Below, one piece after another: positions 1 to 64,000 of a stretch of DNA of 64,000 bases. The notes beneath the pieces are model-generated. The model worked only from the letters and a program-made list of their open reading frames with translations. It did no database searches and had not been told where the DNA came from. Source of the DNA: Dictyostelium discoideum (lineage: Eukaryota); contig CM000151.3 of the NCBI GenBank assembly GCA_000004695.1, positions 8,416,001 to 8,480,000 on the forward strand. Reading direction: 5' to 3'. The position numbers were made by a program, and so were the translations under genes. Positions within the stretch are counted from its first letter, which is position 1; each line of letters begins with the position of its first letter.

Positions 1-55
1 TCAATTTCAATGGTCCACATTGTGGTTGTAATTAAAGAAGGAGTTATCAAAAAAA

Positions 56-87
<32 letters not shown>

Positions 88-364
88 AAAAAAAAAAAAA
101 AACAAAACTAACCAAAAAAAAAGATAATTTGTATCAAATCCAAAATAAAAGTTTAATCAACTTATTTTTATTCACTTTTTTTTATTATCTTATTTTTTTT
201 TTTTTTTAATTTTTGAAACAAGTTTAATAAAAACTGTATTCTAATTTTTAAATGTATTTATAAGAATTTAATTTTTTTTTTTTTTTTTATTTTCATTATT
301 ACAATTTTTTAATAAACAAATAAATAAAAAAAAAAGTTAAATAAAAAAATATATAATAAAAAAA

Positions 365-961
365 ATGAAAGAAATTAAATTTAATATTCAATATATATTA
401 ATAATTTTAATGATTAGTATTAATATTTTTGTCAAATCACAAAATAGTAGTACTGTTCAATATGTTCAATGGGATAATTTACCATCATCAGGTTTCGATA
501 TTACATTAATCTCTGGATCAACTATTCTATTTGTTGTATCAAACAAAACTGGTGATCATAATGTTTACTCAAAGGAAACACCACCTGGTGTTGAAAAGTT
601 CTCTTCAGGTACTTTAAATTTTAGAAATAATCCATCATTCTCTCATAAATTTAATGATATTGGTGATTATTTAATCATTGATCAAATTAATAAAACAAGT
701 GGTGAAATGAAATTATCAATTATTTCAAACTCTTCAAGTGAATTTATAAATCCAAATAGTACATCAAGTGAATCAACCTCATCATTGTCCTCTTCAATTT
801 CAAATTCAAATTCAACTTCAAATGAAACTACAACATCAACAAATTACAATCATACAACCTCAACTATTACTGAAGCTCCATCTGGAAATGATGCCTCCAC
901 AATTAGTAAATCAATCTATTCTTTTGTTATTATTGTTATTTTAATCTTTTTTTACCTTTGA
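365..961 (+). CDS. Secreted or GPI-anchor-type Ser/Thr-rich surface protein (hypothetical).
   Basis: 198-aa ORF with an N-terminal signal-like hydrophobic segment (ILIILMISINIFV), many N-glycosylation sequons and a Ser/Thr-rich stalk, ending in a C-terminal hydrophobic tail (FVIIVILIFFYL). That is the signal-peptide plus GPI-type topology. No recognisable catalytic motifs. Confidence 0.5.
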   Translation: MKEIKFNIQYILIILMISINIFVKSQNSSTVQYVQWDNLPSSGFDITLISGSTILFVVSNKTGDHNVYSKETPPGVEKFSSGTLNFRNNPSFSHKFNDIGDYLIIDQINKTSGEMKLSIISNSSSEFINPNSTSSESTSSLSSSISNSNSTSNETTTSTNYNHTTSTITEAPSGNDASTISKSIYSFVIIVILIFFYL

Positions 962-1275
962 TTTTAAAATAAGTCAATAATAGAGATTTTATCCTTAATT
1001 AATAAAAATTATAAAAATGATTTACATTTTTTTTTTTTTCCAATCTACACTTTCTTTTTTTTTTTCCAATCTACACTTTCTTTTTTTTTTTTTAAATCCC
1101 AAAAATTATTTTTGAATCCCAATATTTTTTTTTTTTTTTTTTTATTTTTCTTATGGGGGGTAATTAATAATAGAAAAACCTTTTTATTTTTTTTTTGAGA
1201 TTTTTACCAGTCAAAAAAGATTTTTTTTTCATTTTTTTTTAAAGACACACGTTCCAAACCATAAATATTTAATTT

Positions 1276-1325
<50 letters not shown>

Positions 1326-1391
1326 TGAAACTTTGTTTTTTTAATTTTTTTTAATTTTTTTTAAAATTGAAATAATATAATAAATAAAAAA

Positions 1392-3068
1392 ATGATGAAA
1401 GCCAAGTAAGTATTTTTTTTTTTTTATATTATTTTATTTATAAAAATAAAACACAACAGATTTTTTTTTATTATATTGATTTCAAAGTTAAAAATAAAAA
1501 AATAAAAAATTAAATAAAAAAAAAATATAAAATAAAAAAAAAAAAATTATATTGCCGAAACACAAAAAAAAAAAAAAAAAATTATATTACCGAAACCTAG
1601 ATTTATTAGGAATCTCCACCCAAAAAAAAAAAAAAAAACAATAAAATTAAATTATTTTTATTAATTTATTTTTATTAATCTATTTTTATTTTATTTTATT
1701 TATTTTTTTTTTTTTTTTTTTTTTTAAAGTAAAATTATAAAATTATTTAAAGGTACAGTTATACATTCAATAGAGATTGGTAAAGTTGAAATTTTACCAA
1801 ATTCATTAATTGGTATTGATGAAGATGGTGTAATTCAACATATGAAATCAAATTATGAAGATTTGAAACAATTAGAAAAGGATGTAACAATGATTTGTAC
1901 AGATAATGGTATTAATGAGCAAGAATCAGTGATTGATATGGGTAATAAATTTTTAATTCCAGGTTTTATTGATACACATGCTCATGCACCACAATATCAT
2001 AATGCAGGCACAGGTACAGATTTACCATTATTAAAATGGTTAGAGAAATACACATTCCCAGTAGAGAGTAAATTCAAGGATTTAATATTTGCGGAGAATG
2101 TTTATGGTAAAGTTGTAGACCGTATGTTACGTCATGGTACCACTACCTGTTGTTATTATGCAACCATTCATTTGGAGGCAAGTGAACTATTGGCAGAGAT
2201 TGTATCAAAACGTGGTCAACGTGCATTCATTGGTAAAGTTTGTATGGATCGTCATTCACCAGATCATTACGTTGAGACTACAGAACAATCAATTTCCAAT
2301 ACTAAAGAGTTTGTAGATAGAATTCTCGCCAAAGGTAACCCATTAGTTCAACCAATTGTCACACCACGTTTTGCACCATCATGTACCGATGAACTTATGG
2401 TAGCATTGGGTAATCTATCACATGAGAAACAAACTTTAATTCAATCACATCTCTCTGAAAATAAAGATGAGATTGAATGGGTCAAATCTTTATATCCAGG
2501 TATTGAAAGTTACACTCATGTCTATAAACATTTCAATTTACTCAATGAACGTACCATTATGGCTCATTGTGTTCATTTATCAGATGAAGAGATTAAATTA
2601 ATTTCAACTCAACAAACTGCCATCTCACATTGTCCAATTAGTAATTTCACTTTAAGTAGTGGTAATCTTGATGTTAGAAAGGTTTTAGAAGCAAATATTA
2701 AATTGGGTTTAGGTTCTGATATATCTGGTGGTTATCATCCTTCCATTCTTCAAGTTATTCGTGACTCTATCAAATGTTCAAATTCTCACTTTTTCAACAA
2801 TGGTAATCATACACCATTAACCTTTGAAGAGGCTTTCTATTTAGCAACTGTTGGTGGTAGTAAAGTTGTAAACTTGGATCATCGTATTGGTAATTTCATT
2901 GTTGGTAAAGATTTTGATGCTCAAATCATTGATCCATTCGTTCAAAATTCACCATTTGATTGTTTCGATGGTGAAACTTTAAAAGATATTTTCCAAAAAT
3001 TCATTTATCTTGGTGATGATAGAAATCTTTCATCATTATATATTAAAGGAAATAAAATTAAATTTTAA
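1392..3068 (+). CDS. guaD: Guanine deaminase (amidohydrolase superfamily). Model join(1392..1405,1730..3068).
   Basis: The main exon encodes PGFIDTHAHAPQYHNAGTGTDLPLLKWLEKYTFPVE and the rest of the metal-dependent amidohydrolase fold, which is typical of guanine deaminase. The frame is open upstream of the first in-frame Met back to an AG at 1728-1729 and encodes KLFKGTVIHS, matching the conserved GDA N-terminus (IFRGTFVHS). A 14-nt first exon ATGATGAAAGCCAA followed by GTAAGT at 1406 splices in phase to 1730. The first-exon assignment is inference. Confidence 0.8.
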
Positions 3069-3127
3069 ATAAATATATAAATAATTTTTATTTTTTTTTA
3101 TTTTTTTTTATAATATTATTAATTTTA

Positions 3128-4009
3128 TTATTGAATTAAATTTTCAGGTAAATTAAATAATTTTACTAATTCTCTTGCAACACCATCTTGATCATTTGTA
3201 TATTGTGAAACTTTATTTGCAATTGATTTAGTGATATCAGTACCATTTGCTAAACAAATACCAAGACCAGATTGTTCTAACATTTCATTATCATTTTCAG
3301 CATCACCAAATGCTACGACTTTACTTGAATCAATTGATTTAGCTTTACAGAAATCAATGACTGATGTTCCTTTATTTACACCATGTTCAAGAAATTCTAC
3401 ATAGTATTGTTTGTAATCTTTATTCATACAATTTGATTTAACTAATGAAAGTGTTGGGAATAGTGGACGCATAGTTTCCAATAATTGATCACATTCTTTA
3501 TCATCATCTAAAATGATTAAACATTTGGCTGGTGTGAAATCCTCTGGTAATGTTGAATAACTTGGAATTAATTTATAGGTTGCACCAGTCATAATTGAAT
3601 AACGTCTTGGTTTTTCTGCCAATTCCGGTTTATCAATACCATATACGATACCATCACCATAGATATTTAAAAAGAGATTATTCTCTTCAACATATTTAAA
3701 GATGGCTTTGAGATTACTATTATCGATACTATGTGAGAATACTGTATTTCTACCCTCGGATTTACGACCAAAACAAATACTACCATTATATCCAATTAAA
3801 TAACAATCGATCCCTAATGCTTCTTCAACTGGTGAAACTAAATATGGTGCTCTTCCACTTGCTAATAATACTAAAACTTCTTCTCCATCAATATTTTTAA
3901 ATTCTGGTTTACTTATATATTGTAAAACTCTTTTACTATTTTCACTAACTTGTTTATTTGAATTTAAAATTGTACCATCAAGGTCAAGTGCAATTGCTCT
4001 ATAACTCAT
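3128..4009 (-). CDS. HAD-superfamily hydrolase, Cof-type (subfamily IIB) phosphatase.
   Basis: 293 aa. N-terminal motif I IALDLDGTIL and C-terminal FGDAENDNEMLEQSGLGICLANG (motifs III/IV) are typical of the Cof/YbiV-like HAD IIB family. Confidence 0.8.
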   Translation of the reverse strand: MSYRAIALDLDGTILNSNKQVSENSKRVLQYISKPEFKNIDGEEVLVLLASGRAPYLVSPVEEALGIDCYLIGYNGSICFGRKSEGRNTVFSHSIDNSNLKAIFKYVEENNLFLNIYGDGIVYGIDKPELAEKPRRYSIMTGATYKLIPSYSTLPEDFTPAKCLIILDDDKECDQLLETMRPLFPTLSLVKSNCMNKDYKQYYVEFLEHGVNKGTSVIDFCKAKSIDSSKVVAFGDAENDNEMLEQSGLGICLANGTDITKSIANKVSQYTNDQDGVARELVKLFNLPENLIQ

Positions 4010-4125
4010 TTTTATTATTTATAATTTATTATTATTTATTATTACAAAAATATTTAATTTTAATGAAAAATAAAATAGAAGAATGAAATGAAAATAAAAA
4101 AAAAAAAAAAAAAAAAATATAAACG

Positions 4126-4167
<42 letters not shown>

Positions 4168-4425
4168 AAATTTTATTTTATTTTTATTTTATTTTATTTT
4201 TTATTTATTTTGGCAAAAACCAATTTAAATTAAATTTATTTTCGAATTTAGAATGTTTAACCCTATAACCGAATGTTTTTTTTTTTTTGTCGGGGAATCC
4301 CAACCTTTTTTTCAGATTTTTTTTACAACTGAAAAAAAATTTATTTTTATTTTTTATTTTTTTATTTAAAAGTCCAAATTCTTATTTTTGAACCTTAATA
4401 ATATTATTAATATTTTAAGACTAAA

Positions 4426-5364
4426 TTACAAATTAAAAGGTTGAGGTATTTTTGAAGAATAACAAAATTTAAATTCTGGATCTTGGTATTCACGTTGATT
4501 CACTAAAGAGGCGGAAGAAGTTCTGCATGCCATTGAACAAAGGTCGAATTGATTCTTTAAATATTTCTTATCTAAATTCTTTTCAGCGAAATTAATTAAT
4601 GTATCATGCAGTATTGAAACTTTGTCTTGTCTCATACAACATGAAATACAAAATTCATAAGAATCACAACAATCTGAAACTTCACCACCTAAACATCTTG
4701 AGCATGTAAATCTTTGTACACCTATTTCTTCGTTTTCTATTTGATTTTCATTATCACCTCTATTTTTATTATTGGTAGTTTTTTGATTACCTTCATCATT
4801 ATCATTATCATCATCATCATCATCTCTAAAATGTTTATTATTGTTAGTTGTAGTGCTAGTTTTATTTCCACCAAAACAACATCCTGTGACTGAATCCCAT
4901 TGAGATCGTAAACAAACATATCCTTGATCATCTGCAATATATGTACTTCCTTGAATTGTACTTTCACATTTATTATTTTCATCATTATTATTACTACTAT
5001 TACTACCATTACTATTCTTATTATTACTATTATTATTATTATTGTTATTATTATTATTATTATTATTGTTATTATTATTATTATTATTAGTGTTAGTGTT
5101 ATCGTTATCATCACTACTTCTAATGTTTCTACCGGTACTTGTAAAACTATTTAATTGGTATCCATTATCATCATTAGTTTTTTGATATTTATGATTTGTT
5201 GGTCCCCATTTGAAATTATATTCATTTATTATTGTGTTTATTTTTTCTTGTTTACCAAAATCTGTTAAAGGTAATGAATCAGTTTTATAAATTCCAATTA
5301 ATATTACACCAATACCAAGTATTATCACTAAAAGAATACATAATTTAAATGGTATTCTTTTCAT
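4426..5364 (-). CDS. SPRING (SREBP-regulating gene, C12orf49/UPF0454) homolog. Type II membrane protein with a Cys-rich lumenal domain.
   Basis: N-terminal TM helix (LCILLVIILGIGVILIGIY), a poly-Asn insert, then a C-terminal domain CESTIQG..YVCLRS..GCC...CCDSYEFCISCCM...FDLCSMACRTSSASLVNQREYQDPEFKFCYSS. This aligns motif-for-motif with human SPRING ([61 protein letters not shown]). Confidence 0.75.
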   Translation of the reverse strand: MKRIPFKLCILLVIILGIGVILIGIYKTDSLPLTDFGKQEKINTIINEYNFKWGPTNHKYQKTNDDNGYQLNSFTSTGRNIRSSDDNDNTNTNNNNNNNNNNNNNNNNNNNNSNNKNSNGSNSSNNNDENNKCESTIQGSTYIADDQGYVCLRSQWDSVTGCCFGGNKTSTTTNNNKHFRDDDDDDNDNDEGNQKTTNNKNRGDNENQIENEEIGVQRFTCSRCLGGEVSDCCDSYEFCISCCMRQDKVSILHDTLINFAEKNLDKKYLKNQFDLCSMACRTSSASLVNQREYQDPEFKFCYSSKIPQPFNL

Positions 5365-5423
5365 GTATATATATATATTTTTTTTATTTATTATTTGTTT
5401 TTTTTTTTCTTATGATTTTTTAT

Positions 5424-5424
5424 T

Positions 5425-5503
<79 letters not shown>

Positions 5504-5504
5504 T
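5424..5504. repeat. (ATTT)n microsatellite, about 20 units.
   Basis: Perfect tttatttatt... tandem run in the spacer between the SPRING homolog and Sec24. It is flanked by 40-60 nt poly(T)/poly(A) homopolymers (5881-5956 and 4095-4165). Confidence 0.9.
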
Positions 5505-5655
5505 TTTTTTTTTTTTTTTCCTTACTAATTTTATTATATATATGTAAAATAAAAAAAAAGAAAAAATAAAAAATTTAAAAAATTATTTATTTTTTTTTTT
5601 TATTGGTATATAACATATTAATCTTATTTATCTTAATTAATTAAATTAATGGGTG

Positions 5656-5687
<32 letters not shown>

Positions 5688-5890
5688 TGAATTAATTTGG
5701 TCTTGGAAAAAAAAAAAATAAAAAAAATAAAAAAAAATAAAAAAAAAATAAAAATAAAAATATTTGAAAAACACGGTTGCAAGCTGTTTTGTGCTGACTT
5801 TTTAGTTGAGTTATATTTGCTGCATTGTAATCATTACTTTTTTAATAATTATTTTCTATTCTTTGATTATTATTATTATTTTCTATTCTT

Positions 5891-5958
<68 letters not shown>

Positions 5959-6538
5959 TTGTTTATTTTTTTTATGGATTTTTTTTTTTTTTTTTTTTTT
6001 TTTTATGGATTTGCCACCGACGAAGTTTTTTAGTTTTTTCATTTTGACTCAAAAATCTTGACCAAATTAATAAATCGATGTTGCAGATACTAATATTACA
6101 TTTTTTATTTATAATTTTGAGTCAAAATTTAATTCTTTTTTTTTTTTTTGTTTTTTTTATTTATTTTTATTTTTATTTTTATTTTTATTTTCATTACTTT
6201 TTTTTTATTTATGTGATGTGCACAGTTAAAAAATTAAAAAAAAAAAAAAAAAAATTTTAAAAAAAAAAAAAAGTGAAAATTTAATTTTTTTTTTTTTTTT
6301 TTTTTTAATTTTTTTTTTTTTAAAATTAAAAATAATAAACACTCAATACAATTATATTTTCTTTTATGTAGGTAGTTTTAAATGATTTAAATTGAGTGTG
6401 TTTGTTTTTCTCAAACTAATTTTTAATTTAATATTTTATAAAAAAAAAAATAAAAATAAAAAAATAAAAAAAATAAAAAATAGATAAATAGATATAATTG
6501 ATAGTGTTTGTGTTTGGAAAATTAAATAATAGTTAAAA

Positions 6539-7350
6539 ATGAGTTATCCAAACCAACAACAAGAACAAAGTGGTTATCCACAACAACAACAACAGGGTTA
6601 TCCACAACAAAATCAGGGTGGTTATCCACAACAACAACAACAACAACATCAAAGGGGTGGATATCCACAACAAGGATACCCACAACAACCACAGGGTTAT
6701 CCACAACAAAATCAAGGTGGATATCCACAACAACCACAAACACAACAATATAACCCATATAGTCAACAAACATCACCACCTACAACTACAAATTCAGCAC
6801 CACCAACTACAAATTCAGCACCATTAAACCCATCTGTACAACAAACATCACCACCACAATCAATGACTAATAATACTGGAGTATATTCACAACCACCACC
6901 AACTAATCAACAACAATCACCATCAAAATCACAACCAATCAATAATAATAATATGGGAGGATATCCTCAACAATCATCACAATCATCACCACCACCAACA
7001 TCACAACAACAACAATATCAAGGTGGTTATCCACAACAAACAGGTTATTCTCAACAACCACAAACAAATTCATTATCATCACCAACCCAACCACCACCAC
7101 CAATCACAAATAATACATCAGCACCACCACAACCAACAGGTTATTCTCAACCACCACCAATGACAAATAATACAGGTTATCAACAAACTACAAATACTTC
7201 ACAACCACCAATGAACAATTATCAACAATACTCACCAAATCAACCAAGCGGTGGTAATATGTATCAACAACCACAATCACAACAATCACAACAACCACAA
7301 CAACCACAACAATATCAATATAATCAACAACCACCACAACAACCATATGG

Positions 7351-7408
<58 letters not shown>

Positions 7409-10036
7409 CCACCACAACAACCATATGGACAACAACCACAACAACAACAACAATGGAATAGTAATCCAGTACCAGGTTTACAAAATTTATCACTTGGACC
7501 AAATAACCAACAACCACAACAACAATATGGACAACCACAACAACAACAATATGGGCAACCACCATTCGTTGGACAACAACAACAACAACAACAACAACCA
7601 TGGCAACCACAACAACCACAACAACAACCAAATCAACAACAAATTGAGGATAATAGAATTAATATGTCAAAAGTGCCAAGCCCAACAGCAATTTTAGAAC
7701 AATTTAATAATTATATTTATAAGACCAATTCAGATGTGTCACCACCACCATCAACAGTTCAACAATTAGTGATTGATCAACAAAATGCATCACCAAATTT
7801 CATTCGTTCAACATTGTATACCATTCCAGAGAATGAGGATACTCTTAATCTAATTCATATTCCATTTGCAATTCATGTTCAACCATTGGCATACAATGGT
7901 ATTTCAGGTGAGGTACCAGTGATTCGTACACCAGGTGGACCAATTCAATGTAAACGTTGTCACAGTTATATCAATCCATTCAATCCATTCACCAATGGTG
8001 GTAAATATTTTACTTGTCGTTTCTGTGAATTTGAAAATCAAGTACCACAAGAATACTTTAGTGCCACGCTTCCAAATGGTCAACGTACCGATTACGAACA
8101 AAGACCTGAACTTCAAAGGGGTTCCTACGATTTCATAAAGACTGAAGCAAATGCAGCTCAAGTACCGGGTTATGTTTTCGTGATTGAAATTTCACAAGTT
8201 ACCATCAATAGTGGTATCGTCGAGAATGTAATCAATGCCATCAGAAGAATTCTCAATGAAAGATATGATAGTATACCAGCCAAAGTTGGTATCATCACCT
8301 ACGATACAGAGGTTCACTTTTGGTCATTCAAACCAACCTATGCCTATCCACAAATGAAAGTATTGACAGCTGACAATGTTTTCGTACCAGTTAATGACGG
8401 TTTCCTCGTGGATTATCGTGAGTCTAAACAATTGATGGATTTCTTTTTCGATAATTTCAAAACCTTCTTCAAACGTCCACAACCATCGAATCAACCATTT
8501 GCATTTGGTGCCGCTGTTCAAGCCGCTGCAATGTCATTGGAAAAGATTGGTGGTAGAGTTTTCACATTCAATACTACCCTTCCAAAAGGTTCACCTGGTG
8601 CTATCGCTAAACGTGTCGAAAAATCAATTCAACCATCACCAAACGGTTCACAATTCTATAAGACGGTAGCAACTGAATGTGTTGCAAAGAATGTTTCAGT
8701 GGATCTCTTTGTAATTCCAACAGAGATTTGTGATGTACCATCCTATGCTCAATTGGCAACCGCTACTGGTGGTCATATCAATCTCTACAATAATTACTCG
8801 GCCGAAGTTCACTCTGAATTACTCACAAGTGATATCATTCATTATGTTACAATGGAATTTGGTTTCAACGCAACCTCTAAAGTTAGATCCTCTAGAGGTA
8901 TCACTGTTTCTGCTCATTATGGTAATATCACTGAAGAGAATGGTCTCATTCAAATGGCTGGCGTGACCTCTGATAAATCAATTACATCAGTATTAAAATA
9001 TGATGATAAATTAAAACCAAAATCAAAAGCTTATATTCAATTTGCAATGATGTAAGTTTTTATTAAATTATTTAAATAATAATTATTATATATATATAAA
9101 ATATATTATAATATTTATAATTAACTATTTTATTTTATTTTATTTAGATATACAAATATTAAAGGTGAAACTAGAATTAGAATTCATAATTTAAGATTAT
9201 CAGTTGATTCAGTTTTAACAAATTTATTTAAAGATTCAGATTTAGATTCAATTACAACCTATTTTGCAAGAGTAGCAAGTAAAGAGGTATTGACAACTAC
9301 ACCAACTACAGTTCGTTCAAATACAGTTGATAAAGGTGTTGATTTATTAGCATCCTATAGAAAGAATTGTGCATCCGATAAGAAGGCAACTCAATTGATC
9401 TTACCAGAGGGTATTAAATTGATGCCAATCTATATATTGTCAATGATGAAAACACCATGTTTCCGTCTTTCACCAGATATCAGTCAAGATTTGCGTTATT
9501 TCTATTTGAATTTATACACTTCATCAGCACCTTCAAGAATTATACCATTGATTTATCCACGTACCTATCCAATTCATAATTTATTACCTGGCGATGGTTA
9601 TAAACATCCAAACTATGATCACATTGTATTACCATCATTCATTAGATTATCGGCCGATCAAATCTCTCAAAATGGTATTTACATTCATGAAGATGGTAGA
9701 CAAATTATGGTTTGGATTCAACAATTTGCTGCTACCAATTATCTTCGTGATCTTTTCGGTATCGAGAGTACCTTTGGTTATACCAATAGTAAATTATCAC
9801 AACTCTATCATTCTTTAAATGGTCAAAACGAATATCATCAACGTATTGAAGCTATCATCGCTTCAATCACTCAACTTCGTGGTTACAAAGATAGACCTGT
9901 CATTTTCGTCGTTCAAGGTGATCCTGTTGATGCTCATCTTAGATTACAATTCCATGAAGACAAAGGTGTTGATTCTGTCTCTTACATTGATTTCCTTTGT
10001 CAAATTCATAAACAAATTCAAAATAAATTATCGTAA
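6539..10036 (+). CDS. COPII coat component Sec24. Model join(6539..9051,9148..10036).
   Basis: A Gln/Pro-rich N-terminus with GYPQQ repeats is followed by the Sec23/24 zinc finger CKRCHSYINPFNPF...FTCRFCEFENQVP and a trunk domain. Donor GTAAGT at 9052 and acceptor TTTAG at 9146-9147 restore the frame into the 9290..10036 ORF (helical and gelsolin-like region). The intron is 96 nt and AT-rich. Confidence 0.85.
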
Positions 10037-10046
10037 GGTATTATAT

Positions 10047-10049
10047 TAA

Positions 10050-10113
<64 letters not shown>
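10047..10113. repeat. (ATA)n/(TAA)n microsatellite in the 3' flank of Sec24.
   Basis: About 22 perfect aat/ata units directly after the Sec24 stop codon. Confidence 0.9.
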
Positions 10114-10128
<15 letters not shown>

Positions 10129-11031
10129 TTAAAAAAAAAAAAAATAATAAAAAAAAATTAAATTACAAACTATAAATAAAAAAAGAGATCAACCAAAAAA
10201 AAAAAAAAAGTAATAATTAAAATCTTTTAAAAATAGAATGTAATGTATTAATAGTTTTTTTTTTTTTTTATTTATTTTTTATTTTTATGTTATTATTTTC
10301 TAAAAAAAAAAAAAAAAAAAAAAATTAGGCAAAATGATTATCAACAAACAGCTGCTGCTCTTTTGATGGCAAATACTTATTAGGAAAAAAAAAAAAAATA
10401 AAAAAATAAAAAAAAATAAAAATAAAAACCAATACTAAAATAAAAAAAATAAAATAAAATAAAAAATAAAAAGATCATTTTTTTGATCATTTCTTTTATT
10501 ATAAACACAATGAAAAAATTGCCCGCCAATCATTTTTTGATCTTTTTTTTAAATTTTTTTTTTTTATTTTTTTTTTTTTTTAAAAAAAAAGAACTGTTTT
10601 TTTTTTTTATTTTGAATTGTTAAATTAATTTTACAAAAAAACAAAAAAAAAAAATAAAATAATATAAAAACAATCGTTCTTTTTTTTTTTTTTTTTTTAT
10701 TTTCACGCTGTATACAACATAAATAATAATAAAACATAGCAATAACATCTAGCATTTTTTTTTTTTTTTATCTTTCCAATTTTATGTTAGACTCCAACCC
10801 CCACATCACAAGGTGAGTACCAGATTTTGAAAATACAAAAAAATAAAAATAAAAAAAAAAAATAATAAAAAAAAAAATAACAACCCAATTATTTTTTTTT
10901 TTTTTTTCTAATCCATATTAATATCATATTTAAAATAATAAAAAAAAAATACAATTAGTAATTAGTTTAAAGGAAAAAAAAAGAATTATTTTTGTTTTTG
11001 GTTTTTTTTTTTCTTTTTTTTTTTTGGGAAA

Positions 11032-13425
11032 ATGAGCAATAGTTTTTTGCATTGTAAAAAATCAAATGATGAATTTGCAGAGAATTTAATATGGAGAAGG
11101 AATTTATTGACAGTATTTGAAAAGTTGGGAGAAAAAGATCAAATAGCTCATGCAATGCAATATTTGATATCACAAGTTCATGGATTATTAAATTTAAATC
11201 AATTACAATTTTTTATGGATTGTATTGTTGAAAGTAGTGAGGATTTTAATAATATTGGTAAGAGGGAAGTTATAAAATTATTAGGTACAATGGTATCAAT
11301 ATTTAGGAATAGATTATCATCATATCTCAATAAGATCATTTCATTCATAATTAGAAGATTAAGTGAACCAACATCATCAGGATTATTAGAGATAACATTG
11401 GAAACATTGGGTATAACTTGTAATAACATTATCATTGAACAAAAACATTTATTTAAAACCAATGGTGGTATTGGAAGTTGTAATGTAAATATCAATGGAA
11501 GCAATCTATCCAATAGTCTAAGTAGTAACCCAACTCAACAACAACAGCAACAACAATTATCAATTTCAACTAGTCTAATCGATGTTTATTTAAATCCAAT
11601 ATTAATGATAATCAATCTACCAAGTAGACATATTCAATGTGCTTCCATTCTGGCCATTCAAAAAGTGATTGAAAATATTTATGATATAAATAACTTACTT
11701 TGTCCACAATTACCAAAGATTTTAAATCAACTTTTGAAAAAGTTAATAAATGTTCAATTACCATCATCATCATCGGCTTCAATGTCTTCATTTTCAACTC
11801 AGTATTGTGTACCACATATACTTTCAACCATTTCAAGTTTATTTAAAATGGTTGGATCAAATTATTTCATTTATCATAATTCTCTATCTCATTCTTTAAT
11901 TGATCAAATCAATGGTACTCTAATTTCAAATTCAATAAGAACTTTAACTTCAAATGATTGGACTGCTAGAAATTCTTCTGCAACTTTATTACAAACTATT
12001 GTAGATATTCTTCCAAAATCATTTTATTTTAATAGGATAAATGATATTCTAAAATCTTTAAATGATTGTAAATATGATAAAGTATGTTTTTTAAATTTCT
12101 TTATTTAAATAAATTAAAATAAAATATATTAACCCCCTTTTTTTGTTTTTTTTAAAAAAAAAAAAAAGATAAAATCAATTAGAGATAGTGTAAATAAATC
12201 AATTCAATTATATAATGAATCACTTTTAAATAATACAAATACAAATAATAATAATAATAATAATTTAGATAGTAGTAATAATAATCATAATAATAATAAT
12301 ATAAACGAATCAAATAATAATTTTTATAATCAGCATAATCCACCAATTAATATTGTTAGTAATATACCGACAACTCCACCATTTATAGAAGCTAAATTTA
12401 ATAAACAATTTCAACAGCAACAGCAACAACAAAATCAATCAATTTATAATTCACCTTTATTAAAGTCACCACGTAAGACTTCACCAACTACACCATCAAC
12501 GCCAACATCAACACCACCAATTCATTCACAACCAAGTCCATATAAAAAGTATACACCATTATCATCACCATCATTAAGTAGTAAGAAAATTACATCTTAT
12601 TCTTCAATGTCATTATCATCTTCATCCTCTCAATCATCCAATAGTGGTAGTTTTAATATATCAAATACTACCACTACAAACCAATTACCATCGGCTTTTA
12701 AAACGAGTCCAACACCATCTTATTCAAATTCACCAATTTTAAAACCAACTACAACTTCAATTAATTTAAATACCACTTCTAAAATACCAACAAACTTTAA
12801 AGAATTTAATATATCTTCCTCTTCATCACTTTCTACTTCGCCTTTAATATTTTCAAATAATAAACAAGAATTACATCAACAACATCAACATCAACATCAA
12901 CAACATCAACAACAAATTGAACAAAAACAAAAACATCATTATCGGTACACAGATGAAGAAATAATTCATATGGTTGATAATAATAATAATGAGAACGAAA
13001 ATGAAGATAATAATAATAATAATGATAAAAGTGATAATGAAGATAATAATAATAATCAAGATGAAACAAATATTTTAACTTTATCATCACTTGTGAAATC
13101 ACCAAATCCAAAACCAATAATATTTTCACCTTCAAAATCAACAAATAATACTACAAATAATTCATCATCGTCATCATCATCATCATCAACAACTACAACA
13201 ACCTCATCATCACCAAAATTAAATATAAAACCAAAAGAAACTATTACAACTACAACTACAATTACAACTGAAGAGAATGAAACATTGAAATTAATTCACG
13301 AAATGATGAATTCAATGAACGATTTTATGATTGAAACTCGTGATAATATTGATCAAATTAAAAAAAGGTTAGGCGTTGTTGAATCTTCAGTTTTAACACT
13401 TCAAAAATATTATTTAACAAAATGA
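11032..13425 (+). CDS. Hypothetical helical-repeat (HEAT/TOG-like) protein with a long Ser/Thr/Asn-rich C-terminal region. Model join(11032..12081,12169..13425).
   Basis: Exon 1 (358 codons) is alpha-helical and Leu-rich with HEAT-like periodicity (LLNLNQLQFFMDCIVE, LLQTIVDILPKSFYF). Donor GTATGT at 12082 and acceptor at 12167-12168 join in phase 0 to a long low-complexity exon ending in a coiled-coil-like tail (IDQIKKRLGVVESSVLTLQKYYL). The function call is a weak inference. Confidence 0.5.
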
Positions 13426-13519
13426 TGATAATAATATAACAATAAACTTTATTTTATTTGAATTATTTTTAAAAAAAAAAAAAAAAATGAAAAATGATAA
13501 TAATAAATTTAAAATTATT

Positions 13520-14087
13520 TTAATTATTTAAATTTGAATTGTATAATTTTTTTAAAATTTCTTTTAAACCTTTTTTAATTGATAATATATTTTGATTATT
13601 TTTTGCACTTATAGGTATAATATTCCATTCTTTACCTTTGAATAAATTTTTAGTTGCTTTTTTAAATTCTTCTAAATGACTCTCTGCATATTCACCATCC
13701 ATTTTATTGGCAATAATAATTGAGGGTTTATTAGTTAAACCAGGTTTATAATTTTCTAGTTCCTCTAAAAGACTTGAAAAATCTTTCCATGGTGTTCTAT
13801 AGTGTTGATCATGGATTTTAGATTTAATTTCTTTTTTAGCCTCAATTAAATCATCTTCATCTTGAATATATCCATAACGATTTGTAACCACTTTTACTTG
13901 TTTACCATCCCAAATTGCTGGTAAACCATTATTTGACATATCCAATACATAAACTATTGCTTTAGTTCTTTCAATATGACGAAGAAAATCTAAACCTAAT
14001 CCTAAATTTAAATGTGCACCTTCTAAAATACCTGGTAAATCTGCAATTGTACTTGTTGGAATTGAATTTATTAAATTATTATTACCA

Positions 14088-14172
<85 letters not shown>

Positions 14173-15406
14173 TATTATTATTACTATAACCATTTATAAT
14201 ATTATTAATATTTCTTTTACGTTTTGAAAGATTATTTGTACTATTAACTTTTGTTGAATTAAGTTTTTCTTTTAAAACTTGACTATCTATATCAAAGAAA
14301 TCAATTACACCAACATATGGATTTAAAGTTGTGAATGCATAATTTTGAATATTTGGAATTGCATTTGAAATCACTGATAATAAAGTACTTTTACCAGCAT
14401 TTGGGTAACCTACTAAACCAAAATCTGCAATGATTTTCAATTCTAATTCAATTCTTTTAATTTCACCTTTTGTACCTGGTTGAGCATATTCTGGTGATCT
14501 ATTTGAACCAGATGCAAAATTATAATTACCTTTTCCACCTAAACCACCTGATGCAACAACTACCTCTTGTCCAAATTCATTTAAATCAATTATATTACCA
14601 TTTTCAACCCATTTGTTATTACCATTATTATTGTTATTTTTAGTTGATTTACTATCGAGATGTGATATTATATTATTTGTATCATTGATTTTACCATCTA
14701 CAACCGGTGCACTTAATGCTTTTAAATAAAGTGCTGGATCGAATGATTCACTGGTTGGATCGAATCTTGGATCTTTTTTTGAGATTACATTTCCAGTATC
14801 ATCAGTTTCAAATTCTTGAATCTCTTCTCCATCATTAGTTTTTAGGACCAACTCTTTAATAACAGTTCCAATTGGTACACGTAAAACTATATCATCACCA
14901 TCTTTACCGGATTTTCTTGCACCCATACCCTTTTGACCATTTTCACCTTTATAGTTCTTTTTTAAATGTGAAAGATTATTATTATCAAAATCTGCTCTAA
15001 CTATAATATTTGCACCACTACCACCATTACCACCATCAGGTGGACCTTCTGGTATATATTTTGCTCTGAAAAAACTAATTGCACCACCACCACCATCACC
15101 AGCTTTAACACCAACTCTAATCTTATCAATGAATGAAAGATGTGAATGTGCTGATGGTTTTGATTTCTCTTTAATTTCTGATCCTAAATCTTGTGCTGTT
15201 TCTTTTAATTCTTGATATGACATCTCTTCCAATTTTTCAAATTCTTCACTTGGTTCATGTTTAAATGTTACTTTTGGTTCATTATAACTATTATAATTAT
15301 TATTATTATCTCTATCAATACTAATACAAAAATCTCTTTTAAAATAATTATATTTTATAAAATCATTTTTTAATTTAAAATTATTTAAAATTAAACATTT
15401 TTTCAT
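13520..15406 (-). CDS. Obg-family GTPase (mitochondrial GTPBP5/MTG2-like) with a poly-Asn insertion.
   Basis: 628 aa. Obg-fold Gly-rich N-domain (IRVGVKAGDGGGGAISFFRAKYIPEGPPDGGNGGSGANIIV), G1 GLVGYPNAGKSTLL and G3 DLPGILEGAH. An NNNN... insert is encoded by an (AAT)n run at 14090-14180. Confidence 0.85.
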
Positions 15407-15683
15407 TATTATTTTAATTTATTATTATTATTATTATTTTAATTTTTTTTAAAATTTTTTTTTTATTAAAAATAATAGAATTAGATATTTAAAAAAAAAA
15501 AAAAAAAAAAAAATGAAAAAAATGAAAATAATTAAAAAGCCGAGTAACGGTATGATTAAAAAAAAAAAAAAAAGCAAAAAAATTGAAATTAATAAAAAAA
15601 AACGAAAAAAAAAAAATCATATAAAAAAAAGTTCAAAATTTTTTTTTTTTTTTTTATTTTTCAGAAATCATCACACATAAAAA

Positions 15684-16899
15684 ATGGTATGTTAAATTTT
15701 AGATTGAGGATATATGATATATAATTTTATTATTTTTTTTTTTTTTTTTGGTCTCAATCTAATTTAAATTATCAATAATCTTTAATATTTAGACTACTCG
15801 TCCATTTGTCCAAGTCTTTGATGCCCAAAACAAAGTTGTAGGTAAAGTTAAGCTCCCAAATGTCTTGACCACCCCAATCCGTCCAGATTTAGTTAACTTT
15901 GTCCACACCAACTTAAACAAGAATGCTCGTCAAGCTTATGGTGCTGCTCCATACGCTGGTGAACAAACCTCTGCTGAATCATGGGGTACTGGTCGTGCTG
16001 TCGCTCGTATTCCTCGTGTTCCAGGTTCAGGTACACACCGTTCAGGTCAAGGTGCCTTCGGTAACATGTGTAGAGGTGGTCGTATGTATGGTCCAAACAA
16101 GACCTGGAGACGTTGGAATCGTAAAGTTAACGTCAACCAAAAGAGATACGCTGTTGTCTCAGCTTTAGCTGCCTCAGCTGTCCCAGCCCTCGTTATGGCT
16201 CGTGGTCACAGAATCAATGGTATCAATGAAGTCCCATTAGTCATTGCCAACGAATCCGTTGACACCCTCCAAAAAACCAAAGCTGCCGTTGAATTATTAA
16301 AGAAAATCAACGCCTACGCTGATGTCACCAAAGTCATCGACTCCAAACATATTCGTGCTGGTGCTGGTAAAGCAAGAAACAGACGTTACAAAGTCCGTAA
16401 AGGTCCATTAGTCGTCGTCTCTGGTAAGACTACCGTCTCCCAAGCCTTACGTAACATCCCAGGTGTTGAAGTTGCCAACGTCTCAAGACTCAACTTATTA
16501 AAATTAGCACCAGGTGGTCACTTAGGTAGATTCATCATCTGGACTAAATCCGCTTTCGAACAATTAGACTCAACCTTTGGTACCTTTGCCAAATCATCTG
16601 CTCAAAAGAAAGGTTACACTCTCCCACGTCCAATGATTGCTAACGCTGATATTGTCAGACTCGTCAACTCTGATGAAATCCAAGCTGCCGTTAGAGCCAG
16701 CAAAGTCGTCGTCAAACGTCCAACTGCCCCAGTTCGTCGTTCTAACCCATTAAAGAACTTACGTGCTATGATTAAATTAAACCCAGCCGCCGTCTCAACC
16801 CGTCGTACTCAAGTTAAATCATTAAAATCAAAAGGTATCAAAGTTAGCAAAAAGAATCAATTAAGAGCTAAATTAGTTGCTGCCACTTTCAACCAATAA
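15684..16899 (+). CDS. rpl4: 60S ribosomal protein L4 (uL4). Model join(15684..15686,15793..16899).
   Basis: The ATG at 15684 is followed immediately by GTATGT. The intron is 106 nt and ends TTTAG at 15791-15792. Exon 2 begins [38 protein letters not shown]..., strongly conserved RPL4. High GC and codon bias are typical of Dictyostelium ribosomal protein genes. Confidence 0.9.
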
Positions 16900-16999
16900 A
16901 TTTTTAAATAGATTTGTTTTCTAAAAAAAAAAAAATCGTCTTTCATTATTTTAATTTTTTTTTTTTTTTTTTCCTTTTCATTTTTTTTTTTTTTCCAAA

Positions 17000-17431
17000 A
17001 TGTCAAACAATAATTCTTTAAATATTTTTAATAATAATGGAAATTTTGAAGAATTGTTATTAACATATAACGAATTATTAAATTTATTAAAAAATGATTC
17101 CGATGAAAAATTAATAATAGAAAAAGCATTAAAATTATTTTCAAATTATTTTAATAATAATCATTCAAATAATCCTTTTCACTTTGAAGTATTAATTGAG
17201 TCACTAAATAATAAATTAAATAAATTTGATTTTATTAATTTATTGGTATCAATTTTTTCTTGTAATGGTGAAATTAATTTTAATTTCAAGATTTATATTG
17301 TTAATAAATTATTTCAATTTTTAAATAATAATAATAATAATAATATTTCATTATCAACAATCGATTTCTCTCCAATCAAAAAGGTAAAGTTTTTATTTTT
17401 ATTTTTATTTTCAATTTTTTTTATTATTAAC

Positions 17432-17462
<31 letters not shown>

Positions 17463-17807
17463 TTTTTTTTTTTCAGTTCTCAAGTAATTTCAAAAGAGAT
17501 ATTGTGTTGGTAAGAAAAATAAATTGTATAGAAAAATATTTTAAAGATAATGAAGATATAATCAATAATCAAGATGATAAAGCATTTGACGATCAATTTT
17601 TATCTTCAAATTTAGTTTTTCAAAATTATTGCAAATCAATAGATGATTTATTTTCATTGGATTATTTAGATATGGATAAAGATTTTATTAAATTAATTAA
17701 TGATTTGGAAAAAAATGAAATTAAATTACAACCATTATTGTCATATTTAAATCATTTCGAAAGATCAACTTTAGAATTTATAAATTTAGATTTACAATAT
17801 ATTTTAT

Positions 17808-17897
<90 letters not shown>

Positions 17898-17995
17898 GTA
17901 ATAATAGTAATAATAGTAATAATAATAATAATTATAATAGTAATTTAAATAAATTTAAATTTTATCTTTATTGTTTAAATAAGGAAATATCATAA
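17000..17995 (+). CDS. Hypothetical Asn-rich protein. Model join(17000..17383,17477..17995).
   Basis: The ORF track reads through a 93-nt AT-rich segment that has a GTAAAG donor at 17384 and a TTTCAG acceptor at 17475-17476, both in phase 0. The poly-F stretch in the read-through translation is intronic. No recognisable domain. The C-terminal poly-N comes from an (AAT)n run. Confidence 0.5.
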
Positions 17996-18186
17996 ATAAT
18001 AAACTCCAAGTTTTTCCAATATTATCACAACCAAAAAGCTCATTTTTCTTGGAATTTTTTTTTTTTATTTTTTTTTATTTTTTTTATTTTTTTTTAACAT
18101 TTAAATATTTTTTATTTTTTATTTTTTATTTTCAGCTTTTGTTTACACTTTAAAACAACAAATAAAGATAAAAAAGAAATGGGGAA

Positions 18187-23320
<5,134 letters not shown>

Positions 23321-23349
23321 TAAAAATTTTTCAAATTAATACACCAAGA

Positions 23350-23393
<44 letters not shown>

Positions 23394-23921
23394 AACAAAA
23401 ATATAATAAAAATTTCGATTATTAGTTTGTTTTATTTTCCATTGGTTCAATGCCCAAGAAAAAAAATAATAATAATAAAAAAACAATCAAATATAAATCA
23501 GGTTCATTCTCATTTGTTGGGTTATTACTTCTCAAATTTAACAGTTCAATTTTTTTTTTAATTGGATTTTATTTACAAAAACTGGGTTTATTAATTTATT
23601 TTTTTTTTTTAAAAATATCTTAAAAAAAAAAAAAAAATAAAGGATAATTATTAATTTGTAGTAGGATTAAATCTCTTTAATTTTTTTTTTTTTTTTTTAT
23701 TTAATTTCTTTGAAAGTTGGAGTGCATTTTTTAAAAAAAAAATCTTTAACCCAATTTTTTTATCCAATCAAAAATTTAATAAATATCTATTTTTATTTTT
23801 TTTGATTTAAATTTTTATTTTTATTTTTTGGATTTAAGAATTTTTTTTTTTTAAGTTTTTTTTTTTTTTAAAAAAACCAAATAATATTAAAAAGAGAAAA
23901 AAAAAAAAATTAATAATAAAT

Positions 23922-24092
23922 ATGTCAGGTGGTAGTGTGTATTTACCACCCAATTCTGATGAAGAATCAGATAAAAATGATAAAAATAATAAAGGTAATA
24001 ATAAAATTAATAATAAATCGAATGGAAATAATAGTATAAATAATAATAATAAAAATAATAATAATAAAAATAATTATAATAATAATTATAGA

Positions 24093-24125
<33 letters not shown>

Positions 24126-24132
24126 TATAGAG

Positions 24133-24229
<97 letters not shown>

Positions 24230-24255
24230 TAATAATAATAATAATAATAATAATG

Positions 24256-24331
<76 letters not shown>

Positions 24332-25827
24332 TAATAATAATAATAATAATAATAATGATAATAATAATAATAATAATGAAAATAAAAATAAATATAAAAA
24401 TAATTATAATAATAATAATAAAAATAATAATAATCAAGGAAAGGTTGAAACCTTGAATGGTTTTTTAAGAGAGCATGGTTTAACTAGTCAACAATTGAAG
24501 AATTTGATTTCAGCTGATGATAAATATTTGAAATATAATACAAATTCAATAGAAATGCATTACACCTTATTACTTACCTCATGGCATAGATGTGAAGAAA
24601 GGAAAGTTACAATTAAAATCAGCTCATACCATGATGTAAAACAAATTCAATATCATAATGATGGAAAACTTGATTTAAAAAAATCAATTCAAGTTATACC
24701 AGGTATGTAAAAAAAAACATGTATTATATATTAAAAAAACAATTAAATTTTATTAATTGAAATAAATCAATATAGGAATTAAATTCTGCACTGAACCCCA
24801 AATATATACCAATGTTTTTAAAATACATCTTCCTTATCCTTCATTTTTGGAAAAAAAAAAAGATTTACATTATTTTATGATTTTTGAAATTGAAGAGGAG
24901 GCTAATGGAACAAATATCCCTATGGGTCGTAGTTGGTCCAAATCATTTTATCCAATTAAAATTAAATTAAAAGAAGATGAAAAGGAAAGTGAAAAAATAT
25001 TAGATCTTAATTCAATTGTTAATTCCATGAATTCTTTTTCAGATAAGTACACCAATACAGAGAATATAAATTTATTTGAAGATTTTAATGGATTAAAAAT
25101 CAAAATGAATGATATTAAAAATTCATTTGCAAATTTGGAAAAAAAGGATGAAAATGATGAAAAAAATGATGAAGATAATGAATATAAGGAACAATATTTA
25201 TGTGAAATTGGTAATGTTTATGAAAAAAGAAAGTTTCAACCCAAACAAACCACATCATCAGCAAAAATAAACGCACCAGGTACTGTTCTATCAATAAAGG
25301 AACAATACTCCAATTTGATAATTCGTGTTGGATGGGGTCAAGAAAATGATAAAGCTTTGTTTCAAGTCAATTATCATAATTTAAATTTTGAATTAAAAGA
25401 AGATCCAAATTTTGAATTAATAAATTTAAAAAATTTAAAATATGAAAAGGAAAATCAAAAAAAAGGATTAGTCGCAAAAAATCAAAAAAATAATAAAATA
25501 GAAAATTCATTGAAAATTTCAAAAGGAAAATTATTGCAAGAAGAAATAGAAAAAATAAAAAATGATATCGAATCAATTGACAAATTCATTAGTGAAATTG
25601 AATCAAAAATTGAAAATCAGGACCAATACACCACAGAGGAGAAGATGGAAAAAAACTTTGAAAAGAAATGGAAAGAGTATAATAGTACCTTTATCAAAAT
25701 TAAATCAGAGATTTCAAAATTAAAGATTTTATCTTATGTTGACTTTCAAAAATCATTTAAAGATATTCTAAAGAATAATTTCCCAGAGAATTTTATTAAT
25801 ACCAGATTTGATGCATATTGCTATTAA
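23922..25827 (+). CDS. Hypothetical protein with an N-terminal poly-Asn region and a C-terminal coiled coil. Model join(23922..24702,24776..25827).
   Basis: Donor G|GTATGT at 24703 (phase 1) and acceptor ATAG at 24774-24775 restore the frame into the 24847 ORF. The long NNN region is encoded by (AAT)n at 24060-24360. The C-terminal half has heptad-like KLLQEEIEKIKNDIESIDKFISEIESKIEN. No domain recognised. Confidence 0.45.
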
Positions 25828-25930
25828 AAAGGGGTTAATAATAAAATAACAAATAATAGAAAATCAATTATGTAATTATTTCTTATAAATTTTCAAATTC
25901 AAAGTTATAGTTAATCCAATCCAATCCAAT

Positions 25931-25974
<44 letters not shown>

Positions 25975-26319
25975 TATAAAAGTTGATGGAAATGTTTCTT
26001 TCTCAATCAATTAAATGCTTCTTTAGAACCTTTTGATTCTAAATTTGCTTATTATCAAAAAAACAATAAAAAATTGGTTTTAAAAATATATCGGAAATAA
26101 TTGAAAAAGAAAAAAAAGTGACGCTTTAAAATTTGAGTAAAAAACGGTTATGAAAAAAAATCTTTTATTTTTTTTTTTTGAATTTTCGTCACCAATTACC
26201 AAACGACGTTTTTGTTTTTTTTTTATATTTAAGTGGTATCGAAAAAAAAAAAAAAAAACAAAAAAAAAACCATCAAAACATTAAAAAAGTTCATTTAAAC
26301 AGAAAGAAATAATAAAAAA

Positions 26320-26719
26320 ATGAAATTATTAAACTCACTAATTTTATTAGTTTTAACTTGTTTGGTATCGTCAATCAATACTCAATTCATTTCCATTCAA
26401 AAGTATGATTTTAGTGGAAATTGTAAAAATAGCTCAGATTCAGCAAGTAGTTTTGAAGCATCAAGCGAATCAGCAGCAATTTGTATGCAAAATGATTTAT
26501 TATCTGGTATAGTTACAAATGAGGGTGTTTGCTTAATATTTAATGAAGTTCCAACTACATTCATTATATCAACAAAAGGTGATTACATTGTTCGTTCAAT
26601 TTATGATATAAACGATAATAATTGTCAAGGTAATTATTTTATTTTTTACTTTTTTATTTTATTTCTATTATTGACTACTGATTTTGTAGGTGGCAGTGAG
26701 GCAAATACTAATAATAAAA

Positions 26720-26791
<72 letters not shown>

Positions 26792-27193
26792 TTTACCACA
26801 GGTGGTATTATTGAAAATAAAGCAATTGAAATTGATGAATGTTTTGTTGAGTGTGCTGATGATTACCATGGAAGTACATATTTATTTTCAACTGAAACAT
26901 CTTTAAATTACCCATCTAATACCTTCATGGAAATATCTTACAATGGTGAATGTGATGGACAATGGAAAACTAGTTTCAATTATCTTCAATATTACATTGT
27001 AAATAAATGTAATGTTGCACATGAAATTGAAACTCATACCTTTTCTGTAGGTTGTAATAGTACTTCTTCTTGGGTTAGTGAATACGCTGGTGAAGTTTGT
27101 ACCGTTGAACCAACTGTTACCACATCTTATCCAATAGTTGATAATTGTGGAGATTTAGATAATTCCAACTTTATTGATTATTGTAACATTTAA
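26320..27193 (+). CDS. Secreted Cys-rich small protein, paralog A of a tandem triplet. Model join(26320..26629,26802..27193).
   Basis: Signal peptide MKLLNSLILLVLTCLVSSINTQ. Exon 1 ends CQ|G with donor GTAATT (phase 1). The intron carries a (TTA)n run and ends CCACAG at 26800-26801. Exon 2 is GIIENKAIEIDECFVECADDYHG...CNI, giving about 12 Cys in the mature protein. Confidence 0.7.
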
Positions 27194-27491
27194 ATTATTA
27201 AAGTCTTTTAAAAATAAAAATTGTTGGTTAATTATTTTTTTTTAATTTTTTTTTTTTTTTTATTATTATTAACCAAAAAAATATATAGTGTTCCAAATTT
27301 TTACATTCTTTATTTTTTTTTATTTTTTTTTTGGGGTTTAATTAAAAAAAAAATAACTCAAAATTTTAAGTGAAAATGTTAAAAAAAAAAAATATCTCTT
27401 TTTTTTAATTTTTTAGTTTTGTCAAAAAAAAAAAAAAACCATCAAAACATTAAAAAAGTTGATTTAAAAAAAAGAAAGAAATAATAAAAAA

Positions 27492-27928
27492 ATGAAATTA
27501 TTAAACTCACTAATTTTATTAGTTTTAACTTGTTTGGTATCGTCAATCAATACTCAATTCATTTCCATTCAAAAGTATGATTTTAGTGGAAATTGTAAAA
27601 ATAGTTCAGATTCAGCAAGTAGTTTTGAAGCATCAAGCGAATCAGCAGCAATTTGTATGCAAAATGATTTATTATCTGGTATAGTTACAAATGAGGGTGT
27701 TTGCTTAATATTTAATGAAATCCCAACTACATTCCTTATATCATCAAATGGTGATTACGTTGTTAGTACAATTTATGATAAAGACGATCTTAATTGTCAA
27801 GGTAATTATTTTATTTTTTTATTTTTTTAATATTTTATTCCTATAATTAATTGACTACTGATTTTGTTGGTGAAGTTGTGCAAATACTTATAGTATATAT
27901 TTTATATTTTTAAATTTATTAATAAATA

Positions 27929-27988
<60 letters not shown>

Positions 27989-28389
27989 TTACCACAGGTA
28001 ATATTATTGGAAATAGAGCAATTAAAATTGGTGAATGTTTTGTTGAGTGTGCTGATGATTACCACGGAAGTACATATTTATTTTCAACTGAAACATCTTT
28101 CAATTACCCATCTAATACCTACATTGAAATATCTTACAATGGCGAATGTGATGGACAATGGAAAACTGGTTTTAACTATCTTCAATATTACATTGTCAAT
28201 AAATGTAATGTTGCACATGAAATTGAAACTCATACCTTTTCTGTAGGTTGTAATAGTACTTCTTCTTGGGTTAGTGAATACGCTGGTGAAATTTGTACCG
28301 TTCGACCAAGTATTACTTATACTAACCAAATCGGTGATAATTGTGGTGGTTTTAATAGTGCCAACTTTATTGATTATTGTAACATTTAA
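27492..28389 (+). CDS. Secreted Cys-rich small protein, paralog B. Model join(27492..27801,27998..28389).
   Basis: Exon 1 is nearly identical to paralog A, with the first ~230 nt about 98% identical. It has the same phase-1 intron after CQ|G, containing (ATT)n and ending CCACAG at 27996-27997. Exon 2 (NIIGNRAIKIGECFVECADDYHG...DYCNI) is not reported as an ORF because it has no Met. Confidence 0.7.
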
Positions 28390-28440
28390 ATTATTAAAGT
28401 TTCAAAAATAAAATAAAATTATTGGTTTGTACTTTCTTTG

Positions 28441-28495
<55 letters not shown>

Positions 28496-28775
28496 CTGAA
28501 AATCCTATTCTACAACACAAAGCATGCTTTGCTTTGAATTAAAAAGTAATTGAATTTTATAATTATTTTTTTAAAAAAAAAATATATATAAATTTCTCGA
28601 ACATGTCATAAATAAATTCTAGAAAAATTAAATGATATTTTGAGATTTTTTAAATTTTTATAAAAACATTTAGATATTTTTTATAATGATATCACTTTAA
28701 AACAAATTTTCATTTTTTTTTAAAAAATGAATTGTAAAAGTCAATAAAATTTTTTTTTTTTTTTCTTCAACACAT

Positions 28776-28784
28776 AAAATAAAA

Positions 28785-28865
<81 letters not shown>

Positions 28866-28890
28866 AAATAAATAAATAAATAAATACATA
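28776..28890. repeat. (AAAT)n microsatellite, about 28 units.
   Basis: Near-perfect aaataaataaat run just upstream of paralog C. The opposite-strand ORF 28767..28970 is an artifact of it. Confidence 0.9.
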
Positions 28891-28918
28891 AAGAAAAAAA
28901 GAAAAAAAAAAAAAAAAA

Positions 28919-29766
28919 ATGAAATTATTATATTCATTAATTTTATTAGTACTAACATGTTTGATTTCATTAACTCAAACTCAATACATCTCCATACAAA
29001 ATTATCAATTCAGTGGGAATTGTAATAGATTTATCAATGGTAGCAGTAGTGATTCAACAGAAACTTGTGTTCAAGATGATTTATTGTCTGGTCAAGTGAC
29101 AAGTGAGGGTTTTTGTTTGATTTTTAATGAAGATATAAGCACATTAACAATATCACCAAATGGTAATTCAATTATTCAATCAATTTATTCACCAACTGAT
29201 TATAATTGCCAAGGTAATTATTTTATTATATAATTTTTTTTTTTTTTTTTTTTTTTAATTTTTTTTGTGTTTTTTTTTCTATTTTAATTTTTTGTGTTCT
29301 ATTTTTAGTTTTGAATAATTATTTTTATTATTTTTTATTTATTTTTTTATTTAATTATATTATTATTATAGGTGGTATTATTAAAGAGAAAGAACATGAA
29401 ATTGGTGAATGTTTTTCTCATTGTGTTGATGAAAACCATGGAAAAGTATATTCATTATCTACACAGTCATCAATTAGTTTCCCATCGAATACTTTTGTTG
29501 AAGTGTTTTATTCTGGTGAATGCAATGGGGATTGGAAAAATAATTTCAATTATCTTGATTATTTTGTGATTAATAAATGTAATATTGCATATGCTTTTGA
29601 AAGTCTTACCTATACTTTCAATTGTAATAGTACTTCTTCCTGGATGAGTGAGTTCAATGATGAAAATTGCACCGTTAAACCAGCTGGTATTCAAGTTGAT
29701 CCTTTAGCAAATAGTTGTAGTAATGCATCCAATAATAAAAACCATTTAGATATTTGTAATGTTTAA
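28919..29766 (+). CDS. Secreted Cys-rich small protein, diverged paralog C. Model join(28919..29213,29372..29766).
   Basis: Same architecture: signal peptide MKLLYSLILLVLTCLISLTQTQ, exon 1 ending CQ|G at a phase-1 GTAATT donor, acceptor TTATAG at 29370-29371, and exon 2 GIIKEKEHEIGECFSHCVDENHG...DICNV. The Cys spacing is conserved with A and B, but sequence identity is only about 55%. Confidence 0.7.
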
Positions 29767-29919
29767 ATCCAAAAATATCTTTTTTTTTTTTTTTTTTTTT
29801 TATTTTTTTTTTATTTTTAATTTTTAATTTTCTTTTTTCCATTTTTTTAATTTTTTTTCATTTTGTTTTTTTTTTTTATTTTTAACTTCAGTTTAATTTA
29901 TTAATAGGGCACAATAAGA

Positions 29920-30087
29920 ATGTCTATCTTTGGTAATAAATCATGGGTAGAAATAACAGAAGAAGATGAAGAGATACAAGCATCACCTCAACTATCAAGT
30001 AATCAAGATGATGATAATATTAAAAAATTAGAAAGTTTAATAATCTCTGATACTACAAATAATAAAAATGAAAATAACAATAATAAT

Positions 30088-30160
<73 letters not shown>

Positions 30161-31027
30161 GTAATATTAATAAAAAAGCATCACCACTTAAAAAGAATAC
30201 AATGACACCAAGAACTTCAATTAAATCTAAATATTTAGCAAATAAATTAAATAAAAGATCAACAATTCAAATTCCAATTCAAAAGGGAGGTAGTACTACT
30301 GCATCAAATAAAAAACAAAAAGAGAAAGCAAAAAAAGAAGAAGAGGAAGTTGAGGAGGAAGGTGAAGAGGAGGAAGAGGATGAATATGATGAATATGATG
30401 AAGATAATGACGATTATGATGAGGAGGATCAAGAACAAGATTATGATGAAGATTATGATGAGGAAGAAGAAGAAGAAGAGGATACCTATCATACCCCTCA
30501 AAAAAGAGCAAATAATAGTAATAATAAATTCAACATTAATAGTAATAATAGATATGTACAACAACACCAACACCAACAACAACAACAACAAAATAATTAT
30601 AACAATAATAATCAAACCTCTTCACCTCAACAACATTATCGAACTAAAGAGGATATTTTCTTTAGAAAGAATTTACTTCCATCACCATCACCACCACAAC
30701 ACCACCAACAACAACAACAACAACAACAAGGTAAATTTACAGGTAGAGATCTTAGAGATTTAATTAATGAAGAAAAGAAAAAAAATCCTCAAATTCATCA
30801 ACAGATGAAATCGCCTCAACATAATAATAACAATAATAGTAATAGTAGTACACCAACTAAAGGTGATTTAAGGGATTTAATTGAAAATGAAAAAAGAAAA
30901 ACACCTACATCATCACCACAACAACAACAAAAACAACATCATCAAGAAGGTGAAGATACACCATCTTCTCTAATGTCTGCTAGATTCTCAAGATTTAATT
31001 CACCATCATCATCACCACAACCACACC

Positions 31028-31085
<58 letters not shown>

Positions 31086-31314
31086 TAAACCACAACAAAG
31101 ATCAAATTTATCAACACCAATAACAAAAAGAAGAGATATTGAAGATTTAACTCCTTATTCTTCACCAAATCCTTCAACACCAATTCAAAGAAATAATAGT
31201 AATAACAATAGAAATTCACAAAATTCACCATCTATAACACCAACAAGAGGACCATTAAAATTTAATGTTGACTCACCTAAACAACCAATTGTTTTTAATA
31301 ATCAAAATAATCAA

Positions 31315-31397
<83 letters not shown>

Positions 31398-32331
31398 TGT
31401 AAAATTAACAAACGAATCAATTGATTTAAATAGTGTAAAACCAATTATTGGAACATGTAAAGATTATGAAAAATCATATCTTAGATTAACAGGACCAGCT
31501 GATCCAGCAAAAATTAGATCCATTGAGATTTTAGAAACTTGGTTTCCAAAATTGATTAGGAAATATCAAAATAATAAAAATTTCAATTATGCATTGGATC
31601 AATTAAAATCCATTAGACAAGATTTAATGGTACAACATATAAGAAATAAATTCACTGTCAATGTTTATGAGGCAAATGCAAAAATATGTTTAGAGAATTC
31701 AGATTTCATTGAATTTGGTCAATGTTTATCACAAATTAAAGAATTATATCATTCAATTTCTGATCAATCTTGTTTAGAAAATAAATTTGAATTTATATCT
31801 TATGATTTATTATTTAATTTAATTTTTATTAAAGATAATGGTAAATAATAAAATTATTATTATTCAGAAAAAAAAAAAAAAAAAAAAAAAAAATTTACTA
31901 ATATTAATTATTATTATTTAAATTTAGAATTAGAATTAATATCATTATTACCAAAAATTTTAAATGATGAAAGTTTTTATTCAAATGAAAATATTAAACA
32001 TACATTTGAAATTATTAAATCAGTTTTGGAAAATAATTATTGTAAATTTAATAAATTATATTTAACGTGTTATAATATGGAAAAATACCTTTTGGAAAAG
32101 ATTTTAAATGATAGATTTAGAGTCTATTCTATAAATGCAATGATAAAATCCTATAAACCATCCATTCATTTAAATTTATTGGAAAAACAATTATCTTTTT
32201 CAAACCAAGAACAGCTATTAAAATTTTTGGATTCAAATTACCCAAATAATATAATTGATATAGAAAAACAAGAATTAATTTGTTCAACAAAAAAAGAAAT
32301 AAAAAAAAAAAACAAAAAAAAAAATAATTAA
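29920..32331 (+). CDS. SAC3/GANP-domain (LENG8-like, PCI-associated) protein with acidic and Gln/Asn-rich N-terminal regions. Model 29920..31840 plus a second exon starting at 31973 or 32024 and running to 32331.
   Basis: C-terminal GTCKDYEKSYLRLTGPADPAKIRSIEILE...LDQLKSIRQDLMVQHIRNKFTVNVYE matches the SAC3/GANP family signature. The domain continues after donor G|GTAAAT at 31841 (phase 1) into the frame of ORF 32026..32331 (FEIIKSVLENNYCKFNKLYL...). Two acceptors fit the phase (31971-31972 or 32022-32023) and I could not decide between them. Confidence 0.6.
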
Positions 32332-32575
32332 AAAATTAAATAATTAAAATAAAATATAAATAACTTTAAAAATTGATTTTAAGAAAAGAAAAAAATATGT
32401 ATTAACGTTAATATATATAGTTATAATTCATTTTTTAACAAATTATAACTAAAAAAAAACAACGACATACCATTTAATTTTTAAAAAAAAAAAACATATG
32501 AGCGAATATTATCAAAGACCAATAGATATAAATAATTTCGAATACTGAATTTATTTTTTTTTATTTTTTATTTTT

Positions 32576-34435
32576 TTAATGAGTTTTTGGAATTACTTTT
32601 GAAACTTTTTCAATTAAAAGTTTGACAACTTCAGGTTCAGCTAAAGTTGAAATATCACCTAATTGTTCAGCAGAAGATTCATGACAACCAATTTTTCTAA
32701 GAATTCTTCTCATAATTTTACCACTACGAGTTTTTGGAAGTGAAGGTGTTATAACAATTACATCAGGTGTTGCAAATGGACCAATTACATTTCTAACTTC
32801 TTTTTTTAACATCATAATAACATTTGATTCATCCTCTTGATAACCTTCTTTGAGTGTACAAAATGCTAAAATACCTTGACCTTTGATATCATGAGGATAA
32901 CCAACAACGGCAGCCTCTGCACAAATTGAACAACCAACGAGGGCACTCTCTAATTCAGCAGTACCTAATCTATGACCACTAACATTGATAACATCATCTA
33001 CTCTACCTTCGATCCAATAATAACCATCAGAGTCAAGTTTTACACCATCACCAGTGAAATAGTGACCTTTATATTGAGTCATATAAGTTTGAAGATAACG
33101 ACCATGAGAACGATAAACTGAACGAGCAATACCTGGCCAAGGTTTAGAGATTGCCAATACACCAGAAATTTCTTTACAACCATTGATATCGGGATTAATA
33201 TATAAACGTTCACCAGTTTTTGAGTCTAAAACTTGTAATTCTATACCAAAGAAAGGTTTAGTTGCTGAACCAGGTTTAGTTGAAGTAACACCAGGTAATG
33301 GAGTAATTAAATGACCACCACTTTCAGTTTGCCAATAGGTATCAACGATTGCACAACGACCTTCACCAACGTTTGTATTGAACCATCTCCAGGCTTCAGG
33401 ATTAATTGGTTCACCGACTGAACCTAAAACTCTAAGGGATGATTTATCGGATTGTTGAGTAAATGATATTGGGAATTTCATTAGTGAACGAATTGCAGTT
33501 GGTGCTGTATAGAATTGAGTGATTTTATGACGTTGTACCATTTCCCAATAACGTGCTGGAGTTGGATAAAGAGGAGTACCCTCAAAGATAAAAGTTGTTG
33601 CACCATTTGCCAATGGACCATAAACGATATAACTATGACCTGTAATCCAACCAACATCAGCCATACAAGCATAAACATCGGAATCGTGATAATCGAAAAC
33701 ATAACGATGAGTCATTGCGGCGTATAGTAGATAACCAGCCTGAGTATGTACTAAACCCTTTGGTGTACCAGTGCTACCACTTGTGTAAAGGATAAATAAG
33801 GGATCTTCTGAATCTAACCAAACTGGTGGACAATATGGACGATGATCCAACATTGCTTCATCTGCCCAAATATCAATTGATGGATTAAATGTAATTGTTG
33901 GTCTACCTGTATTTTTAAAAACAAGTACATGTTGTACCAATTTGCAATGTTGAACAACTTGATCAATCTTTTCTTTTAGTGGTATATATCTACCACCTCT
34001 TAAACCTTCATCAGCCGTTATGATCACTCTACATTTTGCATCATGAACACGTGAAACAATGGATTCATAACCAAATCCTGCAAAAATAACTGAATGAATT
34101 GCTCCAATTCTAGCGCATGCTAACATTGAATAAATGGCGGTTGGTGTGTTTGGTAGATAGATCGCTACCGTATCTCCTTTACCAACGCCAAGTGATATCA
34201 AAAGATTTGATAATCTACAAACCTCTTCAAACATCTCTCTATATGTAACTTTTTTAACCATTGTTTCTTCATCACCTTCAAATAGTATTGCAACTTTATC
34301 TGCATTCTCTTTTAAATGTCTATCGATACAATTATATGAAACATTAATTTTACCATTTAAAAACCATGAAATATCACCTTTTTCGAATGATCTAAAATAA
34401 TTATTAAAAAATAATTGAAAATTAAAAAAATTTTT

Positions 34436-34473
<38 letters not shown>

Positions 34474-34702
34474 CTTTTAATAATTACCCATGTTGAACAG
34501 TTGTATAATCAGAAAACCAAGTTAAAAATTCTTTAGCTTTTTTATCCCAAAATTGATTTGGTGATTCAATACTTTCTTTATACATTTCATTATATTGTTC
34601 TACTGATGATATATGACATTTTGTACTAAAAGAAGGTGGTGGATATAGTAATTTTTGTTGTTCTTCTTGTACTGTTTCTTTTTCTGTAATTTGCATGTTC
34701 AA
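32576..34702 (-). CDS. acsA: Acetyl-CoA synthetase (AMP-forming). Model complement(join(32576..34391,34488..34702)).
   Basis: Exon 1 (34702..34488) encodes the conserved N-terminus ...YNEMYKESIESPNQFWDKKAKEFLTWF...VQHG. Donor GG|GTAATT, a 95-nt intron, and acceptor TTTTAG lead into SFEKGDISWFLNGKINVSYNCIDRHL... and the large exon carrying YTSGSTGTPKG and the rest of the adenylate-forming fold. Confidence 0.9.
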
Positions 34703-35914
34703 CTATCTTAATTTTGAGAAAATTAAAAAGTTTTTTTTTTTTTTATATAAAAACAAAAATTAAAAAATTAATAAAATGAGATTGAAATTAAAAACCCAAG
34801 ATTTTTTTTTTGAAAAAATTAAAAAAAATAAAAAAAAATAAAAAAAAAATAAATAATAAAAAATGTTTAATATTTCCCAACCTATCGGCCTGGTAATTTC
34901 AAAAAAAAAAAATTAATTGAAGGTAATAAAATAAATTTTACAAAATGAAATAATTCAAAAAAAAAAAAAAAAAATTAATGTTTATTAATAGTATAAATTA
35001 TTTTAGTTATTCTTTTGTCTCCTATATATATATACAAAAGAAACAATTGGTGATGGAATCAAATATATGGTAGAATCGAAGAAAAAAAAAAAAAAAAACA
35101 GTTTGTTTAAAATATTAAATTTTTTTTTTCTTTTTTTTTTTTTTTCTTTTCAAACCCATTTGTAAAAAAAAAAAGTAATAATTAGTAAATAAATTAAAAT
35201 CCCAATTCAACAAAAATTAATAAAATAAATCCCTAGGATTTATTGAAATATTTCCAAAAATAAAATTAAAATAAAATAAAATGATTGCTTATATTATTAC
35301 TATTTTTTTTTTTTTTTCTTTTTTTCTTATTACTTTTTATCTTTTTTTACCTTTTTTCTTATATGTCTTATCTTTTTAAAAATATAAAAATTAAAAAATA
35401 AAAATAATAATAAAAAAGATAATTTAAATATATTTTCCGATAATTACTTTATTGTATATTTATTTTTTCACTATTCCCTTGAATGAAAAAAAATCCATAA
35501 AAAAATTAATTCACTAGTTTTTTAATTTCTTTAATTTAACAATAATATTATTCAATATTAATATTATAAATTGTCTTAAATAAAATTTTTTATTTAATGT
35601 TTCAAATATATTAAATATTTTGTTGTAATTAAATTTTTAAAAATTGAAAAAAAAAAAAAAAAACATTATTTTATAGATTATCTATTAATTTCTAAAAATA
35701 AAAATAAAGATAGTTCAAAACATAATATTCAACTATCATTATTTAAGTGTTTGATTTTCTTTTTTTATTTTATTTTTATTTTTATTTTTATTTTTACTTT
35801 ATTTTTTTTAATTTTTATTTTATTTTTATTTTTTTTTATTTTTTTTTATTTTTTTTTTTTTTTTACTGTATCCCAAGTATTTTATTTTTTATTTACATTT
35901 TTTCAGTTTAAAAA

Positions 35915-36451
35915 ATGAGTGATGACGAAGACGATATTAATTTATATATAACAAGGTCAAAAAATAATGAAAACAAAAAAACTAATAAAAATAGACTTAT
36001 AGATAATAATATACAGAAAACAAAAACAACAACAGCAGTATTAACAACAAGAACAACAACAACAACAACTACAACAACTGCTTCTACACAACTAAAATGG
36101 GATTATGGCGATGAAGACGATGATGATTATTCAGCACCAAAAGATATAGATGAAGAGCAGTCAAGTAAACAATTTAATTATCAAAATAATCAAATTGTTG
36201 TCAAACAAGACCATGATGATTATTCAGCACCAAAAGATATGGATGAAGAGCAATCAAGTAGACAATTTAATTATCAAAATGACCAAACTCTTGTCAAACA
36301 AGATGATGATCATGATGACTATAATGAACCAAAAGATATTGATTCACAATCATTAATCGATGAAGATTGTGATTTTGAATTTGACAATAGTGATTTCTTT
36401 TTTGATGACGGAACAACAAATAATAATGATAATAATAATAAAAATAATAAA

Positions 36452-36493
<42 letters not shown>

Positions 36494-38324
36494 TATAATA
36501 ATAATAATAATAAAAATTATAAAAGAAAATACTATCAAAGCTATAATAATAGTAATAATATTAATAATAATAATAATAATAATAATGATAAATTTGAAAA
36601 AAGGTTATCGGATTTAAAAAAGACAGGTAAAGAAGAAGCAAAGAAAAGAGGATATCAAGTACGAAAAACACCAACAAAAGAGAAAAAGATACCACCATCA
36701 TTTAAAGTTATTGATGGTACTAATTTTTTAGTTGATGGTTTTCAATATAAATCTGAAGATTTTACTCATTATTTTTTGTATTTATTTGATTTTTAAATGA
36801 AAAAAAAAAAGAAAAAAAAAAAAAAAAAAGATAAAAATAAAAATTAATTAAATTAAAATTTAAAATTTAAAATTTAAAATTTAGGACACATTTTCATTCA
36901 GATCATTATGTTGGTATTACAAAGACATGGTCATTTGGTAATATTTATTGCACAGAAGAAACAGGTAAATTAGTTTCACACAAGTTAGGAGTTGATCAAC
37001 GTTATATTGTTAAATGTGAATGGAATAAATTAATAGAGATTCAAGGTGTTAAGGTTGCATTTTTAGATTCAAATCATTGTCCAGGTTCAGCATTAATTCT
37101 TTTCATTATACCATTAAGAAATAAAGATGGTGAAATCATTGGCGAGGAGAGTATTTTACATACTGGTGATTTTAGATATAATCAATCAATGAATAATTAT
37201 CCATTATTAAAAGGTAGAACTATAAGTAAACTTTATTTAGATAATACTTATTGTGATCCACAATATGTTTTCCCACCACAACCTGAAATCATTAAACAAG
37301 TTGCATCAATTGTTAGAAAAGAAAATGATGGTGAAACCTTATTCTTATTTGGTACTTATGTCATTGGAAAAGAGAGAATATTATTAGAGATTGCAAAACA
37401 AGAGGGTAAACCAGTACATGTTTCAAATGAAAAATATGCAATACTCTGTTGTTTATCAACTTGTTTAGATATTAATAAATTCACTACAAATGAATTAATT
37501 ACACCATTTCGTGCTGTAACAATGTCAATGTTATCCTATCATAATATGCTATCATTATTAGATTCAAGTAATAATAAATATAAAAGAGTAATTGGTTTTC
37601 GTCCAACTGGTTGGACTCAAGCAAAGAAATCAATAACTTATCTCAATAGAGGTCCAACAACTTTTTATAGTGTAGCTTATAGTGAACATAGTTCTTTTAA
37701 TGAATTAAGAGATTGTATTGATCATTTTAGACCAACTCAAATTATTCCAACTGTTGATTGTGATTCACCAATTAAAGTTAAAGTAAGTTTTTTTTTTTTT
37801 ATATTTATATTTATATTTTTTTTTTAATTATATTTTAAAAATAATTTTAAATTATTATTTTAAATAATAAAAAAATATTATTTTTATTATTATTTAATAA
37901 TTAAATTATTAATTTTTCTTTTCCTTCATACAGAATATATTAGCACATTTTTCAGATTTATATGAAAAAAAGAAACAACTTACAATTGCTTCATTCTTTT
38001 CAGCACAGCCAGTTACGAATTTCTTTCAATCATTTTTTAAATCAAAATCAGAACCAATTATTGATGAAGATAATAAAAAATTAATACCAATTACCACTAC
38101 TACAACTACCAATATAAATACATTAACAGCTACAGATACAACTACAACAAAAATAAAAACATCAAATACACTCATTAAAGACGAATTTACTGATGATTTA
38201 ATATGGGATTGTTCTGATGATTTAATTAGTGATCGTAAATTGTTAACACAAAGTGATAATAGTTCAGCATTATGTAAAATTGAAAAAGAAGAAAATTTTA
38301 ATGATTTATCTGAAAATAATAATA

Positions 38325-38408
<84 letters not shown>

Positions 38409-38935
38409 TAATTATAGAAAATGATATAAAAGAAGAAATTATAGATTTTGATGATCCAGTTTTCATTAGTCAACAAAAATGGATTGAAAAACAAATTTAT
38501 AATAATAATAATAATAGTAATAATAATAATTTTACAACACCTACTAAAACAAATGGAAATCTTAGTAATAATGCAAAATTAAACTTAACACCAACACAAA
38601 CACAAACACAAACACCAACACAAAATAATAAAAAACAAAAAACAACCAACGTATCTCCAACATCTTACAATTCAAATAATAGCTCGCAACAAAGTGGTTT
38701 GAAAAGAAGTAAATCTGATCCAAATGTAAAAAAAAATCAATTACAAACTTCTCAACCACCATCACAATCTTTAATTACTTCTTTTTTTCAAAAATGTGCA
38801 TCTCCTACTTCTTTATTTTCGGCAACACCACCAACACCATCAATAACAACAACATCAAACCAATCCACTAAAAATAAAAATTCTACAACAACTACTTCTA
38901 CCTCTACATCTAACAATAAACCTTTTAAAAATTGA
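35915..38935 (+). CDS. dclre1: DNA cross-link repair 1 (SNM1/PSO2/DCLRE1) metallo-beta-lactamase/beta-CASP nuclease. Model join(35915..36777,36885..37782,37934..38935).
   Basis: Exon 1 ends ...[18 protein letters not shown]. Exon 2 begins [13 protein letters not shown], the SNM1 hallmark HxHxDH, and runs through the beta-CASP region ([23 protein letters not shown]). Donors GTATTT at 36778 and GTAAGT at 37783, with acceptors at 36883-36884 and 37932-37933, restore the frames. Exon 3 is low-complexity and joins ORF 38240..38935. Confidence 0.8.
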
Positions 38936-39513
38936 AATAATAGTCACAACCATAATAATATTTATATAATTATCATTTATTAATTTAAAATGATACACCT
39001 ATATAAATAAAATACAACCAATAATAAAATAGTTATAATAATTAATTTAAAACTCAACCACTATATTAATTCATTTAAATTTATTTATTTATTTAGTTTT
39101 ATTTATTTATTTTTTTATTTTATATATTATTTCTTTTTATTTTTTTATTTGATACCATATAATTAATATTACCGAGGTAGAGATAAAATTTAATATTTTA
39201 TATAAATGACAATTATGGTTTTTTTTTTTTTTTAATTTTAACCCACATACTAAAATTGAATAATGTATAAATACAAAAATCTATAAAAATTAATAAAAGG
39301 TTATACCAAATTGATTTACATAATATTTATCATCATCATCATCATCACCACCATTAATATAATTATTATCAATATTATTTATTAATTAAAATTATTTAAA
39401 GTTTTTATTTCATTTTACTAAAAACTAATTATTCACCCCATAAAAAATAATAAAAATTAAATAAAAAAAATAATAATAAAAAAAAAAAAAAAATAATTAA
39501 TCCACATGGGTTT

Positions 39514-39537
39514 AAGGTGTGTGGGTGTGAATGTAGT
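39514..39537 (+). promoter_or_regulatory. GT-rich G-box-like element (candidate GBF-type developmental regulatory site), about 570 bp upstream of the 40100 gene.
   Basis: The sequence ggtgtgtgggtgtgaatgtagtgt is an isolated G/T-rich island in an otherwise >85% A+T spacer. It resembles the G-box/CA-element (TGTGTGGGTGTG-like) class bound by G-box binding factor in Dictyostelium post-aggregative promoters. Any function is inference. Confidence 0.25.
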
Positions 39538-39563
39538 GTAAAATTAGATATAAATAAATTTTG

Positions 39564-39594
<31 letters not shown>

Positions 39595-40099
39595 TTAATA
39601 AATAAATAAATAAATGATTATTTACTATTGTTGTTTATAAAAAATATATATTGGTTAATGTGAACATAAAAGTATTAATCGTTAACCCCTTTTTTTAAAA
39701 TCAAATGAGCCCGTTTCTAAAAAAAATTCTTTTTATATTATAACTGGGAAATGTGTCAATGTACAAAATATCTAATAATTTATTTTTTTAAATAAAAATT
39801 GTATTAATATACAAATTTATAAAGAAAATTGTAAAAATGATCATTTTTTAATTATAATATACATAAAAAAATATCTATTTTTTTTTATTTTTTTTTTAAA
39901 AAAAAAACATATTTAAATAATTTTTAAAATCTTTTTTTTTCATTAAATAATTAATCAATTAAATAAATAATAATAATAATAATAATAATATAAATAATTT
40001 CAATTTATTAAATAAAAAATTTTCAATTTAAAATAAATTAATAAAAAAAAAAAAAGACAATAATTATTTTTTAAATAATAATAAAAAAAAAAAAAAAAA

Positions 40100-41227
40100 A
40101 TGAAATTATTATTAATTCTAATAATTGGATTTTTAGGTAGTTTATTAATTAATAACTATGGAGTTTTATCAACAGAAATTTGTACTAATGGTATTGATCA
40201 AGTTATTTATGATGATCAATTAGGATATACAGTTAGTGATTGGTCATGGGCAAAACCAAGAAATTTTACAAATTTCAAACCAGTTCATAGTGGTAGTTAT
40301 TCAATTTCATTTGTTCCAAAGACTTATGAAGCAATTTATTTAAATCTTCAAAATCCAATTGATCCATCAATTATTTCATCTGTTAGTTTTTGGGTACATG
40401 GTAACAAAGTTGGCAATCAAAAGGTAATTGTTCGTTTCACTTCTAATAAGGTTGCAGTATCAAGAGACTTTTTCTTATGGGGTGATGAATCAATTATTCT
40501 TTCAGATCCAAGTGTTTCTTCAAAAGCTTTAAGTAAAAATATTCAAGCTGGTAAATGGGTAAATGCAGTTATCAATTGTGATAAACTTGAACCAGGTCAA
40601 TATGATGGTATTCAAATTGCTGCATCTGGTGAAGATGTTCAAGAGATGGTTTTCATTGATGATATTGAAGTAAACAAAAGATGCATTTCAACTAATCCAT
40701 ATAGAAATTTAATGAAACCAGTTTCATGTGATGGTCATGATTGTATTGTCATCAATGTAACAGAGACAAGTAGTCAAATGAGATGGTTTGCCAATGAAAT
40801 TGAATACCAAAAGTATACAGTTACAATGAAAAATACAAATAACGCTGCAGTCGAAGTATTGGAATTTACTGGTGGTTGGTTTAAACCAAGAAATTCAAGT
40901 GATATTTGGAATGTTGCTTTCCTTGAAGGTGGTTACTATGGTCTTCCAGATAATGTTAAAGTAATTTATCCAGGTCAAGAATATATCTTTGGTTGTGTTT
41001 CAATTAAAGGTCCAGTATCTTTCAAAGTAAGTTATGTTGAATATGAAAATGACAAAGATCGTCTAACCAATTCAAAACCAATTGAAAGTAATTCAAAACC
41101 ACCAGTTAAAACTCCAACTGTAAAACCAACAGTAAAACCAACTATTAAACCAACTATAAAACCAACTTCAAAACCAACTACAAAACCAACTACAAAACCA
41201 ACTACAAAAACTCTTGTTTCTGCTTAA
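40100..41227 (+). CDS. Secreted protein with a beta-sandwich, carbohydrate-binding-module-like N-domain and a C-terminal (K/T)PT-repeat linker tail.
   Basis: Signal peptide MKLLLILIIGFLGSLLINNYG. Trp/Tyr-rich domains (VSDWSWAKPRNF, SISFVPKTYEAIYLNL, SSVSFWVHGN). Tail VKTPTVKPTVKPTIKPTIKPTSKPTTKPTTKPTTKT is typical of linkers in Dictyostelium extracellular-matrix and cellulose-binding proteins. The domain call is inference. Confidence 0.55.
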   Translation: MKLLLILIIGFLGSLLINNYGVLSTEICTNGIDQVIYDDQLGYTVSDWSWAKPRNFTNFKPVHSGSYSISFVPKTYEAIYLNLQNPIDPSIISSVSFWVHGNKVGNQKVIVRFTSNKVAVSRDFFLWGDESIILSDPSVSSKALSKNIQAGKWVNAVINCDKLEPGQYDGIQIAASGEDVQEMVFIDDIEVNKRCISTNPYRNLMKPVSCDGHDCIVINVTETSSQMRWFANEIEYQKYTVTMKNTNNAAVEVLEFTGGWFKPRNSSDIWNVAFLEGGYYGLPDNVKVIYPGQEYIFGCVSIKGPVSFKVSYVEYENDKDRLTNSKPIESNSKPPVKTPTVKPTVKPTIKPTIKPTSKPTTKPTTKPTTKTLVSA

Positions 41228-41329
41228 TTAAATTATTAAACTTTATTCTTTTTTTTTTTTTTTAAAAAAAAAAAAATAATAATAATAATTTGTAATTAAT
41301 TACAAAACAAATAATAATTAATTAATTAG

Positions 41330-41363
<34 letters not shown>

Positions 41364-41938
41364 CTTAACTTATAATAAAAAAAAAATAAATAAATAAATA
41401 AAAACTTTTTAATTTAATTCAACTTTAATTTTTTATTAATTTTTTTCTAAATAATTGAATTTTTCTAAATCTAATTTATATCTAAACATAATTGTTTTAA
41501 ATCTTTTTTTTTTTTTTTAAAAAAAAATTAATAAGATTTTTTTTTTTTTTTTTTTCATTTTAAAATTAATACGATTTATATTTTTTAAAGTAATTACCTT
41601 TGATCTACCAAAACAAATGAAAAGTTTGAATTTAATTTTTCTCATTTTACTTTTGAAGCTCATTTTATTTCTTTCTTTCTCTTTGTTATTTATACAAAAT
41701 AATAATATTTGTTTGAGAGTAAAATAAAAAATAATAAAAATGAAAAAAAAAAAAAAAAAAAAAAATTATAAAACAAAAACAGAACTTTTGGTCATCAGTG
41801 AAAAAATCTGCAAAAAATTAATTATTGTTTGGAAGTTTCAGACCCTAATTTTTTTTTTTTATTATTTTTTAATTTTTTTTTTATTTTTTATTTTTTTTTA
41901 TTTTTATAATTTTTTTCAGATTATTGCTAAAAATTTAA

Positions 41939-43054
<1,116 letters not shown>

Positions 43055-43160
43055 AAAAAAAAAAAAAAAAAAAAATAATAATAATAAAATTAAAATTGTA
43101 TATAAATTAAAATAATATTTTTGTTTTTATTTTATTTTATTTTATTTTATTTTATTTAAT

Positions 43161-44796
43161 TTAATAAAAGAATCTACCAATTGTACCATCTGGATAAATA
43201 AAAGGGAATTTAATGAAAATAAAAATTGTAATAAAATTAATTAAAATAAAATATAAAATATCTAAAACTATTAATTGATTAACTCTTTTAAAATTTAATT
43301 TCTTTCCTCGCATAGTTTTACTTTGTATGATGAAATTATTATAATAATGAAATTGATTTAATTGGAATAAAAAGAAAGGTACAATATAATATCTTGGTTC
43401 AACCAATGGACTTGGTAGTAAAACCATTGCAGTTGATAGGAAATAGAAAATACACCAAAGTTTTGATCTATTCTCGGAGAGTACTTTCCAAATGAACCAA
43501 ATACTATAACAATAGAATGGAATTGGTAAATAACGGCCAATGCTATACTTTTCAATAAATCTATTCCAAATATAAAATGTATAATGTCTATTATCAGATA
43601 ACAAAAATAAATGAGTATATGTAAATTTCCAAATCATTAAAACCATACCAATAATTATCACTATTAAATATTTAAAATTAATATTTTTTAAAAATTCAAT
43701 TGGATCATATAGAAGAATCTTCTTTTCATTTTCATTTTGATTTCCTTCATTTTGATTTCCAAATCTCTTTAATAATGATGATATTAAAATTGATGGTAAT
43801 GAAAATAACATTGTTATTAATGAAAAATAAAATAATTGTGATACATGAAATGATGATTCATGATTACTCTTATCACCAACTACAATACTACCATTATAAT
43901 AAAGAAATATTAAAAATAATATTCCAACCATTATAAATCCAATGAATTTCTTAATTATTAATAATAAATTGAAAATTGAAAATTTAATAAATTCTATAAT
44001 ATCTTTAATTAAATTTAACTCTTTAAATATATAATTTTGTTTTTCTTTATTTTCTTCATATAATTTTAAAATATTATTAATTGTAATAAAAAATACCCAA
44101 ATTATATTTGTTTGTCTAATCGTAACACTAATTAATCCAAACTTTTATATAGAATTAAAAATAAAAAAAATAAATTAAAAAATTAATATATATATAAATT
44201 TTGTTTTTTTTTTTTTTTTTAAATATAAGAAAATAATTACAAATGAAGATAAATTAAATTTATTTTTTAAAGAAAATAATAATGTTAAAAATATTGAACA
44301 AGTTGAAACTACATCTGTATAAAATAAAAAGTGAAAAAAATAAAAAATAGGGAATATTGATAAATGGATTGTTCTTAAAATGATTGTATTATTAATTGAA
44401 TTTTTATTTTCTATCACTTCTTTTTGATTAATTTTTAATGATGATAATGATGATGCTGGTGATAATAATAGATTATAGGTTGAAATTTTCAAAATTTCAT
44501 AAATTGAAAAAAAAGTTATTATCAAACAAAATACATTGAATGATCTTAATACAACTACTGAACAATGTGATATCCATATACCATCACCAATACCAAACAT
44601 TGATAATATATTTGAATAAATTAATGCTAAAATATATAAACCTGGTAATGTCGTTATTTTATTATCCCATTCTTTAAATTTAAATTCACAATATTTAATA
44701 GTTTGTGGTATATGAAATATTTCATCCTTTTATTTTTAATTTAAATTAAGAAAATATTAATATTTAAAAAAAAAAAAGATTTTCATTCATGTATTG

Positions 44797-44832
<36 letters not shown>

Positions 44833-44988
44833 TAATTTCAAAAACAAACACTTACAACATATGGTTCAATTTGATTGGAATTTATAATTTTTAGAATAGA
44901 CAATGATATTATCATTATAATACCAATTACTTTACAAATTTTAAGTACATCATTTTGAATGCTTTGTAATTTATTCATCTTTTTAAAA
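43161..44988 (-). CDS. alg10: ALG10 (DIE2) dolichyl-P-Glc:Glc2Man9GlcNAc2-PP-dolichol alpha-1,2-glucosyltransferase. Model complement(join(43161..44141,44241..44726,44866..44988)).
   Basis: Exon 1 MNKLQSIQND...NQIEPYV, then exon 2 DEIFHIPQTIKYCEFKFKEWDNKITTLPGLYIL (ALG10 signature YIDExFHxxQ...WDPKITTPPGLY). Exon 3 carries FGLISVTIRQTNIIW, GDKSNHESSFHVSQLFYF, LLSDNRHYTFYIWNRFI and PSPLVEPRYYIVPFF, all matching yeast Alg10 blocks. Donors are GTAAGT at 44865-44864 and GTAATT at 44240-44239 on the minus strand. Confidence 0.85.
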
Positions 44989-44994
44989 AATTTA

Positions 44995-45038
<44 letters not shown>

Positions 45039-45043
45039 AAACT

Positions 45044-45075
<32 letters not shown>

Positions 45076-45140
45076 CAAAAATTAAATTTCTAAAATAATA
45101 ATTTTGATAATATCCATATTGTTATATTTTTTTCATCAGT

Positions 45141-45300
45141 CAACTAGTAATTATCCTTCTAAAATCATATATAAAGAGAATTGTTGACAATGGTTCAAAG
45201 GTAAATGGGCAGCACAAAGAGAATTTTCCATTCATATAAAGAAAGAAGATTCAACTAAAATTACCGAGACAATGGGTGAATCAACTAATGAGGAGAGTAT
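45141..45300 (+). other. Degenerate 160-bp duplicated fragment of the family-A DNA polymerase gene (source 20930..21105), lying in an intergenic spacer.
   Basis: caactagtaattatccttctaaaatcatatataaagagaattgttgacaatggttcaaaggtaaatgggcagcacaaagagaattttc...gattcaactaaaattaccgagacaatgggtgaatcaactaatgaggagagtat is about 88% identical to 20930..21105, with a 17-bp internal deletion. There is no ORF context. It lies between ALG10 and the sugar transporter. Confidence 0.8.
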
Positions 45301-45505
45301 ATAATTAAAGATTTATTGAACCTGAAGTTGATAAAATTTTTCAATTAAACACGTTGAAATATCACCTAATTTTTCACCAAAAGATCACATTTTCAAATAA
45401 TTTTAAAAAAATAAAATAAAAATAATATTAATAAATTTCAAAAGTTCAAAGAATGAATAATTTATAAATAAATATTTATTATTATCAAGATTAAAATTTT
45501 ATTTA

Positions 45506-47188
45506 TTAAGCTTGCATTTGAGCAGGTGGTAATTTACTTGAATTAATTTCGTTATTTTTTTCATTTTCTAATTCTTCAATTGTTTGTTCTAGTTGATCTT
45601 GTGGAATACTAATATCTTCAGTTGTATTTTTTGAAGTTCCCAATGATTTTGGTAAATTAAAGTATAAAAATATTGTACAAAATACACCAATTCCACCAAA
45701 AATCCAAAACATTGTTGATTGACCTAAATATTCTACGACTACCAAGAAAAAGAATGATAATATTGTATTAAAAGTCCATTGACATGCATTTATTACTGGT
45801 GCACCAATACTTTTACTGTCTTCTGGTAATATTTCATTTATAACAAACCAAAACTTTTTTTTTATTAAAATAATAAATAATAAATAATAGAAAATAATAA
45901 TTAATAATTAATAAAGATTTAAAAATTAAATAATTTAAATACTTACCAATGTTCCAATTGATGCTTCAAATGCACCAACGAAAATAAATAAAAATACAAT
46001 TGAAGACCATCCTTTTGCACTACCAGTTAATACAACAAAGAACAAAGCTATTAATAAATCACAAGTTGTCATTACAATTGATCCAGTAAAAAGTAAAACT
46101 CTTCTTCCAAGTTTATCAACTAAAAATATAGCAATTAATGTTGTTAATACATTCCATACTTGTAATGCAACTGATGCAATCTCTGGATTATTAATTCCTG
46201 CATCTTTAAAAATTGTATTTGAAAAATACATAAATGCATTTATACCTTTTAAAATTGTTTGGAAAAAAAAAAAAAAAAATTATAAAAATTAAAATAAATT
46301 TTTTAAAAAAAAAAAAAGTATATATATAAATAATTACCAGTTAATTGAGCCAAAGTTGCTAATAATACACCAACTAACATTGGTTTTCTCATTTTTTTTG
46401 AAAAAATAATTGTAAATTTAGTACCTTGGTTATTTTGTGGTTGAGTTTCAATTTGGTTTTCATTGCTTTCTTGATTTGTTGTTGTTGTTGTTTTTGCTGA
46501 TTTCTTTGCAAGAAAAACAGGAGATTCTGCAATTACAAACCAAACAAAAAACAATAAACCTCCTGGAATTGATCCCAAGCAAAACATTAATCTCCAATTA
46601 CCTTTAATAACATATGCTAAAATATTTGCAATTAAAATACCAACTGTAATTGATATCTTTATTTTTTTTAAAAAAAAAAAAAAAAAAATTAATAATTAAT
46701 AAAAAAATAATTAATTTATGTTTAAATTTAAAAATAATAACTACTTGAAAAAATGAACCAAATATTCCTCTTCTTTTAATTGGTACCATTTCGGCAACCA
46801 TTAATGGGCAAACACTTGATGAAGAGCCAACACCTAAACCATGGATAAATCTTAAAATACAAATAGTTGCGACATTTTCACCTAAACCTGATCCAATTGC
46901 ACCACAAATACATGTTAAAGCAGTAAATAGTAATAATGGTTTTCTACCAAATTTATTTGCAGCAAATCCACCTGCAAATGATCCAATTAAAGCACCAACT
47001 AAAATACTACAAACAATTACTCCTTTTATTACTGTTGATGTATTAAATTTAATTGCAATTGGGTCCAATGTACCAACAATAATACCAGTAGCATACCCAA
47101 ATACTAATCCACCCAAACAACTTTGAGTTACAATTAACCATGATTTATTAGAAATATTGTCTAAATATTTCATTTTTATTATTATCAA
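45506..47188 (-). CDS. MFS sugar (hexose/inositol-type) transporter. Model complement(join(45506..45853,45977..46245,46338..46656,46745..47188)).
   Basis: Four exons give GRKPLLLFTALTCICGAIG...RFIHGLGVGSSSSVCPLMVAEMVPIKRRG (sugar-transporter signature), then PESPVFLAKK, then GRRVLLFTGSIVMTTC and FWFVINEILPED (the GPIPWxxxxEIFP equivalent). The introns are 88, 92 and 123 nt with GTAGTT/GTAATT/GTAAGT donors and phases 0, 1 and 0. The start may be the second ATG at 47173. Confidence 0.8.
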
Positions 47189-47859
47189 AAAAAAAAATGT
47201 TATAATTAATTATTAAAAAAAAAAAAAAAAAAAATGTTTTTAATGTAAACACTATATTTTTTTTGATATGTGATTATTATTATTTTTTATTTTTTTTTAT
47301 TGTTATTATTTATTTATTACTGTTATTTTGTGTGTGTTGTGCCAAAGTTGTAAATAAAAGGAAAAAAAAAAAAAAAATTCATAGCTGCTATGAAATTTAA
47401 AAAAAGTAATATAGTGTGTGTGTGGGAAATTTTGTAAAATTATTCTATTTTTAATCCAACACAACCCCCATTTTTGAAATTGAAAACACGATTTGAATAA
47501 AATTTAAATTTAATATTTGTTATTATTTTTTTTTTTTTTTTTTTTTTCTTTTTTTCAGGAAGCCTTTATTTATTAATAAAAAGGATATAAAATTATATTT
47601 ACCACAAATAATTTTTTTTTTGTATTCTTTTTTTTGATTTTTGTTTTCCTTTTTTTTCTTTTTTTTTTCTTTTTTTAATTATTAATAATTAATAAAAAGA
47701 ATAATAAATTATATTACCCTAATATTTTTTTTCCCTTTTTTTTTTTTTTTTCCTTTTTTTTCATACTATGTGAATATTTTCTTTTTTTTTGACATAATTA
47801 TGTGTCTTTTTTGATTTTTTTTTTTTTGATTTTTTTTTTTTTTTTTTTAATTTTTTTGT

Positions 47860-47892
<33 letters not shown>

Positions 47893-47905
47893 ATTTAAAC
47901 AAAAA

Positions 47906-49540
47906 ATGAGTCAGTTCATGATTAGATATCAAATTATAAACCTTTCAAAGGTTTTCAATTCACCAAAATCATTAAAGTATTTTTTTTTTTTTTTTTAAGG
48001 GTTGTTTTTAGAATTCTTTTCAATGGATGAATACTAATTTTTTTAAAAAAAAAAAAGTTTTATTAAAAGATATACAACATCAACAGCATCAACAACAACA
48101 ACAACAACAAATGATGATTCAAATTGGATATCAACACCAAATATTACAGTATGTGGTATTGGTGGTGGTGGTTGTAATAGTGTTAATAATATGATTAATA
48201 AAGAATTATATGGAATTGATTTTGTAGTTGCCAATACTGATGCACAAGCATTGGCAATATCATGTAGTAGAAAGATGGTACAATTAGGAAAGACATTAAC
48301 AAGAGGATTAGGAGCAGGAGCAGTACCAGAAGTTGGAAAGAAAGCAACTGAAGAATCAATTGAAGAATTAATGAATCAAATTGGTGATACACAAATGTTA
48401 TTTGTCACAGCTGGTATGGGTGGTGGTACAGGTACAGGTGGAGCAGCAGTTATTGCATCAGCAGCAAAAGCCAAAGGTATTTTAACTGTTGGTATTGTAA
48501 CCAAACCATTTCATTTCGAAGGTAAACATAGAATGAAATTGGCAGAACAAGGTTTGATAGAGTTGGAGAAATCAGTCGATAGTTTAATCGTTATTCCAAA
48601 TGAGAAATTAATGGAACAATCACAAGAACTCTATATTGGAAATGCTTTCCAAATGGTTGATGATGTACTTTACAATAGTATTCGTGGTATCTCTGATATT
48701 TTAGTTAAACCAGGTTTAATTAATTTAGATTTCGCCGATGTTAGATCGATCATGTGTAATAGTGGTAAAGCATTGATGGGTGTTGGAGAAGGTGAAGGTA
48801 AAGGTCGTGATGCTATCGCAGCCAATATAGCCTTAAATAATCCATTACTCGAGAATATTAATATCTCTGGTGCAAAAGGTGTCCTTTTAAATATTGCTGG
48901 TAGTGACTTAAAATTACAAGAAGTTGATCATATCGTTAGTTTGGTTAGTAGTAAAGTTGATCCTTCTGCTAATATCATCTTTGGTTCAACTTTTGATCAA
49001 CAATTAGAAGGTAAAATTAGAGTAACTTTAATTGTTACCGGTATGGATCAATTAATACAACAACAACAACAACAACAAAAACAAACTAAAATAGAATCTC
49101 AAGTAGAACAAAAATTACATTCAACAACAATTGTAGATCAAGAATTAAAACCAATTGAACCACAAAAATCAATAATTATAGAAGAAGAACAAGAAGAACA
49201 ACAACAACCAAAACCAATAATTCCTGGTATTTTTGTTGAACAAGAACTATTAACCACTACCACCACTGCTAATATCACACCATCACAACAAAAACAAGAA
49301 TCTTTAACTCAAAATAATATATTCTCACCACCACAACAACAACAACAACAACCATCAATTAATTTACAACCAAATTACCAACAATTATATCAACAATTAT
49401 ACCAACAACAACAACAACAACTACAACAACAACAACCAATAAGTTTTTTGAAAAGATTATCAAACCTTTTCTTTACAAATGGTAATAATAATAAACCTTA
49501 CAATAATAATAAAAATACTCCTGGTTCAAATTATGAATAA
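47906..49540 (+). CDS. fszA: Mitochondrial division protein FtsZ (FszA-like). Model join(47906..47976,48070..49540), about 513 aa.
   Basis: Core GIDFVVANTDAQAL, the tubulin/FtsZ signature GGGTGTGGAAVIA and a Gln-rich C-terminus. The essential N-terminal ITVCGIGGGGCNSVNNM lies upstream of the first in-frame Met, so a 5' exon is required. ATG at 47906 encodes a presequence-like MSQFMIRYQIINLSKVFNSPKSLK. Donor GTATTT at 47977 (phase 2) and acceptor AAAAG at 48068-48069 restore the frame. The 5' exon is inference. The size is closer to FszA than FszB, from memory. Confidence 0.75.
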
Positions 49541-49560
49541 AAATTAAATAGTAAAATATT

Positions 49561-49601
<41 letters not shown>

Positions 49602-49642
49602 GTTTTCATTTATACAAATTATTTATTTCATTTTTTACAATT

Positions 49643-49679
49643 TTATTTTTTGTCTTCTACTAAAATAATATGATAACTA

Positions 49680-49757
<78 letters not shown>

Positions 49758-50380
49758 TAATATAAATTACTTTTATCATTATTTCTTTATTTTATTTATT
49801 TATTATTATTTTTACATACCCAAATTGAGTTCTAAATGGCTCACTAACAACACCAATTGGTTGATTAAAAGCTCTATCAGTAAACTCTTGGACCATATCA
49901 CCTCTACCAATATACCCTAATAGTCCTGATGCTGTCAAATATATACACATAAAATTTTGTTGTCGTTGTTAATATAAATTTAATTGATTTAAGTGGTATA
50001 TAATTTATTGTTTTTTTATTATTTTTACAAACCCTATTAATAATATATTATTAAAGATATAGTGAAAGAGAGAGAAGTTAATAAAAATAATTTCTAAAAA
50101 AATAAAAAAATAAAAAAATAAAAAAATAAATTATTAAAATAAAATTTATACAAACTCTTGCTTTATCTTCTGAATGACTTTGTGCTACAGAATTAAAAGT
50201 TTTACCAGATTTAATCAAATTAACAGCTTCCATTAATTTTGCTTCTTTTTCACATAATATATGACGTACCTTGACTTGAGTTATTCCACCCTTTGCATCA
50301 TCACCTTTACCTTTTTTATCTGCTTTTCCTCCTGCTGCTGGTTTCTTTGCATTTTTTTCTGCTGGTTTCTTTGGAGGCAT
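49643..50380 (-). CDS. Parvulin-type peptidyl-prolyl isomerase PIN4/Par14 homolog. Model complement(join(49643..49676,49820..49931,50152..50380)).
   Basis: Exon 1 [13 protein letters not shown]...[46 protein letters not shown] matches human PIN4 ([41 protein letters not shown]). Exon 2 has [37 protein letters not shown]. Exon 3 has [10 protein letters not shown] (GYHIIMVEGRK). Intron 2 (143 nt) contains a 60-nt (ATT)n run. The exon 1 donor choice (GTATAA vs GTTTGT) is uncertain by 4 nt. Confidence 0.75.
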
Positions 50381-51443
50381 GTTTAAAATTTCTAATTTGC
50401 AAATTAAAAAAATAATTTAATTGATTTGTTTAGTATTTTTTTTTTTATTGTTTTTTTGAAAAAAAAAAAAAAAAAATGGGTGCAAAAAAAAAAAAAAAAA
50501 AAAAAAAATTAAAAAAAAAAAAAATCAATTTCTGTTTGGAAAATTAAATTAAATTAAAAAACCCAGTTTTGGAAATAATATTAAACAATTCATTGATAAA
50601 AAATAATATTTGCATGGTACCAAAAAACTTTTTTTAGATTTTTTTTTTTTTATATATTTAAATTTAATTTTGAAAAAAAACAAAACAAAAAAACTTTTAA
50701 TAGGATTTTTTATTAATTTCAAATAACAAATTTTTATTTATTATTTTTTTATTTTGACCTTTTTTCTTTTTTTTTTTTCTATTTTTAAATTTTTTAAAAC
50801 ACCAATATTGTCACAATTATTTATTAAAAACACTGCAGAGTAAATTTTTTTTTTTAAAAAAATAAAATTCTTTAACAATAAAATTTATTATTGTTTGCTT
50901 TTTTTTTTTAAAAAAAAAATATAAAAAAAAGATCTTAAATAATTTTTTGATACCATCATCGATGATATCACATCTTTGACGATTATCGTATTGTTAACAC
51001 CATGAATTAGATGATTTGATGTTCATTGGTAATATTTTTTAAAAATTTAAACCCCCTTCACTGGTGGGTTATTTTTTTTTTTTTTATTATTATTATTTTT
51101 ATTATTTTTTTATTAAACAGATAAAAAACTTATTTTTTTTTTATTAAACAGATAAAAAATAATTTTTAAAAAAATAATTTATTTTTTAAAAAAAAAAAGT
51201 TAAAAATTTAAAAAAAAATTATTTTTTAAAAATAAAATTTGTTTCAAAGAAAAAAACTGGTTATTTTTTTTTTTTATTTTTATTTTTTTTTTATTTTTGT
51301 TTTTATTTTTTATTTTTTTCAATTTTTACATCCTGATTAGTTTTTTTTTTTTTTTATTTTTTTTATGTTTTTAAATTTTGTTTTTTTAAAAGTTGCCTTT
51401 ATTTTTTTTTTTTTAAAAAAACAAAAATAATTTTAAAATAAAA

Positions 51444-52920
51444 ATGATATCAATCGAAGAAAATATTAAATACAAAGAAGGAACACTTTCAGTTTTGTCA
51501 TCTGATGGTAAATCATGGAAAAAGAGACATTGTGTATTTAAAAATAGAATTTTATTTATTTTTGAAAATAAAAATGTAAAAATAGTTTTTTTTTATATAT
51601 TCTATTTTTATTTTTTCGATTTTTTTCAAACATAAATTTTTTTTTTTTTCATCCCAAAATCTTTTTATTATTTTTTTTTTTTTCGATCCCAAAATCTTAC
51701 TAACCTTTTTTTTTTTTTTTATTATTTTTTAAAAATCAAATTCAACATCATCAAATTATCAAATTTTATATTTTATACCATTAGCAAGATGTGGATTAAT
51801 ATCAACAGCTATTAGTGGAGGACCAAATGGTAAATCATTTTGTTTCAAGTTATCACATGAAATTGATGAATCAATTCTTTATTGGTTATCTGATGAGAAT
51901 GAAGAATCAATGAAAGAATGGGTAAGAGTATTACAATTATCATGTGCAATTCAAAAGGAACCAGAGAAAGTTCAAGTTAAAGGTAGATCAAAATCTGTAG
52001 CATTTAAGCCAGGAGCAATAGAGATTGCAGGTATAACATCAGATCATAAAGGTTGGTTAAAAAAGTATACATCATCAGGTACATTTAGAAAAACACTTCA
52101 ATGGAAAAAGAGATGGTTCGTACTAAAGGATTTAGTACTCTATTATTATGAAGGACCAGAATCGAATCTAAAAGGAAAGATCTCCATTCCAAATTGGAGT
52201 GTAGAAATTGAAAAAACCATACCCATTGGTTATTGTTTTACATTATCTCATCCAGGTTATACACCAATTACCCTTCAAGCAGAGACAGAAGATGATCGTA
52301 AGAAATGGGTTCAAAAAATTAAAGATAACAATCGTAGCCTTACAAAATCTTTAGCAACTCCAAATGAAATCACAAGACTTTGTGATTGGTTTAAACAATT
52401 GACACAATTGGACATTAAAGAACCATTGGAGTTAGTTTGTAATGCTTCATTTGTTTCAAATATTTTGGAAAAAGTTGGTTTACATGTTGATTTACCTGAC
52501 AGAGATCATAAATCTCAAAGAAGTACTGATAACGATTGGTCTTTGTTAGCTTTTGATAATATAATTAAAGCTTGTCAATTTAAAGGTATTAAATTTGATC
52601 AAACTATTTTACCAGAAGATTTTATAATTGGTGATCCTGTTGTTTTAACTTTTATTATTTCAATAATGAATCATTTTAATCCAAACAGTAAACCATCTTT
52701 AATTATAACTTCAACACCATCAATAAATACAACAAATACAACAAATACAACAAATACAACAAATACAACAAATACAACAAATACAACAACAACAACCACT
52801 ACAACAACAACCAATACAAAAGAGCAACCATCAAATTCATCTGAAACATCACCACAAACAACACCAAGATCAATGGTTTCTGATATATCATCAGTTGCGA
52901 CTGATAGCGTTTCTGATAGT

Positions 52921-53006
<86 letters not shown>

Positions 53007-53463
53007 AATTTCAACAAGTAAAAGTTTAAGTTTTGATAGTAATAAAAAATCAAAAGTATCAACTCCAACAACTACAACAACTGATAAAAAAGATAAAAAA
53101 GATAAAGATACAAAATCAACACCAACTACGCCAAATACAACTTCACCAACTACAATTTCAATAAATCCAACTAATGCACCAACTCCATTGGAACCAAAAC
53201 CAATTGAATCAAAACCAATTGAAACTAAACCAACCGAAACTAAGCCAATTGAAGATATTAAAACAACCAAAACAACATCAACTCCAGTTAAACCACTTAA
53301 TATTCCTCCTCAAAGAACTTCAGATGATGTGGACATAGATATTATGAATTCATTAGATTTTGGTTTTGATGATGCTCCAACACCACCAACAATAACAACA
53401 ACAACTAAAACTTCAGTGGAAGTTGATTTAATTAATGAAATTATTGCAGAAACAGATGATAAC

Positions 53464-53530
<67 letters not shown>

Positions 53531-54296
53531 GCGGTACCGATAATAATAATAATAATAATAGTAAAGTTACAACACCAATTTCTACACCAACTTCAACACC
53601 AGTTAAATCAACATCACCAAGATTTGTTTCACCATATAGAAATTTAAAAAGAGTTGAAACTCATGATGTTTTAGGTGAATTTGATAAAATATTTTCATCA
53701 CTTTCAAAGACAGTTAAAAATTGTGAATTATGTAATGAACCAATCGCAAGTGATCCAATTGAAATACCTTGTGGTAAAGCTTGGCATAGACATCATTTTC
53801 AATGTTGTACTTGTTCAAAATCAATTCTTTGTATTGATGAAGAATTACCATATGTCGTTAGAGATGATAATATTTATTGTAAAGAAGATCATGATAAATT
53901 ATTTAAAGATGGTAATTGTTCAGAATGTAATAAATCATTAATGGTAATGTATTTTTTTTTTTTTTTTTTTTTATAATAATAAATAATTTTAATAAAATAG
54001 TTTTCATTTACTAACTATTTTATTTTTATTTTTAATTAAAAAAAAAATAGATTACATTTGCATATAAAGGAAATTTATTATGTAGAGAACATTATTTAAA
54101 TCATGTTGGTGATATGATTTGCCAAAGTTGTGAAGCACCAATTGGTAATAAATCTTATCAAACCTTTGAAGGTAAAAAATGGCATTTAGAACACTTTAAA
54201 TGTTCATATTGCAGTAAAAAATTACCAGATCCATTAGTTGCTAAATTTAAAAATTCAAAACCTTATTGCGGCACTTGTTCTGTAAAATTATTTTAA
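51444..54296 (+). CDS. PH-PH-LIM domain protein. Model join(51444..51575,~51785..53943,54051..54296), with the first junction uncertain.
   Basis: Exon 1 is PH strands b1-b2 ([34 protein letters not shown]). The large exon continues the same PH domain ([52 protein letters not shown]), then a second PH domain ([36 protein letters not shown]...[10 protein letters not shown]), a Thr/Asn/Pro-rich linker and LIM zinc fingers (CELCNEPI...[18 protein letters not shown]|[23 protein letters not shown]...CGTCSVKLF). The last intron, 53944..54050, is clean (GTAATG...AATAG, phase 0). For the first intron the only available acceptors (51783-51784 or 51787-51788) do not match the phase of the GTAAAA donors at 51576 and 51585. 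Confidence 0.65.
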
Positions 54297-54492
54297 TAAA
54301 TTTAAATTAAATTTTTTATTAATTTTTTTCATTCTTTTTTTTTTTTTTTTTTTTTTCCCACATTCCACAATTTATGCATGTTTAATTTCCCACATCACAT
54401 CAATTAAATTTTATTTTTTTTTTATTTTTATTTTTTTATTTTTATTTTTTTTTTATTTTTATTTTTTATTTTTTATTTTTTTTTTTTATCCC

Positions 54493-55194
54493 ATGAATTT
54501 CATTTTAAAAAATTCAATTAGAAATTTCAGTTCAAGTATATCAAATTATAGTAAAATGACAGGAAAAGTTGTAGTTAAAACCACTAATGCACCAGGTGCT
54601 ATTGGCCCATACAGTCAAGCAATTATTGCTAACAATCAAGTTTTCGTTTCTGGTTGTTTAGGTATTGATAAAGATGTATGTTGTTTTTTTATTACTATTT
54701 ATCATTTTCTTGATCAAAAAAAAAAATAAAAAAAAATAAGAAAGATAAAAAAAGATAAAAAAAAAGATAAAATGAAAAAACTTTAAATTAATAAACTAAT
54801 AATAATTAATTAAATAAATATTATTATTATTTTTAGACTATGCAATTCACATCTGAAACTGATGTTAGTATTCAAACTAAACTTGCTTTAACAAACATGA
54901 AAAACATTGTTGAAGCTGCTGGTTCATCAATGGAAAAAGTTGTTAAAACTACCATCTTATTAAAATCAATGGATGATTTCCAAGCTGTTAACACTGTCTA
55001 TTCTACTTGTAAGTGTTTACAATCAATGATTTATTAAATTAATAATTGGTTATTGATTCATATTAAAAACTAATTAAATTAATTTTAATAAAATAGTCTT
55101 CCCAGTTGACCCACCAGCTAGATCAACCTTTGCTGTTGCTTGTTTACCAAAGAATGCTTTAGTAGAAATTGAAGCTATTGCAATTCACCAATGA
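54493..55194 (+). CDS. RidA/YjgF/UK114-family reactive-intermediate deaminase, mitochondrial-type. Model join(54493..54675,54837..55008,55097..55194).
   Basis: A presequence-like N-terminus, then [27 protein letters not shown] | [58 protein letters not shown] | [28 protein letters not shown]. These are the YjgF/RidA signature blocks. Donors GTATGT at 54676 and GTAAGT at 55009, with acceptors TTTTAG at 54835-54836 and AATAG at 55095-55096. Confidence 0.85.
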
Positions 55195-55397
55195 ACCGAG
55201 GGTAAATCAAATAATATCATCAATTCAAAATTATAAATAATAAATAATAAGTAATAGTTTATTCTATTATTGTAAAAAAGAACTAAAATATAATAATAGT
55301 TTTTATTTTGTTTCCAAATATAAAAAAAAAAAAAAATATTACATAATATACATATTATATATTTATTTTATTGTTTTTTTTTTTTTTTTTTTATCAA

Positions 55398-55680
55398 TTA
55401 ATTATTCATATATTGACAAATAATATTCATTGCTTGACCACCAGGGAATCTACCTAATACACCACTAGTAGATTCAATTTCATTAAAAACTTTAACATTA
55501 TCACTAAAACAATTACTACTATTACTATTATTATTATTATTAATATTATTATCATCATTTTTCTTATTTATAATTTTATCAGCTTCAATCACTTTACAAA
55601 TTGTAAATGGTACTGGTTCATAAGAATGATCACCTGTTAAAACTGGTGTTGAATGATCACCTGTTAAACAAATTGTAAAC

Positions 55681-55714
<34 letters not shown>

Positions 55715-55747
55715 AATTATTAATTATTTTTAATTTTCTCTAATAGA

Positions 55748-55811
<64 letters not shown>

Positions 55812-57197
55812 CTAAACTTACATTTCCTTTGTTTTCATTTTGAGCAATTGCTAATTGTGAAATTATAAAATGTAACATTTTATCAATTTTCTCTAAGAAT
55901 TCAATTTTGAGAGGGGCATTTTTATCATGACCAGCATCATCTACTGCTTTAATATGTAAGAAACCAAATTGATATTTATCATTGTCAACATCCAATATAT
56001 TCTTTAATAAGGTATCAGCTTTTGATTGTAAGTTTGTATGATAATCACCTGTACCACCTTCAGATTCAATCACATCAATCTTTACAGACATACCTAAACC
56101 AGCGATAATACATGTTGGAGCAATCATAAATGCATTCATTCCATACTTTTGTTTAAAGGTTGGTGCCTCAACACAAACACCACAACCACGTAATAATACA
56201 ACATTTGCAACTGGTAAACCTTTTTCTCTTCTCTCTATATTAATTGGATGATTTTCTAATGCTTTTTGAATTTCATCTGATAATTCATTTACAATCTATA
56301 AATTAATAACAGTTAATAATAATTAAATAAAAAATTATTATTAATCATTTTTTATTATTTATTATTTATTATTTATTATTTATTTATTATTATTATTATT
56401 TTTTATTTGTTATTAAAAATAATTAATATATAATATATAAAATTTAAAATTAAAAAAAATATAAAAACTTACTTTACTTGTTAAAATGGAATCATGAGAA
56501 TTAATATCTAAAGGTGTTGCTTTTAATAATGGTAAATTATCTTTTAATGGATCAGTACCAGTGATTGAATCAGTAAGATTTGGACCTCTAACTCTTACAC
56601 CACATCTATGTTCAGTTGCATATTTTACATCTACTCTATAATTTGGAAATGATGGTAATTTAATACCTGTTAAATAATCACATAATGTTGGTCCAAGATG
56701 TTCAAAATTTCTATCTGCTCTTCTTAAAATAACAATTCCACTTGATTTATCTATTGTTGCAAAATTTGACTAAAAAATAAATTATTAAATTAAAAAAAAT
56801 ATAAATTAATATAAAATATAAATTGGTATCAAAATTTAAAATAAATAAAATAAAATATATTAAAAAAAAAATAAAAAAAATAAAAAAAAAAAAAAAATAC
56901 TTTAAAAGCAATATCACCTGGTTGCATATCTAAACCAGCACCCATTGATTCAAATGCACCTCTACCTCTATAATATTTTCTTGGATCATAACCTAAAATT
57001 GAAAGATGTGCTGTATCACTACCACATGCAAATCCTGGTTCAACTGGATCCATTACACCATTTATACCACTTGATGACATTGCATCCATTGTTGGCGTAT
57101 TTGCAACTTGTAATGTGGTTTTTCTTTCATATTGAGGTATTGATGTATCTGCAATACCATCAACCATAACAAATACCATTTTATTATTGTTACCCAT
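55398..57197 (-). CDS. Cofactor-independent phosphoglycerate mutase of the archaeal apgM type (metalloenzyme superfamily plus PhosphMutase domain). Model complement(join(55398..55679,55822..56295,56473..56769,56901..57197)), about 449 aa.
   Basis: Exon 1 has MVFVMVDGIADTS...ANTPTMD...PGFACGSDTAHLSILGYDPRKYYRGRGAFESMGAGLDMQPGDIAFK, the apgM N-terminal signature. Exon 4 has TGDHSTPVLTGDHSYEPVPF, the C-terminal metal-binding TADHSTP block. The introns are 131, 177 and 142 nt, and the last contains a 60-nt (TA)n run. All junctions are phase 0 with GTAAGT/GTATTT donors. Confidence 0.8.
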
Positions 57198-57831
57198 TTT
57201 CTTTCTTTTTTTTTTATTGAAACAATCCACAAGATAAAAAAAAAAAAAAAAAAAAATAAAAAAAAAAAAAAAATTAATTTTTCGTGCGAGAAATTAATTT
57301 TCAAACTATTTGTGCATAAAATTATTTAAAATTTGTTTTAATTTAAAAAAAAATAATAAAAAAATAACTTTTTCTTTTTTAATCAAATTTTAAATTGTTT
57401 ACTTAATCGCACACTTTTCCTATTTTGAATTTTTAAACCTCAAGGTTATCATAATAATATAAAAAATCAAGCAAAAATTTGGAAATTGTTTTTTTTTTAT
57501 TATAATAAAGGTTAGTTCATTTGAACAGTTTTGTTTACTAAAAAAATTATTGTTAAAAAAAATTATTGCTAAAAAAAAAATAAAAATAAAATTATAAAAA
57601 TAAAAAAATAAAAAATTATAATTTTCGAAGTTCATAGATATTTTGGTATGACAGGACAAACTTGTAAAAATTAAAAAAATTTGGGTGAAAAAAAAAATAT
57701 CAAATAAATTTTCTTTTTTTTTTTTTTTTTAATTTTATTTTTAGTAATCAAAAGATCTTTTAATCGATTTGGAGTTATAAAAAATGAATAATGTTACAAT
57801 TAATTTAGTTTTATTTACTATTTTTTTTTTT

Positions 57832-57955
57832 AAAAGATTTAAAAAAAAAATTTCCCCCTATTTTTAATATTGTTTTTTTAAAAGATTTAAAAAAAAAAAC
57901 TCCCCTATTTTTAATATTATTTTGTTAAAAGATTTAAAAAAAAAACTTTTTTACT
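57832..57955. repeat. 47-bp tandem repeat, 2.6 copies.
   Basis: aaaagatttaaaaaaaaaa[t]ttcccc[c]tatttttaatatt[g/a]ttttgtt is repeated head-to-tail at 57832, 57880 and 57927. Confidence 0.8.
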
Positions 57956-57984
57956 TTTTTTATTTTATTATTAATATTTTGAAA

Positions 57985-58125
57985 CCAAAAAAATAAAAAA
58001 TTAATTTAAAAATAATAAATTTTTGATTTTTTGGTTTAGTTCTATTAACGTCATACTTATAATTATCTGTTCGTATGTTTATTTTAAAGATTCGAATCTT
58101 TAATTCTTGCTATCCTTTTAACATC
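57985..58125 (+). repeat. Copy 0 of a ~170-bp module that also starts each large repeat unit (58860..59000 and 61660..61800).
   Basis: ttgattttttggtttagttctattaacgtcatacttataattatctgttcgtatgtttattttaaagattcgaatctttaattcttgctatcc aligns with ctgattttcggtttagtttcataacgaccttactttaatattatgtatgtttattttaagatacgagtctttctctatttctatccc at 58895 and with the copy at 61690. Identity is about 75%. Confidence 0.7.
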
Positions 58126-58140
58126 TTTCACTTAAAAATA

Positions 58141-58712
58141 AATACATTGGACCTTTCTGTGAATAATTGAATTAATTCTGAAAAAAAAAAGTTATTTTGA
58201 AAAAGATCGAGTTATCCCGGAAAAGATCAATCTTTTCGCTAAAAATTTTTCATTGGCCATATTATTTTTTTTTTTTAATTTTTTTCATTTATTCACAATT
58301 AAAATAAAAAATATAAAAATAAATAAATAAAATAAATAGTATGATTGACAAAAAAAATCAAAAATACCCCGGTAGGATTTATTTTTTATATGTAGTTTTT
58401 TTTTTTTGAAGTTCCTTTTTTTTTTTTGAAGTTCATTTTTTTTTATATTTTCTTTATTTCTCTATAAATACAACCAAATTTAATTCTACGATAGGTCTTA
58501 ACAAATATTGTTTAATATTATTTAAAATTTTTGTTTTAAATAATGTGTTTTATTAAAAAAAAAAAAAAACATGTGAAAAGTGAAAAATTTTTCAAAAAAA
58601 AATAAACTTTTTTCGAAATAACTGAATTTATTCCGGGATAACTCGATCTTTTTTAAAATATGCTGAGTTAATTATAATTAATTCAATTATCCACTGATAG
58701 GTCCATTATCAT
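58141..58712. mobile_element. About 570-bp element bounded by ~80-bp imperfect terminal inverted repeats (MITE/foldback-like, non-coding).
   Basis: The left arm 58141..58220 (cattggaccttt ctgtgaataattgaattaatt ... attttgaaaaagatcgagttatcccgg) is the reverse complement of the right arm 58633..58712 (ccgggataactcgatcttttttaaaat...aattaattcaattatccac...aggtccattatc). The inner 22 bp (aaaaagatcgagttatcccgg) is perfect, and overall arm identity is about 80%. The interior of about 410 bp is AT-rich with no ORF. It sits exactly between module copy 0 and the start of repeat unit A. Confidence 0.6.
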
Positions 58713-59526
58713 TTTTGTTAGAGACTCAAAACTAATTTAATTTTAAAGTTAGTATGAGCCCCAACAACTTTACAAATTTGCGCGTCTCCATGTAAAAATA
58801 TTTCATTTAATTTTAATTTTTATTTTTTAATTTTTTATTTTTTAAGTCGAAAAATAAAAAATTAAATTAAATTAAAATTTAAAAATAATAAAAATTCTGA
58901 TTTTCGGTTTAGTTTCATAACGACCTTACTTTAATATTATGTATGTTTATTTTAAGATACGAGTCTTTCTCTATTTCTATCCCTAACAATATAAATAATA
59001 ACGATTGATGAAGATTGATGAAGATTGATGAAGATTGATGAAGATTGATGAAGATTGATGTAGATTGATATAGGATTAGATAGATTGGAATAGTGCCAAT
59101 GACTTTTATTTTAACATAAGATGGAAATATTAAATAAATAATTAGATACAATCTTTATATAATTGCCTATACAATGACACCTCATGATGAAGAAGTCGAC
59201 TCTTCAGATTAGAGGAATAACAGTAGTATTTAAAACAAAATAAAAATGCATTACAATGGCCCTTCTGTTTGCAAGATTAACGCTGTACTGCTTAGGCGGT
59301 ACAACGACACTTCCTACTCACATTGTAAACATGCATCTTTTATAAAGTAATATAAAATAAGATTGTATCAATTAATTTAATAATATTCTAAATATAAACA
59401 ATGACACCTCAAACAGAGGAATAACTGTGTTGTTATATAAAAACAATGACACCTCAAACAGAGGAATAACTGTTATATAAAAGCAATGACACCTCAAACA
59501 GAGGAATAACGGTATTGTAATAATAT

Positions 59527-59748
59527 TAAGACACCACAATATATAATATTAGTGGAATAACAGTTAAACAAAGACACCACAATATAAATTATTAGTGGAA
59601 TAACAATTAAACAAAGACACCACAGTATAAATTATTAGTGGAATAACAGTTAAACAAAGACACCACAATATAAATTATTAGTGGAATAACAGTTAAACAA
59701 AGACACCACAGTATAAATTATTAGTGGAATAACAGTTATATAGATGTA
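59527..59748 (+). repeat. 43-bp tandem minisatellite (about 5 copies) inside repeat unit A, preceded by 3 copies of a related 33-bp repeat (59398..59512).
   Basis: caaagacaccaca[a/g]tataaattattagtggaataacagttaaa repeated head-to-tail. The related unit is caatgacacctcaaacagaggaataactgt. Unit B has a single copy at 62189..62231. Confidence 0.85.
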
Positions 59749-60008
59749 TTATTAATAAAAATAATTTAAGATAATATTTATTATCAATCAAATAAAGACA
59801 CCACAATAAAAATATATTAGTGGGATAACAGTTATAATATATTAATAATAATATCAATTATTTAATTTTAAAAATTAAAATAAATAAATTAAATAAATTA
59901 AATTAATTTAATTAAATAAATTAAATAAATTAAATTAAATATATTAAATTAAATTAAATAAATTAAATTATATAATTTAAAATTTAAAATAAATTGTTGG
60001 TGAAAGTA

Positions 60009-61195
60009 ATGACATCAACTACTACTCTTTCAAAGATAGCCATCCGTAAAGCCAAAGTGTCTTCCACCGCCAAATGTGCCGCTGAAGTGACCTCTGCCTC
60101 CGATGAAGCTATTTCTGTCCAAGCCAAACCAAAAAAGACCCTTCATCCCACTGAAGACGATGATTAACTTTATACTACCGAAAGCACGGACCTATCCGAG
60201 GCTGAAGTCAGAGAGAGAGCCTAAGAATTCAAAGACAACTCCATTGAAGCTAAAACCATTGATGCTTTTAAAAAATGATACCACTGCCTTCATCTTCATG
60301 AATCTCTTTACCATCTACTTCCCCCTGTCTCCTCCCCCCAACCCAACCTTGATGACCATTATGGACAATGTACTACATCAAATGAATTATTCCATTTGCT
60401 TCAACCTGACCAATATGAATCAGTGAAGAACAACGATAATTTGAAGGTGTAACTTTGAGGAAGCTTATCCACCGTAACTTTAGACCCAAGACTTTGGTTC
60501 CCGTCAAAACTGACTACGAAGCTGCTAAAATTAAAGTGGTCTAAGCCATTAGCCATTGTAACAACCACTCAGCCTAATATGTTAAAAAAAACATCGAAGC
60601 AAATATGAGTTACAACAATGTAATTAATCCGATGTATCTCATCCATGGTACTGCTGATGTTCAATTAGATTATCTAAGATCAATTTTAGATAATAATATC
60701 CTTGCTTTGTTAAAGATGGTTATACCAGACTGGTTACAAACTGATGTTGCAATCAAGCTCAACCCTCAAACCGATATCACCGAGTGTCGTGAAGCTATCA
60801 CCGAGTTGGTTCTTTTCAATACTGATAAGTTTTCTAGAAGAAGATCTTCCGATTCGGCATCGAATACTGATGAGAAGTTTCCAATGAAAAATAATCATGC
60901 TGTTCCAAATCATAACTCTCAAAGCAGGAATCACTTAGAGCTGAAATATAACCAAAGGTAAAAGATAATAAAATGGTAAATATCAACAAGATAAGAAACA
61001 GTTACATTGTTTATCGTCATAGCAAAGGCTATTGTCTCAATTGTAGTCGTTCAAATTACTCTACATCTTTATGTAATGCCGATACTGTCAAGGTCAAAGT
61101 CAATCCATCAAGTCCATAAGCCAAAAAGCAACAATGACTCGATGAAGGTGATGAGTACAAGTCTAAGATTTTAAATAAAAATTATAAAATTTCAC
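60009..61195 (+). pseudogene. Degenerate copy (copy A) of the repeat-encoded ORF, with multiple in-frame stops and frameshifts.
   Basis: It aligns to the unit B ORF (MTSTTTLSKIAIRKAKVSSTAKCAAEVTSASDEAISVQAKPKKTLHPTEDDD* versus MSSTTTPSKKAIRKAKVSSTAKRAAEVTTASDDAITVQVKSKKTLRPTEVDDE...). There is a TAA at 60164, further stops and frame changes so that three ORF-track pieces (60103.., 60605..) lie in different frames, and C->T-biased divergence at about 80% identity. The 3' part extends about 230 nt beyond the copy B ORF end. Confidence 0.7.
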
Positions 61196-61199
61196 AATA

Positions 61200-61510
61200 T
61201 CATCACCCCGAGAAAATGGATGGTAAAGAGATTCATGAAGATGAGAGCAGTGGCAGCATTTTTTTAAAGCATCAATGGTTTTAGCTTCAATGGAGTTGTC
61301 TTTGACTTCTTTGGCTCTTTCTACCTGACTTCGAGTTTGGATATGTCAGTTCTTACAGTTGTATAAATTTCTTCATCGTCTCCAATGGGATGAAGAGTCT
61401 TTTTTGATTTCACTTGAACTTGGGTAGCATCATCCGAGGCGAATGCACTTCAGCAGCACATTTGGTGGTGGAAGACACTTTGGCTTTACGAATGGCTTTT
61501 TTTGAAAGAG
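61200..61510 (-). repeat. Inverted partial copy (5' ~300 nt) of the repeat-encoded ORF, head-to-head with repeat unit B.
   Basis: The reverse complement of 61380..61510 reads ...aaaaaaagccattcgtaaagccaaagtgtcttccaccaccaaatgtgctgctgaagtgcattcgcctcggatgatgctacccaagttcaagtgaaatcaaaaaagactcttcatccc... It matches the N-terminal coding sequence of copies A and B. It is degenerate (stops) and breaks off after about 100 codons. Confidence 0.65.
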
Positions 61511-61519
61511 TAGTTGTTC

Positions 61520-63430
61520 TAGACTCAAAACTAAATTAATTTAAAGTTAGTATGAGCTCAACAACGTAACAAATTCGCGCATCTCCATGTAAAAATATTT
61601 CATTTAATTTTAATTTTTTATTTTTTCATTTGAAAAATAAAAAATTAAATTAAATAAAATAAAATTAAATTAAAATTTAAAAAAATAATAAAAATTCTGA
61701 TTTTCGGTTTAGTTTTCATAACGCCCTTACTTTTAATTATCTCTTTTATATATGTTTACTTTTATGATATTAGTCTTTCACTCTTTCTATCCTTCATATT
61801 AAAAAACATTACTTTAAAGATTGGACAGTTTGATTAAAGATTGAACAAATGTGACAATGGATTGAAGATTAGTGTGAGTGAATTTTACACTTTTTTTTCT
61901 AATTTTAACATAAAACAAATACATTAAAACAAATAATTAGATACAATCCTTATATTTCGTATACAATGGCACCTCATGATGAAGAAGTCGACTCTTCAGA
62001 TTAGAGGAATAACAGTAGTATTTAAACAAAATAAAAATGCATTACAATGGCCCTTCAGTTTGCAAGATTAACGCTGTACTGCTTAGGCGGTACAACGACA
62101 CTTCTTACTCACATTATAAACATGCATCTTTTATAAAGTAATATAAAATAAGATTGTATCAATTAATTTAATAATAATGCTCAAATACAAAGACACCACA
62201 ATATAAATTATTAGTGGAATAACAGTTAACATATATTAATACTTATATTAATTATTTAATTAAAAATTAAATTAAATTAAATTAAATAAATTAAATTAAA
62301 TTATAAAATTAAATTATAAAAATTAAATTATAAAATTAAATTATATTTAATAAATTTTATATATAATTGTTGGTGAAAGTCATGTCATCAACTACTACTC
62401 CTTCAAAGAAAGCCATCCGTAAAGCCAAAGTGTCTTCCACCGCCAAACGTGCCGCTGAAGTGACAACCGCCTCCGATGATGCTATTACTGTTCAAGTAAA
62501 ATCAAAAAAGACTCTTCGTCCCACTGAAGTCGATGATGAAATTTATTCAACTGAAAGCACTGATGTATCCGACGTCGAAGTCAGAGAGAAAGTGCCAAAG
62601 AAATCAAAGACCAATTCCATTGAAGCTAAAACCATTGACGCTTTAAAAAATGCTGCCACTGCTGTCATCTTCATGAATCTCTTTACCATCCACTGCTCCC
62701 AGAATGGTGTTGAACCAACCTTGAAGACCATTATGGACAATGGTGCTGCATCAAATGAATTATTTCAATTGCTTCAACCTACCCACAATGAATCAGTTAA
62801 GAACATTGAAGAAGGTGGAGCATTGAAGAAGCTAATACACCGTAACTTTATATCCAAGACTTTGGTTCCATTCAAAACTGACTACGAAGCTGCCAACACT
62901 AAAGTAGTAGAAGCTATTAACCATCGTAACTGCTACTCAGCCCAAGATGTTATAAAAAACATCGAAGCCATTATGAGTTACCACAATGTAATTAATCCGG
63001 TGTATCTAATCCATGGTACTGCTGAAGTTCAATTAGAGTATCTAAGATCAATTTTAGATAATAATATCATTGCTTTGTTAAAGATGGTCGTACCAGACTG
63101 GTTACAAACTGATTAATCAAACTCAACACTCAAACCGATATCACCGAGTGTCGTGAAGCCTTCACCGAGTTGGTTCTTAACAATGCTGATAAGTTCTCGA
63201 GAAGAAGACCTTCCGATTCCGCATCGAATACTGATGAGAAGTTTCCATTAAAAAAGAATCATGCTACTCCAAATCATAACTCTAATAACAGGAATTCCTT
63301 TGATGCACAAGCTGATAAGATTAGAGCTGCAATATTACCCGAAATAAGAAAAGACTCTAAGGTAGACCTCAAAAAGATAAGAAGCAGCACAGCGGCGAAA
63401 ATCAACACTTTAAAGCACCTTTAAATCCAA
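61520..63430 (+). repeat. Repeat unit B, the compact version of unit A: upstream module 61520..62381 plus the ORF.
   Basis: Collinear with unit A apart from the minisatellite copy numbers. See the unit A evidence. Confidence 0.75.
62382..63424 (+). CDS. Repeat-element-encoded ORF (copy B, best preserved). 245 codons to a TAA at 63117, then about 100 further codons in frame after the stop (63120..63424).
   Basis: ATG at 62382 (MSSTTTPSKKAIRKAKVSSTAKRAAEV...HGTAEVQLEYLRSILDNNIIALLKMVVPDWLQTD*). Relative to copy A (..LQTDVAIKLNPQTDITECREAITELV..), copy B has an indel converting GATGTTGCAATCAAGCTCAACCCTC to GATTAATCAAACTCAACACTC, which creates the TAA. Downstream ...KLNTQTDITECREAFTELVLNNADKFSRRRPSDSASNTDEKFPLKKNHATPNHNSNNRNSF... 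continues the homologous frame (ORF 63170..63424). Basic N-terminus. I recognise no enzymatic motifs. It may be a nucleic-acid-binding ORF1-like protein of a retroelement. Family not identified. Confidence 0.5.
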
Positions 63431-63543
63431 GTACTCTTTTTAATATATATTAATAAGTATACTTAATAAGTAATACTTAATAAGCACACTTAATAAGTAT
63501 TGTTGTAGGGAATTTTTTTTGAAATTTCGCTTTCTAAACGGCA

Positions 63544-63595
63544 GTGAATTTTTACACTAAAATACGCTGTTTATGCATGGTGTAAAAATTCACTA
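63544..63595. other. Perfect 15-bp inverted repeat (hairpin, 22-nt loop) at the 3' boundary of repeat unit B.
   Basis: agtgaatttttacac (63544-63558), then taaaatacgctgtttatgcatg, then gtgtaaaaattcact (63581-63595). Just upstream is a 12-bp tandem repeat (acttaataag[t/c]a x4, 63452..63508). Confidence 0.7.
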
Positions 63596-63836
63596 AATTT
63601 TTTTTTTTTATAATTAAATTAAAAAACAATTTATTTAATCAAAAAAATTAAAAACCAATTTTATTCAGTTATTTGCTTGTTTATTTATTTTTTTATAACA
63701 AAAAAATTTAGTTTGCGCCATTTTTTTTTTTTTTTTTTTTTTTCAAATTATTTTTTTCAATTTTTTTTTTTATCGATTGTTTTCATTTTTGGGGAATAAA
63801 ATAAAATTGTTCGATAAAAAAAAAATTGAAAAAAAT

Positions 63837-63883
<47 letters not shown>

Positions 63884-64000
63884 GGTTTATATTTTAATTA
63901 TGGTATTCATATAATTATTTTTAGTATTTATATTATTTATAATTATAAACTCGAGTTAATAGAATTATTATTATTATTATTATTATTTAAATGCGGGTCA

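Follow-up and report, generated by a model that had tools for sequence, protein, structure and literature searches.

The cfaA-cfaB-DDB_G0277753 tandem cluster of Dictyostelium discoideum: PF11912 family genes with short-tract gene conversion

Introduction

Three adjacent genes for small cysteine-rich proteins in Dictyostelium discoideum raise the question of why two of them are almost identical in some segments and clearly diverged in others, and to which protein family and cellular role the three belong. An earlier note on this DNA had described a tandem triplet with a homogenised 5' part, ascribed to gene conversion or a very recent duplication, and had proposed a lineage-specific secreted signal or adhesion family that it could not name. 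We analysed the locus within a window of 64,000 nucleotides (assembly GCA_000004695.1, contig CM000151.3, positions 8,416,001 to 8,480,000 of the forward strand); all coordinates below are positions within this window, and all features lie on its forward (+) strand. The best overall explanation, to which we assign a probability of roughly 0.8, is a tandem cluster of the PF11912 family with a lysosomal-type accessory role, in which the first two genes exchange sequence by short-tract conversion.

Gene structure and annotation

Reconstruction of open reading frames and splice sites yielded three head-to-tail two-exon genes at 26320-27193 (gene A), 27492-28389 (gene B) and 28919-29766 (gene C), exactly as previously described. 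The conserved intron site was likewise found in all three genes, with GTAATT donors, AG acceptors and phase 1 after CQ/G. Exon 1 of gene A (26320-26629) encodes the signal peptide and the N-terminal part of the PF11912 domain with cysteines 35, 55, 71 and 102; it is followed by a phase 1 intron (26630-26801, GTAATT to CAG) and by exon 2 (26802-27193), which encodes eight cysteines and ends with the stop codon TAA. Gene B (cfaB) consists of exon 1 (27492-27801), a phase 1 intron (27802-27997) and exon 2 (27998-28389), and gene C of exon 1 (28919-29213), a phase 1 intron (29214-29371) and exon 2 (29372-29766). The (ATT)n repeats reported for the introns of A and B are present as (ATT)24 (26720-26792) and (ATT)20 (27929-27988), respectively, and the intron of gene C is without a long (ATT)n. 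The products are 233 aa (A), 233 aa (B) and 229 aa (C) long.

The spliced product of gene A is identical to CfaA of D. discoideum AX4 (Q54Z64 / XP_642489.1), the 233-aa product of gene B to KAM9946654.1, and the product of gene C to DDB_G0277753 (Q86KS4 / XP_642491.1). The locus is the cfaA-cfaB-DDB_G0277753 tandem cluster of an AX4-type chromosome 2, and its genes were already annotated. The neighbouring locus tag DDB_G0277757 was considered as a possible further cfa gene and dropped; it is staD, a CBM49 stalk gene.

The AX4 reference model of CfaB has a length of 172 aa. Joining 27492-27761 to the sequence from 27998 onwards translates to exactly this model, which uses a cryptic donor GTTAGT inside exon 1 (27762-27767) with the normal acceptor and thereby reads exon 2 out of frame; a non-canonical acceptor, considered for the same model, was replaced by this solution. 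The 172-aa model appears to be mis-spliced, with 233 aa as the probable correct length. True exon 2 peptides of CfaB would consequently be unmatchable in searches against the reference proteome, which makes the correction relevant to proteomics.

Placement in a protein family

The Pfam model PF11912 (CfaA_B_C, formerly DUF3430; "Bad") matched all three proteins over their full length, with scores of 119.6, 111.2 and 125.6 bits for A, B and C (curated gathering threshold 28.6 bits), E-values of 2e-34, 9e-32 and 3e-36, and coverage of model positions 1-205, 1-205 and 1-203 of 206, respectively. Together with the exact matches of A and C to annotated AX4 proteins, this replaces the view that the proteins match no nameable family. 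Both exons contribute to the conserved domain (Pfam match 1-232, family alignment), which is not confined to a segment of about 130 aa encoded by exon 2, to which about 12 cysteines had been assigned. These belong to the whole mature protein: each product carries 13 cysteines with identical spacing in A, B and C, as the earlier note had observed, one within the signal peptide and 12 in the mature part (four from exon 1 and eight from exon 2). Among 28-33 PF11912 members aligned over both exons, 9-10 cysteine columns were invariant and ~4 nearly invariant. Each protein further contained 8-9 [YFW]-x3-5-C motifs, and all three thus showed the PF11912/Bad feature of at least eight conserved cysteines with several aromatic-xxxx-Cys motifs. 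A search for internal duplication between the exon 1 and exon 2 halves of the domain was not convincing (hhalign probability 15%).

The hydrophobic, signal-like N-terminus that had been claimed was found on each of the three proteins, with a Kyte-Doolittle 12-residue maximum of 2.7-3.1 in the first 30 aa versus at most 1.5 elsewhere. Cleavage sites were placed at residues 17-21 by the -3/-1 rule, a heuristic rather than a trained predictor, and a helix was predicted at residues 2-17 in the AlphaFold model described below. By these simple rules the segment is signal-peptide-like and would provide entry into the secretory pathway. A signal peptide ahead of the domain is a feature of the Bad family (Guilhen et al. 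2021, PMC7886984), with which A, B and C further share the full-length HMM match, the framework of cysteines and aromatic-x-Cys motifs, an acidic protein of ~20-25 kDa (~23 kDa and pI 4.05-4.27 in our case), dictyostelid restriction and the arrangement in tandem arrays.

All named PF11912 matches in our homologue searches came from Dictyostelium or Heterostelium, and a profile search across 1.84 billion representatives returned no more than 22 at E <= 1e-3. Word-indexed searches reach the close clade only, and the distant members came from the exhaustive profile search. The family thus appears to be restricted to dictyostelids. Members of the clade of CfaA, CfaB and DDB_G0277753 were seen in D. 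discoideum-type strains and D. dimigraforme and, as the C-type alone, in D. citrinum, but nowhere else. Identity of the three proteins to other PF11912 members was ~25-30%, and their function may therefore have diverged. CfaC (Q86HB8), the third PF11912 protein to bear the "counting factor-associated" name, has the same naming history as CfaA and was also detected in the lysosomal fraction, but it is encoded outside the cluster elsewhere on chromosome 2 and is 26% identical to CfaA; gene C is DDB_G0277753 and not cfaC.

Mosaic similarity of cfaA and cfaB

Similarity between genes A and B is highly uneven. Their 5' part is much more alike than the remainder, as the earlier note had seen, although the value of about 98% given there is too high for exon 1 as a whole, which is 95.8% identical with one mismatch in nt 1-228 and 12 in nt 229-310 (12/82; 85% identical). 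Homogenisation had also been thought to reach the intronic (ATT)n; it stops short of the repeat, since identity is down to 87% over the first 70 intron nucleotides. Exon 2, previously put at about 85%, is 90.8% identical and is itself a mosaic of 92.5% (nt 1-200), 100% (nt 201-293) and 79% (nt 294-392, 21 of 99 positions differing). Gene C has the reported level of about 55% only as a protein (52.6% and 50.4% versus A/B); its DNA is ~75-80% identical to A/B in aligned columns.

Two homogenised tracts were delimited in this way. Tract 1 begins ~70 nt ahead of the ATG and ends at nt 228 of exon 1 (26250-26547 in A, 27422-27719 in B), and tract 2 covers nt 201-293 of exon 2 (27002-27094 in A, 28198-28290 in B). 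Within the tracts the AX4 genes differ at 1/228 and 0/93 positions, whereas the segments between and after them have diverged by 7.5-21%. A 228-nt window with at most one mismatch occurred in none of 200,000 permutations (p < 5e-6), and the unevenness remained significant on a scale set by the divergence from D. dimigraforme (Fisher p = 1.7e-9). Synonymous divergence was 0.022 in tract 1 and 0 in tract 2 versus 0.116 and 0.286 outside. For the C-terminal 32 codons we found a dN/dS of ~0.9.

Conversion, selection or recent duplication

The AX4 window was compared with three other assemblies. In tract 1, orthologues of AX4 and FIW differ at 6 of 228 positions versus 1 and 3 between the paralogues within either strain, and derived states at 26334, 26370 and 26398 are common to both AX4 paralogues only. 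In tract 2, the FIY copies of A and B differ at 1 of 93 positions and FIY differs from AX4 at 3-4 of 93. Neighbour-joining bootstrap trees were in conflict, with a B-orthologue clade at 100% outside the tracts and a grouping of FIY_A with FIY_B at 96% inside. Since the paralogues of one strain cluster together within the tracts, and orthologues do so elsewhere, A and B have undergone true gene conversion rather than being affected by an assembly artefact. The conversion that had been suspected is thus supported between strains, in two short tracts of which the second lies in exon 2, and not in the 5' half alone. Tract 2, being short (93 nt), is less well supported. The process is real but ordinary for tandem duplicates: tract lengths of ~300 and 93 nt are within the usual range of gene conversion, and known short-tract concerted evolution has the same marks, namely a mosaic pattern of identity, homogenisation that includes synonymous sites and flanking non-coding sequence, and grouping by strain inside but by orthology outside the tracts.

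In principle, the 5' parts could stay nearly identical without any exchange if the signal peptide and the N-terminal region were under strong purifying selection, and the N-terminal 76 residues are indeed well conserved among discoideum-type strains. However, synonymous sites were homogenised as well (dS 0.022 versus 0.12-0.29), as were ~50-70 nt of non-coding sequence upstream of the ATG (3/65 differences), and the divergence of tract 1 from D. dimigraforme, 16%, is as high as in the other segments. With derived states common to within-strain paralogues and not to orthologues, we regard selection alone as very improbable. Still less probable is that a partial duplication of very recent date or a collapse in the assembly produced the identical 5' halves; the raw identity speaks for it and nothing else, and we reject it. 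The independently made assembly GCA_054883475.1 contains the same triplet, with one substitution and eight indels relative to the window over 12.9 kb, the three-gene layout recurs in two other isolates, and outside the tracts the sequences of three strains separate into A orthologues and B orthologues with 100% bootstrap support. The duplication therefore predates the divergence of these strains.

At the syntenic locus we counted three copies in four discoideum-type assemblies, two in ACTFIZ and D. dimigraforme and one in D. citrinum. C-type and A/B-type genes are long-standing neighbours, and the A/B-type gene duplicated ahead of the divergence of the sampled D. discoideum strains. Afterwards, recurrent short-tract conversion affected the proximal promoter with the first 76 codons as well as codons 171-201, and the remaining segments, above all the C-terminal 32 codons, diverged nearly neutrally.

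Possible function

BadA is the only relative that has been tested. At acid pH, cell extracts lysed K. pneumoniae more strongly when BadA was overexpressed and less when it was depleted, and overexpression led to faster intracellular killing; the purified protein alone was inactive (PMC7886984). BadA, with a pI of 4.19, undergoes a gel shift that depends on disulfides (PMC7886984). In lysosome-enriched anion-exchange fractions, mass spectrometry identified CfaA itself at low counts (2 and 1 spectra) alongside 19 Bad proteins, cathepsins and amoebapore-like proteins; CfaA was absent after a second purification step by size exclusion, which enriched BadA-C (PMC7886984). These functional data on the family point to lysosomal/phagosomal antibacterial activity and lend no support to a secreted signal or adhesion family. 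Each gene is predicted to encode a ~23 kDa acidic (pI ~4.1), all-beta protein with 12 cysteines that enters the secretory pathway via its signal peptide. By analogy with BadA, a lysosomal/phagosomal localisation and antibacterial role is most likely, in which the proteins would act as acid-stable lysosomal/phagosomal and secreted accessory factors aiding the lysis of ingested bacteria with other lysosomal proteins. A contribution to acid-pH bacteriolysis is known for BadA only, to which, as to other members, CfaA, CfaB and DDB_G0277753 are distantly related.

The databases name A and the AX4 model of B "counting factor associated protein", and the predicted signal peptides would fit a reading, close to the secreted signal of the earlier note, in which the proteins control aggregate size from outside the cell as genuine subunits or regulators of counting factor. 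Counting factor is a 450-kDa secreted complex of countin, CF50, CF45-1 and CF60. Dictyostelium secretes lysosomal contents upon starvation, and this would account for the co-purification of Cfa proteins from conditioned medium, which is all that the name reflects. It marks only presence in partially purified counting factor, contaminants included according to its authors (PMC2644720), and CfaA was found inside vegetative cells in the lysosomal fraction (PMC7886984). Our literature search returned no paper on a counting factor function, or any function, of CfaA/CfaB and no follow-up on Bad proteins. We therefore consider a genuine role in counting factor unlikely. Slightly less probable still is the speculation of Guilhen et al. 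2021 (PMC7886984), which takes such proteins for membrane-permeabilising antimicrobial peptides of the MiAMP1-like, beta-gamma-crystallin Greek-key type. Both groups are small, secreted, disulfide- and beta-rich proteins with aromatic-xxxx-Cys motifs and a proposed antimicrobial function. However, neither a Greek-key superposition nor sequence-profile similarity was found, and the PF11912 domain with its 12 cysteines is nearly three times longer than MiAMP1.

Predicted fold and implications

A confident AlphaFold (AF2) model (pLDDT 84) was built from a 33-sequence alignment. Fold searches with this model were without match among solved structures, which leaves the published MiAMP1 analogy unsupported, and also without match in the BFVD viral library. 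A known fold or family had been named in advance as evidence against the earlier proposal; the family exists in PF11912, and the searches returned no solved counterpart for the fold.

The genes of the cluster are annotated and fall into a known family, not a new family of secreted proteins, and cfaA/cfaB provide a clean, well-delimited Dictyostelium example of mosaic gene conversion with between-strain controls. As PF11912 is without a structural homologue, solving the structure of a Bad or Cfa protein by experiment would help to understand how amoebae kill bacteria. Tentatively, and with the odds rather against it, the PF11912 domain may represent an all-beta fold that is new, stapled by disulfides and unrelated to MiAMP1 or the crystallins, and cfaA/cfaB may illustrate the evolution of amoebal antibacterial effectors, where conversion holds promoter, signal peptide and core identical while a C-terminal surface segment diversifies; this reading draws on the C-terminal dN/dS and on the copy number of 1-3 between sister species. 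If true, it would parallel the gene dynamics of innate-immune effectors in animals.

Identity and setting of the gene cluster

The window is rich in AT (GC content about 22%) and shows the homopolymer runs and (AAT)n repeats usual for Dictyostelium. The descriptive core of the earlier note, three head-to-tail genes on the + strand, was reproduced when the gene models were rebuilt by calculation: gene A (26320-26629 joined to 26802-27193, 233 aa), gene B (27492-27801 joined to 27998-28389, 233 aa) and gene C (28919-29213 joined to 29372-29766, 229 aa). All three have a GTAATT donor, an AG acceptor and a phase 1 intron after a Cys-Gln codon pair. Their products carry a hydrophobic N-terminus with sites obeying the -3/-1 rule near residues 17-21, leaving mature proteins of about 212 aa with a pI of 4.05-4.27, 12 Cys and 12-13% aromatic residues. 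No further copy was found by tblastn across the 64-kb window.

These genes had been assigned to an unknown family, which proved wrong. A, B and C match the whole model of PF11912 (CfaA_B_C, "Counting factor-associated protein A/B/C", formerly DUF3430; cutoff 28.6 bits) with E-values of 2e-34, 9e-32 and 3e-36, respectively. Exact-sequence look-up identified the product of A as CfaA of D. discoideum AX4 (Q54Z64 / XP_642489.1, 8.48-Mb chromosome-2 contig) and that of C as DDB_G0277753 (Q86KS4), which has no gene name; the product of B has the same sequence as KAM9946654.1, a protein from a more recent assembly. The three are thus already known, as annotated genes of a described family. CfaC (Q86HB8) is a separate gene elsewhere on the chromosome with 26% identity to CfaA, so the names CfaA, CfaB and CfaC do not correspond to the A-B-C triplet. 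The conserved domain is the entire mature protein; an alignment of 28-33 family members shows invariant or nearly invariant Cys in exon 1 (C35, C55, C71, C102) and in exon 2 (C117, C154, C173, C188, C203, C219, C231). The previously described exon 2 domain of 130 aa with 12 Cys had mixed the two exons.

Upstream of the cluster lie a large gene (18187-23320, + strand) whose product carries a family-A DNA polymerase domain (PF00476, E 1e-91) and a gene of about 600 aa. Downstream follows a gene of about 770 aa (29920-31848, + strand) that matches SAC3/GANP weakly and has an in-frame poly-Asn (AAT)n tract at 30058-30173; after it, on the - strand, comes an AMP-binding acetyl-CoA-synthetase-like gene (32576-34261). 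This order was kept in six of six related loci. Perfect A40 (25932-25971) and T50 (28446-28495) homopolymers occupy flanking intergenic spacers. Ahead of gene C, an (AAAT)37 microsatellite and then poly-A (28777-28925) extend up to the ATG, with the TRF end lying 7 nt inside the coding sequence; C therefore has none of the roughly 70 nt of conserved proximal upstream sequence that A and B share, and its regulation may differ from theirs.

Gene conversion between A and B

The homogenised sequence of A and B consists of two tracts, not of exon 1 plus intron: tract 1 at 26250-26547 in A and 27422-27719 in B, and tract 2 at 27002-27094 in A and 28198-28290 in B. This follows from the segment-wise differences between the AX4 copies, which number 3/65 upstream (-70 to -1), 1/228 in exon 1 nt 1-228, 12/82 in exon 1 nt 229-310, 9/69 in the first 70 nt of the intron, 15/200 in exon 2 nt 1-200, 0/93 in exon 2 nt 201-293, 21/99 in exon 2 nt 294-392 and 15/72 in the 3' flank. 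Such unevenness is not due to chance, as permuting the 49 coding mismatches 200,000 times never produced a 228-nt window with at most one mismatch.

Assembly collapse can be set aside, because the same triplet is carried by GCA_054883475.1 (locus L001), which was assembled independently from essentially the same strain and differs from the window by one substitution and eight length indels over 12.9 kb (the indels sum to 48 bases and are likely caused by differences in simple-repeat length). Protein-level constraint is ruled out by a dS of 0.022 and 0 within the tracts versus 0.116 and 0.286 outside, by the non-coding upstream sequence included in tract 1, and by the divergence of the tracts from D. 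dimigraforme, which at 15-17% is similar to that of other segments (Fisher p = 1.7e-9). The idea that the 5' half was duplicated very recently is rejected by the sorting of the copies among strains. A and B group by orthology outside the tracts (B clade 100% NJ bootstrap, AX4_A with FIW_A 100%); in exon 2 nt 294-392, for example, AX4_B differs from FIW_B or FIY_B at 3-4/99 positions and A from B at 19-26/99, which places the duplication before strain divergence. Inside the tracts the copies sort by strain (FIY_A with FIY_B, 96% bootstrap). In the exon part of tract 1 the paralogues differ at 1/228 positions in AX4 and 3/228 in FIW, versus 5-7/228 between AX4 and FIW orthologues, and the derived states at 26334, 26370 and 26398 are shared by the two AX4 paralogues and absent from every other copy. 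Such a pattern is the classic mark of recurrent gene conversion that followed a duplication older than strain divergence. The earlier note was thus right about conversion in kind; it misjudged the extent, its very recent 5' duplication falls away, and its identity figures were too coarse. Outside the tracts the A/B dN/dS of about 0.86-0.88 indicates near-neutral or mixed selection and, coming from one pair, justifies no claim of positive selection.

Copy number among strains and relatives

At the syntenic locus, compared from six assemblies, copy number ranges from 1 to 3 among very close relatives. A-B-C is present in isolates ACTFIW (L002) and ACTFIY (L003), ACTFIZ (L004) and D. dimigraforme (L005) have one A/B-type and one C-type gene, and D. 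citrinum (L006) has a C-type gene only, with no remnants by tblastn. The single A/B-type gene of ACTFIZ clusters with B (99% bootstrap), suggesting either that A was lost or that A is a later, fast-diverging copy. In ACTFIY, genes A (5001-5856 of the locus) and B (6835-7728) differ in their rate of evolution: outside the tracts, FIY_B almost matches AX4_B (2/82, 3/99), but FIY_A differs from AX4_A at 9/82, 11/99 and, in the 3' flank, 24/73 positions and branches basally in the NJ tree. Possible causes are accelerated evolution of A, introgression or an older conversion.

A second head-to-tail PF11912 triplet (L007:3001-6637; GCA_054883475.1, JBTAPE010000033.1) lies on the same contig as the cfa cluster, at a distance of about 1.3 Mb, and encodes proteins of 255, 278 and 256 aa, DDB_G0276925 included; the family seems prone to tandem triplets. 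In two of its three genes the single intron follows directly on the homologue of the fourth conserved Cys (...DDRC.E|TF...). Its phase is 2, and it sits no more than one codon away from the CQ|G site of A, B and C, an offset that falls at an alignment gap. The intron therefore predates the A/B/C split and, like the tandem layout, counts as a family trait.

The CfaB reference model

The 172-aa AX4 reference ("counting factor associated protein") results exactly when 27492-27761 is spliced to the sequence from 27998 on. Its donor is a cryptic GTTAGT at 27762, 40 nt upstream of the donor position common to A and C, which arose by a CGT>AGT change and is present in the B copies of AX4, FIT and FIY. 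Use of this donor puts exon 2 out of frame and leads to an early stop. Since the 233-aa model has a full-length Pfam match and full-length orthologues, the reference is likely mis-spliced and the 233-aa model almost certainly right, pending cDNA. In proteomics against the reference proteome, true CfaB exon 2 peptides cannot match the 172-aa model.

Predicted structure

AlphaFold2 with 33 sequences, including distant members from an exhaustive search, gave a model with a mean pLDDT of 84.2 and a pTM of 0.79 (with 9 close homologues the pLDDT was only 33). The model has about 15 beta-strands and a single disordered Ser-rich loop at residues 39-50. Foldseek against the PDB gave no match (best E 0.09, TM about 0.2), a fold search against BFVD returned nothing and profile searches over all PDB sequences were empty; the MiAMP1-like Greek-key fold of published speculation is consequently unsupported, as judged from a predicted model. 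An internal duplication of the exon 1 and exon 2 halves received a weak hhalign probability of 15%. This confidently predicted PF11912 fold without any structural homologue found is a by-product of some value, as are the well-controlled conversion map and the likely mis-spliced CfaB model.

Possible function

The label "counting factor-associated" traces to counting factor partially purified by the Gomer laboratory, which "contains 8 proteins", among them both true components and contaminants (PMC2644720). Our literature search found no paper assigning a function to CfaA or CfaB. DUF3430 is a large dictyostelid family, unstudied before the work of Guilhen et al. (2021, PMC7886984), with 54 members in D. 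discoideum, each of which has a signal peptide. In that study BadA-C were enriched over two purification steps of an activity lysing K. pneumoniae at about pH 2. Lytic activity of extracts rose with BadA overexpression and fell by about 37% after immunodepletion, ingested bacteria were killed faster under BadA overexpression, and BadA purified alone was inactive (PMC7886984). CfaA (2 and 1 spectra) and CfaC are listed in Table S1 among lysosome-enriched anion-exchange fractions; these fractions contained cathepsins, amoebapore-like proteins and 19 Bad proteins as well, and CfaA was absent after size exclusion (PMC7886984). Family membership and this one proteomic detection suggest, as the best-supported reading, that CfaA, CfaB and the product of gene C may be accessory antibacterial proteins of the secretory pathway, lysosomal or phagosomal and also secreted.

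What the first reader, a model, noticed from the sequence alone, without database searches (positions are those of the whole stretch)
55398..57197. Archaeal/bacterial apgM-type cofactor-independent phosphoglycerate mutase encoded by a spliced eukaryotic gene
The four-exon minus-strand gene encodes both diagnostic ends of the apgM family (N-terminal VMVDGIADTS...PGFACGSDTAHLS...GRGAFESMGAGL...PGDIAFK and C-terminal TGDHSTPV...PVPF), joined by canonical Dictyostelium introns. It is therefore a bona fide nuclear gene, not contamination. This family is characteristic of archaea and some bacteria and is sparse in eukaryotes, so its presence suggests ancient retention or horizontal acquisition. Its catalytic role here (glycolytic iPGM or another phosphomutase) is open.
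Basis: partly seen in the sequence, partly recalled or inferred. Interest (0 to 1): 0.5.

Follow-up and report, generated by a model that had tools for sequence, protein, structure and literature searches.

The report
Dictyostelium's archaeal-type phosphoglycerate mutase gene
This is a real, already annotated Dictyostelium discoideum nuclear gene (DDB_G0277763) for an archaeal-type phosphoglycerate mutase-like enzyme; the family is widespread in eukaryotes and inherited vertically, so the gene is ordinary, although no eukaryotic member has been tested biochemically in the literature I could search.

Summary
A four-exon minus-strand gene at 55398-57197 encodes a 449-aa protein with all the quoted motifs. 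It is identical to XP_642503.1 / DDB_G0277763 of D. discoideum AX4. It belongs to the ApgM family: Pfam PF10143+PF01676, TIGR00306 above its cut-off, and best solved relatives the archaeal ApgM structures. Phosphopentomutase and GpmI match about 30 orders of magnitude worse.

The evolutionary reading is only partly right. The family is not sparse in eukaryotes. Relatives at about 50-58% identity over the matched region occur in Mucoromycota, land plants, green algae, cryptophytes and oomycetes; more distant members occur in Carpediemonas and Bodo. In my neighbour-joining tree all eukaryote-type sequences separate from archaea and bacteria in 100/100 bootstraps.

All three Dictyostelium introns share position and phase with orthologues in a fungus, and also in a plant and cryptophyte (intron 1) or an oomycete (introns 2 and 3). 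That argues for vertical descent from an early eukaryote, not horizontal acquisition. A 2025 paper already reports eukaryotic APGM as a LECA clade sister to Asgard archaea.

The activity remains inferred. Catalytic residues are intact, but no eukaryotic member was found to be characterised. Dictyostelium also has a dPGM. Related eukaryotic members are fused to non-glycolytic domains.

The parts
56901..57197 (-). Exon 1 (aa 1-99). It carries the start ATG at 57197-57195, the metal ligand Asp13 and the nucleophile Ser60 (codon 57020-57018) in the motif CGSDTAH.
   Evidence: residue conservation.
56770..56900 (-). Intron 1: 131 nt, GT..AG, phase 0, 3.8% G+C. Its position after K99 is shared with D. 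purpureum, Rhizomucor, Arabidopsis and Guillardia.
56473..56769 (-). Exon 2 (aa 100-198). It encodes most of the PhosphMutase cap domain (PF10143 covers aa 43-217), including the RRADR and EHR motifs.
56296..56472 (-). Intron 2: 177 nt, GT..AG, phase 0, 4% G+C. Its position after K198 is shared with D. purpureum, Rhizomucor and Aphanomyces.
55822..56295 (-). Exon 3 (aa 199-356). It encodes the second half of the alkaline-phosphatase-like core, with the DDAGHD motif (Asp317, His321).
55680..55821 (-). Intron 3: 142 nt, GT..AG, phase 0, 6% G+C. It contains a (TA)30 microsatellite at 55749-55809. Its position after N356 is shared with D. purpureum, Rhizomucor and Aphanomyces.
55398..55679 (-). 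Exon 4 (aa 357-449 plus the TAA stop at 55400-55398). It carries the TGDHSTP...GDHSYEPVPF motifs (Asp364, His365, His374). It also contains an Asn-rich low-complexity insert, encoded at about 55512-55565.

Best explanation
Shown: the locus is the D. discoideum AX4 gene DDB_G0277763. It is the dictyostelid orthologue of the eukaryotic APGM clade. It is a two-domain enzyme of the alkaline-phosphatase superfamily, with a core domain interrupted by the PF10143 cap. It was inherited vertically from an early eukaryotic ancestor rather than acquired by dictyostelids.

From the literature: the clade descends from the archaeal (Asgard) side of eukaryote ancestry.

Inferred mechanism: as in archaeal ApgM and the analogous GpmI, two divalent metal ions would be held by Asp13, Asp317, His321, Asp364, His365 and His374. 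They would activate Ser60, which takes the phosphate from 3-phosphoglycerate to form a phosphoserine intermediate. The glycerate would reorient in the cap domain, held by basic residues R115, R116, R119, H153, R154 and R234. The phosphate would then return to O2 to give 2-phosphoglycerate, without 2,3-bisphosphoglycerate. The protein has no N-terminal extension, so it is probably cytosolic, where it would run beside the organism's cofactor-dependent PGM.
For: Identity:
- The protein is an exact match to XP_642503.1.

Family:
- Pfam gives PF10143 and PF01676.
- TIGR00306 scores above its cut-off. The archaeal model NF003104 scores 391 bits, against about 225 for the homoserine-kinase-like model and 184 for PhpG.
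- PDB sequence search finds archaeal ApgM at E=4e-70.
- The AlphaFold model (pLDDT 85) matches 3kd8 and 2zkt at E=1e-35 to 1e-37.

Catalytic set:
- D13, D317, D364, H365 and H374 are invariant in 46/46 eukaryote-type and 59/59 prokaryote sequences. H321 is invariant in 46/46 eukaryote-type and present in 56/59 prokaryote sequences. S60 is Ser or Thr in all of them.

Eukaryote-wide clade:
- Named hits include dictyostelids, Mucoromycota, land plants, a green alga, Guillardia and Aphanomyces, Carpediemonas and Bodo.
- Four unnamed members lie on contigs with eukaryotic marker genes.
- The split between eukaryote-type and prokaryote sequences is found in 100/100 bootstraps. Dictyostelids get 100, Chloroplastida 97 and fungi 98.

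Vertical descent:
- Three of three introns are shared in position and phase with Rhizomucor. Intron 1 is also shared with Arabidopsis and Guillardia, and introns 2 and 3 with Aphanomyces.
- Under a uniform model, 9 Rhizomucor introns among about 1293 sites give roughly 3e-7 for three coincidences (my calculation).

Literature:
- APGM is reported as a LECA clade sister to Asgardarchaeota at 89% UFBoot and patchily retained (PMC11976288).
- The two best-scoring named prokaryotic representatives are Asgard: Baldrarchaeia at 42% and Promethearchaeota at 38%.
Against: - No eukaryotic member of the clade was found to be biochemically characterised.
- The protein scores below the curated equivalog cut-offs of the archaeal PGM models: 391.5 against 489.
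- D. discoideum already has a dPGM (PMC2964296).
- Leaves of the Arabidopsis ipgam1 ipgam2 double mutant (GpmI-type genes) show no detectable iPGAM activity, although genes annotated as iPGAM and believed to be ApgM-type (At3g30840, At4g09520) remain (PMC3193020).
- All 46 eukaryote-type sequences carry K99 where 59/59 prokaryotes have Arg. They carry C58 where the commonest prokaryotic residues are Pro, Ala, Val or Ile.
- Two eukaryotic sub-clades are fused to non-glycolytic domains, a DAO-type FAD oxidoreductase and a GGACT/AIG2-like domain.
- My NJ tree and a signature-column count do not by themselves identify Asgard as the sister group.
Confidence: 0.75

Rival explanations
1. The eukaryotic APGM clade, including the Dictyostelium gene, keeps the phosphoserine and two-metal chemistry but has been recruited to a non-glycolytic phosphotransfer reaction. 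That reaction could be a mutase, phosphatase or kinase-like step on another phospho-metabolite, possibly linked to amine or gamma-glutamyl-amine metabolism.
For: - Four representatives of separate 50%-identity clusters are single ORFs fusing ApgM to a DAO-type FAD oxidoreductase. They form one clade with 97/100 support.
- Nine cluster representatives form another clade with 82/100 support. Four of them, including Bodo saltans CUG87924.1, carry an N-terminal GGACT/AIG2-like domain.
- Some distant stand-alone relatives of the DAO part are annotated gamma-glutamylputrescine oxidoreductase.
- The clade has eukaryote-specific invariant residues K99 and C58.
- The gene co-exists with a dPGM in Dictyostelium.
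- No residual iPGAM activity is detected in the Arabidopsis GpmI double mutant.
- Other branches of the same family have non-PGM assignments, namely TIGR02535 'proposed homoserine kinase' and PhpG.
Against: - Each fusion appears to be a single event in one lineage, and the Dictyostelium protein stands alone.
- The protein scores far higher against archaeal PGM models than against the homoserine-kinase-like or PhpG models.
- The basic residues of the cap domain are conserved with archaeal enzymes.
- R99K is a conservative change.
- The Arabidopsis assay used leaf extracts only, and its authors assume residual PGAM activity remains.
- The DAO partner shows no co-distribution with APGM.
Confidence: 0.22
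2. Dictyostelids acquired the gene by horizontal transfer from an archaeon or bacterium, and it gained introns afterwards.
For: The family is best known from archaea. D. discoideum has documented bacterial-like genes, for example its dPGM has Chlorobia-like best hits.
Against: - The nearest relatives are eukaryotes at about 50-58% identity over the matched region, against at most 42% for any prokaryote.
- The eukaryote-type group is separated from prokaryotes in 100/100 bootstraps.
- All three introns sit at positions shared with other eukaryotic supergroups.
- A scan of 185,579 prokaryotic species genomes for the clade's motifs YATEHRCG and CGSDTAH[LM]S found only one exon-like fragment in a MAG.
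Confidence: 0.02
3. The gene is a contaminant, an assembly artefact or a pseudogene.
For: None found.
Against: - Codon and intron composition are typical of the surrounding 23% G+C window.
- The reading frame is intact.
- Orthologues at 96% identity or close to it occur in other D. discoideum isolates, D. firmibasis and D. citrinum, and at 65-79% in other dictyostelids.
- Flanking genes are typical Dictyostelium genes.
Confidence: 0.01

Closest known systems
Archaeal ApgM (cofactor-independent PGM; solved structures P. horikoshii PH0037 2ZKT and T. acidophilum 3KD8/3IDD)
   Same: It shares the two-domain architecture, the fold (Foldseek E 1e-35 to 1e-37, TM up to 0.86 normalised to the target), the full metal-ligand and Ser nucleophile set, and the RRAxR and HR motifs of the cap domain.
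   Different: Identity is only about 36-42% on trimmed columns. The protein scores below the NCBIfam equivalog cut-offs. It carries eukaryote-specific residues (K99 for Arg, C58, D176, D318) and an Asn-rich insert before the C-terminal helix.
Eukaryotic APGM clade (Santana-Molina et al. 2025, PMC11976288; Arabidopsis genes annotated as iPGAM, At3g30840/At4g09520)
   Same: The window protein is a member: about 50-58% identical over the matched region to plant, fungal, cryptophyte and oomycete proteins, with shared intron positions and shared signature residues.
   Different: Nothing essential differs. Plants carry an extra insert of about 20 columns and a longer C-terminal linker. Some lineages are fused to DAO or GGACT domains, and Dictyostelium is not.
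GpmI / iPGAM (bacterial, plant, nematode and trypanosomatid cofactor-independent PGM)
   Same: Same superfamily. The accepted view is an analogous phosphoserine, two-metal mechanism and the same reaction.
   Different: The cap domain and size differ (about 510 aa). It is found only at fold level, with E about 1e-6 and TM about 0.35. No NCBIfam GpmI model is hit.
Phosphopentomutase (DeoB)
   Same: Same Metalloenzyme (PF01676) core.
   Different: Foldseek E is about 1e-7, TM 0.40 and 12-15% identity. No family-model hit was found.
ApgM-family side branches: TIGR02535 'proposed homoserine kinase', NF003242, and PhpG (CMP-5'-phosphonoformate--3-phosphoglycerate transferase)
   Same: They are homologous over the full length.
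   Different: They score much lower (225, 225 and 184 bits against 391 for the archaeal PGM model) and far below their cut-offs.

Membership tests
ApgM family (TIGR00306 / PF10143+PF01676) | Metalloenzyme core (PF01676) interrupted by the PhosphMutase cap domain (PF10143) | tested here: met
   PF10143 covers aa 43-217 (E=3e-48) and PF01676 covers aa 6-385 (E=1e-34).
ApgM family (TIGR00306 / PF10143+PF01676) | Score above the curated family cut-off | tested here: met
   TIGR00306 scores 349.5 bits against a cut-off of 320.
ApgM family (TIGR00306 / PF10143+PF01676) | Score above the cut-off of an archaeal PGM equivalog model, which would assign the exact function | tested here: not met
   NF003104 scores 391.5 against 489, and NF003160 scores 241 against 468. 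Membership is therefore at subfamily level only.
ApgM family (TIGR00306 / PF10143+PF01676) | Alkaline-phosphatase-type catalytic set: Ser nucleophile plus Asp/His ligands for two metals | tested here: met
   D13, S60, D317, H321, D364, H365 and H374 are present and conserved across 105 aligned sequences. Assigning these residues to the metal sites rests on general knowledge of the superfamily.
ApgM family (TIGR00306 / PF10143+PF01676) | Fold closest to solved ApgM structures rather than other superfamily members | tested here: met
   3kd8, 3idd and 2zkt match at E 1e-35 to 1e-37. The next best is phosphopentomutase at 2e-7.
ApgM family (TIGR00306 / PF10143+PF01676) | 2,3-BPG-independent, metal-dependent interconversion of 3-PG and 2-PG | not testable with these tools
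   This needs an enzyme assay. No eukaryotic member was found to be characterised in the searched literature.
Eukaryotic APGM (LECA-derived) clade | Groups with eukaryotic sequences to the exclusion of archaeal and bacterial ApgM | tested here: met
   NJ tree of 105 sequences and 406 columns: the split is found in 100/100 bootstraps. It is found again in 100/100 in a second tree.
Eukaryotic APGM (LECA-derived) clade | Intron positions shared across eukaryotic supergroups | tested here: met
   Intron 1 is shared with Rhizomucor, Arabidopsis and Guillardia. Introns 2 and 3 are shared with Rhizomucor and Aphanomyces. Column and phase are identical in each case.
Eukaryotic APGM (LECA-derived) clade | Sister relationship to Asgard archaea | tested here: inconclusive
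   The best-scoring named prokaryotes are Asgard. However, NJ topology and signature columns do not single them out. The literature reports 89% UFBoot.
GpmI-type iPGM | Match to GpmI family models or structures better than to ApgM | tested here: not met
   No GpmI model is hit at E<=0.01. Foldseek gives E about 1e-6 and TM about 0.35.
Phosphopentomutase (DeoB) | Match to DeoB models or structures better than to ApgM | tested here: not met
   No DeoB model is hit. Foldseek gives E about 2e-7 and TM 0.40, against 1e-37 for ApgM.
Horizontally acquired prokaryotic gene in Dictyostelium | Closest relatives are prokaryotic, and other eukaryotes lack orthologues | tested here: not met
   

The most novel reading that the evidence does not exclude
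The whole eukaryotic APGM clade (dictyostelids, plants, early-diverging fungi, oomycetes, cryptophytes, kinetoplastids and metamonads) may not be a redundant glycolytic mutase. It may be an uncharacterised phosphotransferase with a different substrate. Several observations hint at this: independent fusions to a GGACT/AIG2-like domain and to a PuuB-like DAO oxidoreductase, the invariant Arg-to-Lys change at residue 99 and Cys58 next to the nucleophile, co-existence with dPGM or GpmI, and the lack of residual iPGAM activity in Arabidopsis GpmI double mutants.
Probability: 0.22. Interest if true: 0.55.

Novelty: already known. Interest (0 to 1): 0.2.

Why it matters
As stated, the finding adds nothing new. 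The gene is in the reference annotation, and the presence and ancestry of ApgM-type enzymes in eukaryotes were published in 2025. Its value is as one more example of an enzyme of likely archaeal-host origin kept patchily in eukaryotes. The shared intron positions found here give independent, non-phylogenetic support for its antiquity. The only open point of some interest is biochemical: I found no eukaryotic APGM that has been assayed, and the fusions and clade-specific substitutions leave room for a non-glycolytic role. Dictyostelium, being genetically tractable, would be a convenient organism in which to test that.

Tried and rejected
1. I scanned 185,579 prokaryotic species genomes with an alignment of eukaryotic sequences. 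The derived patterns (YATEHRCG, CGSDTAH[LM]S) were specific to the eukaryotic clade. They found only L001, an isolated exon-like fragment flanked by stop codons at the end of an 'Acidimicrobiaceae' MAG contig. It is probably eukaryotic DNA mis-binned. This used the only scan of that collection and yielded no prokaryotic relatives.

2. I tried to confirm the Asgard sister relationship myself. NJ with Kimura distances attaches the eukaryotic stem deep among the archaea. Of 24 eukaryote-signature columns, no sampled prokaryote shares more than 5, and Asgard sequences are not enriched. This is inconclusive. No maximum-likelihood software was available, and no Heimdall or Hodarchaeales sequences were sampled.

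3. I asked whether the DAO fusion partner co-occurs phyletically with APGM. Its nearest stand-alone relatives are unnamed metagenomic proteins and ascomycete oxidoreductases at 36% identity or less, so there is no co-distribution.

4. I tried to assign the DAO partner to a specific enzyme. Only generic hits to the FAD-binding motif were found.

5. Literature searches for DDB_G0277763, Q86AW2, At3g30841 and PF10143 found nothing functional. The supplements of PMC11976288 are not held.

6. Phosphopentomutase, GpmI, contamination and pseudogene readings were considered and rejected.

7. Gene neighbourhoods of eight eukaryotic loci showed no recurrent neighbour.

Full report
**What is in the sequence.** Reading 55000-57600 on the minus strand and splicing at the only in-frame GT..AG sites gives four exons: 57197-56901, 56769-56473, 56295-55822 and 55679-55398. 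Together they make a 1350-nt CDS and a 449-aa product. The introns are 131, 177 and 142 nt long. All are phase 0 and 4-6% G+C, against 29% in the exons and 23% for the whole window. The protein is identical, end to end, to XP_642503.1 / EAL68555.1, 'hypothetical protein DDB_G0277763 [Dictyostelium discoideum AX4]' (UniProt Q86AW2), on an 8.48-Mb record. The observation and coordinates are therefore exact, and the gene model is the one already in the reference annotation. Other D. discoideum isolates, D. firmibasis and D. citrinum fall in the same 90% cluster.

**Family.** Pfam finds the PhosphMutase cap domain (PF10143, aa 43-217, E=3e-48) inserted in the Metalloenzyme core (PF01676, E=1e-34). 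NCBIfam places the protein in TIGR00306 'apgM', at 349.5 bits against a cut-off of 320. The best model is the archaeal PGM equivalog NF003104 at 391.5 bits, which is below its cut-off of 489. The family's side branches score much lower: the proposed homoserine kinase TIGR02535 at 225 bits, NF003242 at 225 and PhpG at 184. The closest solved structures are the ApgM proteins of Pyrococcus horikoshii (2zkt) and Thermoplasma acidophilum (3kd8, 3idd), at E=4e-70. An AlphaFold2 model (mean pLDDT 85.4, pTM 0.85) matches these at Foldseek E=1e-35 to 1e-37. Phosphopentomutases and GpmI-type mutases appear only at E=2e-7 to 1e-5 with TM about 0.35-0.40.

**Catalytic residues.** The catalytic set expected for this superfamily is complete: Asp13, Ser60, Asp317, His321, Asp364, His365 and His374. 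These residues are essentially invariant in 46 eukaryote-type and 59 prokaryotic sequences. So are the basic residues of the cap domain: R115, R116, R119, H153, R154, R220 and R234.

**Distribution.** The claim that the family is sparse in eukaryotes does not hold. Every named protein among the 120 best hits in a 5.8-billion-protein database is eukaryotic:
- other dictyostelids, at 65-79% identity;
- many Mucoromycota and Zoopagomycota, at 52-58%;
- land plants from ferns to Arabidopsis, at about 50%;
- a green alga, the cryptophyte Guillardia (56%) and the oomycete Aphanomyces (52%).

An exhaustive HMMER search of 1.84 billion cluster representatives shows a step in the scores. About 70 representatives lie at 42-62% identity. 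The typical prokaryotic proteins of 405-420 aa then follow at 34-40%. The upper group includes the metamonad Carpediemonas and the kinetoplastid Bodo saltans. Four unnamed members that I checked lie on contigs with eukaryotic marker genes:
- one with RRM, SET and Snf7;
- one with Tim17 and ETF-QO;
- one with SUN, EMP24 and a nucleoporin TPR domain;
- one with clathrin light chain.

The best prokaryotic representative is a Baldrarchaeia (Asgard) protein at 42% identity and 318 bits. The next named one is Promethearchaeota at 38%.

**Phylogeny.** I built a neighbour-joining tree with Kimura-corrected distances, 105 sequences, 406 columns and 100 bootstraps. It separates all eukaryote-type sequences from all sampled archaea and the one bacterium in 100/100 replicates. 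Dictyostelids (100), Chloroplastida (97) and fungi (98) are each monophyletic. A second tree gives the same split at 100/100. My tree does not resolve which archaea are sister to the eukaryotes, and a count of eukaryote-signature columns does not single out Asgard. The published maximum-likelihood analysis reports APGM as a putative LECA clade nested in Archaea, sister to Asgardarchaeota (89% UFBoot). It describes the enzyme as patchily retained because of replacement by bacterial-type PGMs (PMC11976288).

**Independent test: intron positions.** I mapped the exon structure of five orthologues on their genomic loci and projected it on the protein alignment.
- Intron 1 (after K99, phase 0) lies in the same column and phase in D. 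purpureum, Rhizomucor pusillus, Arabidopsis and Guillardia theta.
- Intron 2 (after K198) is shared with D. purpureum, Rhizomucor and Aphanomyces.
- Intron 3 (after N356) is shared with the same three species.

The flanking columns are gap-free or lie next to invariant motifs. With 9 Rhizomucor introns among about 1293 possible sites, three out of three coincidences has a probability of roughly 3e-7 under a uniform model (my calculation). Proto-splice-site preferences would raise this but not rescue chance. Introns shared between Amorphea and Diaphoretickes imply that the gene, already interrupted, was present in their common ancestor. This excludes a dictyostelid-specific horizontal acquisition.

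**Function: what is shown and what is inferred.** The fold, domain architecture and catalytic residues are shown. The reaction is inferred from homology to characterised archaeal enzymes (general knowledge: M. jannaschii, P. furiosus and S. solfataricus ApgM are active PGMs). The inferred reaction is 3-PG to 2-PG through phospho-Ser60 on a two-metal centre, independent of 2,3-BPG. Several observations keep this from being certain:
- I found no biochemical study of any eukaryotic member.
- D. discoideum also has a cofactor-dependent PGM (PMC2964296).
- In Arabidopsis, leaf extracts of the ipgam1 ipgam2 double mutant (GpmI-type genes) have no detectable iPGAM activity, although At3g30840 and At4g09520 remain (PMC3193020). 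Those two genes are annotated as iPGAM. That they are the ApgM-type genes rests on my own knowledge of the Arabidopsis annotation, not on a test here.
- All 46 eukaryote-type sequences have Lys99 where 59/59 prokaryotes have Arg. They have Cys58, two residues before the nucleophile, where the commonest prokaryotic residues are Pro, Ala, Val or Ile.
- Two eukaryotic sub-clades carry domain fusions that are not glycolytic.

**The fusions.** Four cluster representatives are uninterrupted ORFs of 981-1202 aa joining ApgM to a C-terminal DAO-type FAD oxidoreductase. They form one clade with 97/100 support. Nine further representatives form a clade with 82/100 support; four of them, including Bodo saltans, have a recognisable N-terminal GGACT/AIG2-like domain. 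The DAO part is only generically amine-oxidase-like. Some of its distant stand-alone relatives are annotated gamma-glutamylputrescine oxidoreductase. Each fusion seems to be a single event, and the Dictyostelium protein is not fused. I treat this as a lead for a rival, non-glycolytic reading (about 0.2), not as evidence against family membership.

**Verdict.** The gene is annotated, and the evolutionary story was published in 2025, so the finding is already known and of low interest. The residual open question is the biochemical role of the eukaryotic clade.

**Limits.** My trees are distance-based. Taxon labels for many metagenomic sequences are unknown. The Asgard sister relationship rests on the literature. 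The Dictyostelium genome outside this window could not be searched for GpmI.

Noticed in passing
P0138, P0140, P0150, P0153 (from; not in the window): Single ORFs of 981-1202 aa fuse a eukaryote-type ApgM domain to a C-terminal DAO-family FAD oxidoreductase. They form one clade (97/100 NJ bootstraps) and come from unidentified organisms in metagenome and Logan contigs. All keep the catalytic residues.
   Followed up: partly
P0179 (Bodo saltans CUG87924.1), P0186, P0165, P0261; related P0178, P0184, P0187, P0191, P0254: An N-terminal GGACT/AIG2-like (gamma-glutamyl cyclotransferase-like) domain is fused to ApgM in a clade of nine cluster representatives (82/100). Both fusion partners belong to families with members acting on gamma-glutamyl-amines, judging from annotation only.
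   Followed up: partly
window 56901-57197, codons for aa 58 and 99: There are eukaryote-specific invariant residues. Lys99 is found in 46/46 eukaryote-type sequences where 59/59 prokaryotes have Arg. Cys58 is found in 46/46 where the commonest prokaryotic residues are Pro, Ala, Val or Ile. Asp176 and Asp/Glu318 are also eukaryote-specific.
   Followed up: partly
window 55749-55809: A perfect (TA)30 microsatellite lies inside intron 3 of the gene.
   Followed up: yes
window 55512-55565 (aa ~395-412): Exon 4 contains an Asn-rich low-complexity insert ([18 protein letters not shown]). It has low model confidence and varies in length between Dictyostelium isolates and species. It is absent from archaeal proteins.
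   Followed up: partly
window 54493-55194 (+ strand): A convergent neighbouring gene with introns encodes a RidA / endoribonuclease L-PSP family protein, with a possible N-terminal presequence. Its stop codon lies about 200 bp from the stop codon of the ApgM gene.
   Followed up: partly
window 51910-53976 (+ strand): A 688-aa ORF encodes a PH domain and a C-terminal LIM domain, separated by long poly-Asn and poly-Thr tracts.
   Followed up: partly
window 60605-60961 and 62367-63116 (+ strand): Two ORFs share a stretch of about 45 aa (…NVINP.YLIHGTA.VQL.YLRSILDNNI.ALLKMV.PDWLQTD). A second short motif (…A.IFMNLFTI…) recurs at 60103-60426. There are no Pfam hits. This could be a repeated element or tandem paralogues.
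   Followed up: no
L001:1501-1563 (CALAYR010000155.1, 'Acidimicrobiaceae' MAG, contig end): An isolated fragment encodes ACGSDTAHLSLLGYDPR, flanked by stop codons. It looks like a single exon of a eukaryotic APGM gene, which suggests eukaryotic DNA mis-binned into a bacterial MAG.
   Followed up: partly
L005:565-1104 (Guillardia theta): A His_Phos_1 (dPGM-superfamily) gene lies immediately upstream of, and divergent from, the Guillardia ApgM-type gene.
   Followed up: no
L009:9247-11892: In one unnamed compact eukaryotic contig, the ApgM-type gene is followed by a convergent, slightly overlapping glycogen phosphorylase gene.
   Followed up: no

Follow-up and report, generated by a model that had tools for sequence, protein, structure and literature searches.

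The right-hand end of the window, as we call the whole 64-kb stretch of Dictyostelium discoideum AX4 DNA analysed here, which we take to belong to chromosome 2, carries a repeat cluster whose features are collected in Table 1. A preliminary description, made from the letters alone, had guessed Dictyostelium as the organism and proposed a mobile-element cluster of mixed orientation, and our analysis confirms both, every described piece being present and well outside chance expectation: the two direct units are real, with a start-to-start spacing of 2791-2800 bp and ORF blocks that are 83-88% identical, as is an inverted ORF piece (61214-61518), which in a self-comparison of the window matches both 60017-60320 and 62390-62692. 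The limits of the units are revised in the table, the LTR start (TGTTAGAGACTC) lying 6 nt upstream of the 'agactc' previously noted. Ordinary genes lie to the left of the cluster, DNA-transposon fragments lie to its right in the orthologous contig, and a larger transposon island has this cluster at its left edge.

Table 1. Features of the repeat cluster, in window coordinates.
Feature	Position	Strand	Details
47-48-bp tandem repeat, about 3 copies	57825..57969	.	TRF; overlaps left end of old LTR-like fragment
Old, strongly diverged Skipper-LTR-like fragment	57947..58117	+	About LTR positions 113-295
588-bp element, ~117-nt imperfect terminal inverted repeats	58133..58720	.	Self-inverted blastn matches 78-81%, E=1.6e-13
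Unit A	58716-61207	+	Skipper positions 1-2350 at 83-86% (blastn): 5' LTR, leader, decayed gag
Unit A 5' LTR, old subfamily	58716..59108 (end approximate)	+	82.9% identity to canonical LTR (alignment)
Expanded 10-bp repeat GATTGATGAA in unit A LTR, x6.7	59003-59069		TRF
Unit A leader (5' UTR)	59109..60008	+	
40-45-bp repeat in unit A leader, x2.8	59392-59511		
43-bp repeat in unit A leader, x4.9	59528-59738		
AT-rich AAATT-type array in unit A leader	59872-59995		
Unit A gag pseudogene	60009..61207	+	Reaches Skipper position 2350 (pol region start)
Inverted gag fragment	61217..61518	-	Skipper positions 1140-1442, blastn 86.2%
Unit B	61515-63387	+	Skipper positions 1-2147 at 95-96% (blastn 1-733 and 919-2147)
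Unit B 5' LTR, starts TGTTCTAGACTC	61515..61889	+	375 bp; 96.3% identity to canonical 390-bp LTR; 14-nt internal deletion
Unit B leader	61890..62381	+	
Unit B gag	62382..63387	+	Codons 1-339 of 382; DNA 97.9% identical to canonical
Probable excision footprint of 752-bp TIR element (MITE)	63106..63118		
DDT-like TIR DNA transposon (~5.5-kb), terminal 113 bp	63388..63500	-	Terminus CACAGCGGCGAAAATC, subterminal 13-bp repeats
Potential hairpin 1	60017..61518	+	60017-60320 (unit A gag 5' part) pairs with 61214-61518; stem ~300 bp, loop 893 nt
Potential hairpin 2	61217..62692	+	Inverted fragment pairs with 62390-62692 (unit B gag 5' part); stem ~300 bp, loop 871 nt

The family, previously left unclassified, is given by alignment of LTR, leader and gag to a full-length relative in another Dictyostelium locus (L003), a 6,997-bp element with identical 390-bp LTRs, gag and pol. 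Pol of this type of relative matches RVT_1, RT_RNaseH, Integrase_H2C2 and rve in Pfam, with a weak match to Chromo (E=0.0012, below Pfam's cutoff). Published Dd-Skipper-1 measures 6,998 bp with a 390-bp LTR, is present in ~60 copies without tRNA specificity, encodes a Gag with CX2CX4HX4C, and carries, where a primer-binding site would be expected, a polypyrimidine tract (Spaller et al. 2016, PMC5006619). As size, LTR length, Gag knuckle and polypyrimidine tract agree, we equate the full-length element with it. The LTR follows the pattern TGTTAGAG...TTTTACA, and the best protein matches to the window ORF are to a 382-aa 'Gag' carrying C-x2-C-x4-H-x4-C (E=2.8e-143, 97% identity); intact copies of Gag end in ...CLNCGKSNHSTSTC, and Gag P0001 has no Pfam match. 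Skipper-1 was reportedly also described by Leng et al. in 1998.

The window copies retain only 5' LTRs, their 3' LTRs being deleted, and pol (the protease-RT-RNase H-integrase-chromodomain ORF2) is absent from them, the units ending at Skipper positions 2350 and 2147. Judged by alignment, they are fragments of Skipper-1 and not complete family members. With pol and the 3' LTR missing and both gag copies broken, every copy is incapable of transposition. We put at about 0.9 the probability that the cluster consists of three dead, truncated copies of Skipper-1, an LTR retrotransposon (Ty3/gypsy chromovirus), in a “transposon graveyard” on chromosome 2. As such it is real but ordinary.

A different origin had been suggested before, in which the ORF is ORF1 of an unclassified or non-LTR (TRE-like) element whose ORF2/RT lies past the window end, or belongs to a new non-autonomous family. 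RT and integrase are indeed absent within the window, as had been reported, and the ORF shows no Pfam match and is basic at its N-terminus, but we give this origin next to no credence: LTR, leader and gag of the units can all be aligned to a complete gag-pol element with 390-bp LTRs, making the ORF the Gag of Skipper-1; ARAGORN finds no tRNA gene in the 64-kb window; and at the orthologous locus in another strain what comes after unit B is scraps of DNA transposons, namely a transposon terminus and MITEs, with no ORF2.

Unit A is the older of the two direct copies: by blastn, Skipper 1-705 corresponds to 58716-59412 at 83.3% and Skipper 691-2350 to 59568-61207 at 85.9% (86.6% in the coding part). 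The upstream module shared by the units is conserved, as described, but what had been called a 5' minisatellite module is actually the Skipper LTR plus leader, in which a 43-bp repeat varies in copy number; the canonical leader contains 4.0 copies of the same unit as unit A, and a single one remains in unit B (62184-62229). Unit A has lost the polypyrimidine tract that comes after the LTR; in unit B the tract directly follows the LTR at 61889/61890 (...TTTTACA/CTTTTTTTTC), as in the full-length element. Neither of the ORFs of about 350 codons is intact. Unit A gag is interrupted by 7 or more in-frame stops and 2 or more frameshifts (tblastn with Gag P0001) and has a degraded CCHC knuckle (CLNCSRSNYSTSLC); unit B gag has one frameshift at ~63110-63115 (tblastn) and reaches only as far as codon 339 of the 382 in Gag, the knuckle position falling beyond the truncation point. 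The unit B ORF is annotated in AX4 as DDB_G0277781 (P0010, 100% identical), with an artificial intron.

The inverted piece covers Gag codons ~2-104 (tblastn, frames -2/-3) and is consequently truncated at its 3' end, not at its 5' end as first supposed. It is joined to unit A, to which it lies tail-to-tail, by a 9-nt filler (61208-61216), and the unit B LTR begins exactly where it ends. Nine derived sites are common to the inverted piece and unit A, against 20-21 private sites each, which by this measure places the piece in the same old subfamily as unit A. Both are members of an older, diverged Skipper subfamily that, compared by eye, resembles Gag variants of other strains such as P0009.

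The most likely course of events is that unit B inserted into the gag of an old inverted copy, so that at least part of the cluster arose when the element inserted into an older copy of itself, and that later deletions would then have removed all pol sequences and 3' LTRs; neither 3' LTRs nor target-site duplications survive in the cluster. Unit A and the inverted piece may reflect either nested insertion or local inverted duplication. Two direct units at a regular ~2.8-kb spacing could also be explained if a host gene or a single element copy had undergone segmental (tandem) duplication on the spot, rather than by independent insertions, and unit A and the inverted piece, with their 9 common derived substitutions, could stem from one copy by inverted duplication. 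We nevertheless regard such a duplication as highly improbable, because units A and B differ by ~13% whereas the identity of unit B to the active consensus is 96-98%, assigning the units to different subfamilies and ages, and because a complete LTR end stands at the start of unit B. A host gene duplicated locally had been envisaged as single-copy units matching a cellular gene family; the ORF found here is instead a retroviral-type Gag with 82 protein matches, from a family that is multicopy and dispersed (~60 copies, PMC5006619).

Other elements have contributed to the present structure. The unit B frameshift (~63113) is probably the footprint left by excision of a 752-bp MITE: the AX4 site reads GAT-T-AATCAAAC where canonical Skipper has GATGTTGCAATCAAAC, and in strain ACTFIT, where the MITE is still present, it reads GATGTTGCAA[CACAGCAAAG...CTTTGCTGTG]AATCAAAC. 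Unit B is truncated at Skipper position 2147 (63388) by what its sequence identifies as the end of a DDT-like transposon; this terminus, which includes a TRF repeat (63446-63500), is 98.2% identical to 18120-18232 of locus L002, where an insertion of 5,562 bp, which interrupts a Skipper copy at position 3800/3801, has its end. On the left side of the cluster, a claimed third copy of the upstream module holds up as the old LTR-like fragment, with a local alignment score of 116 against the LTR, far above shuffles (mean 37.3, sd 5.4), and 77% identity to the unit A LTR (blastn). The neighbouring 588-bp element with inverted ends, likewise real, abuts the unit A LTR with its right end or overlaps the initial 5 nt of it; the element has no ORF, its DNA fold has z=-10.4, and no further copies occur in ~125 kb of Dictyostelium loci or elsewhere in the window. 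A second D. discoideum strain has the element with 100% identity at its orthologous locus (L005), where the whole arrangement is kept at ~99%.

The surroundings belong to a chromosome 2 arm of D. discoideum that is rich in genes. Skipper-1 is said to be enriched in centromeric transposon clusters, whereas the present cluster has ordinary genes at its border, though it also belongs to the transposon island mentioned above. Chromosome 2 has further Skipper fragments, 15 of them in its outer centromere-like region and 2 in the inner one (PMC2665215), a point against our reading of the locus.

The only activity that seems plausible for this locus is at the RNA level, by way of a predicted hairpin. 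The inverted fragment is the central arm of both potential hairpins, and predicted minimum-free-energy RNA folds give -570 kcal/mol for hairpin 1, with the arms paired end to end, and -579 kcal/mol for hairpin 2, whose loop contains the unit B LTR and leader. A plus-strand transcript, such as might begin in the LTR of unit A, would run through gag in sense and then in antisense, and is predicted to form a double-stranded stem of ~300 bp closed by a loop of ~0.9 kb, a substrate for Dicer. As arm identity is only 84% between unit A and the inverted piece and 87% between the inverted piece and unit B, the predicted dsRNA would be imperfect. Skipper small RNAs produced from the locus might then silence active Skipper copies in trans.

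An incomplete piece of Skipper lying on chromosome 2, folding back into a ~320-bp stem with a ~900-nt loop, was described by Hinas et al. 2007 (PMC2175303; restated in PMC5633606), who proposed that the eight cloned Skipper small RNAs all originate from it while leaving the precursor open (PMC2175303). Some of these RNAs match a second site on the opposite strand of the same fragment, they rise in development and in drnA-/rrpC- strains, and the small-RNA sequences are listed under GenBank EU113320-EU115992 and Table S1 (PMC2175303). Matched on chromosome, element type and stem/loop geometry only, our locus is probably theirs. It might instead be the same Skipper-1 graveyard with an inversion that is an inert accident, distinct from the published locus and giving rise to no functionally relevant small RNAs, an explanation we find unlikely but take seriously: the identification rests on geometry, the arms are imperfectly matched, and just eight Skipper small RNAs were ever cloned, from a precursor left open (PMC2175303). 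Against it, our ~300-bp stem and 871-893-nt loop agree with the published description, as do chromosome and element, small RNAs matching both strands fit a locus with gag in both orientations, and the arrangement is kept in a second strain. One difference from the published locus is that the paper drew one hairpin, whereas two alternatives are possible in the window.

Among known element families, the units resemble Skipper-1 in their LTR, in their leader with 43-bp repeats, in gag (unit B 96-98%, unit A 83-87%), in the polypyrimidine tract after the LTR of unit B, and in having no tRNA association; they differ in holding just the 5' LTR, leader and a partial, broken gag. TRE5 elements have a tRNA gene ~50 bp downstream and TRE3 elements one ~100 bp upstream, and both have an ORF2 with endonuclease/RT and no LTRs. 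With these the units share modular untranslated regions, an ORF1 of similar size and the host genome, but they begin with LTRs, lack a nearby tRNA gene, and have full relatives with an integrase-type pol. DIRS-1 is characterised by inverted LTRs, an internal complementary region and a tyrosine recombinase; membership of this family was rejected, since in the full-length relatives the LTRs are direct and the integrase is of the DDE kind, and the inverted piece is gag coding sequence, not LTR. For the hairpin, a possible parallel is maize Mu killer, an inverted-duplicate transposon locus that triggers trans-silencing. Silencing of Skipper by this locus would be hypothetical, and Skipper small RNAs in fact rise in drnA- and rrpC- mutants. 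The two have in common a rearranged, partial inverted copy beside a promoter-bearing copy, and a hairpin RNA, predicted in our case, whose homology is to the active element's 5' part.

Searching with the unit B ORF returned 82 proteins, all from Dictyostelium, and the best matches were 382-aa proteins carrying the UniRef name 'Gag' (97% identity, E~1e-143); the intact Gag ends in C-x2-C-x4-H-x4-C, and no Pfam family was found in it. Residues private to unit B were absent from all Gag sequences retrieved from other strains. Through one identical Gag protein (P0006), three loci were reached in a different D. discoideum assembly, with gag followed by a 1,376-aa pol at two of them (L001 and L003) and a pol interrupted by an insertion at the third (L002). 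The L003 element is 6,997 bp long, its two 390-bp LTRs are 100% identical, and its pol contains RVT_1, RT_RNaseH, Integrase_H2C2 and rve domains together with a weak C-terminal Chromo match. These properties are those published for Dd-Skipper-1, a Ty3/gypsy LTR retrotransposon family whose description reportedly dates to 1998. The published element measures 6,998 bp with 390-bp LTRs, has a CX2CX4HX4C Gag, carries a polypyrimidine tract where a primer-binding site would be expected, shows no tRNA specificity, and is present in about 60 copies, 2 of them full length (PMC5006619). The repeat cluster belongs to this known family, Skipper-1. The preliminary description had rightly seen a cluster of mobile elements in Dictyostelium and mistaken the element class; the tRNA gene it proposed to look for near an element boundary, as a sign of tRNA targeting, was not called by ARAGORN in the window, in L004 or in L005 (two loci from a second strain). 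That a formerly 'unclassified' cluster can now be assigned to Skipper-1 carries little weight as an annotation result.

Coordinates of the cluster, its neighbours and the insertion site in unit B (window positions unless a locus is named).
Feature	Position	Strand	Description
Unit A	58716-61207	+	Skipper positions 1-2350, 83-86% identity (blastn, L003-element query)
Inverted piece	61217-61518	-	Skipper positions 1140-1442, 86% identity (blastn, L003-element query)
Unit B	61515-63387	+	Skipper positions 1-2147, 95-96% identity (blastn, L003-element query)
588-bp element	58133-58720		117-nt inverted ends (I3; blastn E=1.6e-13; DNA fold z=-10.4)
FtsZ homologue	48191-49540		left neighbour
PH/LIM-domain protein gene	51910-54297		two exons; left neighbour
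RidA/L-PSP-like gene	54493-55195		three exons; rebuilt 150-aa product identical to P0204
Archaeal-type cofactor-independent phosphoglycerate-mutase-like gene	ends ~57190	-	left neighbour
752-bp element (MITE)	L005 18536-19287		perfect 15-nt inverted ends CACAGCAAAGAAAAA
Site state, canonical Skipper			GATGTTGCAATCAAAC
Site state, L005			GATGTTGCAA[element]AATCAAAC; 2-bp duplication
Site state, AX4	63106-63118		GAT-T-AATCAAAC

Every repeat piece described from the sequence was recovered by the repeat finder. The starts of the direct units lie 2791-2800 bp apart when measured upstream and 2364-2373 bp apart when measured over the ORF (D5, D6, D10, D11, D17, D19), a difference that arises because repeat number varies; the inverted ORF piece (61214-61518) has complementary partners at 60017-60320 and at 62390-62692 (I1, I2, I4, I5, I12), and 57947-58117 is a third, partial and far more diverged copy of the upstream module (score 116; shuffles average 37, sd 5). 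Outside 57.9-63.5 kb, blastn matches between the window and the Skipper element were of low complexity only, and a permissive Rfam search of 57000-64000 gave no match. Window GC is ~18-34%, with the 34% peak over the repeat ORFs. Comparison with the canonical element redraws several features: the unit boundary 'agactcaaaactaa' falls 6 nt inside the LTR, which starts with TGTTAGAGACTC, the supposed upstream module with minisatellites is the Skipper LTR plus its 741-bp leader, and the ORFs of about 350 codons are not intact, since unit A offers no open frame longer than 118 aa and unit B none longer than 244+84 aa.

The two direct units have decayed to different degrees. The 43-bp leader unit is present in 4.0 copies in the canonical element, 4.9 in unit A and one in unit B; the unit A leader additionally holds 2.8 copies of a 40-45-bp variant, and a 10-bp repeat is expanded in its LTR. 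Its gag is broken by 7 or more stops and by 2 or more frameshifts. No RIP-like or deamination bias was found in unit A (78 transitions vs 82 transversions, 64 GC>AT vs 51 AT>GC), and this unbiased spectrum marks the damage as ordinary decay. The gag of unit B stops at codon 339 and is clean apart from one frameshift and a 2-codon deletion. An AX4 gene model, DDB_G0277781 (62382-63424, 293 aa, 'hypothetical protein'), is 100% identical to the unit B ORF, which identifies the window as D. discoideum AX4 sequence, presumably from chromosome 2. The model is the broken unit B gag: its artificial intron jumps the putative excision-footprint site considered below, and its C-terminus, TAAKINTLKHL, is encoded by the terminus of a DNA transposon.

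Every Skipper leader repeat unit also contains the motif GACACC[A/T]C - loop - G[T/A]GGAATAAC (window 59176-59830, 61968-62017 and 62192-62229; 471-965 in the L003 element). It occurs 12 times across the cluster and 6 times in canonical Skipper, and is absent from the rest of the window. Its variable base always covaries with its partner (CCAC...GTGG or CCTC...GAGG), across loops of 5, 14-15 and 28 nt. The motif may form a short stem-loop or serve as a dyad binding site within the leader of this element, which has no normal primer-binding site.

Unit A has 9 derived substitutions and an indel in common with the inverted piece when the two are set against unit B and the consensus, and each of the two carries a further 20-21 private changes, leaving their arms 84% identical, which makes them old relatives. 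Unit B, at 97.9% (gag) and 96.3% (LTR) identity to the canonical sequence, is by this measure young. Its complete LTR end abuts the inverted gag at codon ~2-4, for which the simplest reading would be that unit B integrated into an older copy of opposite orientation. At the other junction, between unit A and the inverted piece, position 2350 is joined to 1442 through a 9-nt filler without an LTR end, and we therefore infer a deletion or rearrangement junction. No surviving 3' LTR or target-site duplication was found in the cluster.

On the right, unit B is truncated at 63387/63388 by 113 bp (63388-63500) of transposon terminus, 98% identical to the end of the 5,562-bp insertion (12671-18232) that interrupts the L002 Skipper at position 3800/3801. 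This insertion represents a ~5.5-kb DNA transposon with inverted termini CACAG(C/G)G.CGAAAA. Its subterminal 13-bp repeats (TATACTTAATAAG) extend over several hundred bp, and it encodes an 816-aa ORF of the DDB_G0267250 family. The ORF is weakly C2H2/RING-like at its N-terminus, no Pfam domain was found in it, and all members of its cluster are named 'hypothetical protein'; its transposase class appears to be uncharacterised by Pfam. We tentatively call the transposon DDT-like, in keeping with the report that DDT elements are enriched together with Skipper (PMC2665215). Just beyond the terminus lies a 15-nt perfect inverted repeat at 63536-63597 (AGTGAATTTTTACAC ... GTGTAAAAATTCACT); one arm resembles the Skipper LTR 3' end (GTGAATTTTACA), a likeness that may be due to chance.

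On the left, the 588-bp inverted-end element sits between an old LTR-like fragment and unit A. It contains no ORF, has no second copy in the window or the retrieved Dictyostelium loci, and matches the second strain at 100%; it may represent either an inverted duplication of local origin or a MITE of thug or DDT type. An LTR similarity of its interior was rejected as low-complexity A/T sequence. The left neighbours at 48191-57230 are ordinary genes, with a long intronic (TA)n microsatellite at ~55750-55810. Exon 1 of the phosphoglycerate-mutase-like gene, used as a protein query, matched short plant and metagenome proteins only, none from Dictyostelium.

Orthologous loci in two further assemblies were reached via P0204, the product of the neighbouring RidA-like gene. 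The locus in D. discoideum GCA_054883475.1 (L005) aligns collinearly over window 54000-64000 at ~99% and includes the whole cluster, with the 43-bp array of unit A ~94 bp shorter, about two units (window 59528-59738 vs L005 ~15028-15150). A segment retrieved through P0191 (DDB_G0277821), L004, was rejected as an orthologue; it lies on the same contig, 4.8 kb to the right of L005. It is full of DDT-like fragments, so that the Skipper cluster forms the left margin of a more extensive island of transposons. In the more distant relative, from a D. cf. discoideum assembly (L006), the flanking genes are 90-95% identical and homology stops where the phosphoglycerate-mutase-like gene starts. Two epimerase genes follow that gene within 450 bp, and L006 12593-15878 holds no Skipper or transposon sequence, which suggests, with the right flank unanchored, that the whole island is absent from this relative.

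One difference between the D. discoideum strains bears on recent transposition. L005 carries a 752-bp element in the unit B gag, exactly at the site of the only frameshift of unit B in AX4. No single simple deletion would turn the canonical sequence into the AX4 junction, which is best read as an imprecise excision footprint of the MITE, suggesting recent cut-and-paste activity in D. discoideum. The strain comparison makes this small DDT-like MITE a clean candidate for such recent movement in the species. Other copies, 97-98% identical, occur at L001 8267-9025 and 15910-16668, L004 17068-17833 and L005 20427-20702, often beside or within Skipper and DDT-like sequences. One L005 copy lies 261 bp past the point matching the window end; if AX4 matches L005, a copy should lie ~260 bp past the 3' end of the window. 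The MITE also contains tRNA-like T-arm motifs (GGTTCGAATCC, GGGATTCGATCCCC), and ARAGORN called no tRNA in it.

The Skipper copies in the cluster cannot move. Because the inverted gag piece is flanked on both sides by direct gag copies, a + strand transcript is predicted to fold into a ~300-bp stem, pairing the inverted piece either with unit A (loop 893 nt, -570 kcal/mol) or with unit B (loop 871 nt, -579 kcal/mol). Hinas et al. 2007 reported a partial Skipper hairpin on chromosome 2 with a ~320-bp stem and a ~900-nt loop; some Skipper small RNAs additionally match the opposite strand elsewhere in that fragment, and Skipper small RNAs are up in development and in drnA- and rrpC- strains (PMC2175303). 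A 2017 review (PMC5633606) repeats of the hairpin that it 'might be the source' of these small RNAs. Our window agrees with that description in chromosome, element and geometry, and on these grounds we put the probability that our cluster is the locus of Hinas et al. at roughly 80%; the Skipper cluster is, in other words, probably an already-known locus. The sequence anatomy is now fixed for what is very probably the sole hairpin that has been reported as an origin of Skipper small RNAs. Either of two hairpins could form, and the structure is common to a second strain, so that a single-locus deletion test of transposon control becomes straightforward. A stronger reading, which we consider unlikely, is that the cluster has been retained as a trans-silencing locus, in which the LTR of unit A would drive a gag sense-antisense hairpin whose small RNAs restrain the few intact copies of Skipper-1. 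If true, it would account for the strain-shared arrangement and for the persistence of only two intact Skipper copies. Such a locus would be comparable to Mu killer or to a small piRNA-cluster-like trap, in an amoeba.

Follow-up and report, generated by a model that had tools for sequence, protein, structure and literature searches.

A ~590-bp inverted-repeat element in ancestrally subtelomeric DNA of Dictyostelium discoideum chromosome 2, possibly the relic of a MITE-like DNA transposon

MITEs such as Tourist and Stowaway are shorter than 800 bp, AT-rich and free of ORFs, carry terminal inverted repeats (TIRs), form hairpins and are found next to genes and other transposons. The Ginger2 elements Tdd-4 and Tdd-5 of D. 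discoideum have long TIRs; Tdd elements measure 3.8 kb, encode an integrase-like transposase and are characterised by TIRs of 260-297 bp, TGTNR termini and 5-bp duplications (PMC2836005). The same genome harbours thug-S/thug-T, a small and poorly characterised class of DNA transposons, and the thug, DDT and Tdd families account for 0.1%, 0.9% and 0.5% of the genome, respectively (PMC5633606). Foldback (FB) elements fold into long hairpins and consist for the most part of their very long arms, which are built from tandem sub-repeats. Here we describe an element of about 590 bp that has features in common with several of these systems. It resembles MITEs in its size, AT-richness, TIRs, missing ORF and hairpin formation, in its position next to a gene and other transposons, and in a terminal module that also occurs elsewhere as a discrete unit; it has long TIRs and the host in common with Tdd-4/Tdd-5, and long hairpin folding with FB elements. 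In contrast to MITEs, it has no target-site duplication and no demonstrated family of near-identical full-length copies, its arms are long (~100 bp) and only ~77% alike, and part of its interior is a fragment of a retrotransposon LTR.

The inverted repeat proposed in a preliminary description of the locus was recovered at the same place in the window (the whole 64-kb stretch analysed) by a repeat search (117 nt, 73% complementary without gaps, spacer of 354 nt, outer limits in Table 1), by gapped local alignment, which spanned the same 117 nt, and by BLAST, in which the left and right arms were 77% identical over 102 nt. The arms had been described as about 80 bp long and about 80% identical around a perfect 22-bp core. 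They are indeed long and contain a perfect core, but the discrete unit within each arm measures ~97 nt, complementarity of 73-77% extends over ~97-117 nt, and the core (AAAAAGATCGAGTTATCCCGGAA) is 23 nt long. For this core, 100 shuffles gave an expectation of 0 matches, and no further copy was detected in the 64-kb window at up to 3 mismatches; the terminal block GGACCTNTCNGTGNATAATTGAATTAATT was likewise confined to the two arms within the window. Conservation between the arms is concentrated in two blocks, the terminal block at 58149-58177 and the subterminal core, separated by diverged DNA that cannot be aligned.

Table 1. Features of the inverted-repeat element, its flanks and the ~750-bp TIR family (positions in the window unless a fetched locus, L001-L008, is named).
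Feature	Position	Strand	Remarks
Left arm, diverged copy of the ~97-nt module	58142..58240	+	Given from outer to inner end; 77% to reverse complement of right arm
Left arm, weaker complementarity	out to 58133-58249		
Right arm, best-kept copy of the ~97-nt module	58611..58707	-	Outer end 58707 (...GGTCCATT); 96.9% over 97 nt to solo copy L002:5093-5189, homology stopping sharply at both ends
Right arm, weaker complementarity	out to 58604-58720		
Perfect 23-nt subterminal core	58200..58222	+	AAAAAGATCGAGTTATCCCGGAA; matched at these two sites alone, chance expectation 0
Partner of the 23-nt core	58631..58653	-	
Interior, ~370 bp	58241..58610	.	Non-coding, very AT-rich, 10-17% GC
Left flank ('copy 0'), degenerate partial Skipper-type LTR	57948..58117	+	LTR positions ~93-293, ~75% identity; outside the element
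Right flank (start of 'unit A'), 5' LTR of Skipper-1-type retroelement	58716..59105	+	Outside the element
Copies of the ~750-bp TIR family	L003:3417-4163, L003:1512-2270, L001:12707-13396, L001:14372-15143, L008:4133-4891, L008:5928-6673		

When the stretch 58125-58725 (601 nt) was folded as single-stranded DNA, a check suggested in the preliminary description, it formed one long hairpin with a stem of ~100 bp and an energy of -91.6 kcal/mol, compared to -57.6 +/- 3.3 kcal/mol for shuffled sequences (z = -10.4). The ~97-nt module by itself folded like shuffled sequence (z between +0.2 and -1.8). Each arm amounts to ~17% of the element and no tandem sub-repeats were found in the arms, which sets the element apart from the foldback class, one of the two classes to which the element had been likened. 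The AT-rich composition and the lack of coding capacity held up, the longest ORF overlapping the element being 36 aa; a 36-aa ORF running across the left arm had no record in public assemblies. Neither a tRNA nor an Rfam family was detected in the element, the latter even at E<=1. Other inverted repeats of 70-80% in the window were low-complexity or coding-repeat matches, or pieces of Skipper gag.

The inverted repeat is real and lies far beyond what chance would produce. Chance or low complexity was rejected on the shuffle counts for the core and the terminal block and on the hairpin z-score, and an assembly artefact was rejected because the element is identical (661/661) in the independent AX2/AX4-like assembly GCA_054883475.1 (L003). 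A structured RNA gene was discarded on account of the missing tRNA and Rfam matches and of the shuffle-like folding of the module, and a coding exon because stop codons interrupt every reading frame of the module except one, which is itself disrupted in the two remaining copies.

Skipper sequences border the element on both sides, and part of its interior is Skipper-like. The first ~127 nt of the interior (58240-58366) resemble positions ~75-195 of the Skipper LTR, with a score of 88 compared to 46.7 +/- 10.4 for composition-matched controls, 0/300 of which reached 88, while the remaining interior bears no likeness to the LTR. A 20-bp unit (T12GAAGTTCA) is repeated 2.5 times at 58396-58444. 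The left flank was assigned to a Skipper-type LTR by matches to LTRs in loci L001, L008 and L009. The right-flank LTR, whose 3' boundary is approximate, begins with TGTTAGAG 8 bp past the right arm, and its segment 58716-58997 matches both LTRs of the Skipper copy in L001 (8920 and 16937). Since the complete relative in L001 carries gag, RT/RNase H and two ~400-bp LTRs, it is a Skipper-type Ty3/gypsy element. A second unit ('unit B') also opens with a Skipper 5' LTR, at 61515, and the sole long ORF in the vicinity (62367-63116) matches 'Gag' proteins of D. discoideum at 96-100% identity, among them DDB_G0277781 (8.48-Mb chromosome 2).

The arms themselves are independent of Skipper: compared with the Skipper LTR and internal region they scored 23-30, with no excess over composition-matched controls (24-27 +/- 4), and a derivation of the arms from the LTR was therefore rejected. 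A 7-mer, ATTGGAC, which arm and LTR have in common at a similar offset, was not significant. The preliminary description had named a larger palindromic rearrangement of the surrounding repeat as the alternative to autonomous termini; this alternative was dismissed, given that the flanking Skipper LTRs are in direct rather than inverted orientation and that the arms are not Skipper sequence. It had further suggested that the element inserted into the larger repeat or mediated its rearrangement. The coordinates of the flanking LTRs are not contiguous (~93-293 on the left, position 1 on the right), hence a simple insertion into one LTR does not fit, and we found no evidence that the element mediated a Skipper rearrangement. 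It is more likely that 'unit A' arrived by a Skipper integration 8 bp beyond the right arm.

Several tandem and inverted arrangements were observed around the element. A 47-48-bp tandem unit occurs three times just left of the left-flank LTR fragment (the range of the array starts at 57825 and ends at 57969), an array of (GATTGATGAA)x6.7 is located in the unit-A LTR at 59003-59069 and is absent from unit B, and tandem units of 40-43 bp (2.8 and 4.9 copies) lie in the Skipper 5' untranslated region at 59392-59738 and are reduced to a single copy in unit B. Three copies of the 5' ~300 bp of Skipper gag, with 84-92% identity, are present at 60017-60320 (forward), 61214-61518 (inverted) and 62390-62692 (forward) and would allow two potential hairpins with stems of ~300 bp and loops of ~0.9 kb.

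The gene next to the element is the phosphoglycerate-mutase-like gene DDB_G0277763 (55400-57230, minus strand), and the element is located ~900 bp upstream of it. To compare the locus between genomes, this four-exon gene was rebuilt and orthologous loci were taken via its protein from six assemblies; a single-exon query retrieved only short plant and metagenome proteins, so that the rebuilt full-length query was needed. The AX2/AX4-like locus L003 was collinear with the window up to and including the Skipper units. The divergent isolates and sister species ceased to resemble the window at ~57615, with one exception, a solo copy of the module in the wild 'D. discoideum' isolate GCA_054859385.1 (L002), whose identity to the right arm extends over exactly 97 nt (Table 1). 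Homology ends abruptly at the inner (TTTCGAAAT...) and outer (...GGTCCATT) end of this copy, its flanks are unrelated to those in the window, and its orientation relative to the neighbouring gene is opposite. The left arm, the right arm and the solo copy together delimit a discrete module of ~97 nt. For comparison, identity between these two genomes amounts to 84.5% in the gene region and to 67.7% in the spacer just upstream; at a divergence of 15.5%, the probability of at most 3 mismatches in 97 nt is ~9e-5. Such an identity of 97% amid diverged DNA would be expected of a recently active repeat family or of a constrained terminus. Because the right arm is 97% identical to the foreign solo copy and only 77% identical to its own partner, the pair is not a recent local inverted duplication.

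Contig JBTAPG010000080.1 of a third strain (GCA_054859355.1, L004) starts only 2-3 nt past the position that corresponds to the outer end of the solo copy (L002:5189-5192), which is consistent with an unresolved repeat or a structural junction at this point. D. citrinum and D. firmibasis lack the module upstream of their ortholog. The gene models next to the solo copy were rebuilt with unique GT-AG solutions, and their exact proteins had no entry in the collection. At the same locus we observed a 171-bp tandem repeat of 2.7 copies (L002:391-844) and ~9 copies of a 19-20-bp repeat, TTTTTTTTGGGTGTACCCCTC, which resembles the published telomere unit GAGGAGAGAGTCCCTTTTTTT (L002:1165-1360); a unique, GC-richer stretch (L002:900-1900) adjoins these tandem repeats ~4 kb from the solo copy. 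Rfam gave no match here.

The search for other copies, likewise proposed in the preliminary description, thus yielded the solo module in another lineage with unrelated flanks, but no second full-length element in the window and ~170 kb of fetched Dictyostelium loci. Beyond the three copies, no further arm copy was found in the same sample, which includes 63 kb of transposon clusters rich in DIRS, Skipper and DDT (L001, L008, L009). Concerning target-site duplications, the flanks ...AAATAAATAC (left) and ATCATTTT... (right) have no 2-, 4-, 5- or 8-bp repeat in common. A 3-bp duplication (ATT) would require GGACC...GGTCC as the ends of the element and is ambiguous; as ATT also follows the solo copy, the triplet is more likely part of the unit than a duplication. 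Both module-bearing loci are situated 1-5 kb upstream of the same gene, a neighbourhood that a low-copy family scattered at random would hardly be expected to have and that speaks for local descent.

With respect to the known classes, the TIRs (~97-117 nt, 73-77%), the small size and the lack of coding capacity agree with MITEs, and to this extent the MITE signature claimed earlier stands; the missing target-site duplication and the missing second full-length copy do not support it. Tdd-4/Tdd-5, whose termini had been suggested for comparison, were excluded by the termini of the element (AATGGACC / ATTGGACC instead of TGTNR), its arms of ~100 bp instead of 260-297 bp and the absence of a 5-bp duplication (PMC2836005), and no similarity was found between the element and the loci bearing rve/H2C2 genes (L001, L009). 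The most plausible catalogued home for such an element would be the thug class. The thug-S miRNA hairpin (miRNA_can_D3, PMC4894637) was absent from both strands of the window at up to 3 mismatches, and thug-S was rejected since this multicopy miRNA is missing.

A different family of non-coding TIR elements was encountered in the same sample. It is ~750 bp long, has ~25-bp TIRs starting with CACAGCAAAGAAAAA and is represented by six full copies (L001, L003, L008) of 90-97% identity, each with a clean 2-bp target duplication (AC, AA, TG, TT, AT, TA). It is possibly the non-autonomous DDT-S, a name we propose from size and abundance. Like the element described here, it is non-coding and found among Skipper fragments of the same genome, but it has different termini, no similarity to the arms, multiple copies and target duplications, and it illustrates how an established non-autonomous DNA transposon looks in this genome and how easily it is found in ~170 kb. 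Compared to the window, L003 contains a 747-bp insertion of this ~750-bp element in Skipper gag at 63113/63115, where the window reads ACTGAT-T-AATCAA and the intact unit A (60743-60756) ACTGAT-GTTGC-AATCAA. The window looks like it carries the footprint of an imprecise excision, in which case a DNA transposon would be active in laboratory strains; the difference could also be an artefact of the reference assembly.

In every other Dictyostelium genome examined (L002, L004-L007), the ortholog of DDB_G0277763 is the last or nearly the last gene before the end of the chromosome or contig: contigs end 0.5-14 kb from the gene in L002, L004, L005 and L006, and in D. firmibasis telomere repeats are found 2.7 kb upstream of it (L007 38-500). 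The window therefore spans an AX4 junction between an ancestral chromosome end and an 'inner' DIRS/Skipper block. According to published work, all other genomes yield the two halves of AX4 chromosome 2 as separately assembled pieces (PMC12745789), the region is prone to breakage and contains DIRS/Skipper/rDNA 'wound-healing' sequences (PMC2665215, PMC11193728), and the 'inner' DIRS/Skipper/rDNA block of AX4 at the chromosome-2 border has been reported to contain two Skipper fragments of 4.9 kb in total (PMC2665215), which match units A and B. The element is located in ancestrally subtelomeric, rearrangement-prone DNA. As a separate observation, the published small RNA miRNA-like_D4 (UCGAACUAGUCCAAUCUUUAAU), for which map positions at chr2:3,773,252 and at the beginning of chromosomes 3, 4 and 6 have been given (PMC4894637), nearly matches, at 5 edits and thus at the limit of the search, the Skipper LTR motif TTTAAAGATTGGAC(A/T)GTTTGA at 61810-61833 of the window and at L001:9229, L001:17246 and L008:9324, which suggests that this RNA may derive from Skipper-LTR-like sequence at chromosome ends.

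Our preferred, albeit tentative, explanation is that a small non-autonomous DNA element of the cut-and-paste type (class II, MITE-like) decayed at this site and could have left the present element, or a pair of its terminal modules, as a relic. At the least, it consists of two inverted ~97-bp terminal modules around ~370 bp of junk DNA, part of which is Skipper-LTR-like. Ends that bind a transposase usually show such conserved terminal and subterminal blocks. A transposase provided in trans would have recognised GGACCTWTCWGTGRATAATTGAATTAATT (terminal block) and AAAAAGATCGAGTTATCCCGGAA (subterminal core), cleaved the DNA at the outer ends (AATGGACC...) and reinserted the unit elsewhere; the Skipper-1 retrotransposon would have integrated later, 8 bp from the right end. 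The anatomy of the inverted repeat, the discrete nature of the module, its third copy and its independence from Skipper are shown, while we infer mobility, transposase binding and this order of events; the element now appears to be immobile. The sharp edges of the module, its near-identical copy in a new context, the block-wise conservation and the independence from Skipper speak for a MITE-like origin. Against it stand the missing target duplication, the missing full-length or dispersed copies in the sample, the ~77% identity of the arms, the heterogeneous interior and the confinement of all known copies to within 5 kb of one gene.

The last of these points is also the starting point of the strongest rival, a locus-specific subtelomeric rearrangement scar, according to which the ~97-nt sequence would be old chromosome-end DNA that was duplicated in inverted form and shuffled by breakage, repair and fusion and was never mobile. 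The three known copies are all found 1-5 kb upstream of one and the same gene, in each of the other genomes this gene adjoins the end of a chromosome or contig, with the telomere repeats of D. firmibasis 2.7 kb upstream and the telomere-like 19-20-bp repeats of L002 at the same locus as the solo copy, the chromosome-2 halves are separate elsewhere (PMC12745789) in a breakage-prone region (PMC2665215, PMC11193728), and dispersed copies were not found in the sampled loci. However, a recent local duplication predicts that the two arms are most alike and the reverse was observed (77% between the arms compared to 97% with the solo copy), homology to the L002 copy stops sharply with no residual similarity in the flanks, and the sequences flanking the inverted repeat both point the same way. 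An identity of 97% amid non-coding DNA of 68-85% identity would furthermore demand an additional assumption, namely selection or gene conversion. We consider a scar unlikely, though it deserves to be weighed seriously next to a MITE-like relic.

It is improbable that the arms are termini or fragments of an already catalogued repeat, i.e. thug-T, thug-S, DDT or the extrachromosomal rDNA palindrome that caps chromosome ends, in which case the finding would already be known. Such repeats are available in the genome in the proportions given above for thug, DDT and Tdd (PMC5633606), sequences of the rDNA palindrome and of DIRS have been reported at this chromosome-2 border (PMC2665215), and the high identity between lineages fits a multicopy source. 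Yet the small-RNA sequences derived from thug-S are absent from the window, the abundant ~750-bp TIR family (possibly DDT-S) has other termini and no similarity to the arms, the termini of Tdd-4/5 do not fit (PMC2836005), and no arm copy was present in the 63 kb of DIRS/Skipper/DDT-rich clusters.

A conserved functional element would be either a protein-binding site (regulatory, insulating or end-protecting) or a hairpin RNA feeding the RNAi/small-RNA machinery. The module is 97% conserved next to non-coding DNA of 68-85%, the whole element would form a hairpin with a ~100-bp stem, and small RNAs derived from repeat hairpins are documented in D. discoideum (PMC4894637, PMC5633606); this reading is nevertheless very unlikely, because the module alone folds no better than shuffled sequences and has no Rfam match, is absent upstream of the ortholog in D. 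citrinum and D. firmibasis, and forms a pair that is not maintained, as evident from the heavily decayed left arm.

Least probable of all, the module might be the conserved, end-defined recognition end of a transposase-like or site-specific breakage-rejoining activity at the ancestral chromosome terminus, which would jointly explain 97% conservation across lineages that differ by 15-30% in non-coding DNA, the unrelated flanks and the contig break. The module sites and the contig break fall where the two halves of AX4 chromosome 2 join, and the sharp outer boundary of the module would then mark the point of chromosome-end cutting and rejoining.

The transposases and the mobility of Dictyostelium DNA transposons have barely been studied. 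If the element is a MITE-like relic, it would add a minor and probably dead family to the short list of DNA transposons in this organism; it would be at most a new low-copy member of a known element type, and no new mechanism is indicated. The element is mainly of value as a landmark, for it marks exactly where unique chromosome-2 DNA gives way to the 'inner', centromere-like repeat block, and since other strains and species have a chromosome end at this place, its copies could help to reconstruct the fusion or healing event.

Follow-up and report, generated by a model that had tools for sequence, protein, structure and literature searches.

A small nest of dead Skipper-1 fragments in Dictyostelium discoideum very probably holds a published small-RNA fold-back

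The region described here very likely consists of three dead Skipper-1 retrotransposon fragments gathered in a small nest, in which one pair of arms constitutes the fold-back of Hinas et al. 2007. No functional Gag can be made from any of the three pieces (copy A, fragment C, and copy B), and none of them contains pol. They are the sole Skipper material in the window, i.e. the whole 64-kb stretch of D. discoideum AX4 DNA that was analysed, which is otherwise rich in long ORFs. We take this window to belong to chromosome 2, an assignment made via the gene model DDB_G0277781; lying among long ORFs, the fragments are probably situated on a chromosome arm and not in the centromeric cluster. Copies A and B are, as the original prediction had it, two direct copies, neither of which is functional; they are 85.7% identical over gag, and they are homologous from about 1.3 kb before each ATG onward, taking in LTR and 5' UTR. 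Skipper-1 and its fragmented state have both been published before, and the AX4 gene set already lists copy B. Since the pieces are known Skipper-1 gag debris, one of them annotated, and the fold-back has very probably been published, the finding is ordinary and already described.

The repeated ORF encodes the Gag of Skipper-1, a Ty3/gypsy chromovirus that was reportedly described earlier by Leng et al. in 1998; its nature as the gag of an LTR retrotransposon had gone unrecognized in the original prediction. All 68 protein matches to a repaired copy B came from D. discoideum, and the top ones were 382-aa proteins named Gag in UniRef (96-97% identity, E about 1e-203). Canonical Skipper-1 Gag comprises 382 aa with a CX2CX4HX4C knuckle (CLNCGKSNHSTSTC) at its C-terminus, and in the copy alignment the consensus accordingly does not end at the stop of copy B. 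Full-length Skipper-1 measures ~7.0 kb and is bounded by direct 390-bp LTRs with TG..CA termini, which in the reference element (L003) are 100% identical to each other. Its 5' UTR holds 4.0 copies of a 43-nt repeat, and the ORF downstream of gag in full-length loci matches RVT_1, RNase H (RT_RNaseH), Integrase_H2C2, rve, and SH3_Tf2-1, while a C-terminal Chromo match in the pol of full-length relatives is weak (residues 1259-1303; 19.2 bits, below the 25.1 cut-off). According to previous work, Skipper-1 Gag carries a CX2CX4HX4C motif and the element a polypyrimidine tract in place of the PBS (PMC5006619), and its about 60 copies are mostly fragmented, with only two intact (PMC5006619, PMC5633606).

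The layout of copies A, C, and B was obtained by blastn against a full-length reference Skipper element (Table 1). Copy A ends at element nt 2352 and copy B at nt 2149, so that pol is missing from the window, which makes these copies fragments of the family rather than complete members, and the LTRs present are 5' LTRs only. The earlier view that neither copy is full-length is right for the element as a whole; the gag of copy A, however, is complete, though dead. Gag itself found no family in Pfam and, among PDB sequences, only a marginal nucleocapsid-knuckle match (2bl6, E=1.2, residues 350-379). AlphaFold2 run on a 14-sequence Gag alignment gave a mean pLDDT of 37.7 and thus an unusable model, in which a helical core at residues 78-276 gives no more than a hint of a capsid-like fold.

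Table 1. Coordinates of the Skipper-1 fragments, their parts, and the fold-back within the window
Feature	Position	Strand	Description
Copy A, whole	58715-61207	+	5' LTR, 5' UTR, and complete but dead gag
Copy A 5' LTR, degenerate	58715-59109	+	starts TGTTAGAGACTC; blastn to reference from Skipper nt 1; termini compared
(GATTGATGAA)x6.7 expansion in copy A LTR	59003-59069		tandem-repeat finding
Copy A 5' UTR	59110-60008	+	blastn, repeat analysis
40-nt unit in copy A 5' UTR	59392-59511		2.8 copies; related to the 43-nt repeat
Skipper 43-nt repeat in copy A 5' UTR	59528-59738		4.9 copies
Copy A gag pseudogene	60009-61137	+	complete but dead; through natural stop position
Fold-back 5' arm, within copy A gag	60017-60317	+	pairs with 61217-61514
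Fold-back loop	60318-61216		899 nt of dead gag
Pyrimidine-only patch in copy A	60320-60346	+	about 28 nt, CTTCCCCCTGTCTCCTCCCCCCAACCC; replaces canonical sequence
Copy A gag-pol spacer	61138-61207	+	ends at Skipper nt 2352, some 20 nt short of the pol ORF
Filler at A/C junction	61208-61216		9 nt, CCGAGAAAA
Fragment C, inverted gag 5' piece	61217-61514	-	gag nt about 13-311; Skipper nt 1444->1142; 3' arm
Copy B, whole	61515-63387	+	5' LTR, 5' UTR, and cut gag
Copy B 5' LTR	61515-61889	+	TGTT...TTACA; abuts fragment C; 92-95% identity to reference LTRs
Copy B 5' UTR	61890-62381	+	43-nt repeat present once only
Polypyrimidine run in place of PBS, copy B	61890-61899		CTTTTTTTTC; right after LTR
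Copy B gag	62382-63387	+	nt 1-1016 of 1149; 97.9% nucleotide identity to intact copies
Predicted "intron" of DDB_G0277781	62988-63148	+	161 nt, GT..AG, 34% GC; within a conserved coding part of gag
Terminus of another mobile element	63388-63500	-	cuts copy B gag; 98% identical, inverted, to insertion end in locus L002

Fragment C, at the nucleotide level, is 84.7% identical to copy A and 87-88% identical to canonical gag and copy B. The minimum free energy fold of 60017-61516 pairs both arms through 268 inter-arm bp, with uninterrupted helices of 40, 35, and 29 bp in a stem that is only ~85% complementary, and its free energy of -392 kcal/mol compares with -139 +/- 6 when the arms are shuffled. 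Among the 292 C-arm 21-mers, 12 match canonical gag perfectly and 67 do so with one mismatch. Copy A and fragment C have two CpG transitions and one 1-nt deletion in common, which weakly suggests that C may be a duplicate of copy A's own 5' gag, and the pyrimidine patch of copy A starts no more than 3 nt from the point at which the homology to fragment C stops. The indel and CpG changes common to both, along with the patch right at the stem/loop junction, could point to a template-switch inverted duplication. Fragment C had been overlooked in the original prediction, and with it the role of copy A as an arm of a long hairpin.

Hinas et al. 2007 (PMC2175303) put forward a chromosome 2 Skipper fold-back as the origin of every Skipper small RNA that had been cloned (Fig. 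4A), namely a partial element with a ~320 bp stem and a ~900 nt loop, to which eight cloned 21-nt RNAs as well as ESTs are assigned, and some of whose small RNAs also match other Skipper copies. They also report that the Skipper small RNA goes up, not down, in drnA- and rrpC- strains; the small-RNA sequences are deposited as GenBank EU113320-EU115992 and under GEO GPL5734. Judged by chromosome, element, and geometry, the A/C fold-back is very probably this same hairpin: its stem of ~300 bp and loop of 899 nt are close to the published values, it lies on the same chromosome, it is likewise a partial Skipper fragment, and some of its 21-mers match other Skipper copies.

It is improbable, by contrast, that A, B, and C are inert debris, with the fold-back untranscribed or the published hairpin being a different Skipper fragment of chromosome 2. 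Such a reading could draw on Rfam, which holds no known RNA family matching 58000-64000, and on the frequent nesting of Skipper fragments in one another (PMC5633606), through which inverted juxtapositions might occur by chance. However, the near coincidence of loop, stem, and chromosome with the published fold-back speaks against it, as does the isolation of the pieces among the many long ORFs of the window, which fits a position along a chromosome arm and not inside a centromeric cluster.

Compared with six other copies, the gag of copy A contains 5 in-frame TAA and 6 frameshifting indels (-2, -1, +1, -1, -1, -22), bearing out the several stops and frameshifts originally noticed, and two +3 insertions besides. 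It reaches further 3' than copy B, as had been stated, although by 206 rather than about 230 nt, and the CX2C...C motif seen in this extension (YRHSKGYCLNCSRSNYSTSLC) is indeed the CX2CX4HX4C zinc knuckle of Gag, located at about 61027-61071 (CLNCSRSNYSTSLC), in which the H has mutated to Y and the motif is thus broken. Nucleotide identity to canonical gag amounts to 86.5% (13-14% divergence), with differences falling evenly on the three codon positions (55/43/61). Such a pattern is what neutral decay predicts, unlike that of intact lineages, where third positions are enriched for differences.

That copy A was instead inactivated by directed C->T hypermutation, either RIP-like or via deamination of methylated cytosines, is very unlikely, and as the main process in copy A RIP-like decay was rejected on substitution counts, GC content, and the lack of enrichment in the hairpin arm. 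G/C->A/T transitions are, admittedly, its most frequent class per site (22/342 G/C sites vs 11/573 A/T sites for the reverse), and in a post hoc split they favour CpA/CpG (15/131 vs 2/131, Fisher p=0.0017), a preference not shown by four other copies, which we regard as a weak hint. On the other hand, the C->T-biased divergence that had been claimed finds little backing in the 76 A-private substitutions, as 43 are transversions and 33 transitions; C>T and G>A together account for just 22, with no strand asymmetry between them (9 and 13, respectively). GC content is 37.3% in copy A and 38.3% in the canonical copies, the hairpin arm is not enriched (5/100 vs 17/242 G/C sites), and inactivation proceeded mostly through indels. 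The example originally quoted for this bias is the pyrimidine patch, in which copy A gained rather than lost C's.

The gag of copy B, which lacks 6 nt in frame at about 62810, is disabled solely by a 4-nt deletion and the cut at its 3' end. The former, private to copy B and situated at 63113/63114 (GATGTTGCAATC -> GAT----TAATC), creates the TAA at 63114-63116, while all other copies keep the undeleted sequence. The indel-made stop was hence correctly predicted, except that 244 and not 245 codons are open from the ATG at 62382; likewise, the homologous frame past the stop, estimated at about 100 codons, runs for 90 codons to 63387 and then for a further 12 into foreign DNA. Gag is cut before the zinc knuckle, which is therefore absent from copy B. 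The mobile element terminus at this cut is shared with a 5.56-kb insertion in locus L002 that splits a Skipper pol, and whose 816-aa ORF has no Pfam match and no entry in the cluster table.

Copy B coincides exactly with the gene model DDB_G0277781 (exons 62382-62987 and 63149-63424), and splicing at these coordinates reproduces the annotated protein P0009 exactly. The predicted intron takes out conserved gag codons (VINPVYLIHGTAEVQLEYL...) and, by its sequence, is an annotation artefact hopping over the frameshift; copy B thus carries a gene annotation only because the gene predictor spliced around the lesion. It is very unlikely, too, that copy B represents a genuine host gene, i.e. a Gag that was domesticated or truncated and is made from the annotated splice form or as a 244-aa N-terminal fragment, serving for instance as a restriction factor. 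In support of such a gene, the ATG of copy B is intact and lies downstream of the copy's own conserved LTR, its 244-codon frame is only 2% diverged from active copies, and the model is present in the AX4 annotation. The intron, however, does nothing but bring the frame back, an unrelated mobile element supplies with its terminus both the stop and the last 12 codons, the zinc knuckle is gone, and the codon differences from canonical gag (9 synonymous, 9 nonsynonymous) leave no sign of purifying selection. Furthermore, exact-protein look-ups in other assemblies found no product identical to P0009 or to the 244-aa ORF of copy B. Such look-ups were likewise negative for P0001 and the neighbouring 688-aa ORF, and a homology search with the latter returned matches from other species only. 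From the original alternative of a recently inactivated or a truncated functional copy, the recent inactivation stands, in keeping with 97.9% identity and a single deletion plus the 3' cut, whereas the foreign tail, the 9:9 codon differences, and an intron within conserved coding sequence argue against function. DDB_G0277781 is best handled as a retrotransposon pseudogene with an artefact intron and its last 12 codons taken from the neighbouring mobile element.

Finally, DIRS-1, with fragment C as its right terminal repeat, has virtually no chance of accounting for the ~300-nt inverted repeat and for the few database proteins fusing Gag to the tyrosine-recombinase domain PF00589 (which are gene-prediction chimeras in transposon clusters), as the LTRs of the full-length relatives are direct and 390 bp long, and their pol encodes a DDE integrase (rve) together with a chromodomain, in contrast to the inverted terminal repeats and tyrosine recombinase of DIRS-1.

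For the nest of three Skipper-1 fragments we propose the following history. Copy A would be an old insertion or lineage, cut down to its 5' LTR, 5' UTR, and a neutrally decayed gag, and broken just before pol; joined to its broken end would be fragment C, a copy of the initial ~300 nt of gag in inverted orientation. Copy B would be a young Skipper-1 copy whose LTR abuts C and whose gag was disabled by the private 4-nt deletion and severed at nt 1016, where another mobile element ends. Any remaining activity is plausibly at the RNA level only: transcription might start in the degenerate LTR of copy A, pass through A and C, and end in the LTR of copy B, and the resulting transcript would fold into the ~300-bp stem with its 899-nt loop, from which Dicer-like enzymes could cut 21-nt small RNAs, some of them matching active Skipper gag. 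An extended version, in which a template-switch inverted duplication of copy A's gag 5' end was retained as a trans-acting siRNA generator restraining active Skipper-1, with the LTR of copy B as terminator, is tentative and in our judgement rather unlikely. The fold-back can now be spelled out in sequence, with its arms, its loop, and flanking LTRs as possible promoter and terminator, which makes a deletion of the locus straightforward in order to test both the source of the Skipper small RNAs and the restraint of Skipper-1.

With Skipper-1 (Spaller et al. 2016, PMC5006619) the fragments share the Gag sequence, the 390-bp TG..CA LTR, the post-LTR polypyrimidine tract, and the 43-nt 5' UTR repeats; of the CX2CX4HX4C knuckle, copy A has a degenerate form with the H->Y change, and copy B is cut before it. 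They differ in that copies A and B lack pol and the 3' LTR, and probably in their position outside the centromeric cluster, where most Skipper-1 copies sit. The relatives Skipper-2 and DGLT-A differ by inserting ~15-100 bp from tRNA genes, none of which was found by ARAGORN in the 64-kb window. Gag-derived restriction factors are represented by Ty1 p22 and mouse Fv1, and the 244-aa Gag fragment of copy B may act as one, as a rarer alternative to the siRNA generator. Like these two, copy B is a truncated Gag ORF with a promoter-bearing LTR; unlike them, it has a foreign tail and no sign of selection or expression, and it keeps the N-terminal part of Gag, whereas p22 is the C-terminal part. Another parallel is offered by endogenous hpRNA and inverted-repeat siRNA loci, such as the A. 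thaliana fold-back loci cited by Hinas et al.: the A/C locus, a candidate by its sequence and predicted fold, would equally be an inverted transposon duplication yielding a long imperfect dsRNA stem, and a stem of this kind can supply Dicer with substrate with no need for an RNA-dependent RNA polymerase.

By sequence, the element in the window is the LTR retrotransposon Skipper-1, matching the published description of a Ty3/gypsy chromovirus with a CX2CX4HX4C Gag, a polypyrimidine run in place of the primer-binding site, and ~60 mostly fragmented copies, only 2 of them intact (PMC5006619; PMC5633606). Once its frameshift is repaired, the protein of the downstream copy, B, matches exclusively Dictyostelium discoideum; the best matches are 382-aa proteins with the UniRef name 'Gag', e.g. 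DDB_G0281533 (96-97% identity), and a Pfam search with the Gag protein retrieved no model. At a relative's locus in a recent D. discoideum assembly, an ORF of ~1400 aa starts 80 nt after gag and contains RVT_1, RNase H, Integrase_H2C2, rve and SH3_Tf2-1 domains together with a weak C-terminal Chromo match. This ~7.0 kb element is bounded by two 390-bp direct repeats that are identical to each other and run from TG to CA; a polypurine tract precedes the 3' repeat. DIRS-1, our first guess from the inverted repeat, was ruled out by the direct LTRs and rve-bearing pol of the relatives, and the absence of tRNA genes from the 64-kb window speaks against Skipper-2 and DGLT-A, relatives that target such genes.

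The original prediction of two direct, coding-like copies of ~1.1 kb, A and B, proved real, correctly placed and largely right, but left an inverted third copy unmentioned. In a pairwise alignment of A and B, homology begins ~1.3 kb upstream of each ATG, so that the duplicated unit exceeds the ORF, and when the window was searched in full by blastn with the reference element, Skipper sequence was confined to about 58715-63387, in three pieces. The third, fragment C, emerged from a three-way alignment: it lies between A and B and repeats the ORF's first ~300 nt in inverted orientation. The start of B's LTR, TGTTCTAGACTC, lies immediately at the end of C.

Pieces of the Skipper nest and neighbouring features (window positions)
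Feature	Position	Strand	Content
688-aa ORF	51910-53976		nearest long ORF upstream of the nest
LTR fragment	57947-58176		degenerate; 68.7% identity to LTR nt 116-353, E=6e-25
Inverted repeat	~58185-58235 and ~58615-58650		GATCGAGTTATCCCGG ... CCGGGATAACTCGATC, enclosing ~400 nt of AT-rich DNA
A	58715-61207	+	element nt 1-2352: LTR, 5' UTR, whole gag, 70 nt of gag-pol spacer
C	about 61217-61514	-	element nt 1444->1142 = gag nt ~13-311
B	61515-63387	+	element nt 1-2149: LTR, 5' UTR, gag to nt 1016/1149
Terminus of another element	63388-63500		98% identity, inverted orientation, to the end of an insertion in another Skipper locus

GC content across the window is about 18-34% per 2-kb bin. ORFs of 200 aa or more number 24 in the window, which suggests that the nest sits among genes and not in a centromeric cluster. 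The 688-aa ORF is homologous to PH/LIM-domain proteins of dictyostelids termed 'prespore-specific', with 48% identity to D. purpureum. The short inverted repeat situated between A's LTR and the older LTR fragment may represent a small terminal-inverted-repeat element. A's LTR also carries a microsatellite expansion (59003-59069; (GATTGATGAA)x6.7) that is not in the canonical LTR, and the 5' UTR holds a 43-nt repeat of varying copy number, whose unit, AAGACACCACAATATAAATTATTAGTGGAATAACAGTTAAACA, includes a small inverted repeat, CCAC..GTGG, with GGAATAACAGT after it: 4.0 copies in the canonical element (9560-9730 of the full-length reference locus), 1 in B (62190-62232), and 4.9 in A, where a related unit of 40 nt is present a further 2.8 times (59392-59738).

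We aligned A, B and C with six other copies, three from canonical loci, which are identical to one another, and three from divergent lineages of other isolates (L004-L006). The several stops and frameshifts ascribed to A were borne out, as translation shows all three frames broken, its gag carrying 5 in-frame TAA, 6 frameshifting indels (-2, -1, +1, -1, -1, -22) and two +3 insertions. Differences from canonical gag are spread evenly over A's codon positions (55/43/61), whereas intact lineages show third-position enrichment (e.g. 39/36/86): A's gag has decayed neutrally. Since A has many states in common with L004-L006, part of the 14% distance between A and B is lineage difference and not decay. 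The CX2C...C motif noticed in A, YRHSKGYCLNCSRSNYSTSLC, is indeed the Gag zinc knuckle, with a histidine-to-tyrosine change relative to the canonical YRQSKGYCLNCGKSNHSTSTC.

The proposed C->T-biased divergence of A is weakly supported. Polarised at sites where four other lineages agree, A's private substitutions number 76 (33 transitions, 43 transversions), with C>T (9) and G>A (13) as the highest per-site class; yet these amount to 22/76, GC content has barely shifted (37.3% vs 38.3% in the canonical copy), and a concentration of C>T/G>A in A's hairpin arm was not found. In a genome of 22% GC an overall GC->AT pressure is to be expected, and the per-site excess agrees with it. In a post hoc split by context, A-private C->T/G->A changes occurred at 15/131 CpA/CpG vs 2/131 CpC/CpT sites (Fisher p=0.0017), a preference absent from the four other copies and a weak hint that A's gag may bear a trace of context-dependent cytosine deamination. 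The example originally offered for the C->T bias was a misreading: it is a 28-nt pyrimidine-only patch (60320-60346; CTTCCCCCTGTCTCCTCCCCCCAACCC), unique in the window, where A gained pyrimidines, mostly C.

Copy B is 97.9% identical to canonical gag, with one in-frame 6-nt deletion. Its predicted stop is present (TAA 63114-63116), closing 244 rather than 245 codons when translated from the ATG at 62382, and was rightly attributed to an indel, a private 4-nt deletion converting GATGTTGCAATC to GAT----TAATC. Every other copy in the paralog alignment is undeleted here, so the consensus does not end at this position. The frame does continue past the stop, resuming in another phase to 63424, but its last 12 codons, reading TAAKINTLKHL*, are foreign: from 63388 the sequence matches the end of an insertion, 5.56 kb long, that interrupts a Skipper pol at locus L002 of another assembly, and thus B was cut by a different mobile element. 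The insertion itself (L002, 12671-18232) has inverted termini and contains (TATACTTAATAAG)n arrays; a Pfam search with its 816-aa ORF gave no hit.

B is already annotated, wrongly, as a gene, DDB_G0277781 of strain AX4, on a contig that we take to be chromosome 2. Its protein is reproduced exactly by joining 62382-62987 and 63149-63424, and the 'intron' in between (62988-63148; 161 nt, GT..AG, 34% GC) is conserved gag coding sequence. This intron only bridges the frameshift from the 4-nt deletion, and the gene model is an artefact. As protein-coding DNA, the nest most likely does nothing.

The 5' end of A's gag (60017-60317) and C (61217-61514) form inverted repeats 899 nt apart, the arms of a ~300 bp stem. 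In the predicted minimum-free-energy fold of 60017-61516 both arms are paired over their whole length; for the arms alone, 268 base pairs are predicted, including 11 G:U pairs; helices of 40, 35 and 29 bp run without interruption, and the free energy is -392 kcal/mol vs -139 +/- 6 for shuffled arms.

As to its origin, C is 87-88% identical to the canonical copy and B vs 84.7% to A. Two transitions of CpG type, one 1-nt deletion and one insertion, placed at the same homopolymer junction in both, are common to A and C; the number of such states in common is 0-1 for unrelated pairs and 6-7 for true sisters. Furthermore, the pyrimidine patch, which may itself derive from a template switch, starts <=3 nt from the end of C's homology, i.e. 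at the stem/loop junction. Together, the common states and the patch weakly suggest that a template switch duplicated A's own 5' gag in inverted orientation to give C, with ~8% decay per copy thereafter.

Hinas et al. 2007 proposed that a Skipper hairpin on chromosome 2 gives rise to small RNAs, which are developmentally up-regulated and increased in drnA- and rrpC- strains (PMC2175303), and the idea was repeated in a 2017 review (PMC5633606). Because chromosome, element and geometry all match, the A/C fold-back is very probably this hairpin. Transcription would start in A's LTR or upstream and terminate within B's LTR, and the stem would be processed by Dicer-like enzymes. The C arm comprises 292 21-mers, 12 with perfect and 67 with one-mismatch antisense complementarity to canonical gag; judged from this complementarity, they could possibly target Skipper gag in trans.

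Element, fragmented state, gene model and hairpin hypothesis were already known, and what lies here is unremarkable debris of a transposon, at a locus that is very probably in the literature already; the fold-back may be a generator of siRNA maintained by selection, or it may be accidental. Compared with complete Skipper-1, A, B and C are by sequence fragments lacking pol and the 3' LTR, in which the zinc knuckle characteristic of the element is broken or missing.
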